A stretch of DNA of 64,000 nt from Gnetum montanum (GCA_015680685.1 MNCI01000967.1:418458-482457); one strand, 5' to 3'; numbered from the stretch's first letter, positions 1 to 64,000 are shown. Notes: a model not told the origin generated them from the letters alone. Made by a program: numbers and translations.

Positions 1-342
1 ATCATGGTGGAAGAAGTGAAGTAGTTGTGCTAACGCAAGTAACGATTATTCTCGTAGCTGCTTCCTAACCCATCATGGGCTCGGTGATGTGTACGGCTCA
101 GGGGCCTTGTTATGATGCTCTTTTATGTCATCATCTACTACTTGAAAGGGCAGCTCAACCCATGTTGCTTCCTCGTTTGAACCGGTTTCAACTTGTTTAG
201 GTGTTTCAGTTTGAACAGGGGTTCGGTCTTCAAATATTTTGACCTTTGACCCTTGCTCCATTCCTACATTATTTATGGCTTGGGGAGCCACTTCATCACC
301 ATGAATTATCACTTCCCCTCTTGCATAGGGTAAGTGAATCTC

Positions 343-3300
343 CTAATGTATTGGAGAGGAAACAACCCTCAATTGGGCCAACCACGATCTCCCTAGGATC
401 AGGTTGAACCCAGGCATTTCTTCTATGACTATGAATATTGTGCTTATGGGGAACTGGTCCCCTACGACAAAGTTGATATGCATAGTTCCTTTTACTAGCA
501 CACGCACCCCATTAAACGATTTCAAGCAGGATGTCGTTGTGGGATTAATTTGATCTACCAAGACCAATTTGTCCACTATGGGCAAAGGGATGACATTAGT
601 AGCAGCCTCATCATCAACATGTACCCTTCAGATCCTATGTTGTTTGACTCGAATCGTGATGAACATAGGTGTCGTTGTCACCTAACCCTTTTCAGAGTTA
701 TCTTTAATGGAATCATCATGGAATGTTAACTGAGATGGCCATGGTTCCTTGGCTGTAGAGGGAAGCATAACAACGTGAATCACTTCCTCCTCTGCTAACA
801 TATTTTCGTTAATCGATATGGAAGTTAACATGCAAATCATGGCCTCATGATGTGTAGTAGAAGTCATTACCAAGTCATACAGGCTCAAAGTTGTTTTTTT
901 CTATTTCAAAGCCTATTTAACTTGGGTGAGGGTGTTGAACAGATCTTGCCCACCATCTTGCCTCTTACTCTTTTCCTCCTCCATTTGTCCTAGAAAATAG
1001 ATCTCCCAAGGAGGGGGAACTTTAGGTTGAGGGTTTTGCTTTCTTGGATAATATGGTGGCGATTGCTTCTATGCAACATTATCGGTTGTTGATGATGAGG
1101 AGACCACAGGCACTGAGGACAAGGAGGTAGGCTTGGGAGGACCTAAGGTGGTGCGTTCCTTGGCCATCTTATCTGCTGAACGCTCTTCCCATTTTTTTGA
1201 ACTGAGGGTGGGGGGGTGGGGGTTGCAGGGCTATTTTATATGGTTTTCTCTATGTAATGGGGGTAGTTGAATGTTTTGGCACCCTAATGAAAAATGATGC
1301 CTATGGTGTTGGTGTGGGCAGTGGTGTGGGTTTGAGCATGAAAGGTGTAGGGGCAGATGTCTGAGGAGGAACTTTAAGGATGAATGGTTGTTGCAGTGTC
1401 CTTTTTGTTTTTGTTGGTGTTGCCATGCTACATTGAGGCACACACACCACGAATGGTTGCTATGGTGGTTCTGGGTTACTGTCAATGACAATCGTGTTGA
1501 TGATATACCCTGTGTTATTGGCATTGAGGGGGTCCTTGTAAATGTGCATGGATTGGTTTTCAAGGTGGATAGGACTACTCTCATCTAGGACAAGCTTGCC
1601 CTAATTGACAATGCATTGAATGTCATCTTTCAATGCCAGGCAATAATCTATGTCATGACCGCATAGTTGATGGTAATCACAGAACCGTTCCAACCTAAAA
1701 TTCTTAGGAACTTGCGACTCATTGGGTGTGGCCAAGGAGGGGTCCCTAAGAAGTTTTCAATATGGCTTATGACGCTATGACGCTTAATCGCTTCCTCCGA
1801 CATCTGCTTCTACTAAATATATCTAGCCCCTAACAATTGCTTTAGGAGTTGTGAAGGCTTAACGGGTAAAGAAGTGTACTTGGAGGGATCATTGTGCTCA
1901 AAGTTGGGTTTAGGCTAGGTTGATGTCTCTAGTGCTAATGTTGAAGGCTAACTGGTGTTGCTTGAGCCAAATGTTGTTGTTGTGGCTACCTTTTTATTGT
2001 TACTATTATTGGGTTTGGCCTTGTTTGCCACAACGGCCACCGTGGCTATTGCGGCCGTGCCCTTATCCTTGTCTTTTTTGATATATGTGTTTTTGTATGC
2101 AACATAGGCCAGGTCTTTACTAGCTTTGACCACATCTTAGATGCTCTTCGTCTGAGAAAAGGCTTGACTAAGGGAGCATGGGGCTAGGTAGTATAGTTTT
2201 GACTTAATAAAGTCATGTACTACCCCCTTGAAGATAGTCAACAAATGGGCCTTCACGATAGGCTCGTGGATCTCATTCAAGGTGGTGCTCCACTACTGTA
2301 TGAACCTTTGCATAGATTCCAGCAAGTCTTGCTTGATGCTCATCAACTGACCTAGTGTGACCTCTAGTTTCATGTTATACTTGAAATGGGTCATGAACTG
2401 AGTTAGTAGCTGCTCTAGAGTTGAGATGGAGGCACATGGGAGCGCGCAGTACCAGTCTAGAGCCTTGCCCATCAAAGACATGGATAATAGTGTGTGGCCA
2501 CTATTGCAACAACAAAGATTCATATCTAAACGTAACTAAATGTACATTGGGATTGCCCTTCCTATTGTATTTTGTGAATTGGGGGAGTGACATCCTAGGG
2601 GGTAATGTGAGCATGGGGACGGTCGGGCTAATGGGGTCATCATGGTAAAAATCCATGACCTACACCATGTCAGAACTGGTAGCTTTGAGACGTTTAATCT
2701 CTTCAATGAGGGTTTGGATAAGTTAGAATGCTTGGTCCAGACCCAGTGATGTTGCAGAAAACTGCTGAGTTGCATGAACAACTTTCGTATGTGCCAATGG
2801 GGGTTGCAGTGGAAGGGTAATGGCCTGGCCCATGGGGGCACCATTGGTGCCACTCCTACAAATGGTGCTACTTGGACCATCCACCACCCGACGAATGATG
2901 CTATTGGTGGGGTGGCCATTGGTGGAGCTGTGGGGTTAGTAATTTGCATGACTGATGGGGTAGACCACAACCCTGCACTTGGTTGTACCACTTGCAGGAC
3001 TGGGTATGCTTGGTGGTGAATGTAATGTGACATCTGGGAGGATTGCGCAATAGGGAGAGAAGTGGTTGGGGTCCATCACACAGTTGGGGTTGGGCTTGCC
3101 ACTAATGGTGGGATAGGTGTAGATGATGAAATGGGAGTGGGAAGTCCATGTAACTGTGATGTAGGCATGATGTGCACATATGGCAACGTAGCTGTGACTA
3201 GTGCTTAGTATGATGACAAGGCAAAGTGAGGAGAGAGAGTGCCTAGGAATGAAACTGAAGGGGCAGCATGTTGGTGCACTGAGGGTACAGGATGGATGCC

Positions 3301-3700
3301 CATAGTTGAAGAAAGTGTAGGCTATGGCAGAGTCATGGTAATCACAAAGGGGGTAGAAGTAAAGAGTGGGTTTGACTAGAAGACTACAGTGGGAGGGATA
3401 ACTGCAGGGTAGGTTTGGCCACCATCCTCAAAATGGGAATCTATGTCTTCTTGTCCATCCTAGAACACCTCATCATAATGGGATGTCATATCTTGCTTCC
3501 TAGACCTACTGGCTCATATCAGCTGGTCCAAGATCCACTGATACGTGTCCATCAGATGGATGTTAACATCAGGGGTAGGGATAAATTCCCTTCCATTTCG
3601 ATGAAGGAACTCAAAGTTATGTTTTTCTTCGAGTTCTTGGTGATCCAAGGGTAGATTTTCCTAGATCTTTGCACAAATGAAGTCATAGCACTCTTCTTCT
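343..3700 (-). pseudogene. gag: Decayed Tat-type gag plus aspartic protease, with a long Pro/Thr-rich N-terminal region
   Basis: ORF fragments 343-585, 682-888, 1948-2133 and 2293-2523 join across stops and frameshifts; upper boundary approximate. Confidence 0.75.
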
Positions 3701-4070
3701 TGTGCCAAGCACTTAGGTGAGACGTGTTGGAGCCTAAGAGACTAATGTGGCACTAGCACTAGGCTAGGTGATCGCTCAGCACCTATGGTGTTTTGAGCCG
3801 AGAAAGGGACCTCAAGGTTCAAGGTGGGAATGGCAATGGTTGTGGGAATCATTTTGTATGATTAAAAGGAAATCACAAATGAGAAACATAGAAACCAATA
3901 AGCGATTGGAGGCTTTTCTTCCTACTGGGTCTTAAAGGAATCGTCGTTGTAACTAGTCTGCACCACACGATGCATAGACAACCGCAAGGGTGTCACGTCT
4001 ACCCTAGTAGGTGACAGGGTACAGACAATGTGTAGGATTACCCATAAGATGTAGAAAGGGCACCAAAATG

Positions 4071-4087
4071 CCCTCCTTCCAGTGCCA
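4071..4087 (-). promoter_or_regulatory. Primer-binding site of the TGGCGCTAGAAGGAGGG class (tRNA-Arg type, as in Tat elements)
   Basis: Plus strand CCCTCCTTCCAGTGCCA; same class as the PBS at 30730-30746. Confidence 0.75.
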
Positions 4088-4092
4088 AAAAC

Positions 4093-6298
4093 TATAGTGA
4101 TCAAAAACATTAGTGGCTAGAACACTGAGAGGTTTCCAAGCATACAGTTTAACCCTGAATCCACATGAGGGCCATGGTGGAGAGAAATGGAAATGAGATG
4201 CCCTGAATGATCTAGTCGATCAGACAAGGACTAAATCGATGTAAGTTAACCTTTAGTAAACATTTGGTTTTAGAAACGAGGTATGCCAGTGAAGCAATAA
4301 TTAACCAACATAAAACAATGGAAAATGATGGGAAATATGACAATAATGAACAAAGGATGAAGTAGATTTGGGTGAGAAATTGCACTACCCCAAGATTAAA
4401 GATCTGATCTTTGTTTTGCTGGAATATGTACAACTGATTATGTAATACTGGTGAAGCATAGCTTACACAAAGTAGTATGGTCATAGGTTCACGAGCTATA
4501 GTCAGTAACTTGCTACTCCAGATTCTTTTGTTTGCCAATCCACTAGCCAAGGTGCCAAAATGATAAGCCTCCAAAAGGATGTCTGAAACCAATCCAAAAG
4601 CTCAAAGCCAACCAGGATGTTTAAAATGCCAACTATGCTCTCCAAAAGCTAACTCAAAAGCCAACCACACAAAAAGCCAACCCTTTAAGCATTGTTCACT
4701 GGGGTATTTATAGGGCTAGGAGTAGGAGAAAAATGTGGTCTGGATGCCACACATCCTGGGCCCCACAAGGTGCAAACATGAATATGCTATGTAAACATGT
4801 GATGTTGGATGTGAACCTTGTTACACTATGACCATACTGCTGAAACTGCATGTGCCAAAATCCAGAAAGCATGCCAACAATGAAAGAAAAATTGAGCCCA
4901 TGCTCCAGGACTACATCTTTCCTACTCTTGTGAGTAGGGTTAAGCATAGGAACAAATTTGGGGATTGACCAAGGGGATGCAAAATGAGGCAAACTTGCCG
5001 ATTTTATCTATCGAAGAGGTACGAGGATGAGAATAATCATTGCCAACAAGTTATGGAGCTAATTGAAAACATTTTAAATGCCTCCATGCAAGTGTTGTAT
5101 TACTTATGTTGTCCAGCATGTTGGCGTAGCATAAGTAATTGGACACTACTCTATGCTATGTTACATAGCATAGCATAGTGTAGTCGACGGTATCAAAAAG
5201 AGTCTTGCCTAGAAGCTGAGAGCATCTATCTGAGGCTTGGTCAGGCAAACAACTGCAACTTTGTCTTCCATGTTAGGAAGCCTTTGAACTTGCTAAGTTG
5301 ATCCTTGGGGGCATTCTGTTGTTTTGCATCCTTACTATGCATGGCGTAGCAGCCAATGTGACATGCACCTTTGTTTAATTTGCAATGTTTTACCAGGAAA
5401 CTTTGCTTAAGGCCAAGGGGCTAAGTGGGATAGGTAGTTTTAGAGGTCGAAGTATTGCCAAGTGCATTCCTCTTGCTAGAGCCATTTGGTAGAGGGGCCT
5501 TTGTGCATTCTATCATTGCTATGTTGTGCTACACTGCATAGCATAGCATAGTGTAGCACCCTGTGTTGGATGAATCCCAACTTGTTTTGTAACCATTTTT
5601 TCATAAGATGTTTATTATGTCCTGGTGTGTTGGCAGAGCAAGCTTGCTTGATGGTTGCAACATGGACAAATGCTTTGGAAGAATGACTTATTATCAACTT
5701 GCATCTTGGATGCTTGATTGGTCTCTTCAAGGCTTGCTACACTGTGCAGCATAGCAAATTTCTCCGCTAGAAAACTTGTCAAACTGTTTAACTCATCTTG
5801 AACACTTTTGAAAACTCCTAGCATGGTCCCTGGGTAGATTGTTAGCTAGGTCAATTATCCAATTGGGTAGGCTGGAGACTCTAGCAGGCCTATTAGCTAT
5901 GGAGATAGAAAACTTGCCAGACTGTACAATCTATCCTTAGTGCCTACACTATTCTGACGGCCCATTATGATGCTGCACTTGTGGAAATCCTTTGGCAAAA
6001 TTCCATGACTTTGTTGAAGCATCAGGGTCCTAAAATTTTATGGTGTTTCACCTTAGATTGTCTTTCTCAAAGGTCCTTGGGATCGAGGGTTAAAGCTATT
6101 CAACCTAGGATTTTTGGTTTTCTAGTAACCAAATTTTCCAATAGCTACAAGTCCAACATTAGTTATTGGTGTGGCCTTTTCTTTTGTACAAGTTGTATTA
6201 TGGTACCGAGTCTTAACCCTATCTTTTTCTTCTAAATTGATTCCATTTTCCTCTTCATCTAAATTAACCTATTTTTCTTTTTTTTGTATTTACACTAC
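4093..6298 (-). repeat. 5' LTR (~2.2 kb) of the Tat-like element
   Basis: Degenerate termini T(G>A)TAGTG...CACTAC; minus-strand TATA box CCTATAAATACCCC near 4702-4715; right end approximate because the partner LTR is outside the window. Confidence 0.55.
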
Positions 6299-6299
6299 C

Positions 6300-7850
6300 A
6301 TTTTGATCTCTATTCTAATAATTGAATCTTCTTTTTTTCTCTAAATCTTCCCTGCATACCTCTTTTTCCTTGGTTACTTATGTAGGCTTGATCATCTTCA
6401 CTAAATTGTTTGTAACTCTTCATAATTTTTAGGGTCCTAACTTGAACAACTAATTTATTGATACTAAGCATGTTGAAGTCTTTTGAAAGAGTAATGTTTT
6501 TCATCATATTTTTAAATCATGGATCTATGTAGAGACCTTAAATAATTCTCTAAACTTTTTTTCTTGTTAGTATATCCATAGCCATATTCATCTATTTTTT
6601 GTAAGCTATCATACATTCTAACAAAGAAGTCTTTGATACTTTCATTTCTAATTTCTAAGGTATTGAAATTTTTTTTTGTAGATTACTTGCTACATTTATT
6701 AATTTTTTAATATTTCTTTGTATTATAATTCAAGATTATTCCATACATCTTTGGCAATAGTATGAAGACTATATTTTCCAGAAATAACTTATGAGACACT
6801 AGCCAATAATATCATGAAAGCTAAATTGTTATTCTTCTTTGTTTCATATTCTTTGATTTCTGATTTGGTGAAATCTTCAAAATTATGGATGAACTTGAAA
6901 CCTATTTTAACTATTTTTCAACAATCATTATGTTCAATAAGACATTTCATCATCCTTGTCCATAGGTTGAAATCATAAGAATCATCAAAGATGATGGAGC
7001 ATATATCTATGTTTTTTGCATGCATTTTTTGTAGGTGAACTTGATGTTTTGATACCAATTGAAAGAATTTCAAATAGCAAAAAAAATTTATTGGTTAACT
7101 CGAATTCACAAATAATTAGCTAATAAAATTTATATTCTTGAAAGGATTAGGAAATTTTATATTATTTAAGAAAAATAAGCACTACAAAAGATATCTAGAG
7201 GCTAAGGTTATATTATATTCTTTCCAAAATATCAAAAATTGTTGCAATTTTGAGAGATGATAACTTGAATATTATTAAGTTTCTAATGCTAAAACTTTAA
7301 CTACATCTTTTCACTAATATTAGCTTTTTAATAAATTTGAGATCACATCAAATAATTATGAGATGAGGAAGAAATAATCTAATAATTTACTATCATTCAT
7401 TCTAGTAAAATTTCAAAACTTAGAAAATCTGCCAAATTACATAGCAAATTTCTACCAAAACAAAATAGATATCGAGACAAAATTTTAGCTACACATAGTT
7501 ATCTATTCTAAATTTCAAATAAATCTAGAATAATATAAAAATATTTTGAAATTATTAAGATGTGATTGAAATAGTAAAGAACCCAAATTTTGACTATTCA
7601 AGTTTCAATTTTGAGTAAATAATAATGAATGATGTTGATGAATTAACTATGAAATAGTGAAATTATTGCTGAAATTATGATAATGATGACATCATCCAAA
7701 TTTCCAAGAGATTCCTTGGATATATATGTGACAAGTGGTAGAAAGATTTAAAAAATAATACAATTTAGTTCCAGTGACTTAATAATCCTAAAAATTATAT
7801 AGATATATATGGATTAGGCCAAAATAACATTACAACTATCCATCAATCCA
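6300..7850 (-). mobile_element. Ty1/copia 5' fragment: gag N-terminus (6300-7020), iMet PBS (7046-7057), LTR from ~7060
   Basis: Minus translation FDDSYDFNLWTRMMKCLIEHNDC*KIVKIGF (copia gag N-terminal pattern); ORF 6310-6507; PBS TGGTATCAAAAC next to TGAAAG; right end approximate. Confidence 0.7.
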
Positions 7851-7899
7851 AAAATTTCTTATATTTTATCAAAATAAAATCTTATTATAAAATATAAAA

Positions 7900-10800
7900 A
7901 AGAAGAATAATATTGTCTTATACCTTCAAAAACCAATAGTTTCCATTTTATTTTATGTGTCCATATTACCTTTGATGGTTTTCCAACATAATTTATTTTA
8001 TGAACATTAATTAATTTAGTGAGAATTTTGTTAATTTCATGATTTGAGACTCTTGTTTGCATATTAGTCTCTAGATGATATGTTGTTCCCATCCTATGTT
8101 TAATCCCATATTTGTTTAATAAATTTTGAAATAATTGCCCTATAAAATGTGTTCTTTGGTTAGAAATCAATACATTAGAGGTACTATATCAATGTATAAT
8201 ATCTTTTGAGAAGAGGTTTGCTATTGTTTTTGATGAAAAATATGTTACATCTTTAGATTTTATCCATTTGTTTAGGTAAGAGCTTACCACTATAATATAT
8301 TCTTTTCCTAAGCTCCTTGAATTGATTGGTCCTATAAAGTCAACCCCTCATAATTCAAACAGTTCAATGACTTGGATCTATTGTTGGGGCATTTTTAGTG
8401 GTTCATTAGTCAATCATTCATCTAGCAAGAATAAAAATGGTTTATGTAGTTATAATAATCTTTATATAGACTAGGAAAATAATACCCAATGGTGATGAAT
8501 TTTATGATAGTTCATCATTTACCATAACAACCTCCTCCCTTAGTTTTTTGAGATACTTGCATTATTTCTTTTCTACCAAATTCAAGTATACATCATACTA
8601 GAACATTATTCTTACAATGTTTAGAAACCATTCCCTTATGAACTATGAAACTTTGAGAATTTTGTAGAAAATATTATTTCTATTTGTAGGTTAAGTTATT
8701 GGGAATAATCTATTTTTCTAGAAATTATTATATAGGTGTATATCATGGTTGGTTTGAGAGTTGAAACAGCTGCTCATCTAGAAAGTCTTCTTTAATAGAA
8801 TAAGAATCTGCATTTGCTAGAACTTGTAATCTAAATAAATGATTAACAACTACATATTTTGTTCTCTTTTTATCTACTATTTTCAAATCAAGATCTTGCA
8901 AGAGAAGGATCCACCTAATGATTTTGGAATTTTCCTTCTTATTCATTAAAAATATAATTACATTATGATATGTATGTATATATGCTTCATAACCTAGGAT
9001 GTAGTGCCTAAATCTCTCTCTCTCTCTATGTGTGTGTGTTTCATAATCTAGGACATAGTGGCTAACTGCAAGGAGTTTCTTCTTAGTGACTATGTAGTTA
9101 CTTTGACCTTGATTAATCTACCAATATATGCTATTGCATAGGATCTACCATCTTGATCTTTTTGGTCTAAGACTACTCCCATTGAATGACTTGAATCATT
9201 GATCATAATATAAAAGGGTTTTTGATAATCTAGACCTTGTAAAATTAGTGCCTCTAGGAATTATCTTTTAATGTCTTTAATGGTTCTTCACATTGATGAG
9301 TCCATTAAAGAAACATCCTTTTGTAACAATATAGTTAATGGTGTAGCTATTTTTCTAAAATTAACTATAATTCATCTATAAATCCTACTTGTCCTAAAAT
9401 AGATTTGAGATCCTTTAATTTAGTGGTTTGATCATTTACCCAATGCTTCATACTTTGATCAAATCAGTTTTGATTCCTTGATTGGAATTTTAATGTTCTA
9501 AGAAAATTCCTTCTCAGACCATGAGAACACTTTTATACTAGTTTAGTTTGAATTTTTGTTCCTAACATTTAAAGATTATTTTTTTCTAATTTGGTTAATG
9601 CATCATCGAAGTGAAGATCAAAAGAAGAAAATCATCCATGAATACTTCTATAGGTTTTTCTATCATATCCTAAAAAATACTATAAACTAATCTATGGAAA
9701 GTTATTGAAGCATTACATAGCCCAAAAGGCATTAGTCTATAAGAAAATGTATTGTATTGACATATAGAGGTAATTTTATATTAGTCTTCATGTGCTATAG
9801 CTATTTGATTATATCTACTATACTCATCATCCAAGAAATAGTAGTGTTTGTGTCTAGCTATTCTATCCAAAATTGGATTAGCAAAAGGTAAAGAAAAATC
9901 CAAAATTGGATTAGCAAAAGGTAAAGAAAAATGATCTTTGTATGGGATGGATTTTAATATTTTATAGTCTACAAATACTTTTCATTTATTTCCCTTTCTG
10001 GGTACCACTATTAGTAGGCTCACCCATGAAAAATTTGAGATGGGATACATAAATATGGTTTCTAATAGTTTCTCAGTTTTCTTTCTAATTACTTCCTAGA
10101 TTATAATATTTTCTCTTCTTTATATTTTCTCTAAAGGCCTTATTGTAAGATCTGTATATATCCTATTCTAAAAAATTTATGATGGAATACCTTTAATATT
10201 CTTATAAGTCAATGTGAAAGCATTTTTATGTTTTATTAATATTCTTTTTAACTTTCTTTTTTGAGAGTGGATAAGAGTAGAATTTATGATAATTGGTCTA
10301 TTGTAATCTAGCATTACATATTCTATATTTTTAGGAAAAGTTGATAGTTCTAGAATTCCCTAATCTTCAATAATATATGGATCATCTAGCCCTAAATGTT
10401 CTTCTATTTTATCTAAAAATTCTCTAGTTGGTATCATATCTTCTTACTTTAAGTTGGAAAATATTTTAAGTTATTGCTTAAGTTCTCTCATACTAATTTT
10501 CATAACCTCTATTTAGACATTAATAACTTAGTTGGCTACCACCATCCATGACCATCCTGAAATGGTTCCATATGATATATCAACCAATTGAGTTTTTATG
10601 ACTATTAAATCAATGAGATATTGGAAGCCGTGAACCTCAATAACTATTTCTTTTAAAGGCCTTTTTGTTTTACGATAGATTTGTTTACTATAATTAAATT
10701 ATTATGGTATGGAATAAGGGTAGTTCCCAACATTTCACATACTTTTTGTAAGTAATAATACTAATTCTAGCTCATAGATCCACTAATCCCTTAAATTTTC

Positions 10801-12300
10801 AATCATTAATTGTTAATGTAATAATGGGTGTTTCTAGGTTATCACATTTTTATAAATATTCTTCTTTTAAAATATTAGTTTTTACCCAAGATATCTCATT
10901 GCTACATTTTTTTTTTGAGTTTTGCTAATTTTGGTTTTTTCTTTTTAGTCTCTTTCCTAAATGTTTTCTTTTCAAGAAATGGGGGCTCATATTGGAGACA
11001 AGAAATGTCATATAATAATTTAATAAGATGATATTCTTCAGTCATGATTGTATTTATTATTCTATTATTATTGGGATTTGGTTCATTTTGAGAAGGTAAT
11101 TTACATTGACTTTTGTTTATGCAATATTTACATTTTCATTTGAGATGTATATCATTATTGAATTGCCCTTTATTTTTATTTTCATTCTTCCAAATAGTGT
11201 AGTACTAATGATTGAATTCTTGTAAATTTCTCACATTATTTTTCAAAGGTTGATAATGCTCCTTCTTTTTCCAACTCTCTGATTGAAATTGATAAGGTTT
11301 TTTAGCCTTATTCTATTGTGATAAATCCACCCTATTAATGTCAAGGCATGTACAAAAATTATCAATCCAAGAACATGCATCTTTAGGATAATTATCATTG
11401 CAATAATTACATCGTTGACTATCTTCACATTTGTGTTCCTATACTTTATGTATAATTTATTGAGAATGTTTAACATCTATTAGATTTTGGGATACTATTT
11501 TAGATAATTCCTCCATTATTTGAACTTATTTACTACTAAATTCATTAAATTTTATTTCAAAATATTTTATTTTTACTTCACTTAATCATTTCTTTTTATC
11601 ATTAATTTTTACTTCCCTTAAAGTCCATTATTGACTCATTGCATAAAATTTATCAATTGCTTGTTGTATCTTCATGAGACTTATTTCCAAAATATTACCA
11701 CCTACAAATAAAGTAAGAAACTTTGCTATTGAGGATTTTAATCCTTTTAGTAATGCTTAATTTTTCTTTCATAAGGATATTATGGTTTGGACATCTCCCT
11801 ATATTGTTTGCTATCTATCAATGTATTCTATGAGAGATTCATCATCTTTCTATTTAATATGTAACATCTCATCTCTCAACTTTTCATAGATTCCTAACAG
11901 CTATTATTTTTTGAAAAAAAAAAATATTTCTAAGCTAATCCCATCTTTTTATAGTGTTTTTCAAGAGCCTATGGAACCATAAAGCTACATGTTTCTTAAG
12001 AGAATAGGAAAAGTATCTTAAGTATTATGGATTAGTATCCATGTAATTAGCCTAACAAAATAAGTAAAAAAGGGTAAGGTGGAACATAAGATCTTCATCT
12101 CTTATTCCTTTAAACAATAAAAATAGTAGTTAGGAAAACAATAAGTCTACTGATAAGCCTCTACTCTAGTACATTAGTGTCTATTCGATGGATAACACTA
12201 TGAGTATAATAGTCCAAATATAGAGGTACCAAACTATCATCATCTTTATATATGATGTTGTCATAAGCTATTTTGGATGTTTTGATTTGGTCTTGGTCTA
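7900..12300 (-). pseudogene. pol: Athila gag-pol remnant (gag, PR, RT, RH, IN)
   Basis: Motifs lie in gypsy order RT-RH-IN on the minus strand, with many stops. Confidence 0.8.
9865..9932. repeat. Perfect 33-bp tandem duplication inside decayed RT
   Basis: ATCCAAAATTGGATTAGCAAAAGGTAAAGAAAA twice. Confidence 0.9.
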
Positions 12301-12597
12301 TACATTTATTATCTAATTTTTTTAAAGCTTTCCCATGTTATTTTTATGGTTTGAGAGTCTAAGCTTTCAGTATCTTCATCAAGACTATCATCATCTATGC
12401 TTAATTGAATCATATTCCTTGATAAGTTATAAGAGAATAATGATTAGATGGTTCTTTAATGAACTATCCATTTTCATCTCTCCATTTACTATTCTTATCT
12501 TTTCTAAATAACTTCAATTTTAGGGCACCTATATATGTTGAACTATCATTTATAAAGAAATCTACTTGGAAGTGATGTCCTTGGTAACAACACTAAA

Positions 12598-13016
12598 TGC
12601 TGAATGAAAATTAAGGTAATAAATTAATTCATTAGGATATAACAATGTCAAATGTATTATAGAAGAGTGATTATTTCTAATTAATCATGATCATTAAAAT
12701 AATACATAAAGCTCAAAGATATATGAAATAAATCCCTCTTATTAGCTCACCCTTTAAGAATGAGTTAACATTTTGAGAAATTCTTGTTTGATTAACTTAT
12801 CCCTAAGTTGATATCTAGCATTATTTGATAGAATATAATAGTGTAATATAAAAATAATAAAATATCCAATTCTATTACAAGAATAAAAAATAAACATTTT
12901 TTATCAAAATAATAAAATGAAGTTTTTCTATTACTAGAATACCAAAATAAACTTATCTTTCACAAAAGTACAATGAAAACTTGTCAATTTCTTTTGAAAA
13001 CATGTCCTCCACATCA
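12598..13016 (-). repeat. 5' LTR (~420 bp) of the degenerate Athila
   Basis: Reads TGATGTGGAGGACATG...TCAGCA on the minus strand; homologous end to end with 49547-49959. Confidence 0.8.
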
Positions 13017-14199
13017 ACTCCATCATGTAAATTTATATACATGCTAAAGAAACTAATAATCAGTTTCATTAATTATAATAAATTCACTTACATCACTAAT
13101 AGTGAGGCTATTAAATGAAAATAAAGTAAAATGAAATATTATGATGCTCTTTTTGATCTTTTGATATGACACAACCTTGAAAAATGGAGAATTTGTTAGT
13201 GTGTTTTGGAGATCTTGTAGGTCTAAGGAAAGTGAATGAAACATATTAACAGGACTAAGAGAAGAGCAAGAATCAATGAACTACAATGCTAAATTCCAAT
13301 AAGAAGATGCAAAGGTTTGAAGTAAATTACAACATTATGAGATATCCAAGAATTCCATAGAAGATGCCTTGGAGATTAACAAGATATCTCTCACTATTTT
13401 AAGACATGTCTAGTAAGAAACTCTAGTCTCATGCAAAACATCCCCTTAAAATAGGAGATGTTCCAAGAAAGGATAAGACATATTTTGCAAGATGTCTTGC
13501 CTCAAGTCAAGGTGTCTTAGGTCTAGAAAAGATGTCTCACCTATAAGGAGGAAAACATAATAAGACATCTCAAGCTTGTAGAAGATGTCTTGACTAGAGG
13601 TTTATAGCCATTGTATGAAATTCAATGGATAGATGAAGATGAGCAAGGCTATAAAAGTAAGACATCCTAATTGGAAAATGTGCAACGCTATTAATGTAAT
13701 CAAGTAATCATTATATACATCCTTGAAAAATATTGTGCTTCATTTATTTAACATTTTTTATGTTATTGTAAGCCTAAAACCAAGGAATCATAAACTTAGT
13801 TCATTTTCTTCCTTGATCATTTTATCTGTTATTATAAGCCCTAAGGGTTTAGATGTGCTTCTTAAGAGAAGACATATTTTGAGCTTTTTGGGAAATTAAG
13901 GGTTGGGTGTGCTTTTGAGTGAAATTAATCCTATTAGAGCTTAAAACTTTGCTAAGGTTGTGGTATCCTTGAAGTCACATTTTAAAGAACTAAGTCTAGA
14001 GGTGTGCAAGGATTCTACCCTCCAAGTGTAGACATATCCAAGTTGGGGAACCATGTACATCCATGATGTAAGAATTGGATCTTATTGATTAGAACTTATT
14101 CAAAACCCTTATTTGTTCTTGATTCTCAAGTGATATTAGAGTAAGGTAATTTCAAATTGAGTGTAATAACTTGAGTGGACTATAGTGGCAATATCTTAC

Positions 14200-15720
14200 A
14201 ATAAGCCACTAATGTTCAATGGGATCAACTTTACATGCTAGAAAGAATGGATGCAAGGATTCTTTAAATCCATGAAATTTAAAGTATGATAGTACATCTT
14301 GGAAGGATATGTTTATCCCATCGATAGCTCAATAGAAATTTCACTACCAAGAGATAAGTGGTCTAATGATGATAAAAAAATTTATGTTTCATTCAAAGGT
14401 TAGAAACTATCTCTATTGTGCTTTTAGTAAACCTGACTTTAATAGATTATCTGGATGCAAAACTAACAAAGAAATTTGGGAAGTTTTAGAATTCATCTAT
14501 GAGGGAACCTCAATTGTTAAATAATATAAACTCCTAGTCATGCAATTTGAATATGAAAAGTTAAAAATGAAGGAAGGTGAAAGAATCAAAGATTATTTTT
14601 CTAGGGCCGATGATATAGTAGTAGTTATTAGAGAAAGAGGGAAAAGGTTACCTAAAAGTGAAGTTATTATTAAAATTATTAGAAATATACTCCCTAAATT
14701 TAGACCCAAAATTATTACCATTGAAGAAATTAGAGACTTCTTCATACTCAAATTTGAAGAATTACAAAGTGCACGTATAGCATATGTGATGAATCTCATA
14801 AGTAAATGTGCTATCAAGGAGAAACCCATCGCACTTAAGAGTTTCTTAAAAGAAAATGAGATGTTAGATTATGATAGAAATAATGATGATAAATGAGCTT
14901 GCCTAACAAGAAGAGTAAAAAGGCTTCTATCATGTAAAGGAAAAAGCTTCAATCGATCAAAAAGAAAAGGCAAAGAAATATGTAAGAAAACTAGAAATTC
15001 AAATCTTAATATCTCTTCTATAGAATGTTGGATATGTGGTGGAAGAGTTCGTGTGGCCTCCAAATGTTCTAGTGCTAGCAAGTTACCAAAGAAGGAGTTC
15101 ATTCAAGAAGAAAAGAAGGCCAAAAATTTCTACACCAGCTAAGATGTTGAATATAGTGAAGAGGAAACTAATCAACAAAATTTCATCTTATCTACATGGC
15201 TCTTATGTACAAAGGTTGCATGAAGGAATCTGAAGAACCTAAAGGTAGAGTTGAGGAAAGGTATGACATGCTATGTAACAAAATTGTCTCTTTTCAAAAT
15301 TTATGTATCAAAATGAAAAAGACTCTATATAGCAAGGAAGTAGAAATACATAAACTTAATACTAAATACTTCACTCTTAAAAGGAAGAATTCAAACCTAA
15401 AGGCTAAGGTTTAGAAGCTAACCCTATCTTATAAGTAGATAAGTAAGAAATTAGTAGGTGTAAAGCTTAGCAATGAAAAGATTACTAAAGATAAGAAGAT
15501 TGCAAAAGTCATGATAAGACAAGAAAGAGATCATAACAATAAAAGAGGAATAGAAAATAATTCTCATGCTACTAGATCGACAAGAACTTCACCTAAATGG
15601 AGGTACATACCCAAGTTTGAACAACTAGAATGAATAAAAAAACTATGTGCTATTACTATGGAATATTTGGACATATATAATTACATTATTACTTATAGTT
15701 AAGACATTATAATTTAACCA
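14200..15720 (+). pseudogene. gag: copia (SIRE-like) gag with two zinc knuckles and a coiled coil
   Basis: ORFs 14540-14896 and 15196-15414 plus flanking decayed frames. Confidence 0.75.
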
Positions 15721-16401
15721 ATTAATCTTATCAGAAGAAGAGTAGAAAGCATGTCTCATAGGCTAAATAGGTTTGGAGACCTAACATGAAGAAGTAAGAG
15801 GAAGAAATGGTTGAACACATTTCTCTTCACTATAATAATGGAAACACCTAATACAATCATAAAATACCCATCTTGAATAAGAAAAAGGATATAAAAAAAC
15901 ATCTTGGTATCAAAAGAGGTAGACATATGATGACAAAAAGGGAGGAACTCTACAAAGGATGACATTACTATGAACATAAGCAAGTAAACAACCTAGAGTA
16001 AGCAAGGTAAGTATTGGTAACTATGAATATAACTATAAATATTCCTTATCTGCACCATTAGTTATATCGATGCTACTATTTTAGAATTTTTTTAAGATGT
16101 AAACAAAGTATAAGAAAGGTATGTCCCATACTTTTGGCTTTTCGTCATTAAAATAACTTAATTATCCTTGGAAGCATCATTCAAGATCTTCGAGTGTCTT
16201 ACAGTCATTTTTATCATTCCATATCTATGTCTCAAAATCCCTAGGAAAAACATTAAAAATTTAAATAAGACATCTCACTATTTTAAGGAGATGTCTTACT
16301 AGGGACATCTCTACCAAGATACTCTATTGAGATGTCTTAGCTAAGGGTAAGATGTCTTAATTATTATACCCTCATTTTAGGCAAGACATCCTATTTCCTC
16401 T

Positions 16402-17283
16402 TGATGAGAAATGAGGTACCCCTACACTTAACCATACGAATGCAAGTGTTCACACATGATTTGATCAAACTCCATAGATGAACTAGTTGTGGCATCTAGA
16501 TAGTTACATGTTGATCGCAGTTCGTTGTCTTCCCACCTAGACTAGTATTTTCTTTTTCATGTATGGTTTAGTCTAGAGTGAGGTGTATGATGTGTTTCCT
16601 ATCACTATGCTACTCCTAAGGTCAAGAGGGAATAACTTTGATGAAGCTAATGAGCAATACAAAGAAAAGTCTAAGCTAGCCTAAGTGTGATGAGCATTTG
16701 TCATTAATCATATGTACACATCTTGGACTTCATGTACTACTTGTAGGATTACCAAGTGCATGTTACTTAAGCACTCCTAGATACACTACTGGGATACCAA
16801 GTAGTCACACTTAAATGCTCGTGATTAAGTCGTACTCATTCCCCATTTAACAACAGGAATAGTAAATGATGGTAAAGAAATGTTAACTAAGAAAACAATA
16901 AATAACAATTAACAATTAAAGAAATTAAGAGCTAAGTGGATGCTACAATGATGGAGTAATCTCGATCTTTATTGCTGGTCATGTGTGTGTCCAGGTATGT
17001 CACACTCAAATAAAGGTTCCGTACAATTACAATCATCACACTGTAGACATGCACTAGGGAAAGAATTAAAACAAACTAATAGTGAACAAAAAGACTCTAC
17101 ACTTACTCTAACACTTAATTTCTCCCCCTTCATGTGTGTCTAAATGTTATATTTATAGGCTTACATAGGAACCATGATATCATGTATTTGATATCGTTAA
17201 CCAGGCTATGATATTGCGTACTCAATATTGAGGATCCGATATTGAGGGTCCGATATCAGCACCTGACAAACCACAATTCATCA
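16402..17283 (-). mobile_element. Solo LTR (882 bp) related to the Athila LTRs at 22906 and 40677
   Basis: TGATGAG...ATTCATCA termini with TSD CCTCT (16397-16401 and 17284-17288); first ~70 nt closely match 22906 onward. Confidence 0.9.
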
Positions 17284-17499
17284 CCTCTTAAGATGTCTTA
17301 ATCTTACTACAATCCCTTCCAAATATTTCTTTATATATAGTTTAACTATTTTATTTTTCATTTCAAGCCAAAGATTTCCTTTCCTAGATGATCAAGGCTT
17401 CCTTCTCACTACAGTTGCACTCTTTTTAGCTTGGTTTCTAGGACTTACAAGAAGATAGAAACTTTAAGGCTCTCACAACACAAATCCAAGGGCACTAAA

Positions 17500-18200
17500 A
17501 GAGCATCAAAAAGAAAATACAACTCATATAAGCCTTAATCCATATCAATATATGCTCAAAACATGTTTGAGAATAATCTTTTAGTATCCATTATATTTGA
17601 ACAAAATTTGAACTTCTATCAACATCATCAACAAACTTTACTATCGTATTTCAAGACCCTATGATGGGCAATGATTCTCTTTCTATGATGGTTTTAATTT
17701 CTAAAGTGCTAGTTTGTGAATTCTTCAGCAACATTATTATTACCAATACTTTTATTAGAGCTTTCACTTCTATGGTTGAGGGAGTTATTAACCAAGTATC
17801 TCCTCAAATTATAAACAATTTGCTTGAAATTTCTAGTGCTTATGTTCATAGAGTTGTAGTTCATACTATGGATGATATTTTCACAAATGGTATCATCTCT
17901 GTTACATATGATGAATTTTATGATGCGATCTTTGATAGCTCAATGTTTCTCCAATATGAGAAACTACATCAACATTAAATGTCTCAAGATGTCCTCAACC
18001 TTTCTCTTATTGTGATGTATAACATCATAGTTAAAGGAGGTAATTATAATTATTTACTTCCACCACAGGCATGTGTGTTATATTTCTTACTAACATGATA
18101 GTCATTACATTTGGGGCATATTATTTGTAGGGATATTTTGGGCATGTATACCCAAAAATGCATTTATGAACACCCTCTTCCCATTAACCTAATTATACAC
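17500..18200 (+). pseudogene. SIRE-type extra (env-like / plant transposon protein) ORF remnant
   Basis: ORF 17661-17978 LVCEFFSNI..TSMVEGV..INNLLEI, followed by YNIIVKGGNYNYL..LHLGHII; typical of 3' extra ORFs. Confidence 0.55.
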
Positions 18201-19449
18201 TAGGTGGATGTTCTCATTTTAGACCTCATTCTAAAAGGAAAAAGAAGCTTAGGATTTATGGTTTAGGGTTTAGTGTTTAGAAAAGATATTATAATACATA
18301 TAATGTAATGCAAACACATGCTACCATGATGGAAAGAAGATGAGGATATTTATAATTTTATATTCTATGATTTGTATAGATTTTATCATTATAGAGAAAA
18401 AATAATGATAAATACATGTGTGTCATAATTCTCCTTGGGATCATGCACAATGCTCACATACACTCACACATGTCATAATCCCTCAAGTGATAGGTGCAAA
18501 AACACATATTCAATGTAATGAAATGGCTCTTAGCCACAACCTCAATGCCCCAACACCATGTTATATTGTTGTGATCTCCTTAGGTAAGGTTGAATCATTG
18601 TAGCTTATAAAAATAAGAATTAAATAAATATTGTTGTTGTTTTAATGTTATATGTTGATTTTGATGCTTTAATATTTAAGAAATTAATAGTAAAATGAAA
18701 AAAAAATCATAAGATTTATTCACCATGCAAACATTGGAGTTTGCATCCATCAAATAGTTCTAGGCTATGTAACCATGGTAGCACTTTGATAGATTCTAGT
18801 CATATTTGTGAATGCAATGACTCAAAACATACACAAACAGGAAAGGAAATCAACTTATCTAAGGAAGGAAGAGCTTTTCACAAAACTAAATGTCATAATC
18901 TCTAAGAAAATAATTTTAAGTATTAATTTTTTATGTGGAAGAACTTACCTTGAGTATTTCTAGTTTTTGTATAGGAATGAAGATGGTTTAACAGAGGCTC
19001 ATCAACATAGTCCAACTAGATGCAAGATACTCAAGAAGCAAAGGAAAGTGAACTAGGTCTATAAGGATGGTGCATTAGTGACCATGCACTAACATAAGGT
19101 GTGCATTGATGTAGGGTAGTTAGTGCACACCCCTCGAAAGGAATCAACTTCATCTTTTGGATCTGGAGGCAAGCTAGAACCTAAGGGGACATATCAAAAG
19201 AATCATAGGACATTCAAATGAAGTCAAAATCATCCTAAAAAGCCTACAATAATGCATGCAATCTTAGAATGTAACCTAGAGGGTAAGGGTATATCTTGGA
19301 GAGCTAACTACCTCTACTAAACACACTAGACTATAAACATAGGGTGTTCAAAAAATTTCCAAAACCCAGGGCTTACAATTGATCTACAAATTTCCACTAA
19401 ATTCTACATTAACAAATGACATTAATTAGGTTGATTTTCTTCTTCCTTC

Positions 19450-22400
19450 TATTTTTTGAATTATCATTAGTAATTAATTAATATTATCATCTTTAAACTA
19501 GTAATGTAGGTGGGTAGTGATAATTTCATAACATTTTCTTTATTTAATACCAAGAAAAGATATTTCCATCATACTACAATAATTTTCCAAATTTTTTATT
19601 GTTTCATGTGATCTACAACTATGAATGAAAGATGTAGCAATCTTTTCAACATCATCTTCAAGGTAGGAAATTGATGAATCATGTTTTTTATCTTGATCTC
19701 TTTATCTAAGCATCTCAAGTTCACTTCTTTGGAAGCTAGCAAATGATAGTAAATATTAATTTAGTATCTGGAAGTCATATTCCACATCATTCTATACTAG
19801 AGGAAGTATATTCTCATATCATTCTTCCTCTGTATGGACATATTGAAAATCTTCATCAGTATTTTCTTAATATACCTTATAACTCTATTGAACATATAAC
19901 CACTTTTGTTCTATTTCTTCATTAGTTCTACCAAGATTACTTTGAACATATCTAAATGAATAATGTAATAGTAATTAACACCAGCAATAAGCTATCCATC
20001 TTTCCTCAACCATTCTTGGAGGAACTAAAAAGCAAGGATAAGTTCTAACCACAACAAATATTTTCCATGGGTTTCATGATGGTTTATAGTATCTTCTATC
20101 ATTAAGGATATTCCTTATAAATGAGTAGGTTGCCTTTGATATGCACTAATAATTAATGTATATATTTCAACTTTCTCTTCCTCATTATTACATGGAAATA
20201 CCTTTTTATATACCTCTATAGAAACATTAAAATTCTCAAACTTTTACCTACACACATTCAAATGAAGCTCATACAATAGATGAAAAACCTCCATGGGCTC
20301 AATATTGCTATCAATTATGACATCCATACATAAGTATTTTATATGCATTCATTGCATTATCATATAGTTCATTTATTTTTGTAACCTAAAATAACATATC
20401 TTGAAATAATTTTAAGTTTTTTTTTTCATATTTTTTGTATATTTAGCAATGTACATAATAACAATGTGTTGTTCAAGAACAAGTTAAAAGTCTATATTGG
20501 CCCTTCATATTTGCAAAACCATTTTGATATGAACATTAAGTCTATCATCATTTATTTTTAGTTCATAATTTATCTCATTATTATTGTTTGAATCTTAAAA
20601 GAGTTTAGGTTATGGTTGTAAAATCCATGGAGCATTATACCTTAGAACCATGGTATTTCAAGCAATGTAACCATATATGAAAAGTGAAAAACATAAATGC
20701 AAAAGAAAAAACATGATATGGTGAAACAAGAAATAAGAAAATAATATAAATATAGCAAGTACCAAAAAAAATCAACTCCATTCTATCTACACAAGAATTA
20801 TCCTCTTCTACATGTTGTATCACTTCCAACAACATTTAATATTCTATGAAAATCAATATCTAAATCCATAAATAAAAGTTAGTTACTATTTATAAAACAT
20901 GGATGTCTTAGGATGTTGTTTCTTTGAAACTATAAAGAAAGGATAATATAAATATAAGAATGTTGGAGATTCCAACAATATTATACTATAATACTAAGTT
21001 AATTAAATAATTCAAAGACATAATTAGTGGTTGCATGTCAAAACTTACATCATTGTTTCTACCATCTTCTATATATCTATAATTCCAAGCATTTGTTAAA
21101 GAATCAAAAAAATTTCTTATTATCTTTACTTCTTCTAGATTATTCTAATCAAGATTATCTATATTTAAGGATTTTTTAATATTATATCTAAGGATTTTTT
21201 AATCTAGAGAAAACCATGGACATGCATTAATTCAAAATGCCACCATTCCTATCTAGTACAATAGTCAACCATCTAAAATTCTAGTAACAATACCATCTCT
21301 CTAAATGTTTGATTTTAAAGATCCATGAATTTAGTAACTATATGTAGCTTTTCAAAAATATTATTTATTTTCCAATGATTTGCTTCTAAATTATTTTCTG
21401 GAAGCTCTCCAAGGATCAACTTATGCAGTTCTAACCAATACAAATTAGTTACACTTAAAGTCAAGAACATTGTCAGAGTACTTGACTCATTCACCAAATC
21501 AAGAAATTGAGTTTTACATTTTTTCAGTACGAAGGAGTTTCTCATATAGTGATACTAAATCTCATCAATTTATTAATAAAGTTATCTTCAAGGGCATTTT
21601 ATAATTGTTATTGTAACTCTTCTATAGTTAGAGATACAACAATAGTATTCTTTTTGAAGAGTATAGTTATTGATTTCAATGCATGATGTCATACTATCTT
21701 GTTGTAAATGTGATATCTATAAATAGGATTGAATAAATAATTAATTAATATAGATTATCAAAAATAACATAAATTTAAGAATAAAAATCTAAACCTTTTT
21801 GGACGTTAATCATTTATGACAACCAAATCTACCATACTTATATTGGATTAGATGCTTTTCATATTCATGCAACTTGATATCCTTAGCTCTTCTTGTAAGG
21901 AGGTCACATGTACCACATGAAAATAATGTAGGAAATGACACTGAAAGCATACCAATTGTTTTGAACTCATTTATTGAAAAATCTATTAACAAAGGCCATT
22001 ATGTAGTATCTAAATATTCCATATTGGAATTATGTAACCATGATTTTATTAAATTGAGATCTTTTTCTAGCATCAATGGTTAAGATGCAATTGGTAATGT
22101 ATATTTATAAATAAGTCCTTCTTCACCTTCATCTAAGTCAATCATTGAACCATTAAATTACAGTCTTACATTTCCATCCTCTTTACACAATGGAATGTAA
22201 GGGATCTTCTTGAAGATATTGACATCTCTATCTTTGGTACTTTAATACAAAGCATTCATATCAATTCCAATATCATGATAGTAAGGATCATTTTCTACTT
22301 TATATCTTAAAGCTTCATACACACATTTTTATTTACTCTGAATTTGCATTTGTTCCTTTCTAATATGTTCTTTTCAATATAAGCAATGAAATCTAATGAA

Positions 22401-22900
22401 TCCTCAAAAGAAGTCTTTTGAAATTTCAAATAAATTTTATTAAAAATTAATGATATGTCCTTGATACTTAAATTGACCTTCTATAGCATGTGTAACTTGT
22501 AACACACAATTAATTTTTTCTATAAGAATTTCCTCATCTTGGAATAGTTGAAATAAAACCAATGGTTGTGGTTCTAGATCCATATCATTATTTGTAGAGA
22601 AGTTTTAAATATCTTCACCAAATTCATTTAGGATTTTCATTATCTTATTTCTCTTTCATTTATTGCACATCAAACCTAGTCTTCCATTTTTTGTATGAAT
22701 ACCCATGTAACTTTCATTATAGATATCTCAAAATTGAGGAGTTATTAAATAGTGAACTTGCTATGAGAATCTCATCATAACTTATAGTATTTTTATGTTT
22801 GATTTATGGTAGTCAAGATAATATGTTTGATTATTATAAATTTAATGATTTGGTTGTAATTAAATAGTACCAAGATTATTCTCTACTTGTTACATATATG
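19450..22900 (-). pseudogene. Helitron Rep (HUH endonuclease) pseudogene, Helitron2/Helentron-like; helicase part missing
   Basis: Minus strand, in order: FSTNNDMD..EEILI..GQFKYQGHIINF (~22440-22605, DUF6570-like), FPTLFSCGTCD..KHLIQYKYGRFGCH (21810-21992), motif 1 FLTLSVTNLYWLELH (21315-21545), HUH HVH (21216-21224), *RANIDF* (20484-20507) and YIAKY (20439-20453). Confidence 0.85.
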
Positions 22901-22905
22901 ATCTT

Positions 22906-23865
22906 TGATGAGCGGCGAGGTACCCCCTACACTCAACCATACGAATATGAGCATTTCACGCATGATCCGGTCAAATTCCAAGGACTAAGTGCTTGTGTGC
23001 CCTTGTGGAAAAAAGATGGGTTGGTTTATTGTTGTCTTCCCAAGCTTACCTGTATGTCATGATTTTATGGTTAAGTAAGCTTGAGGCACATGATTTTTAT
23101 AGCTTTTATGTTTTTATGTCCTGTGCTAATAGGGAAAGAGAGATAACTAGGTGACTAATTTAACTTAATTACTCATTAACTAAGTTCTAACTAATCGTAA
23201 CACAAGTATCCATTCTCACTTGCCATACACATCTTGAACCAGTGCAACACTGCTGAGATTACCAAATGCTAATCATTACTGGGTTACCAAGCATTACACA
23301 CATGCTCAAAGCTGCCAGCTTGTGTAATTTAACGATTTTCTTAATTGAATAAAATGAATTGCTGTGCTAATAATAGAAATGTAAAGTGCATAAAATAAAA
23401 TAAATGCATAAGAAAATAAAATAAAATAAAAGCGTAAGAAAACAAATCTCAAGTGCTGTAAGGATGAATCAAAGAGCTCGTCTTTATTACCATACACAAG
23501 GTGTGCTCAGGTACACAATGCTTGAATAAAGATTCATCCACACTTAGACCTCCCATTGTGGGCACTTGAAAAATACTCTAACTTTCAAATAGACTACAAG
23601 AGTTTTGCTACTTGACTCCTAAAAGACTTCTCCCAAATTGTGCACCTGGGCACTGTATTTATAGGCTTGGGAGCAACTACTCTAATAATTAGTGTAACCG
23701 CTCTAATAATTAGAATAACTGCTAAAGTAACTACTAGAGTAACCACTCTAATAATTAGAATAACTACTAGGGTAACCCCTAGAGTAACTACTCTAATAAT
23801 TAGAATAACTACTAGGGTAACCCCTAGAGTAACCACTCTAATAATCAGAGTAACTACTCTCATCA
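22906..23865 (-). repeat. 3' LTR of the Athila element
   Basis: Colinear with 40677-41613; adjoins the minus-strand PPT at 23866-23873; TATA box CCTATAAATAC near 23656-23666. Confidence 0.92.
23671..23865. repeat. U3 tandem array of 21- and 12-nt palindromic subunits
   Basis: Units AGAGTAACCACTCTAATAATT and AGAGTAACTACT; counterpart at 41452-41613. Confidence 0.9.
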
Positions 23866-25899
23866 TACCCCCACGACTAAATGAAAACTCGTCCTTGAGT
23901 ATAGAAGAAAAGAAACAAGTTCTTTATAAAATATTGGGAAGGTATGGGATTATTGACTAACTGACAACTGATGGTGGAATGAGATGACAAACTTAGCGTG
24001 CCCAGTGAATAGATCAATAATCATATTACAACATTAGTGTTCATGACCATTGTGGTGAACACTCGTATATAAATGACATCCAAGCCTTTATTTGGTAGCT
24101 TGTAGAGAAAGAGAGAGAAAGAAAATGAAGCATGTTGCCGCCAATGCTGAGATTATGCCTTCTATTGTTTATCCATAGCCATGCCACCAGACTTCCTCCT
24201 TTCGTAAATGCTCCAATTCTGGTCCATCTTGAGTGCTTCCTCCAAGCCCATTCCATTGTTTGTATGATCGCCATCTGCACACACAACACAATCACAAATG
24301 AGCAATGATAGATAAACCACAATGCAGTTGATACCTTGCCTCGATATGAAGCACATTGGCTGAGTTGTGAGTATGGCAGAAATTGGTTCAAAGATTTATC
24401 ATAGGTGACTACCCAAGGTGTAGGGGTTAGGTAAATAGTAAAATGGAGAAAATTGAAAAATTTATGCTAGGGCCCCCACGACTAAGAGGGAACCTCCGGT
24501 AGCTATAAATTAAAAAAATATGAGGAATAAGAAAGATGGGAAAAAATTAACAACAACAATGCCAATAAAATGGATGTCATGGATGGGGATGAAACAAGAA
24601 ATGATTGATTACAGAAAATGTTTAAAGAAAAGAACTTAACAATTGCACCAAAAAGGAATGCCAGTGGGTCCTTCCCAAAGCAGGCTCATGTCTTTTATGC
24701 CCTAACAAACCCACAAACCAAAGAGTCCGTAGGCTCTAGGAATGTCATTTGAAAGAAAGAGTTGAAAACTTACCCATAAGAATTCACCAAAGAGAAATAA
24801 TGCATCAACCTAGAATAGACTAATGATAAAATCGACAATGAGCTGGAAAATGGGAAGAAATATGGAGAGGAGAGAATGGAATGGAATCCCAAGAACAAGG
24901 TTGTGTAAAGACCCTTGTGTATTTCACGGTTAAGATGACTGAGTAGAACTTCATCCCAAATCTAGACTCAAACCAACCACATTCAATGACCTCACATCAA
25001 TACACCTAGCCAATCCATCCTCTTGAAGCAACAAGAATACCTTGACAAAGAGTGACCACCATCTTGAGGATAGCGAGATGGAGAAGCAGGAAGTGAGAAA
25101 GGGCCTTAGTTAGAGGGAACCTTCAAGCATGGGTAACATTTCTTTCCAATCTCATAACCAGTGCTTGTAGTCCATGTTGCTTTATTATGTCTAAAGGGTA
25201 TGCTTTGAATTCTCACTTTTCTCCAATTTTTTTCTATTTTTTTTTTGGGTGAGAACCACACCATGTAAAGACTTATTTTTATTCACTGAACTTCCTGATT
25301 TTTGAACAATGTCAGAATGGAAAAAAATCCAAGAAACAAGCATTCAAGAACCCAAGAGAATGGCCAGCACAAATGCATCAAATCCCCTTGAAGTCACACC
25401 CTTTTCATCCTTTGAGTCTTTCCTTAGTTTGAAAAGTACCCAACCACCAATTCATTAATAAATTTAGTTAGAAAAAGGGGACTGTATAGTTCCAAGCCAA
25501 AGGAGACTATAGAGTTGTATGGATGAGTGGATGGCATGGACTCATTGCCTGTTTGACCAAAAGAACCATACCTTAATATTAGCATCATAATTCAAAGGTA
25601 AAAACCAAACATTATCAATCAATATGATATAATGCAATCCACCATTATGAGCACTTATTGGATGACGAATAAAAGTAAATCAAGCAAACAAAGAAATAGT
25701 AAAAACATGAACGATGGTGTAAAAAAAAAGTTGAAAAATGTGTAAAACAAAAATTCAAAAAGAACTAAGGGCCTAAAACTGTTAGCATAGGTGGCCATCT
25801 CCCCCATGACTGAGTTGGAAGGAGGAGATCTGAAATAGTGAGCAAGGTTGTCCATCGATAGAGGTAGCATGTGTACTGGCTGTCCTAAGCTCATGGAAA

Positions 25900-27371
25900 G
25901 GTTTGGTTTGTTGTACATTGACCAATAGCTTCTTATCTAGGCTCTTAGGTTTGTATATTGTCATGGCCCCTGAAGGAAAAGTTGCATAAATAATATAAGG
26001 TCCTTCCCATAGTTCTTGAAATTTAGTACATTGTGGCACATATGTGAGATTCCAATAGAGAACCTTATCTCTTGGTTAATATTTAACTTTCCTAATCCTT
26101 AGGTCATGACATTGTTTATCGAATGCCTTGTGCAACTCATTAGATGATAGGGCAGCTAGTCGGTTTTGATCTATCAAGTTAAGGGTTACTAATTGTTGTT
26201 TTTGTGCTAGATCAAGGTCAAGGTTGAGGTTACATGTCATGGATAGTGTACAGATCTTAGTTTAAATGGGAAGCGTTGGTAATTTACCATACACTAACTC
26301 ATAGGGAGAGTAGCCTATAGGGAGTTTCCATGTGGAGTGATATGCCCAAAGAGCATCATTCAGTTTAGTGCTCTAGTATCGCCTAAACTTGCTAATAGTT
26401 CTTGTCAATATCTTTGTAATCTCCCTGTTGGTGACTTCTACTTGACTGTTCACTTGGGGGTGGTATGGTATAGTCAATTTATGCTCAACCCCTAAGTGTT
26501 GCATTAATTTCTTAAAAGTTGCACCTATGAAGTGGGTACCAATGTCTGAAATAAGTGCATGGAGCACACCAAACTTGTTTATGATTTGTTGTTGAATAAA
26601 TTGTGTAGCTGTAGATGATGTACAATCCTTTATAGTAGCTACTTCTTCCCATTTAGTTAGGTAATCAATAGCAATAATGATATAGGCTTTTCCATTGAAC
26701 ATTAGTGTAATTGGCCCCATAAAATCAATTCCCCAAATGTTGAAGGGTTCTAATGGTTGGATCCATTATTGTGGACCCTCCATTCTAGCAATCATTCCCC
26801 CATCACATTGATAGTGCTCAAAAGATTGGATGAATTGATGGACATCCCAAAACAATGTAGGCCAATAATATTCTATAAGCAATATCTTAATGGTTGTTCA
26901 TCTCCCAATGTAATGATCCCCACAAGGACCCTCATAAACATCTTGGAAAACTTGCAATTGATCTATATCAGGAACACACCATCAAACCAAGCCATTGGCA
27001 CATACTTTGTAAATTTTTCCATTGATTTTCATAAAGTACTTGGCTTGGTGAAGAAATTTTTGTTTCTTCTTAACTTTTAACTCTTGTGGTATTTGTTGGG
27101 TGAGGAGATAGGTAAGAATGCTACTGTACAAGTTTGTCTCCATGGGTAATTGATTATTCACTACACTAGCAAAGAGGAATTCATCAGGAAAATAATCAAA
27201 AATTGGATACTCATCCTCTTTGTTGTTCCATTTCAATTAAGATAAATGATCAATAACTATGTTCTTGATGCCTTTACAATCAATCATCGTAAGATCGAAC
27301 TCTTATAAGATTACAAGCCATTGTATGATACGAGGATTGACCATTGCCTTATTCATGAGGAACCTTATTAT
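25900..27371 (-). pseudogene. pol: Athila RNase H C-terminus and integrase
   Basis: PRIIQWLVIL*EFDL, HEGPCGDHY, FNIWGIDFMGP, IAIDYLTKW, ISDIGTHF, PYHPQVNSQVE, WEGPY (ORFs 26982-27236, 26373-26720, 25782-26039). Confidence 0.9.
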
Positions 27372-27376
27372 GCTAT

Positions 27377-30300
27377 TGTTGGCACGTTTTGGCCATTTCA
27401 TGGACCAAAACCCAATTTCATCTGGAAGAAAATGAATGTAGAAAATTAAAGCAATATGAAATTAAAAAAAAATGCAATGCCCGTTATTTAGAAGTTTAAA
27501 GTCCAAATGCAGATTGGATGGACTTAATTGGCTATCATTTTTTTTTGTGGGTCATGCACACACATAATTCCCACACATGCTGCCACTTCCTCTAATCAAG
27601 TTCTCTTGTCTTCTCATATTTTTGGATGTCTGTCTCATCGTCCATACCATATTCTTAGTCACCGCAAGTCGTCTCATTGACATTAACATCAGGAAGCAAA
27701 AATTTTAAGCTATGTGATTCTTAGCCAGACACAGAACCAACAGGACTAAGATCAGAAATGCTAGAGTGGTTCTCCCAACTGTGATTGCTGCAATGCTCCA
27801 CAACTGTTTATGATCAGGAAAATATTATAGTGATATTGGACATGTTTTATGGTGTGTTATGATGGAGATGGTTGCTGCTAATGGTAGCGATTAGCAAGAG
27901 CTGGACTTGTTCTTGTTCTAGAGGTAACAGTGTGGGTATTTTATTTCATCTCTCTTTCGATGATGCTAGGCATGGTTGCCACCACATGGAAAATACTTTA
28001 CTCGGTCACATGTTTATCATGTTTTCTTCACCATTGGTTACACCTGGTTTTTCTTCCTCTCTGTTCGGCTGATATTTGGACACAATTCCACACAACAAAT
28101 TTCTATACAATAGTGAGAAATATTAATCAAAGTTACTACATAATTAGATCTGGAAGATGCTTTTCCAGATATTATTATGACTTAATTCTTACTACAACTA
28201 TTGCTAATGTCATTTTAAATGGAGTAAGAAAGATGGAGATTTACAGGCGAATAGCTACAAGTATCGATGATTATAATAATAAAATTTAAAAATATATATG
28301 TAGCTATGTTGTATGGTAGAAAGAGTGAGAGAGCAGTGAAAGGTGGCAATGGAAAATGGTTACAACAACCATAGTTTTTTATGGAATGCATGGCACATGG
28401 TGGCAACAACTTAGCGTAGAACACCATGGCTAGTAGCCGCTCCTATGACAACACCACCGCATTTCAATTTCATGAACTATAACAAACATTTCAGTAGCAG
28501 CCTTCGTTAACAATTTAGGATATCACATGCACAGCTACATAAGAAATGAACTGAAACAAAACCCAGAAACTTCCATTTACAGTACTATCATATTACTGTA
28601 CCTAGATCATGAAGAGCGGGGCGTCCTGCAATGTGTCATGGTGCAGATTCCACTGCGCAAACTTGCAAAATGCAGGATTGGGCTGCACCAAATCATCGAG
28701 ATCTAACATTTTAGAATTGCAGAAAGCCACTAACAATAGCACGCTAGCCTTGTTACAATCCATGTACAATCTTCCGTTGCCAGAATCCATTGTGACCCTG
28801 CCTGCCATAAAATGGTAGCGTAGGGTAGAAGAAAACCGAGCTCAAGTAGAACATGACCATTTGATCAATGTTGGACAAATTGAGATGGGATCTTTCAATT
28901 TGAACATTGACAGACATAGCAAGCGTATCAAATGGCATCATGAAAGTCTGAAATCAAACACCAAGGAATATAGTGGAATTAGAGAAATGTAAAACTACAA
29001 GAAAATAAAAATAAAAATCTACAATGAATCTCATGGAAACAAAAAAGGCAAGTCTTAAAAAAGATGAGAATCCAAGTTATCGACACATCTACTTTTGCAG
29101 GCACTACAATGGGCTGGTCAAGAAATGCAATGAAGTCAGCCTCGTTTGCGATGATGAAATTGCGCTCATTATTTTTTAAGATACAATGGCTGATGCATCA
29201 TCACTTATAAAAATTTAACCCTATGGTGAATATAGCCACTAGATACTTGGCTTCATTTTAAATTTCCTATAAAGGATGTAATTTCATGAAAATTGTAGCC
29301 TCTCAATTGAAAGGGTGGTTATAACCACTATAAAGACCACTTGTCAACTACAACTTTTTTATCTCCATGGTGACCACTTGGCAACTGAATGGGCCACTTG
29401 GCAACTAAATGGGACACATGTCAACTGTAGCTTTTTTATCTCTATCGTGGTTATAACCACCCATAATGTTTGTAACTTACCTCACCTTCTCATGATGATT
29501 GTAACTACCTTGAGGTTACTATAAAAGGGCTTCAAGGGTAGGAAGGAAGGGGTCTGAAGAAGGGGTGGAGAGCATTGGTAAAAGAAGACATTGTGAAAGA
29601 TTGCTTGTAAGATGACTTATTAAAGACAACATTTCAGCCTCTTTGTCATAGTCCTGTGAATTATGTTTATTTTTTTTATTTTGTTTAAATTGTTTAGCTA
29701 GTGGTTTAGAGTATCATGCTTGGCAAGTAATTTTGGGATTTTTAAATTGATCTTATTATTCTTGTTGCATGATAGAAAATTTTTATTAAAATTTTACCAT
29801 AGAAGAGCTTGTGTTTAAAAGCCTTAAGAGCATTTTAGTAGTGAATTTTATTATTTTGCAATGTATGAGAACCGCTATTGAGATTGTTGTAAGAGAGCCT
29901 TTACATGTAGTCAATCCCTTGAACAATTCAATAGTCAAGAGGGTTCAGAAAATCTTTGGTATTTTGATAGGACCAAAATAGCTTCTTTTATCTTTAAAGT
30001 GAATCTCCATGGTATTTCAATCATAAATTGTCAATTCTTTTGAAGGTTCTATTGAATGGAATTGTTGATGTCCATTATCTAGCCAAAATAGAGTTTAGTA
30101 CGTGATAGTTTACGCAACAATTTTTTGGGTAGCATAGTAGGATTTTCTTGAAGAAATTGCTTATTTAAGCCTTGGAAGTTTGAAAAATTCATAGTTATTG
30201 AATTTGGGATAGTTTTATTGCAAAGTGTTTACTCATATCATTTTACCTTGTTTAAACATTTGAGATCTTTACACAAATCTACTTTCTTTTTCTCTTCTTT

Positions 30301-30722
30301 CTATTTTCATTGAATCTCGCTCTATTTCTAGTTTTCTTGTGGAACTATCTCTTTCTCTAAGGAAAATTAGAAGTAAATTCGTAGAGTTGTGCTCAAATTT
30401 TTTTGCAAAATTTTATTTGTTACAAGTAGGTATTATAAGGACCTCATAGACTAGGCAATTGAACAAAATAGGAACCCTCAACGATTCACAGTACTTTGCA
30501 AAGTTGGCTGAATCTCTTTAAGATAAGTCATTTATAGTTTTACACACAACCCAATCGTTTCATTTTTCATAACAGCACACCACAACATCACACACACATA
30601 CTCACATTAACTACTGAGTCTATTTGGAGGTACCTGGGCCTTGGTGTTGCTAGAGACCATCAAGCACCTAAATCCTGTTCAAGGACACTCGTTGGCGATC
30701 GCGTTCCAAATGGTCACCAATA
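27377..30722 (+). repeat. 5' LTR (~3.35 kb)
   Basis: TGTTGGCAC...GGTCACCAA(C>T)A; colinear with 32815 onward; TATA box CTATAAAAGGG near 29519-29529. Confidence 0.9.
28320..28941 (-). pseudogene. Captured BAHD (HXXXD) acyltransferase fragment in the 5' LTR, GLAUCE/HHT-like, intron retained (28477-28601)
   Basis: ERSHLNLSNIDQ..FFY; YHFMAGRV..GRLYMDCN; DLVQPNPAF; APLFMI(Q>*); GT-AG intron; then KLKCGGVVIGAATSHGVL. Confidence 0.85.
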
Positions 30723-31071
30723 GTTCTTTTGGTGCTAGAAGGAGGGCTGAAAATTTAGCCTCTAAGTTCATAAACCTTATAATTTTAGCACATCAACCAT
30801 TCTTTGTTACTATAAAGGCTTAATAAATTAAATAGTATTTTCAGTTCATGACCAAGAAGATTCATAGTTTGCAAAATTTAAAAGTTTCAAAAGATATTCT
30901 TGATTCTAAGATCGATTCTTCATCAGAAGAAGAACAAAAGAAAGTTTTTGCATTAGGAACAAGTAGTGGAGTGAAAACTAGAAGATTAAGAAGATCACCC
31001 ATTATATCTAGTTTATCGATTTATAAGAGAAGATCTTGAAAGTCTAAGAGTTCAACTATCCAAAGGAATAG

Positions 31072-32463
31072 GATGGCAAATCCTTAGCAAAGAGTTATAC
31101 CATTAGGATTTCAAAATTACAATGATATTCCTAAGTTAGTTTACAAATATTTTCCTAAGCCTTTCATTCCTAGAAAAGCTTATTTAGCTGAAGAATATAT
31201 TAACATGTTTGAGGTAGCTTTAGCTCATGCAAATATTCAACATCAAGATCAATCGTTTAGGTTGTTTGTATCATATTTAAAGGATATGGCTCAGATTTGG
31301 TATTCAAACTTACCAAGTAATAGTATTACAAGTTGGGATGACATGAAGAATATTTTCTTAGCCCAGTTTGATAATCAATTAAATCAACAACAACTATAAT
31401 ATGGGTTGATACAAGCTAAGCAAGGAGTTAAAAAGTCAATTAGAGATTTTAACATCAATTTTCAATAAATTTGTGGACTCTTTCAAAGACAATATAGACC
31501 ATCAGAAGAAATGCTTAAAGAAACTTATCTTAATGCTATTAACCCCAATATTTCAATTTGGTTAAGGATAACTCCAAACTTAACTACACTAAATGACTAC
31601 TTTAGTGAAGCTATATAATTAGAAAAATAGATAAACTTGAATCCTGAAGTAAATATTGCAATTTAAAAAAGAGAAGAAAGAGTTATGATTCCTATGCAAG
31701 ATTATGCTCAATTTAAAGTTTTTCCAAGTCCATCAGCAAAGAAAGGCTTTAGAGTTCATTAAAGGTAAAAGGAGAGTTAGAGAATCAAAGTTATATGTCT
31801 AATAATGACGAGAAATTAAAGACCTCATATGATAAGGAAGCTCCTTTTTTCCTTTTGACAATGAAATTAAAGGATAAATACTTACACAATTGTTTGATTG
31901 ATTCTAGAGCTATGTCTACTATAATGTCATTGTCTATATGTATGAAACTTGGTTTGATTCCTGAAAAATCAAATAAAAAGATTGTTCAAGTGGATAAAAG
32001 TAGAGTGAAGATTGTGGGTCAATTACCAAATGTCCTATTGGAAATTGCTTCTGAACCTCGTGTCAGAAATAGAGTAACTATTCAAGTGGCAGATATACCA
32101 GATTCGCATAGTCTCTTATTGAGTAGAAGTTGGAGCAAGAATTTCTCAGGTTACATATCAACAGATTATTCTCACATGTGGCTACCTTGGAAAGGAGAAC
32201 CAAATAAAATATACATCTATAGTGAACCTTTGATGATTAATAACATTACTTCAAATGGAAAAAGTAAAATGGTTGAAAAAGGAGGTATTGAAAACAAAAT
32301 TTGTATACTCCAAGAAAATTATAGTTCTGAAAAAGAACCAATCAATGAAGATTCATGGCAAGAAGCCTTTGTGTCCCAAGAAGAAGAAGAAGGGTCCAAT
32401 TGGGAAGAAAATAAGAATTCATCTAAGAAAGAAGATGAGAGGATTGCTAAAGAAAAAGCTTAA
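31072..32463 (+). pseudogene. gag: gag and aspartic protease of the long-LTR element; no RT, RH or IN
   Basis: RLFVSYLKDMAQIWYSNLPSNSITSWDDM (31205-31399); NCLIDSRAMSTIM and LLLSRSW (31795-32463); PPT follows ~340 nt later. Confidence 0.85.
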
Positions 32464-32814
32464 GAAGATCAAGTTGAAAGCTCTAGCAAGCCAAAAAATA
32501 ATAGAACAACATTCATCACTTCAGAGATTGCTTATGAGAAGGTTAGAAAAATGAGGATTTCTACTAGGGTAACCCTCACCATTCTCTTTCCATCTCAAGA
32601 ATAGTCCATGAATAAAGGACTTGATAGTGTACAGTTTGTTTTTTTTTTTTAGGAATGAGGTTTTTATACCACCAAACCTTATGTTTGATGGGAATTTTCC
32701 TCCAGAAATATTTATCTTTTCAGCTGTAAAAAGTTCAATAAAAGCTTCAAGTACATTTTAGTTTTAAAATGGGGCTTGCGTAAATTTCTTTAAGCCTTTT
32801 AAAGGGGGCAAAAA

Positions 32815-35800
32815 TGTTTGCACATTTTGGCCATTTCATGGAACAGAACCCAATTTCATCCAGAAGAAAATGAATGTAGAAAATTAAAGCAAGATGAAAT
32901 TAAAACAAAAGTGCAATGCCCGTTATTCAAAAGATTGAAGTCCAAATGCATATTGGGTGGACTTAATTGGCTATCGTTTTGTTTCGTGGGTCATGCACAC
33001 ACATAATTCCCACACATGTTTCCACTTCCTCTAATCAAGTTCTCGTGTCTTCTCATATTTTCGGATGTCTGTCTCTTCATCAATACCATATTCTCAGTCA
33101 CGCATAGTCATCTCATTGACATTAACATCAGGAAGCAAAAATTTCAAGTTGCGTGATTCTTAGCCAGACAAAGTACCAGCAGGACTAAGATCAGAAATGC
33201 TAAATTGGTTCTCCCAACTGTGATTGCTGCAATGCTCAATGCTCCATGACTGTTTATGATTAGGAAAATATTATAGTGATTTTTGGACATGTTTTATGGT
33301 GTGTTATGATGGACGTGATTGCTACTGATGGTAGCGGTTAACAGGAGCTGGACTTGTTCTTGTTCTGGAGGTAACAGTGTGGGTATTTTATTTCATCTCT
33401 CTTCCATTGATGTTGGGCATGGTTGCTGCCACTTGGGAAATACTTTACTGGGTCACATGTCTCGTCATGTTTTCTTCACCGTTGGTTATGCCTGGTTTTG
33501 CTTCCTCTCCATTCGGCTAACATGTGGACACAATTCCACACAACAAATTTCTATACGACAATGAGAAATATTAATTAGAGTTACTACATAATTAGATCTG
33601 GAATATTCTTTTCTAGATATTATTATGACTTAATTCTTATTGCAACTATTGCTAATGTCATTTTAAATGGAGACAAGCGAATAGCTACAAGTATCGATGA
33701 TTATAATAATAAAATTTAAAAATATATATGTGGCTATGTTGTATGGAAGAAAGAGAGAGAGAGTAGCAAAAGGTGGCACTGGATAAGGGTTACAACAATC
33801 ATAGTTTTTTATGGAATGCATGGCACATGGTGGCAGCAACTCGACGTAGAACACCATGGTTAATAGCCGCTCCTATGACAACACCACCGCATTTCAATTT
33901 TGTTACCTGTAATAAACATTTCAGCAGTAGCCTTTGTCAGGAATTTAGGATATCACATGCGCAGCTGCACAAGAAATGAACTGAAACAAAACCTAGAAAC
34001 TTCCATTTATAGTACTATCAGATTATTGTACCTAGATTATGAAGAGCGGGGCATCATGCACTGTGTCACAGTGCAGATTCCATTGTGCAAACTTGCAAAA
34101 TGCAGGATTGTATTGTGCCAAATCGCTAAGATCTAACATTTCAGAATTGCAAGAAGCCATTAACAATAGCACGCCAGCTCTATTACAATCCACGTACAAT
34201 CTTCCATTGTCGAAATCCATTGTGACCCTACCTTCCATAAAATGGTAGCGTAGGGTAGAAAAACATTGAGCTCAAGTAGAACATGACCATTTGATCAATG
34301 TTGGACAAATTGAGGTGGGATCTTTCAATGGGCTCAGCCATCTCTACCATTTCTAAACTTTTAATCTGAACATTGATAGATGTAGCAAGCGTATCAGATG
34401 GTAGCATGAAAGTATGAAACCAAACACCAAGGAATATAGTGGAATCAGAGAAACGTAAAACTACAAGAAAATAAAAATAAAAATCTATAGCTACTCTAAT
34501 GGAAATAGCAAAGGCAAGTCTTAAAAAAGTCTAGAATCCAAGTCGTCAACACATCTTCTTTCATAGGCACTGCAACGGGCTGCTCAAGAAATGCAATGAA
34601 GTCGACCTTGTTTACGATGATGAAATTGTGCTCATTATTTTCTAAGAGATAATGGATAATGCATCATCACCTATAAACATTTAGCCCTATGGTGAATATA
34701 GCCACTAGATACTTGGCTTCATTTTAAATTTCCTATAAAGGATGTAATTTCATGACAATTGTAGCCTCTCAATTGAAATGGTGGGTATAACCACTACAAA
34801 GGCCACTTGTCAACTACAACTTTTTTATCTCCATGGTGACCACTTGGCAACTGAATGGGCCACTTGGCAACTAAATGGGACACATGTCAACTGTAGCTTT
34901 TTTATCTCTATCGTGGTTATAACCACCCATAATGTTTGTAACTTACCTCACCTTCGCATGATGATTGTAACTACCTTGAGGTTACTATAAAAGGGCTTCA
35001 AGGGTAGGAAGGAAGGGGTCTGAAGAAGGGGTGGAGAGCATTGGTAAAAGAAGACATTGTGAAAGATTGCTTATAAGATGACTTGTTAAAGACAACATTT
35101 CAACCTCTTTGTCATAGTCCTATGAGTTATGTTTATTTTTTTATTTTGTTTAAATTGTTTAGCTAGTGGTTTAGATAATATCATGCTTGGCAAGTAATTT
35201 TGGGATTTTTAGATTGCTCTTATTGTTCTTGTTGCATGATAGAAAATTTCTATTAAAATTTTGCCATAGAAGAGCTTGTGTTTGAAAGCCTTAAGAGCAT
35301 TTTAGTAGTGAATTTTATTATTGTGCAATGTATCAGAAATACTATTGAGATTGTTGTAAGAGATCCTCCGCATGTAGTCAAGCCGTCCTCCGCATGTAGT
35401 CAAGCCGTTGAACGATTCAATAGTCAAGAGGGTTCAGAAAATCTTTGGTATTTTGATAGGACCAGAATAGCTTCTTTTATCTTTAAAGTGAATCTCTGTG
35501 GTATTTCAATCATGAATTTTCAATTCTTTTGAAGGTTCTATTGAATGGAATTGTTGATGTCCATTATCTAGCAAAAATATAGTCTAGTACGTGATAGTTT
35601 ATGCAGCAATTTTTTGGGTAGCATAGTAGAATTTTCTTGAAGAAATTGCTTATTTGAGCCTTGGAAGTTTGAATAATTCATAGTTATTGAATTTGGGATA
35701 GCTTTATTGCGAAGTGTTTACTCATATAATTTTACCTTGTTTAAACATTTGAGGTCTTTACACAAATCTTCTTTATTTTTCTTTTCTTTCTATTTCTATT

Positions 35801-36024
35801 GAATCTCGCTCTATTTCTAGTTTTCTTATGGAACTATCTCTTTCTCTGGGGAAAATTAGAAGTAGATTCGCAGAGTTGTGCTCAAATATTTTTGCAAAAT
35901 TTTATTTGTTACAAGTAGGTATTATAAGGACCTCATAGACTAGGCAATTGAACAAAATAGGAACCCTCAACGATTCATAGTACTTTGTAAAGTTGGTTGA
36001 ATCTCTTTAAGATAAGTCATTTAT
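32815..36024 (+). repeat. 3' LTR of the long-LTR element (truncated by an assembly gap)
   Basis: Starts TGTTTGCAC after the PPT; colinear with 27377-30535; private 22-bp tandem duplication at 35364-35407. Confidence 0.9.
33750..34407 (-). pseudogene. Captured BAHD acyltransferase fragment in the 3' LTR, intron 33907-34031
   Basis: MLPSDTLATSINVQIKSLEMVEMAEPIERSHLNLSNIDQ..YHFMEGRV..GRLYVDCNRAGV..NPAF..APLFII(Q>*), then after the intron VTKLKCGGVVIGAAINHGVL. Confidence 0.87.
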
Positions 36025-36025
36025 N

Positions 36026-36832
36026 TAGGGAATGCAAATTAGCTTTTCAAACTCTGAAACAGAAGCTAGTAGAAACAACCATTCTACAAGTTCCTCATTG
36101 GTCCAAACCATTTCATATCATGACTGATGCATCCAAATATGCCTTAGGAGCTGTACTTACATAGTTAGATGACCAGAAACATCCTTATTACATCCACTAT
36201 GCAAGTAGAAGTATCGCTGGTGCACAACTTAACTACACTATCATAGAGAAAGAATTAATGGTTGTAGTGTTTGCACTAGAAAAGTTTAGACATTATATAA
36301 AGTATGTATACATGAAGATCATAGTTGTTGGTGACCGTTTGGAACGTGACTGTCAACGAGTGTCCTTGAACAGGATTTAGGTGCTTACTGGTCTCTAGCA
36401 ACACCAAGGCCCAGATACCTCCAAATAGACTCAATAGTTAATGTGAGTATGTGTGTGTGCTTTTGTGGTGTGCTGTTATAAAAAATGAAACTATTGGGTT
36501 ATGTGTAAAACTATAAATGACTTATCTTAAAGAGATTCAACCAACTTTACAAAGTACTATGAATCGTTGAGGGTTCCTATTTTGTTCAATTGCCTAGTCT
36601 ATGAGGTCCTTATAATACCTACTTGTAACAAATAAAATTTTGCAAAAATATTTGAGCACAACTCTGCGAATCTACTTCTAATTTTCCCCAGAGAAAGAGA
36701 TAGTTCCATAAGAAAACTAGAAATAGAGCGAGATTCAATAGAAATAGAAAGAAAAGAAAAATAAAGAAGATTTGTGTAAAGACCTCAAATGTTTAAACAA
36801 GGTAAAATTATATGAGTAAACACTTCGCAATA
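36026..36832. other. Mis-oriented contig between two N bases (assembly artefact)
   Basis: N at 36025 and 36833; holds Athila RNase H on the plus strand (MTDASKYALGAVL..NYTIIEKEL) and the LTR end reversed; reverse-complemented, it restores LTR end, TSD and RNase H continuity with 27371. Confidence 0.88.
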
Positions 36833-36833
36833 N

Positions 36834-39800
36834 AGTCAACAAATGGCAACGGAAAGTAATCTTTGAATGATGCAATATTCAGTAGCTTGAAATCTATGCA
36901 CACCCTTCATTTGCCTCCCTTTTCAAGCACAATAACTAAGGGGCTAACCCATTCACTATTAGTAATGGGGTATATGAACCCGGCCTTGAGAAGTTATTTG
37001 ATTTCTTCCTTGACTACTTGCTTCAGCTTTGGGTTCAAATGCCTCTGTGGTTGTCTTCGAGGTTTCATGGAGAGGTCAATGTAAATCCTATGTTAGCATA
37101 TCCTAGGATTTATTCTAGTTAATTTAGGATATGACCAAGTAAAGGCTTTTGACCATCTATTGATTACCTTCAGAAATTTCTCTTTTTGTTACAGAGCAAG
37201 CTTCGCGTTGATAATTACTGGTTTTCCATTCTTAAGGAACGTGTATTCCATACCGATGGGTAATGGTTTCAGCTCGAGGGGCTCTTGCTTAAATTTCTCA
37301 GGGATTTCCAACTTCCCCCAATTGATATTTTTTAGGTTAAGGTTTGGAAGTTGGTAGTGGACTTTCTCTAATGCGTCTATGCTATTGATGTAAGTGCAAG
37401 TCAAACCCTCAATTGGTTCAATGCATATGAGTGAACTACTTTCTTGATCAACTGTTAGCCACTGGGTGCCTCCCTGTTGTGTGGCTACTACATATAGGCA
37501 TCTTTGTATGTTAATCACTTGTGCACACTGATTGCATGCAAGCAATGTTAAACTTTGCATAAACCATGACCTCTACTTGAAATTACATCCTATGTCATTA
37601 TATGAAATGTATGGAGCTTTCTTCTTCTAAATCTTTCCAAATATATTTTTCTTTGATATTTCTAGTGAAAGATCATGGATTCCTAGGCATGTGTCGATGA
37701 TGCTTAGCCATGCTCTTTCCATTATGATTGGGAAGTCCCCCTTACCATTGTTTACCTGAATCACTAGGACGTTAGCTGGGTATGACCACCCACAAATAGT
37801 CGTAATAATGTCTTTCACTAGTCCTAATGGGACAGTGATGGACTGGTCAGCCAACTCTAGATGGATGTTTCTCTTTTTCAATGGAGGTAGGTTCTAGGCC
37901 TTGAACATTTCTTGAGAAATCAATTTGACACCAAAACCTGAATCCAAAAGAGTCTTGCACAGAACATTTCAAATGATTTGTAAGTATATCAGAGAACTCC
38001 CAAGATTAGAGAATTTCTTGGGAAGGTGGCCAACTTTGATCCAATCAGTGACAGCATGTGTTAGCATGATCATATGCGTTGAGTGCGATGGTTGATTTGA
38101 AGGAAGCTCCAAATTTTTTATTGATACTGAGGCATCTAAGGAATCAACCGCTTGTGATTGCAAGGGCTTGGTTGGTCTATTGATTCTAAAAAAAAAGGTC
38201 TTTTCTTCATGTGGTTGTTGGAACCAACAATAGGTTGAGAGTTCACCCCACATAGCTAGAGTAGGTGGTAGTGAAGCTATTGGTGGAAGAGATGTGGTCA
38301 GATGAGAAGGATGATATGCTTATAGAATATCACCCCTAGAAGAGGGAGTCCCATAATACTCATGGGCTTGGTAGTAAGGTTGAGGAGTGATGTGACCAGT
38401 AGAGTCACATGGGGAGATTAGCTACTACATGTAATATACATATGGGTCAAGTTATCAGTAACGATGCTGTTGCCTTGGTGGTGGCATTTCCCATGATTGT
38501 GGGTGCTGCCACTATTGCTCAATTGGTTGTGGTGGAGTTCCACTTGGATAATACGTTAAGGGTTGGTGGAACTGTCTTGGGTGACCTTGGGGGTAAGGTA
38601 ACCTTCGGGGTGCTTGTTGTTTGTTCAATCATGGGTTGAGTGCATACACCCCAAACTCTTGTAGATGTCAGATTATAGGGAAACATCCCTTAGGATGCTC
38701 ATATTGACATATTTCACATCCACTATCATTATTTGTTTCTAACTCCACAACCTCTTCAATGATGGAAACTTTGCCCTTACCCTTGCTACGTGCATGTTCA
38801 GCTTCTCTCTTTTTCTTTTTTCATGATCACTACCTTTCTCTCTAGACTCCTCTACTATTTTAAGAACAGGATGAAATCTATTATCTAGGGAATCCCACAT
38901 TTGGTCTAACCTTGCCGATACTTCTGATGTCAACTTTTGGATAAGAAAAGTTTTCCTATTCACCATCTCTTTGAGTGGTGACTCTTCTTCATCCTCACAA
39001 AATCTTACTCCCCTCTTCCGAAGGGAAGGATCTCAGTTATACTCTTTCGCACTTTCTCTCTTTTGTAGCTCACCTTCTTCCTTAGCAACTTACTCTAATA
39101 GTCTTTGAATTTGATGGGACCTAAGCTCAAATAGTCTTCCTTGGGCACAAGTCCCAAGGGCTCTTCTTGTTTCATGCCTAAGCCCATCAACAAGACGGCG
39201 TAGTTGATCCCTTTGCAAATAACCATTTTCAGGACAACAGTATAATAGTGCATAATATTAGCCCATGGTAGCATCTAAGGGTTCATTTCCTCCTTTTTTC
39301 TAGCCTTGGATTTGCTTTCCCAAGTTAAACACTTAGAAGTACATTTGGTACTTGTCATTAAATAGTTCTAACATAATACTCCACCTACGAATGGATTCCA
39401 ATTCTAAAGACTGGTACTAGCTTTCCGCTTCTTTAACTAGTGTCCATGTGTCATTCTTTCTCTATATTTTGTAAGGCACACGCATCATGGAATGCTTGTA
39501 AGCAATTCTGAGGATCAGCATTGTATCCCCCTTCAAATCGTGGGATATTGTTCATATCTAATCTCTTGATCCTACTATCTTTCTGGTGCCTTGTTGGAAT
39601 TCTAACAACCTTAGTTATGTCCAACATACTTCAAGTAGCGAGTAGGGGTTCATCATGATCATCTGATCCATGGCATCTATTATGCCTACGTTGTTCCCTA
39701 CTCTGCCTTATTCTATGTCATGACTCTCTAGAGTTCCCTTGTCCCCTTTCCTGGTTGTTTCATCTATGAATTTCACTTTGCCTACCTTTATCCCCATGGT

Positions 39801-40250
39801 CTTTTTTCTTTATGACCATGTCTGGATATTGAAAGAGAGGGTGAAGGAGATCATGAAGGTGAAGAAGAAGGAGAACAAGCATCATGATAGTGTCTACTAC
39901 CTTCTCTTTTGCGATCTCAGCCCCAATCGCAATTGCGATCAGAATGTTCACCTTTATCATGAGTTTGTGTCTCTTTTTTGGATCCTTTGTGTCCATGGGT
40001 ATTAGAACATGGGTTATGAATAGTAGAATGAAGGTCCTGATACACAACCCCTTAGCCAAAGTCAAGAGTAGGAACATTGTTGTGTGGGCGACTGCCTGAG
40101 GTAGGTTCACCACCCTCATTTTCACTTAAGACACGTGGGGCATCCTAGGACCACTTACCCTTCAAAGACTTATGATGTCTCTCTTGTTGCAAGTCCCTTT
40201 GTTGTTGTGCCTCTATGGGATGGTATTCTCGCAAGTCATGGTCTTGCACA
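36834..40250 (-). pseudogene. gag: Athila gag (Arg/Ser-rich N-extension), protease and start of RT
   Basis: gag core near 39300-39560; protease LLDSGFGVKL near 37925-37955 and LELADQSITVPLG (37627-37881); LELKPLP (37189-37560); WVSPL..K.GGK*RVCIDF near 36890-36955. Confidence 0.85.
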
Positions 40251-40657
40251 ATGTATTTTGCATGTAATTTTGGCATGCTAATTCATGTAATAGCATGAAT
40301 AAGCATGCCCAAGACTGAACAATTGGGAGGTAACACTATGTTACCTTCTAAGTCTCGCCAACGTAGTTGTTTGTCTTGATGGAGGATAAAGGTAAAGTCT
40401 GGTATATACTCATTAGAATGAATATATACCACTTGAACTTGTTAAGGGACTAGTGGATCAACGTCATGTGTATTATGTCGTCGATTGTTTCCTATTTCAG
40501 ATCTAGGTGGTGAGGTGCTTTCATACGAAGAAGGAGACATACTTGTCTATTCAGTGTGCAATTTACTCTTGTTTATTATTTCCTCAATCAACCCTAAGGG
40601 TTTGTTCCAATGATGTGAATTATTTCCTATGTTCTAATTAGCACACAAACAATTAAG

Positions 40658-40675
40658 TCCTCAATAATGGTGCCA
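40658..40675 (-). promoter_or_regulatory. tRNA-Asp type PBS (Athila)
   Basis: Minus strand TGGCACCATTATTGAGGA differs from TGGCGCCGTTGCCGGGGA only by C-to-T and G-to-A changes. Confidence 0.75.
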
Positions 40676-40676
40676 A

Positions 40677-41613
40677 TGATGAGTGACGCAGTACCCCTAT
40701 TCTCAACCATACAAATACAAATGTTTTATGCATGATCCGGTCGAATTACAAGAACTAAGTGCTTATGCGCCCTTGTGGAAGAAGGATGGGTTGGTTGATT
40801 TTTGTCTTTCCTAGCTTACCTATATGTCATGATTGTATGGTTAAGTAAGCTTTAGGCACATGATTTTTATAGCTTTTATGTTTTTATGTCCTATGCTAAT
40901 AGGGAAAGAGAGATAACTAGGTGACTAATTTAACTTAACTACTCATTAACTAAGTTCTAAATAATCCTAACACAAGCATCCATTCCCACTTTCCATACAC
41001 ATCCTAAACCAGTGCAACACTGCTGGGATTACTAAACCCTAATCATTACTAGGTTACCGAGTATTACACGCATACTCAAAGCAGTCGTGCTTGTGTAATT
41101 TAACGATTTGCTTAATTGATCAAAATGAATTGTTGTGCTAATAACATAAATGTGAAGTGCATAAAATAAAATAAAATAAAATAAATTCATAAGAAAATAA
41201 AATAAAAGAAATGGGTAAGAAAACAAATCTCAAGTGCTGCAAGGATGAATCAAAGAGCTCGTCTTTATTGCCATACACAAGGTGTGCTCAAGTACATAAT
41301 GCTCGAATAAAGATCCATCCACACTTATACCTCCTGTTGCATGCACTTGGAAAATACTCTAACTTTCAAATACACTACAAGAGTTTTGCTACTTGACTCT
41401 TGAAAGACTTCTCCTAAATTATGTGCCTGGGCATTGTATTTATAGGCTTTGGAGCAACTACTCTAATAATTAGAATAACTGCTAAAGTAACCACTAGAGT
41501 AACCACTCTAATAATTAGAATAACTGCTAGAGTAACCACTCTAATAATTAGAATAACTACTAAGGTAACCCCTAGAGTAACCTCTCTAATAATTAGAGTA
41601 ACTACTCTCATCA
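40677..41613 (-). repeat. 5' LTR of the Athila element
   Basis: Colinear with 22906-23865; adjoins the PBS. Confidence 0.92.
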
Positions 41614-41618
41614 ATCTT

Positions 41619-41950
41619 GTATGTGCTCATGCCTCATCTTCTCTTACTATTCTATTTAGAACTTCAACATTGACATCTTGTCTATCTCATTCTTTTTGAC
41701 ATCACTTTCTTTTGTGAACTAATTCATGTTCTCATTTTATGGGAATGTTTGTTTGATCCTATGAAATAGTAACATATTCTATTTGATCAGTTTCTAATCT
41801 AGAATCATGGCTTCATCCATATCTAGAAATTTAGCCATGTCCATATCCACTTCCCCTTGAAGGATCATTTCCTTCTTTTGTAGAAATAATGTGTATAATA
41901 TCAACACTAGAAAGACCATGATTGAACTTTATATTTTATACAAACTTGCT
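41619..41950 (-). pseudogene. Probable N-terminal continuation of the Helitron Rep ORF
   Basis: Lies beyond the ATCTT TSD, so it was contiguous with 22900 before the Athila insertion; charged low-complexity decayed frame. Confidence 0.45.
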
Positions 41951-42589
41951 TGTGAGCACTATGTTCAAGATTTAATGGTTCATGTCTGACCTTTTGTATG
42001 TTAAAAATGTATCATTTTAAGTGCCTAAGATCCTTTTTTGCAAATATATATATAGAGGCAATTTATTTTATCATATATCAATTTATGAATGTTTTAGATA
42101 ATTGGTTATGATATTTTAATATATTTTGACTTTTTTAGCATGATAAGATGTATTGCTTAAACATTGAATATGCATATTTTTACTTACTTGTCTTGAAATT
42201 CCTCTCATATTGTTAGAAGAATATTGGTTTAGAGATAGGTTACTTGCTCTTAAATATCTTTTAAAAATCTTGAATCTAGTTTGTTTCTTGTTGTTGTGGA
42301 TACATGAAGGGCCATTTTTGATAAACACTCATTTTGCTTCATTATTCCTATGAAATTAATAAGATGTATGTACTCTTCATATGGTTCCCTTGAAAAATGT
42401 TTGTTTGTTATGCATGATTATATTATGAAACATTTTTACAAGTGTTTGGATGAATTCTTTTGGGTACTAATCATACAAGAGGAGAGTTTTGTACTCATTA
42501 TGCAATGGCTCTCCATAACTATATGTTTTTGTTCTAAAATGATATATCTTTAAGATACAAGTTTATATGCATCATCCTTTTTGGTCACG

Positions 42590-42790
42590 TCCAAAAAGGG
42601 GGAGAAGTAGGTAAAAATGTGTTATTATTGTGTTATTATTATTGAGACAAGAATAACCCATTTTCTTAAGTTTTGGACATTATCAAAAAGGGGAAGATTG
42701 TGGACCTTTTGGTTTTGGTATGTCAAAACATTAAGAAAAATGAAAGACAAGTTTGTTTGTATGTGTGAGTGTTGTTGTTGTGCTTTCAGG
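42590..42790 (+). mobile_element. SIRE-type 3' end: duplicated PPT and start of an LTR (42699)
   Basis: AAAAAGGGGGAGAA near 42593-42607 and AAAAAGGGGAAGAT followed by TGTGGACC at 42685-42706; multiple PPTs are a Sirevirus signature. Confidence 0.6.
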
Positions 42791-42794
42791 TAAC

Positions 42795-43230
42795 CATTGA
42801 CATTGAATTCCTAAATGAGCACATCAACATCATTGGCTAAGTGACCAAGAGCTATGAGGCAATCATGCACTTTGATAGAGCTTCAATAGCCCATGGGGCT
42901 AGTATCTTTGCCATCATGAAATTCTTATTTGGTGAAATCCAATCCTTTGCCTATCAATTCGAGTTTCCATGTACCAACAATATAATAGAGTATGAAGGTT
43001 TGATCAAAGGAATGATGGTAGCTCACGACCTAGGAGTTAAGTGCTTGATGATCAAAGGCAATTCACAACTTGTGGTTAACCAAGTAACCAAGGTTTATGC
43101 ATGCAAATCCAAACATCTACAACTAATGACCTAGGAAAGCAATTGTTACAACAATTTGCAGACATTAATATCCAACACATACCCCACAATGAAAACACTA
43201 TAGTCGATGCCATTGCAACGCTAACCCTTA
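42795..43230 (+). pseudogene. Tat-type additional (archaeal-like) RNase HI domain fragment
   Basis: EFLNEHI..HFDRAS..FEFPCTNNIIEYEGLI.G..DLGVK.L.IKGNSQLVVNQV..HIPHNENTIVDAIA. Confidence 0.85.
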
Positions 43231-45667
43231 GTGTGATGTTAGATGTGTTTAATAAGTTTTCCATTCAATAAAAATTCTCTATTATTATTTGAACCCATTT
43301 AGTTTCACTAAATAAAGTATCTTCAAACTTCTTGAAACAATGACGATGTTTATAGCTTCAAGACTAGGAGTAGAGAAACTAGAGTTATATTAGCATGATA
43401 GCTAATTACAAAGTTAGAAAAAGAACTACTACTTTTATCTAAATAAATAGGTGTACTTTAGTATGTCTAAACTTTCTAATGATGAATTTTTATTTTTGCA
43501 GATATCATTAATCAAACCAATATTCCTAAACACTTACTAATCTAGCTCTTACCCAATTCTTGAATTGGATTAACATGCAAGGTTGGCGTTCATGGGTCTT
43601 TATAACTAGTTGTTTTGATTAATACATTGTCAATCAATTTTATTATCATTATAATGAATAATAAAAACTAGAAAAATTTAGGACATGAATTAGCAAGAAA
43701 CCAATAGCCATTACATTAGCAAATGTGTAGGAATTCTTAGGATTCATGTGAAAACTAGAATTAATTTACAAGAAAAACCTTCTCATCATGATGAAAAGTG
43801 ATTATCTAAGTAATTTTTTAATACAATAGCTTCTGGAGGTGAAAGACTTAATATTAATAAAAAATATTTTGTTACTTTTATGGCTAGTCAAATTTTGAAA
43901 AGTAATTTATTACTAATTAATAAGAAACAAAGTCGAATAAGCTCTAGTATTGTATGGTTATATGATGTCTTTTTTAATAATAAGATAAATGATATTCCAA
44001 AAATAATATTTACTAGAATAAAAAGTATTAAACCAATTCATGAGATCCTAGCCTCTACATATCTTACTTTTTTTATTTTTTATTACAAAAAAAGGGTTTA
44101 ATATGGGGATGATACTAACCATTCATCATAACATCACCTTCAAACAACTATTTGGGGTACATTCCCTCATCAACATTTCTATAAAATAAGCCATTCCATA
44201 CCTACAACCTTCCAAATTTCCTACTACCACCACTACTATCACATCCCCATTCTCAAATGATGTTGCTACCTAACAAAGATGGTGCCTTTTCATAACAAGT
44301 GTTATTGTTATCTTAACAAAGACCCAAAAAGGAAATTTTAATTGAGACCCAAAAGGATGTATTGTAACAACGGACATGTCTCTTTAGGTAACCTTTGAAT
44401 GTTTGACCTAAGGCATTTATACACTAAATTAGAGGTCATGCTAGTAGGAGTGGCGGAGCTAGTATAGCCAAGTCATGGGAGCCAAAAGAAGTGGAACAGG
44501 AAGTGGATTGGCCATCCCTTTTAATTGATTGTAGGCCTAACCATGGTGGTAATGTTAAATTGCCTCTAAGGGATAGATTCCAAAGAAAGAGAACCCCAAA
44601 GAACACTCTTAGAGCATAATCCAGATACGCTATTCCATATCAATAAAGCATTATTTTCTTTTTCTTTTTGCATTTTTCCTATTATTTCCTTTATACATAA
44701 TGTCGAATATCACATATATTTTGCATTTGGTATATTCTCTTCATATGCTTAATGTCTAATATAATTCATATTTGATGTTTTCCATGACATCTGAGGATGG
44801 GATTTCACCATTGGTATTGGAGTAAACCATAACCCAAGGGCCATTCAGAACCATCGGCCAACTACAACATGAACCTAATGATGAACCTTGAAGCCACAAT
44901 ACAGGGAAAGCCATTGATCATCACCAGATGTACCATATGTTTGTGATGTAAGTTACAAGATACCTTTCCATTGATTTCATGAATAATGAATCAAGCATCT
45001 AGATCCTAGCAACCAACAAACTTCTTTCATGGATATCATTAACCAACAAAAATATGATCACACCTCATCAAGATTTATCAATTACAAGAGATGTTGATAA
45101 GACAATGATACACCTATCCAAGTAACTCTTACCCATCTTAATACTATAATTATTAATTGATTAGGATCATTATTAAATTTCCTTCAATAAAGTTAGTAAC
45201 CATGCCTTGAATTGATCTTGTTTTATTGAAATTCACTATCCATGTAATCTAGAAGATTTCAAGTTACCATATGTTAGCCTAGAAATGTTAGTTCAACAAA
45301 ATAGGCTAGTTTGGTTCTTTTAATTCCTAAAAAATCAGCTTCATTTTTGAACCCTAGGACTATGCCATTGCATATTACTCGTTGAGATAATTCCAACGAT
45401 ACAAATTTTCTCTTGATCATACTTACGGTTTGGGTGATATTGATGTTCAAAGTTTTTCATTATATGTGCATTAAAATAATTTTAATTATTTAATTATTAA
45501 ATTATTATTATTATTTTTAAAAAAACTTAAATTTTTAGTGTTGGAAATTAACCTAGAATTTCCATTTACCAACATCGAACCTCTACCCTATCATCAACCA
45601 AACCACCATGTCAACCGTTGAGGCAAGATGGATTAAAAAAAAACACTCTAAAACAATTATTGAGCGG

Positions 45668-45690
45668 GAGGTCACAAGTTTGATCCCGTG
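45668..45690 (+). promoter_or_regulatory. tRNA-like variable loop plus T-arm / Pol III B-box hairpin
   Basis: GAGGTCACAAGTTTGATCCCGTG, restorable to GAGGT-CACGGG-TTCGAT-CCCGTG; positional homolog of 54726-54748. Confidence 0.5.
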
Positions 45691-46912
45691 CCAAAAAATA
45701 TTTTTTATTAATAATAGTAATACAAATAAAAAATATTATTATTTATTAAAAAATTTAAAGAAACCCCTTTTGGATAGGCTGCAACTAACCTTATTGCAAA
45801 TCATAGCAAGGCCCACAAGGCTGACTAGCTACCACCAACAACTAGGCCTACCATGCAACACCAACCTGCTGCTTCAGCAACCCTTCACATGTTGTTGTCA
45901 CTTGATTCTACCGTTGGCCTGCATGTCATGACTCTTCACCCTACCACCTTCTATCTAACACATTCCAATACCTTTGTATGCACTCACACCATTTTCCTAC
46001 CTGCTACCTACCACCTTCATATGAAACCCTTATCATGTTTTTCACAGTTGTCGTTGACTGCATCACTACTACCTGTCACACCTATGGATCATCACCTCCC
46101 ATACCATGGATCATCACCACCCATGCTATGGATCATTGTCTTCCATGTCATTAAACATCACCTCCCATGCTACAGATCATCACCTTCCATGTCATCAATC
46201 AATGCCTCCTACATCGTCCATCATCGCCTTTCCCTCTAACACTAAAAAAACCCTCATCATCAATGTGTTTCAAGGTTATGCAAGCCATATTGATGGGTCA
46301 CATAGGCCCTATTAAAGGACCATGATGGCCTTATTTAGGGCTATGTAAGCCATGTGGATGGTTTCATGAGCCCTAAGGAGGGCCAGATGAACCTTGAGGA
46401 GGGGCACATAGGCCCCAAGAAAGGCCATGCAAGCCCTAGGAAGGATCCCATAGGCCCCAAAAAGGGTTGCACAAGCCCTAGGAAGGGTTTCACATGCCCA
46501 TGTGGGGGCCACATGAGCCCATGTATGGGTTAAGCTAGCCTTTGTGGGCCTCACTAGCTCTGCATAGACCACATGATGGAAAATGCCACACCACCATAGT
46601 AAATTCCATTGCCGACATGCACCTTCTCACCTATCGCTACCCTCGTCAACATGTCCAACATGGTCATTGATGTTACCCAGCAATCACTCAGGCCACCATC
46701 AGTGTGCCATGATCACCATTGTTTCCATTGTAATGAAACAACAAATTGAAAATTTTCAATTGCCCATCAACTAATGGAAAAATTAAAATTTCTGTCAATT
46801 AACAAAAAATTCAAATTTCCATCATTGAACGATTATTTTAAATTATAAATGCATGAAATATTTTTTAAATTTGAATTTGGTACCTTAGTAACCATAGGAA
46901 TAAAAATTTTGT

Positions 46913-46969
46913 AATTAAGCATGCTCATTCTAGAGTAGAACTAGGATGGGTGACCTCTCAGGAAGTCTC
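46913..46969 (+). promoter_or_regulatory. 5S rRNA-derived segment (A-box, IE, C-box internal control region), not a full 5S gene
   Basis: TTAAGCATGCTCATTCTAGAGTAGAACTAGGATGGGTGACCTCTCAGGAAGTC versus plant 5S TTAAGCGTGCTTGGGCGAGAGTAGTACTAGGATGGGTGACCTCCTGGGAAGTC (consensus from memory). Confidence 0.85.
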
Positions 46970-47636
46970 ATTTTTCATGCCAAAGGTCCTATAGTTCAAA
47001 AGCCATAACTTTTGATTTTGGAAGCCTTTTTCAGCAAATGAAGAGTCATTTCCTATATTTTTCAACCTTCTAAACACATTTGTGAAGTCAAATCCATCCT
47101 CGGAAACCCAAAAATTAGTTTTTACTCGTTGCTTGAAATAGTACCTCAAGATTCTCAAAAGTTTAATTTTCAACATAACTTGAGCATACGATGTCCATTT
47201 TCAACATATGAATAGTCATTTCCAACATTTTTCACCCTTCTAAACTCAATGGGGAGGTTAGATTTATCATCTAGGTACCTAATAATTCATTGATATCATA
47301 AATCGTGATTAACGAATATAACCTTTTTGGCATCTTAAGATCACTATGGCATGTCATTAGTTACACTACCAAAGTCAGTGTTCTTAAGGGGGTAGAAAGG
47401 CATTAAGAATTAGATAATATAGTTAAATATTACTAAAAATTAGGTAATGTAATTATATATTACTAAAATTAGATAATGTAGTTATTTAATTGATGTAGTT
47501 GATTATCATTTGATGTATTAGTTAATGATCAATTGATGTATTAGTTGAAGAATTAGTTGAGGAAACATAATAATCTTCAACCATCAAGAAAAGGTATATT
47601 AATCCATCTTATAATCAAAACATATGGCAAAAAAAC

Positions 47637-48793
47637 ATGGAGACTCAAAATCATGTTTCAACAAGGAGTATGATACCCATGAAGAGAAATAATCTAGAAG
47701 AGAATCCAAGAATGAGAATGAAACTTTCAACATACAACATGCTTGCAAGATTCCTAGTGAGTGAAAAACAACATCTGCTATGTCCATCATGGGCCTTGGA
47801 TTAGCATGAATATCCATATCCACATATCTTAGTAGAGTTAGAAGATTTGGATTCTAATGTCTTGTGCTACAGGAAATCTTGCCATGGGAGTTTCTATACC
47901 AATTCCAACCAAACTTGGAAAATATGGGATACAGAGGTATTTACAAACAACAAGGTCCTATGGAAGTTCTTCTTTTGAGCTGCATAGATTAGCATATTAC
48001 AGAAATCACAACATGGATGGTTGTATGATATTTTATAAAGAAGCCAAGTTTGAATTAGTACAAAGATTTTAATGGATTTTAGAATATATGATTTTTGAAA
48101 TTACAAAACTTCAAGCAATGGACAAGAAAGAATAGTTAAGACTGCAAAAAAATCACATGGCCTTAGTAGTAATTCTAAAAATCCATCTATCAAGAAGCTA
48201 TGTATGCGTGGTCAACACACATTTACTTGCCAAATCAACATGTTCAAGTGTTAGATTATGTCAAGAAGCATATTTGATTAAGCAAATACAAGAAAGATTG
48301 AAGAATAAGTTATTCTTAAGTTACATTGATCCACTTTCATTTATTCTTTTTGGAGACTTTAATGCAAAAGTTGGAAGTAGTGTTTATCAATTCTTAAAAT
48401 ATGGATATGTGAAGGAATCTTTGGAACCTAATTTGAAGAAGATGTTTCCATCAATTCAACATGCAATTCCATTAGCCAATGCATATTTTACTTACTTTGA
48501 ATCTTTAGTAGATAAATCATATTCTAGAATTTAAAAATAGATGATGTTGATGAATAATACTCATCAAGAACCATATTTTACCAATTACTCTACAATGATT
48601 AATCAGGATGGATTAACAACATTTTTCATTGAGACCTTATATTATATTTGGTACAGTGTTTGATTCTTCAAAGTTACCAAGTTACTAGAGTTAATTTCTA
48701 AAGAAGAAGTTGAGAAGAATCAAGATCAAGCGTTGTCATCCCGAACAATACCATCTGATCACATACCACTTACTCAACAACCAAAAAACTAGT
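47637..48793 (+). pseudogene. CCR4: Intronless CCR4/nocturnin-family (EEP) deadenylase catalytic domain, decayed
   Basis: In order: STYNMLA, CPSWALD*, ELEDLDSNVLC/QEI, GYRGIYK, DGCMIFYK, VCVVNTHL, VRLCQ, ILFGDFNA, SSVYQFL, HAIPLANAY, EPYFTNY, ETLYYIWY, PSDHIPL (48751-48771). Confidence 0.9.
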
Positions 48794-49546
48794 ATTTCAA
48801 CAAAAAATATGAATGACTTCACAAAGGAAACCATAGAAATCATACATCCTATCTTAGTTAAATTAGAAGATGAAAACATCCAAAACTAGATAAACTTATT
48901 TTTAGAAGCATCTATGGTCATAGATAAGATTAAGGATGATGTAGAAGAGATAAGAAAAAAAGGAGTCAAAAGGGTATGTAGAACATATTTTGATAAATTC
49001 AAAGCTAATGGAAAACATTACAGCTATAAAAGCATGACATACATAATTTCTACATACACTAGTCAATCTAAGCTCAAAATCAAAGGAGTTCATTAAAATT
49101 ATTAATATTTTGATCAAATAACAAGAAGAATTCTTGTAGGTAAAGAAGATGCTAAGTAGAAAGGAAGAAAAATGACCTAAAATAATTCTAGTAGCTAAGC
49201 CTTCAAACAAGTGGTGAATTTAAAAATAATTATTGATGAAGTAAATCATGAGTCTAGAGGTATTAGAAGGAGAAATTTTTATCTTCTTATACATTATTCT
49301 ATTATTAAATTTCTTTTCATGATTAATGTCAAAATAGAACTAATTAATCAAATTGTTAACCAATGTAAGAAGGAAATATGGATTTTTGTCTATCTAACAT
49401 GTGGTTGACAAAGGGAGCACCATAATATTTCATTTTACTTTATTTTTTTAAACAAGCTCATAGTCGGTGATGTAACTAAATCTATTGTAACCACTAGAAC
49501 TAATTGTTAGTTTTATTAGCATGTGTATAAATTTGTATGAGGAATT

Positions 49547-49959
49547 TGATGTGGAGGACATGTTTTTAGAAGAGATTTGTATTTTTTCACTACACTTACT
49601 CTTGTGAAAAATAAGTTTATTTGATATTCTAGTTATAGAAATACTTTATTTTATCATTCTTATAGCATATCTTTATTTCTTAGTTCTACTAAAAAACTGG
49701 ATTTTTCTAATTATCCTAATATATTCTATTATATAATGGTAGTTATTAACTTATAGATAAGTTAATCAAGTAGGAATTTGTTAAAATATTATCTCATTTT
49801 CAAAGGGTGATTTGATAATAGGGGATTATGTCATATATATCTTAACTTGGTTTATTGTTTTAATGATTGTAATCAATTAGAAATAATTACTCTTCTAAAC
49901 TACTTTCATCATTGTTATATCCTAACGAATTAATTTCTTACCTTAATTTTAATCCATCA
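49547..49959 (+). repeat. Isolated LTR of the family at 12598-13016, without a matching TSD
   Basis: TGATGTGGAGGACATG...CCTTAATTTTAATCCATCA; flanks GAATT and CAAAG differ. Confidence 0.75.
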
Positions 49960-51637
49960 CAAAGGGACTACCCTCAAACATAAATGCTAGACACAAATTT
50001 TAAGAGAAGGTTAAAAAGATCAAGAATCATCACCAATATAGCATATTCATTCCTTACATAAAAACTAAAAAAAATGTAGAAGCTCTAAAAATTAAAAAAA
50101 AAATGTAGAGAATTGATGAACAATGAATATAAAGCTATCATGAAAAACTAGACTTGAAAATTAGTAAATAAACCAACAAGAAAGAAGATGACTAACTATA
50201 AATGGTTTTATAAAATCAAATTTAATTAAAGATGAGAAATCATCAAACACAATGCAAGACTTGTGGCTATAGGCTTTAAACAAAAGAAACACATTCTCTA
50301 TGAAGAGATATTTTCTTAAGTAGCAAGATTTACAACTATTAAACTCATCCTATTCATAGATACTCATAATAATCTCAAATGCCACCAAATGAATGCGAAC
50401 TTAGCATTTCTTAATGGTAATTTTAATGAGAAATTCTATGTCTACCAATCTAAAGGTTATGTTATAAAAAAAGACAAGATAAAATATGCAATTTAAGTAA
50501 AGTCTTTTATGGATTAAAGCAAGGTCTAAGAACATGGTTTCATGGAATTAATGACTACTTTCTAAAAAAAAGATATTCATATTTCATGTTTGAATCTACC
50601 TTGTACTACAAGCATGATAACAAGGAATTTATTATAGTCCCACTTTATATGCATGATCTTGTATCAACAATTATAAACAACAAGCTAATAGAATAATTTA
50701 AACTTGACATGAAGAGTAAATCTAAAATGAAAGACTTAGAAGAACTAAAGTATTTTCCTGTAATACAAGTTGATCAAAACAAGGAAGAAATTAAAGTTCA
50801 TCAAAATAAAAATGCTTCCTTTGGACAAGTACAAAATTAGTAAAGAAAAAGCCATCATGATTCCTCTACCTTACAATCTAAAACATAAAAATAATAACAT
50901 AATTCTTATAGATGCAAATCAATATAGGAGCATAATTGAAGCTCTCAAAATACTTTGTCATACAAGAAAAGATCTTAAATATGCCACCTCCTATCTATCA
51001 TGATTTATACATGAACCAAGGTAGAGCCACCGTAATGCTCTTATGCATGCCTTAAAATATGTCAATTGTACAATAGATCATGGAACCATCTATACCAAGG
51101 GAAATGGATACCTTCATGCCTATTTAGATGTTGATTAGAAAGAAAATCATAATGATAGAAATTTAACATTCAGAACTATAATATGTCATGGAGATAATTC
51201 AATATATTGAAAATTAAAAAAAGAAACTTCTATTAGCCTCTCAACTTATGAAGCTAAATTTATAGCAATGGATGAGAACATCCAACACATACTTTGGCTC
51301 AAGAAACTCATGATGCAGCTAGGATTCCAAGCTACCTCCCAATCAAATTATTTTCTAATAACATAGTTATCATTCAACTATCCAATGAGCATTTGCATCA
51401 TAAAAAACTAAAACACATTGACATAAAATACTATTTCATAAAGCAATAAGTGAAGGAAAATATAAAATTCATTCATGTTGAAATAAATGATTAACTTTCA
51501 AATATGCTAATAAAATCTCTTCTTCCATACAGGAATGAACCTCTTAACAAACTCATTTTATTTCTAAATATCGAGAGATAAGGATTAGTAGTTTCATCTC
51601 ACCTTAAAGAAGGGACTGTTAACATTAGTATGACATG
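49960..51637 (+). mobile_element. pol: Ty1/copia RT-RNase H remnant, PPT and first 21 nt of its 3' LTR (continues at 60966-61205)
   Basis: WFYKIK, ARLVAIGFKQ, HQMNANLAFLNG, FYGLKQ, LYMHDL, LSTYEAKF, KHIDIKYYF; PPT AAAGAAGGGAC then TGTTAAC at 51617. Confidence 0.85.
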
Positions 51638-52134
51638 TGTAACGTCCCATCCCTTATTAAGGGTGGAAACAATTGTAAACAATGTAATTAACCTTCTAAT
51701 GGAGGGTACCTCGTTATGAAGAGTTATGACTATTCATGTATCCCTTGGGAAAGGGTTTGACCTATGCTATTTAAGGTAGGGATTAGAGGTTGCGGAGCCT
51801 GGAGAGGCAAGTAATGGGAGTTGGATGAAGTGGAACAAGCAGGGGACTAGCCCACCCATCTGGCCGGGTTATACGCCTAACCATGGTGGCAGTGCTAGAT
51901 TGCCTCTAAGGCTTAAGTGGCATAGGAAGACAACCCAAAAGGGCATTACAGTACTCTCTTCCATTAATATAATTCTTCCATTTTTCTTTCCTTGTTTAAT
52001 TCTTTAGTATCAATTATTTATTTGCTAATTAATTCATTATTTAAGTGTTTATAATCTTTCCAATATGTTATCCATGATGAATATAATAAATTAAGCATTT
52101 GTATTTTTATGACATCTGGGAATGGGATGTCACA
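51638..52134 (+). repeat. 5' LTR of the Tekay element
   Basis: TGTAACGTCCCAT...ATGGGATGTCACA. Confidence 0.93.
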
Positions 52135-52340
52135 TTTGGTATCGAAGCAAATCACAATTTAGGAATCAAAATGAAAGCAAAACCTTATTTTATTATTATC
52201 ATAGAAAAAAAGTACATTTAAGAAAAATAACAACATGCAAGAAAATATTATTTTATTTTATTATCAAAAGGAATGAAGAGGAAGTACATCATCTAAAAAA
52301 GGGGGTAGAATGAGAAAATAAAGAAAAGGAGAAACTATAA

Positions 52341-54323
52341 TTATTTGTTATGACCAAATGATTCAAGAAGATCTATAACTATCTTCAATTGGGATTCTGT
52401 CTCTTCAATAGTAGCATCTACTTTGCTAAGCACTGCTTTACATCCAACCAGTCCATCACATAGCTATTTGATATATTTGGTCACACGTCTCACTGCAACT
52501 ACTGATTCTTCCTATCTTTAAAGTTGAGTTTTCAACATTTCCATTTGTACTGATCGATCATCCATGTCTCTTTACTATTCTTTTTCCTTTCTCTATAGAA
52601 ACAAAATTTAAATTATGAGTTATAAATAAATCAAAAAACCAAAAGGAGGAAAAAGAGAAAAATATATATATTACCTAAAATCAATCATTATCAATTTGAA
52701 AAAAAATGTGCATGAGTATCCAAATGACGAGCATAACATGTTGTACTTTCCAACTCTCCTAAGAGTTGCTCCAGACTATGTACAGCATCTAGAGCCACCT
52801 TAAGAATTGGATGCCAAGATGATGGAAGTCCAGCCTGTACTATATCATAATTTTCTTTGAAATTGCATGATTGTGACTCCTGTAGATGATAGACATCTTC
52901 ATGAATATAATAGGGTTTGTTGTCTAAAATTTGTTGATTAATATGCCAAAGAAGCACAAGTTCTTCTTCAGTAGCTACCACTATCTTTTCCATAGAATAA
53001 GAAGAACTAGAGATAGAGAAAGAAGAAACCACAGGAATAGATTTAGAAATTATTGTTGGTGATGCCTATGGAAGGAAACCTGTTCTAGGTGTTGAAGGAA
53101 AATAAGGTATGAGTAGTGATCTAGGTGGTGGTGGAATAGGAATCTGTGTAGAAGTAGCACCTACATCACCTCTATCCACCTCTTAGATAAAATATTGTCA
53201 CTTCATAGACCTCTGCAACATAAAAAAGAAATTTATTAAAAAATAATAATAATAAAAGAAAATATAAAAATATATATAAGACATTTAATTTAGTAAATTA
53301 TATTTAAATATATACCTTGGAAGCAGGAACTGTGACTTGTTCTTGCAATTGAACTATACCAAAGGTTGAAATACCTTGAATTTCTTCAACTTGTGCAGAT
53401 TCAACACTCTACATTGGTTCATTTTGCAGCCCAATTTGCACTTTTAAATACATAAAATAAAAAAATAATTAAGAAATAAGAAAATAATAAAAAAACAACA
53501 TGAAAGCCAATTGACCTTTTTTAGCATCCATAATCTTACTCCTTATAACCCTCTCATCTTCAATAAATTCAGAGCACAATCGAGGATCATAATGAGTAAA
53601 ACATTTTTTGGGATGATCATAACTTAAGATCATACACATGATCAAAGGTATACAACATAGAGTATAGGATTTTAAAGGATGTTGGTGGGCAACAGAAATT
53701 TCAGTCATAGCAGTATAAAAAGTAGAGAAACATGATATCGACCAATCATAAACCCTATCAGTTATGGCACCATGAAGTATGAAAATATAATAAGAACTAA
53801 CATTAGATTGTTTTCTATACCATAAAACCTTGCTACTGATGAATAAACATAAGTCAAAATAAGCATCATTAATGAAATCTTTACGAATGAATTGGTTTTT
53901 GCGAATGACAAAATCAGCAACATAATTGGATAATTCCTTCATACACAAAGATTTAAATTATAAAGAATGAGTTGTAGGAATCAACGAATCCTCTCCTGGC
54001 TGAAAACCTAAGATTACTTTGATATTAAGAGGAAGGATTGTTATTGCTCCAAAAACTAATTGAAAAATAGTGCTTTTCTTATTATCATATTGCTCAAACC
54101 ACTCTACAAGAACACCTTTGCAAAAGAAAAGTTTAAAAATTAGGAAAATCAGTAAATCAACCAATCTAGAAGTAGAGAAAAATTGAAAACCATCCTTCCC
54201 AAGCAAGCTACAAACCTAATCAGAAGTAATAAGAACATTATTTTGGTGTAGAAAAATATTAGTAGGTAATAAAGAGTAGCTACTTGAAGGGGCCCGAGGT
54301 GAAGTCTGACATTTGGAAGCCAT
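52341..54323 (-). pseudogene. Multi-exon antisense accessory gene between PBS and gag (hydrophobic N-terminal domain, Pro-rich linker, C-terminal coiled coil)
   Basis: ATG at 54323 (MASKCQTSPRAPSS..); ORFs 53958-54206, 53469-53948, 52691-53032; AT-rich GT-AG gaps at 53213-53315, 52593-52674 and probably 53441-53515; last exon ends ..IDLLESFGHNK* at 52341. Confidence 0.7.
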
Positions 54324-54725
54324 AAATTCTTTATAATAATAAGTTTTCAAACTTCTTTGTAGACAATCTTTTCCTCATTGTGATGAGTAAATCAACTTAC
54401 CTCTTATATTTATAACATAATTATAAAAATGTTAGTAAAATAAAAAAGAAAGTATAACTTAAGATAACAAAAGATTTAATAAAAGTTAACATATACTCTT
54501 TTTTGAGAAAAAAGCTAACATTTACTTTTTGTTTAAGAAGCTAACATTCACTTTTTTTATTTTATGATTTTTAGGTTTACTAAAATGAAGTTATCTATAG
54601 TTTAAGTAAAGAACTCTTTGAGACTATTCCAACGATACCAATTTCATCAAAATATGACTTATGGTTTGAAAGATATGACCACTCTTGTCTTATGTGCAAT
54701 TAAAAATATATATATAATCAGCTTA

Positions 54726-54748
54726 GAGGTCTCGGGTTTGAACCTGAG
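54726..54748 (+). promoter_or_regulatory. tRNA-like variable loop plus T-arm / Pol III B-box hairpin
   Basis: GAGGTCTCGGGTTTGAACCTGAG, restorable to GAGGT-CTCGGG-TTCGAA-CCCGAG. Confidence 0.55.
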
Positions 54749-55358
54749 CCCCAATATTAAGTTTTAATTATATATATATATATATATATTTAAAAAATTA
54801 ATAATAATTTTAAAAAAACTTTACCCCATGGCTAGGCCTACAGCTAGTTGTGGCCAACCATGGCTAGCCACAACCAGTTGCAGTAGGTTGCAGCAAGGCC
54901 ATGGCCAGCTGTGACCAACCACAGTTAGCCATGAGAGAGGGAGGGTCGCAGCCTCAAAAATCTGGCCCTAACAACCAAAGCAACAAAAATCATGTTTTTG
55001 CTATTTTTTTTTATTTTTTTTCTCTCTTTTTTATTTTTTATCACTATTTTTTTCTGCTAGTACCTTTGCCTACCTGCACTGCCCATCACCGCCTCCCCTA
55101 CTGCCCATCATCGCCTCTCACTGCCTATCATTGTCTCTTTTTTTCTACCCATCATCGCCTTCTAGCCATCGAACGGAGCCTAAATTGATCGTCTGTCAAT
55201 TCATGGAAAAATTAATTTTTTCTAACAATTGACAAAAATTTTGAAATTCCCATCAACTTATGGAAATTTTCAAAAAAAAAATTGGGCCGTTAATATTAGT
55301 TTAAGAATAAATATGTGCTTAATTATTTACAAAAATATAAATTGATGCTACAGTAGTA

Positions 55359-55416
55359 ACTTAAGCATGCACGTCCTAGAGTAGAACTGGGATGGGTGAC
55401 CTCTTGGGAAGTCTCG
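55359..55416 (+). promoter_or_regulatory. 5S rRNA-derived segment (A-box, IE, C-box) about 310 nt upstream of gag
   Basis: TTAAGCATGCACGTCCTAGAGTAGAACTGGGATGGGTGACCTCTTGGGAAGTC; about 45/55 matches to the plant 5S consensus by manual alignment, with 3 mismatches in the 36 nt from AGAGTAG to AAGTC. Confidence 0.88.
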
Positions 55417-55724
55417 AAAAACATGAAAATTAGAAAAACTTAAAATGGCTATAACTTTTGAATCTGGAGTCCATTTTCAACTAAACAAAAATCAATTCCA
55501 ACATATTTGAACCTTTCAAAATCAATGGAATGGTCAAATTTAGCTTTTAGATTATAGAAAATTAACTTTTAATTTCTTAATTTAGGTCCCAAAATAATTA
55601 GGATTTGGTGAGAAATCCATAACAATTTCAACTTCTTCCACAACTAACTAAACGATTTAAAATTCCATAAAAGGGCTATAAAGGCTAAGCATTCTCAAAC
55701 ATACCTAATTTCTTCAACTTACCG

Positions 55725-58700
55725 ATGTCCAGAACCTAAAGAATAAACTAGAAAGAAATGGAAGCCCAAGTCAAAGATCGAATGAATTCCCTTAAAGAAC
55801 AAATTAATGAGATTAGGGATGTTCAAGAAGAACTTCGACACTCAAACCAAGGGTTCAAGGCAGAGATGCAAAATATGTCTCAAGAAATTAAGAAATTGTC
55901 CCAAAATTTAGAGGATAAATGGTTCGAAGTATAAGGAAAGATGGATTCCTTTGCTAACTCCATCAAGTAATTAACAAACCACCTTATTCAACCTTCCAAT
56001 CCTACCCATGGTCTACCTAGAGCACAACATCAAGATCACCCTTCCATTAGGAATCCACAACAAACACAACCTCCACCTAATGGACAAGATACTAAAATCC
56101 ACCTTGTAGACTATAGAACTAAAATTGAGAGTGAAGGATATGGAACTAGCTTAATCCATTGAGAAAATCATTAACACAAGTGCATGCTAAGAAAGTAAAA
56201 TTATATCATTATGATGGAGCCCCTAGATCTAGTGCTAAGTCAAAGGATTGGCTTGATACAATGAAAAATTACTCTGATATGTTGAATTTGTCAAGCCATG
56301 AACATCTAGAAGTTATCTCCTTGTATTTAAGAGGACTTGTAGCAACATGGTGGAATGGGTTGATATTTTAAGGTTTGATTACAAGTTGGCTTAATTTTTG
56401 TCAAGATTTTGAACAAAAATTTGTTCCTAATTCTTTTCTCAAAGAGCATAGAATGAGATTTGATTCCTTAAGGTTGGGAAAATGATCTGTAGATGATTAC
56501 TACAAATAATTTTGTGATCTTTCTCGATATATAAGTCATCAGATAAGGGAGAATCAACTTCAAAATTCATTGGAGGATTACATGCTTAATTACATCCACA
56601 AACACAAGCCCATAATCCCCAAACTATTAATAAAGCATATAAAATTGCTAAGGATTACGAGGAATCGAATCAGATAAAAGTGACCCTTCGACAAGCAACT
56701 TTTTGACCAAGCCCTTTTCCACAAGAAATGGTAGAAGAGACACCAACAAAAAAATCTCAACTAGGATTTGGATGTTTCTTTTGTGGTGAGAACCATCTTA
56801 AATGAGATTGCCCAAAATTTCAAGCAAAAATACAAAGGACACACCAAATAAGAAATCAAAAACCAAACCTAAAAATAAACAAAGAAAAAATTCCAACCAC
56901 TACAGCAGCCATCAAGAAGATATCTAGATCGACTAAATTAGGTTTGCAAAAATTTCAATTTGCCTTACTGAACTTTGAAGGTTTAATTAAAGGTAAACAA
57001 ATTAAATTTTTTATTGATAGTGGCGCTAGTGATAACTTTATTTCTCCAAAGTTAATTAATTTATTGAAATTAAGTCTCCCTTCCAAAAAATATTAAGATA
57101 GAATTGGTAGATGGAACAACTGTGAGCAAATATACCAAGTATGGAAAAATAAATTTTACTTTGCAAAATATGCTCTTCATTGATGAATTTTTTGAATTTG
57201 AACTAGGTGAGGTTGATGGCATTTTAGAAATGTCTTTCCTACAAAAATTTTATGTTACTGCCCACTTTGGAACTCATATTTTAAAAGTTTCAACCACACG
57301 AAGTTAGGGTTCTAAGGGTGGTAGGAATAGCAAAGAAAATTCATACAATAACTATTAAGCAAGCTAAAAGATTAGTCAAAAAAAGGTGCTACAATGTTGG
57401 TGGTTAAAGCTATCCAACCTCAAAAACTTTTGAGTGTTGAGATTCCAAATGAACTTAAAGAATATAAAGATTCAGTATTTGGTGAAATTAGAAAATTACC
57501 TCCAAAAAGAATTCTTGAACATGCCATTGATATTTTTCCTGGTACACAACCTGTCTAAAAAGCTCCTTATAGATTTTCTACGTTAGAATTAAGAGAATTA
57601 AAAGTACAATTAGAACAATTATTGGAAGAAGGGAAAATTAGACCCAACGTATCTCCTTGGGGTGCATCAGTTCTATTCGTCAAAAAGAAAGATGGTACTC
57701 TAAGATTATGCATTGATTATAGAGCATTGAATAAAGTGATAATTAAAAATACTTATCTTTTACCTAGAATTGATGATTTATTTGATCAACTTAAGATTGC
57801 ATGTTATTTCTCAAAGATTGATTTAAAATCAAGATATCACCAAATAAGGATTAAGGAGAAAGATATTGGGAAAACTGCTTTTAGAACCATATATGGATTA
57901 TACCAATTTGTTTAGATGTCATTTGGATTAACTAGTGCACTTGCAACATTTATGACACGAGTTGGCCTCTCGGCCAAAATTAATGAATAATATTTTTCAT
58001 GAATATCTTAATCAATTTGTCATAGTATTTATGGATGATATACTCATTTATTCTAAATCAAGAGAAGCACATATCGAACATTTGAAAACTACAATGGAAA
58101 TTCTTAAAGAAAATTAATTAAAAGCTAAATTGAGTAAATGTGAACTCTTTAAGGAAGAAGTCTCATACTTAGGACATATATTTTTCAAGAAAGGATTGCA
58201 AGTGGATCCAACAAAAATTAGTGCGATCCGGGATTGGCTTGAATTAAAAGATGTTACAGTAGTTTGAAGCTTCTTCGGGTTAGCTAATTTTTATCGATGT
58301 TTCATTAAAGATTATTCTATGTTGGTAGCCCAATTAACTAACCTTTTACAAGAGAAACATGAGTTCAAAATTAATGAAAAATGCAGGGAATATTTTCTCC
58401 AATTAAAGATGCTACTTACAACAACACCTATTTTGAGAATTCCAGATGAGGATCTACCATTTGAAGTATCCACAGATGCCTGTGGAATAGGTATTAGTGT
58501 AGTTCTTTCCCAGGAAGATAAAGGGGTATGTTATGAATCTCGTAAATTACGAGGAGCCAAGGTAAATTACTCAACTCATGATTTAGAATTACTAGCAATT
58601 GTTCATGCTCTAAAAGTTTGGAGACATTATCTTTTTGAAAAGAAGTTTGTACTAAAAACATATTATAAAAGTTTAGAATATTTGCAAAGACAACCTATTT

Positions 58701-60265
58701 TCAATCCTCATCAAAGGTGATGGATAGTATTATTAGTAGAATATGATTTTGAAATCAAATATGTTCCTAGCAAAAAAAATGTAGTAGCTGATGCCCTTAG
58801 TTGAATGTGAAATTTAATGATAGGTGTAGTAATAACCCCTATGGAAGAAGAAATTAAGAAACAAATGAAAGAAGACCCTTACTTTAAAAATATTTTAACC
58901 AACATTCCCAATGAGCCTTAATACCAACTCACTTCTAATGGTTTATTGATGAAAGGACAAAGATTATGCATACTAGAAGGAAATTGGAGATTAAAATTAT
59001 TGTGTGAAGCACATAAAGTACCATATGTAGGATCCCCAGGTTATATTAAGACATATATGATAATTCAAAAATCTTATTTTTGGCCTGGAATGAAGAATGA
59101 TGTCTCTACATACCTTAAAAATTTCCCAACATGTTAAAGAATAAAAGCTAAACAAAGAAAACCTAGTGGATTATTACAACCCTTGGAAGTTCCAACCTAG
59201 AAATGGGAAGATATCACTATGGATTTCATTGTGGGAATGCCAGTAACCAAAAAAGAAAATGACTCAATTTTCATAGTAGTTGATTGTCTATCAAAGATGG
59301 CACATTTTATAGCTTCGAAATCTACAAACACAACAAAAGAAATAGCCAAAAAATTCATATGAGAAGTATTTAGATTACATGATTATCCAAAATCTATCAC
59401 TTCAAATACAGATCCTAAATTCATATTCGAATTCTGGAAAAATTTCTTTAGAGAGCTTGGAACTCAATTGAAATTTAGCACAACTTATCATCCTAAAACT
59501 AATGGACAAACTGAATGAGTGAATATAATATTAGAAGATATCCTACAAAGTTATGTTGGGACTAAACCACAAACAAGGGAGAATTATTTGCATCTAGTAT
59601 AATTTTCCTACAATAACAATTATCAATGTTCTATACATCGAACACCATTCAAAGTAGTATATGGACGTAATTATTGTACACCATTAACCTGGGTAGAGCC
59701 AACATTAAGAGCAAAATGGAAGGAAGAACAAATGAAAATAATGAAAAACATTGTCATAAGGGTTAAACAAAATTTGCAAGCTACCCAAGATAAATATAAA
59801 GGATATGTAGATCAACATCGACTTAAAAAAGAATTCCAAGTAGGGGATCAAGTATTGTTGAGAGTAAAACCTACCAAAAGTTCTCTTAAATTAGAAAAAT
59901 ATACTAAATTAGCACCTAGATTTTGTGGACCTTTTGAAATATCTAAAAGAATTGGTGAAGTAGCATATCAACTGAATCTTCTTGAAATCCTAAAATTCAT
60001 CTAGTTTTTCATGTGAGCTTGTTAAAGAAATTTCATGAAAATGATGTACCATATGTATTGGATTGGAATACTTTCCCATTACAATCCAACACTAGCTTTT
60101 AAGTAAAACCCATTACTATTAAATACCAACGAACCAAGAAATTATGAAATAAAACTATAGCGAAGTACTTGTTCAATGGTCAAATTGTGATCAACAAACC
60201 TAGGAAAATAGGGAGTTTATTTTAAATACTTACCCTCAACTTTTTAATCATCCAGATATTGAATG
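55725..60265 (+). pseudogene. pol: Tekay gag-pol (gag, CCHC, PR, RT, RH, IN, chromodomain) with stops and frameshifts
   Basis: CFFCGENHLK*DC (56773-56811); FIDSGASDNFIS (~57010); [31 protein letters not shown] (58028); TDACG; ITMDFIVG; PRFCGPF; chromodomain KL*NKTI..VLVQW..T*E..YPQLF (~60100-60245). Confidence 0.93.
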
Positions 60266-60448
60266 ATAGGTTGAATTTCTTATGGATGTAATAAATTATG
60301 CTTATAAATTTTGATCTTTTATTTATATAGATGATAATGAGGAAAATAAGGGAACTAAAGCTAAGGAGCATAACTATGAAGCAGCCATTAAGTAGCTGAA
60401 TATCGAGGAAGCGCTCGAGGACGAGCTAGATGCTTAAGGGGGGTAGAT

Positions 60449-60960
60449 TGTAATGTCCCATCCCTTGTTAAGGGTGGAAACAATTGTAAACAATGTAATT
60501 AACCTTCTAATGAAGGGATACCTCGTTATGAGGAGTTATGACTATTCATGTATCCCTTGGGAAAGGGTTTGACCTATGCTATTTAAGGTTGGGGTTAGAG
60601 GTCGTGCTGGCATGGAGTTGCAGAGCCTGAAGAGGTGAGTAACAGGAGCTGAATGAAGTGGGATAGGAAGGGGACTAGCCCACCCTTTTAGCTGGGTTAT
60701 AGGCCTAACCGTGTGGCAATGTTGGATTGCCTCTAAGGCTTAAGTGGCATAAGAAGACAACCAAAAGGGTGTTACAATACTCTCTTCCATTAATACAATT
60801 CTTCCATTTTTCTTTCCTTGTTTAATTCTTTAGTAACAATTATTTATTTGCTAATTTATTCATTAATTAAGTATTTATAATCTTTCCAATATGTTATCCA
60901 TAATGAATATAATATATTAGGCATTCGTATTTTTATGACATCTGAGAATGGGATGTGACA
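60449..60960 (+). repeat. 3' LTR of the Tekay element
   Basis: TGTAATGTCCCAT...ATGGGATGTGACA; carries a ~16-nt block near 60602-60617 that is absent from the 5' LTR. Confidence 0.93.
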
Positions 60961-61768
60961 ACATGCAATAAGATAGAAAAAATCAAAAGAGGACTTGAGC
61001 ATCACTTGGAAAGAGAAAGAAATAGAAGAATCAATCTTTTTTCTTATTTTTTTGAATTGATAGACGGATGTACTATTTTTTATCCCAATTCATTAATCTT
61101 TTAATTCATTTTCTGGTTGTCTTCAGTGAGAAGCATCTCTTTAATGAATCCTAGCATGACCCCATTATATTTGTATAAATTTAAAGGCAATATGATGATC
61201 TAACACTTTGGTATTCAAGGTAATAAAGTAGTTTTATACATTTTTTTATTCCAATCTCTAGTATTTCACCATTCCTTCCATAAATTTTTACATTCCATTA
61301 ATCTCTATCAAATTTACATTATTTTCTCTCTTACATATAGCAATTCATTCAAATATTTGCAACTTTCTCATCTTCATATTAACTTTACTTTACATTGCAA
61401 CTACTATAACTTTGCATTCCATTTCTATTTATGATAGAAGATCATCAATTAATAAGTTTTTCATCACCAAAATAGAAGTTGAGAAGTTATCATCATGTTT
61501 GTAACATCCTCCTACCTAACCTTAGGTTGGGAAGTATTATGTTAGGTAAAAATCCCTAATGAATTGAAACACCCCAAAGAAAATTCATGTTGTAGTTTAA
61601 AAGCTCATAGCCAAGACCTTTTGTTGTAATTTGGTGAAATTGTAAGCATAGAAACAATTACCTTATTTCCCTAAAAAAATCTTGTATTTTAGCATTATAT
61701 TGATGGAATTTAAGTAGTTTTTAATGTAAAAATTAAGATGTGTAGCCCACATGCTATAGATCTCATGC

Positions 61769-61910
61769 ATTCCAACTTGTGGAGGCTAAAAATGCTCCAC
61801 AAGCTATAAATTCCTTGTATTCCAACTTTTGGAAGTTAAAAAATGCTTCACAAGCTACAAATTCCATGTATTCCAGCTTGTGAGGATTAAAAAGCACTTT
61901 ATAGGCTATG
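61769..61910. repeat. About three copies of a ~50-bp unit containing an inverted repeat
   Basis: ATTCCAACTTGTGGAGGCTAAAAATGCTCCACAAGCTATAAATTCCTTGT and two diverged copies. Confidence 0.75.
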
Positions 61911-62885
61911 AAAATTGATATTTTCATCTAAAACGATGAGCATCTTGGTCCCACATGTTGAGTAACCTGTTGGGGCAGCATGTGAGACTTGGGCTTTAAT
62001 CCCAAACATTGGGTAGTGGGTGAGGGTAGTGTGTGGAGGGTGAAAACTAGCTAAAATTGCTCACACATTATATGGAGATGTTTCAAGCATAGTAAAGTTT
62101 GCTAGAAATCTATTAGTAATCATGGTAGAATTAACTAGCAACAAATTAGAGATCCATGACCTATTTAAATATACTTCATTGTAAAAAATTTTTTGATCAT
62201 TTTGGCTTTTAACTAAACTTGAGACTTTCAAAGTAGTGTAGATCTCCAAGAGTACACAACCATTTCTTCCCCAGTGTAGATTAAAGTAATAGAGAAAACC
62301 TATGATGAGCAAAGTTCAAAGAGAATCATATGGGATATTTGAAGATAGATCTGATTGCAGAACACATTCTACTATCTCCATCAAATTTCAAGAATTTTCT
62401 TTAAGCTCATGAACATTTGAAGCTCACAACTTGTATTCTCTAAAATTTTGTTTCTGTAAATTTTTGACCATTTTAATATGAGGTTTCAGTTTCTAGTGTT
62501 TGCTACATTTGCTCCATACTTCTCTGTACTTGGATCTAGCATTTTGATCATGATTTCATACATTTTCAATTTTTTATTTCATATTTTAGTAATATATCTT
62601 TAAGTCCTCAATCAATTGGAAAGATTTTTGATGTGCCTTGGATTCTTTTCAAAGGCCTATGGATCTAGTATCAAATTGTTTCACATGGAAATTCTTAGTC
62701 CTCTAGCACCAATTTTTTCCATCTCTATAGTTCCCACTACTAGAAGTAGAGCCTTTACCTAACACCTTCACTAAAGGCTGCTACAAAAATTATTTCCACT
62801 AGTGTTTCCCTTAGCTTGTGATCCTTCCAAAATCTAGGATGTGGCTCTACAACTAATCTTATTTGTAGAAACTTGCATAGTTGGC

Positions 62886-63125
62886 TTTGGATTTTTCCAA
62901 AATCCATCATGTGATCTTAGAACCTACAATTTTTTACAATAACCTTGTAAATTTATGTTGTGTTTTCCTAAAAAACCATTGTGTGGCCATATAACCAATG
63001 TTATTTGCAGTTTTTACATCTGTTTGGATTTTCTTAAAATCCATCATGTGGCCTAGAAATCAAAGTTATTTTCAATAATTATTTAACTTTATTTGGATTT
63101 TCTTAAAGTTCATCATGTGGCCTAG
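62886..63125. repeat. Three dispersed copies of TTTGGATTTTCTTAAAATCCATCATGTGGCCTAG
   Basis: Copies near 62886, 63022 and 63092. Confidence 0.65.
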
Positions 63126-63411
63126 TAGCCTATCTTGTCAACAATGATTTTTATTTTAAGTTTTTTAGTCATAGTGGGCAGCTATTCTTCCATTCCCTGT
63201 ACTTTATACTACAAAAATTATTTTAATTTTTTCTAACGTAATACACAATGCTATCATAGCCATTGCACTACCTATGCAGTTACAATGCTTATTGCAATCT
63301 CTATTTCTACCATTTACATCTTTCATTTTCTCAACCAGTACCCTTTCATAAATTTTTAAAAATAAATAGTTTGTAGTTGTAGTGTTGTTAAGGCTATATA
63401 GTCTCACAAAC

Positions 63412-63500
63412 TGAGACTTTCACATGCTAGACAATCCCACATGTTAAGACTTCCACGCACTAGATAGCTTACATGCTAAGACTCCCACATGTTGGGCAAT
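63412..63500. repeat. Short degenerate tandem repeat (~33-bp period, GACTCCCACATG core)
   Basis: GACTTTCACATGCTAGAC.., GACTTCCACGCACTAGAT.., GACTCCCACATGTTGG. Confidence 0.55.
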
Positions 63501-64000
63501 TAACACACTAAGATACTTGGCCAATTCTTTGGTCTACCATCCTATTTATTGCTTTTCACTGTTCAATGGTCTTATCTCAGAATATAACACACATGGCCCC
63601 TAACTAAGAAGCATTTCATGTCTATGATCCTAAAGATCCCACAGTCATAGAATGTAGATAATCTCTTATATGGAGGTGATAAGAACAAGAATTTATGATC
63701 ATTAATAAGGAATAATATAACTTCATTTATGCTAAAATCTAGGTAGGCCTCCTCATTTAATGCTTACAATATGATGCCAAATGTCAATTCAAAATAATTG
63801 ATTGAAATAGAAAAGAGTATCTTCCCTAGTCCTATGACCAGATACACCTAACAAACTTTTTCACACATGCATTAACACAAATAATAGACATTGATGAGAT
63901 TAGTGAGAAGATTAGTTTGGATGAAAACCAAGAGGACCAGGATGAGTTCAAGGGGGAACATGAACCAAACTCATTAATGGATGACCTTTTCTATTAGTCA

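What the first reader, a model, noticed from the sequence alone, without database searches (positions are those of the whole stretch)
54600..55725. Autonomous-type chromovirus carries a 5S rRNA internal promoter inside its body, upstream of gag
Seen: 55359-55416 matches only the A-box/IE/C-box stretch of 5S rRNA, without the 5' half of the gene. It sits between a divergent antisense gene (ATG 54323) and gag (ATG ~55725), not in the LTRs. A TATA-like GGCTATAAAGG lies at ~55674. Known: this stretch is the TFIIIA/TFIIIC-bound type 1 Pol III promoter, and 5S capture is established for Cassandra TRIM LTRs and SINE3. I do not know of it as an internal module of a gag-pol-encoding Tekay element. Inference: the family co-opted TFIIIA/TFIIIC sites as an internal promoter, a chromatin barrier between two divergent transcription units, or a silencing-evasion device. 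It could also be a source or partner lineage for Cassandra-like elements.
Basis: partly seen in the sequence, partly recalled or inferred. Interest (0 to 1): 0.9.

Follow-up and report, generated by a model that had tools for sequence, protein, structure and literature searches.

The report
Retrotransposon keeps 5S promoter inside leader
A plant jumping-gene lineage that encodes its own copying proteins carries, inside its body rather than in its ends, just the control boxes of the 5S ribosomal RNA gene, better preserved than the DNA around them, likely as a landing pad for the host's 5S transcription factors, a trick so far described only for short parasitic elements.

Summary
55359-55414 matches 5S rRNA nt 50-105 (45 of 56 letters; nhmmer E 9e-9), without the 5' half. 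It lies in the 3.6-kb leader of a dead but complete Ty3/gypsy chromovirus (51638-60960, TSD ACATG). A second, older relative in the window has the same fragment (46905-46969). The two fragments are 89% identical, against 61% for their flanks and 63% for their LTRs. Changes fall between the promoter boxes and spacing is kept, as in Cassandra. Sequencing contigs show the fragment joined to element flanks in other copies under several species labels. Both elements also share a tRNA-type B-box motif upstream.

Not supported: the TATA box is specific to this copy, T-runs argue against Pol III making gag or genomic RNA, and the relative lacks the antisense gene. Best reading: one capture from the host's own 5S, kept likely as a TFIIIA/TFIIIC binding site that helps keep the leader open. 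Binding, expression and Tekay membership are untested. I found no report of this layout in nine literature searches; repeat libraries could not be searched.

The parts
51638..52134 (+). E1 5' LTR (TG...CA); TSD ACATG at 51633-51637 and 60961-60965
   Evidence: 91.5% identical to the 3' LTR over 495 ungapped columns, K2P 0.091
52137..52148 (+). E1 primer-binding site, tRNA-Met type
   Evidence: compared with the Met PBS printed in PMC7215508
52593..54323 (-). Broken, apparently spliced antisense gene; candidate GT-AG introns 54283-54216, 53515-53441, 53315-53213, 52674-52593; no known family
   Evidence: the third donor read; searches without a credible hit:
54613..54676 (+). Conserved leader motif shared with E2 45377-45440 (75%)
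54728..54745 (+). tRNA-like GGTC plus B-box motif, shared with E2 45670-45687
   Evidence: no Rfam tRNA match
55194..55255 (+). Imperfect palindrome shared with E2 46767-46824 (80%)
55359..55414 (+). 5S internal control region, nt 50-105: A-box 55359-55369 (9/11), IE 55376-55381 (5/6), C-box 55389-55406 (16/18)
55446..55550 (+). Conserved downstream block, present twice in E2 (about 47000-47069 and 47175-47274)
55674..55684 (+). TATA-like string, specific to this copy
   Evidence: table 3
55725..60245 (+). gag, protease, RT, RNase H, integrase and a frameshifted chromodomain (60052-60245), all broken by stops and frameshifts
60436..60960 (+). E1 polypurine tract and 3' LTR (60449-60960)
44375..44825 (+). 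E2: LTR remnant (63% to the E1 LTR) and Met-type PBS
46905..46969 (+). E2: second 5S fragment, model nt 42-107, followed by a T5 run at nt 108

Best explanation
A lineage of gag-pol-encoding chromoviruses carries the 5S internal control region in its untranslated leader, likely from a single capture of the host's own 5S gene, and likely keeps it as a DNA binding site for TFIIIA and TFIIIC that would hold the leader open for Pol II transcription. Shown: position, extent, recurrence in two diverged elements and in other copies, excess conservation, and changes concentrated between the boxes. Inferred: single capture, purifying selection, factor binding. Least certain: that the benefit is open chromatin or a barrier, helped by the tRNA-type B-box motif 0.6 kb (E1) or 1.2 kb (E2) upstream. 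E1 has 60 ATGs between PBS and gag, so gag would need an internal Pol II start or splicing; neither was observed.
For: E1 and E2 fragments agree at 49 of 55 columns, against 177 of 289 in the flanks (Fisher p 4e-5), 124 of 184 in the best-aligned flanks (p 0.001) and 63% in the LTRs. Relative to a plant 5S gene, both copies match 2 of 6 at nt 61-66, but 9/11 in the A-box, 5/6 in the IE and 15-16/18 in the C-box, with no indel. Cassandra shows the same pattern (MotIE, MotC; PMC10853983). The boxes are where TFIIIA fingers contact DNA (PMC1950542). Both copies share A76 and T95, and four other leader blocks in the same order, which points to one capture. T68 fits the host 5S: loose ends show A107 in the host-type 3' end, and 68 pairs with 107 in the folded plant gene. 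In one search, 5 of 32 listed contigs bridge the 3' junction with 31 or more letters on each side and 26-34 differences (runs X1, X2, X6). Only 2 of 15 listed joints delete the fragment, at depth 8-15 against 527-5,556 in the neighbouring bins.
Against: No binding, chromatin or RNA data. The conservation test rests on two copies and on a window chosen because it was recognisable; a flank window reaches 81%. Both copies miss G51 of the published Cassandra box A. The three CpG sites inferred for the fragment have decayed in both copies. One search shows only 40 of 325 variants, 15 of 150 joints and 32 of about 26,300 pieces; no listed piece bridges the E1 5' junction or joins the fragment to gag; the depth peak (0.4-1 million) includes real 5S genes; X1 may be the source sample. 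The B-box motif alone occurs at chance level (8 found, 8.2 expected), the longer pattern was noticed after seeing the sequences, and contig depth there is low (16-155). 0 of 42 related chromovirus loci from other hosts carry 5S, so the module is not needed by chromoviruses in general.
Confidence: 0.5

Rival explanations
1. The module is a working Pol III promoter that makes a short RNA of about 108-150 nt from inside the element, as Cassandra does from its LTR; the RNA or the act of transcription is what is selected.
For: All three boxes are kept at gene spacing. E2 has a T5 run at nt 108 directly behind the fragment, and 38-70 contigs per run show that flank (loose ends behind 55414). Cassandra 5S domains carry terminators (PMC12486564).
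Against: E1 has an A-run at that place and its first T4 at nt 147. G51 of the A-box is changed in both copies. No 5S-like sequence remains at nt 1-37.
Confidence: 0.2
2. The fragment is a neutral passenger: an old captured 5S piece or the remnant of a Cassandra-like LTR, copied along with the family and looking conserved by selection of the window or by conversion from 5S genes.
For: Only two copies were compared letter by letter. Other leader blocks reach 75-81%. E2's extent (nt 42-107) nearly equals the Cassandra core (nt 40-107 as printed). Relatives do without it.
Against: One transversion in 55 columns, against 31 in 184 in the best flanks, between elements whose LTRs are 0.51 substitutions per site apart. 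Shared non-5S letters A76 and T95 argue against conversion. No TG...CA ends, TSD or nearby PBS frame the fragment.
Confidence: 0.17
3. The module works in the genomic RNA, as a packaging, dimerisation or export signal that binds TFIIIA or ribosomal protein L5, or through its own hairpin.
For: It lies on the sense strand of the leader. Both copies fold a similar new hairpin between the changed spacer and the C-box. E2, which shows no gag-pol behind it, still keeps it.
Against: The folds are not better than shuffles (z -1.0 and -1.2). The 5' half and the 3' partner strand (nt 106-119) are gone. The change at nt 76 hits the loop E motif (role recalled, not from a call).
Confidence: 0.13

Closest known systems
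Cassandra TRIMs (PMC10853983 sections 14 and 21, passages, supplement part 1 of 4; PMC7215508 passages)
   Same: A 5S piece limited to about nt 40-107; boxes and spacing kept; variation in the A-box/IE and IE/C-box spacers; Met PBS; LTR retrotransposon.
   Different: Cassandra has the piece in the middle of both LTRs, is under 1 kb and non-coding, and is not reported from gymnosperms. Here there is one copy, 3.2 kb inside a 9.3-kb gag-pol element, and box A has one mismatch.
Ajax and Helenus TRIMp3 (PMC10886601 passages)
   Same: Pol III promoter pieces from 5S (Ajax) or tRNA (Helenus) in LTR elements.
   Different: Both are non-autonomous with the piece in the LTR. That paper expects autonomous partners to use Pol II and not to share long LTR stretches. 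Here a 5S piece and a tRNA-like B-box motif sit in one internal leader.
SINE3 and other 5S SINEs (PMC10946416 section 11)
   Same: Co-opted type 1 promoter.
   Different: SINE3 keeps the 5S 5' end and a LINE tail; none is known in plants according to that review. Here the 5' end and any tail are absent.
ETC sites and tRNA-gene insulators (PMC11346459 passages)
   Same: TFIIIC bound without productive Pol III transcription, proposed to organise chromatin; the model for the inferred mechanism.
   Different: Described in yeast and animals through B-boxes, not through a 5S control region inside a plant retrotransposon.
Plant chromoviruses with extra ORFs (PMC6317226, PMC7264820 passages)
   Same: Domain order, chromodomain, Met PBS, 5-bp TSD; antisense extra ORFs with their own internal promoter (Grande gene23).
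   Different: The described antisense ORFs lie mostly between pol and the 3' LTR. This one is 5' of gag and appears spliced. No 5S piece was mentioned in the passages read.

Membership tests
Ty3/gypsy chromovirus | LTRs, TSD, PBS, PPT | tested here: met
Ty3/gypsy chromovirus | Domain order gag-PR-RT-RH-INT | tested here: met
Ty3/gypsy chromovirus | Chromodomain after the integrase | tested here: met
   two frameshifted halves are the top hits among 2,556 tiles (E 2e-4 and 0.02); Pfam alone missed them
Tekay clade | Clusters with Tekay references in RT/RH/INT trees | not testable with these tools
   No labelled references held. The RT-piece tree leaves E1 on an unresolved fork, outside the P0064 group. 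The RT motif looks Tekay-like from recall only.
Autonomous element | Intact gag-pol | tested here: not met
   This copy is broken by many stops and frameshifts; autonomous in type only
Cassandra | 5S region inside both LTRs | tested here: not met
   only two 5S hits in the window, neither in an LTR
Cassandra | Short non-coding TRIM | tested here: not met
   E1 is 9.3 kb with gag-pol; E2 has at least 2.5 kb of internal sequence
Cassandra | Box A, 18 nt, box C consensus | tested here: inconclusive
   box C and spacing fit in 2 of 2 copies; box A has one mismatch in 2 of 2
5S rRNA gene | Full 120-nt gene above the Rfam gathering score | tested here: not met
   18.1 bits against 38; none at gathering score in the window
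SINE3 | 5S head from nt 1, tail and own TSD | tested here: not met
   nt 1-37 absent; no tail or TSD seen around the fragment
Type 1 Pol III promoter (functional) | TFIIIA/TFIIIC binding and Pol III initiation | not testable with these tools
   needs EMSA, ChIP or 5'-triphosphate RNA-seq

The most novel reading that the evidence does not exclude
An autonomous chromovirus lineage built a Pol III factor platform inside its leader, from a 5S control region plus a tRNA B-box, and uses host TFIIIA/TFIIIC as a chromatin barrier for its Pol II genes. The 5S piece has the same borders as the Cassandra core, in a host group where Cassandra is unreported, so this lineage would be a parallel invention or the long-sought autonomous relative of Cassandra.
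Probability: 0.25. Interest if true: 0.82.

Novelty: new variant of a known kind. Interest (0 to 1): 0.62.

Why it matters
A 2024 review lists 5S promoter capture only for SINEs and TRIM LTRs (PMC10946416 section 11), where it serves to transcribe a short element. Here the same piece is kept where it cannot plausibly transcribe the element, which separates factor binding from Pol III transcription and makes a barrier role testable in a plant. It bears on two open points in the papers read: Cassandra's unknown autonomous partner, and its absence from gymnosperms (host group inferred here). Dispersed copies would also inflate 5S copy counts and FISH signals.

Tried and rejected
No whole genome is held, so copies could not be aligned genome-wide. 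Junction pattern: 0 matches in viral and metagenome contigs; 5S core pattern: 0 in viral contigs, 33 loci in prokaryote assemblies, all plant 5S genes present as stray contigs and used only as references (14 of 33 sent to Rfam). Related chromovirus loci: 0 of 42 with 5S (18 of 42); only 4 of 23 checked show a PBS, with leaders of about 0.1-1.7 kb, so the test is weak. No RNA holder listed for the element; no RNA reads were examined, so expression, start sites and splicing stay open. Antisense protein: no Pfam family, 0 of 282 candidates, one hit in the full library, a repeat protein judged spurious; no structure-based comparison was obtained. Inverted-repeat (MITE-like) frame around the module: rejected, 108-819 of 1,000 shuffles score as well. 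A PPT-like string behind E2 (13 of 1,000 shuffles) has no LTR behind it. Rfam tRNA does not match the B-box motifs. The bacterial promoter scan is irrelevant here. The depth peak at the fragment was not used as a copy number. Earlier scan findings: nothing on this genome or sequence; the 8 shown of 47 concern LINEs, SINEs and a retrocopy and were not used. PMC2311327 (Kalendar 2008) is not held.

Full report
Element. Self-comparison of the window gives LTRs at 51638-52134 and 60449-60960, 91.5% identical over 495 ungapped columns, flanked by ACATG on both sides. A Met-type PBS follows the 5' LTR and a purine tract precedes the 3' LTR. Pfam finds gag, protease, RT, RNase H and integrase pieces in gypsy order. 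A profile built from fetched relatives finds a frameshifted chromodomain at 60052-60245 as the best hits among 2,556 tiles. This element (E1) is a chromovirus, dead in this copy. Its clade could not be fixed: no labelled references are held, and the RT-piece tree leaves it unresolved. The host is likely a gymnosperm; this is inferred from the 5S 3' end in loose ends, compared with recalled conifer 5S, and is not shown.

The fragment. Plant 5S genes were fetched as stray contigs in prokaryote assemblies. Against one of them, 55359-55414 equals nt 50-105 at 45 of 56 letters without gaps; nt 1-37 and 106-119 do not match. nhmmer gives E 8.8e-9. Rfam alone gives 18.1 bits, under the gathering score of 38. 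Nt 50-97 is the A-box, IE and C-box as defined for Xenopus (PMC1950542 passage).

A second element. The window holds another fragment at 46905-46969 (model nt 42-107, E 5.8e-9). It belongs to E2, which has an LTR remnant 63% identical to E1's, a Met-type PBS, and four further leader blocks shared with E1 in the same order. E2 has no homologue of E1's antisense gene and no gag-pol match behind it. The two fragments agree at 49 of 55 columns, against 177 of 289 in the flanks and 124 of 184 in the best-aligned flanks (p 4e-5 and 0.001). One flank window reaches 81%, and the test uses two copies and a window chosen after the fact.

Pattern of change. Both copies match the plant gene at only 2 of 6 letters in nt 61-66 and share A at nt 76, while the boxes match at 9/11, 5/6 and 15-16/18 and spacing is exact. 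Maiwald et al. describe this pattern for Cassandra, and their printed core runs from nt 40 to 107 (PMC10853983). Shared A76 and T95 point to one capture before E1 and E2 split. T68 fits the host gene: the host-type 3' end has A107, and 68 pairs with 107 in the folded plant gene. Both copies miss G51 of the published Cassandra box A and fit box C fully.

Other copies. Contigs of four DNA runs (four organism labels, three studies; X1 may be the source sample) were laid on 54500-56000 at 80% likeness. Of 32 listed pieces, 5 bridge the 3' junction of the fragment with 31 or more letters on each side and 26-34 differences, in X1, X2 and X6. None listed bridges the 5' junction or reaches gag from the fragment. 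Loose ends show E2-type flanks in all four runs (76-145 contigs before 55361, 38-70 behind 55414). Of 15 listed joints (135 not shown), 2 delete the fragment, at depth 8-15 against 527-5,556 in the neighbouring bins. The depth peak at the fragment includes real 5S genes and is no copy number. At the TATA-like string, 96-99% of depth reads C at 55677 and 92-95% reads G at 55681, so that box arose by decay of this copy. Related chromoviruses from other hosts lack 5S in 42 of 42 loci, but few have a demonstrably complete leader.

B-box. Both leaders carry a tRNA-like GGTC plus B-box motif (54728, 45670). These are the only 2 matches in the window; 200 shuffles give a mean of 0.01 and never 2. The B-box alone occurs at chance level, the longer pattern was noticed after seeing the sequences, and Rfam finds no tRNA. 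It is a lead, not a result.

Mechanism. Pol III is unlikely to make gag or genomic RNA from this site: four T4 runs lie before the gag ATG, the first at nt 147. E1's leader has 60 ATGs and a broken antisense gene with four candidate GT-AG introns, so gag likely needs an internal Pol II start or splicing. Conservation that follows the protein-contact boxes and spares the spacers fits DNA binding by TFIIIA and TFIIIC better than a 5S-like RNA; the folds are no better than shuffles. I therefore put 0.5 on a bound-factor platform that keeps the leader open, by analogy with ETC sites and tRNA insulators (PMC11346459 passages), 0.2 on a short Pol III RNA, 0.17 on a neutral passenger or Cassandra-like remnant, and 0.13 on an RNA signal. 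Against a strict barrier between two genes, E2 lacks the antisense gene. Against a methylation shield, the three CpG sites inferred for the fragment have decayed in both copies. No RNA, chromatin or binding data were examined.

Literature. Nine searches gave no report of an internal 5S control region in a gag-pol element. Read: PMC10946416 section 11 and passages; PMC10853983 sections 14 and 21, passages, and supplement part 1 of 4 plus a term search; PMC12222929 abstract and passages; passages only of PMC10886601, PMC7215508, PMC6317226, PMC7264820, PMC12486564, PMC7025596, PMC3692318, PMC8312256, PMC11346459 and PMC1950542. Kalendar 2008, Repbase, REXdb, subscription papers, bioRxiv supplements and figure images (including the Cassandra alignments) were not seen and could bear on novelty.

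Verdict. A real, recurring and probably selected module; not Cassandra, not a SINE and not a 5S gene. It is a new variant of 5S promoter capture whose function is inferred. Interest 0.62.

Noticed in passing
window 47620-48900 (+): Broken, apparently intronless CCR4/angel-like deadenylase gene directly behind E2's module, in the place where E1 has gag (PDB hits E 2e-7; Pfam EEP E 0.008). Whether it is cargo of E2 or a separate retrocopy is open; one search found no close relatives.
   Followed up: partly
window 52593-54323 (-): Spliced-looking antisense gene 5' of gag with a 248-codon frame broken by one stop; no family found.
   Followed up: partly
window 50320-51637 and 60961 onward: E1 appears inserted at the start of the 3' LTR of a decayed Ty1/copia element (RVT_2 at 50454-50693).
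   Followed up: no
window 46082-46213, 46295-46529, 55078-55161: 22-nt and 21-nt tandem repeats in the leaders of E2 and E1, between the B-box motif and the 5S fragment.
   Followed up: no
window 55370-55398 and 46924-46950: The changed spacer at 5S nt 61-69 can pair with the start of the C-box in both copies, forming a new hairpin; not significant against shuffles.
   Followed up: partly
window 27377-30535 / 32815-36024; 22906-23865 / 40677-41613; 30216-30720 / 36328-36832: Further LTR pairs (89% and 86%) and a short inverted duplication between the two N positions (36025, 36833), possibly an assembly artefact.
   Followed up: no
L043-L075: 33 short contigs in bacterial genome assemblies are flowering-plant-type 5S rDNA, evidently contamination.
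   Followed up: partly
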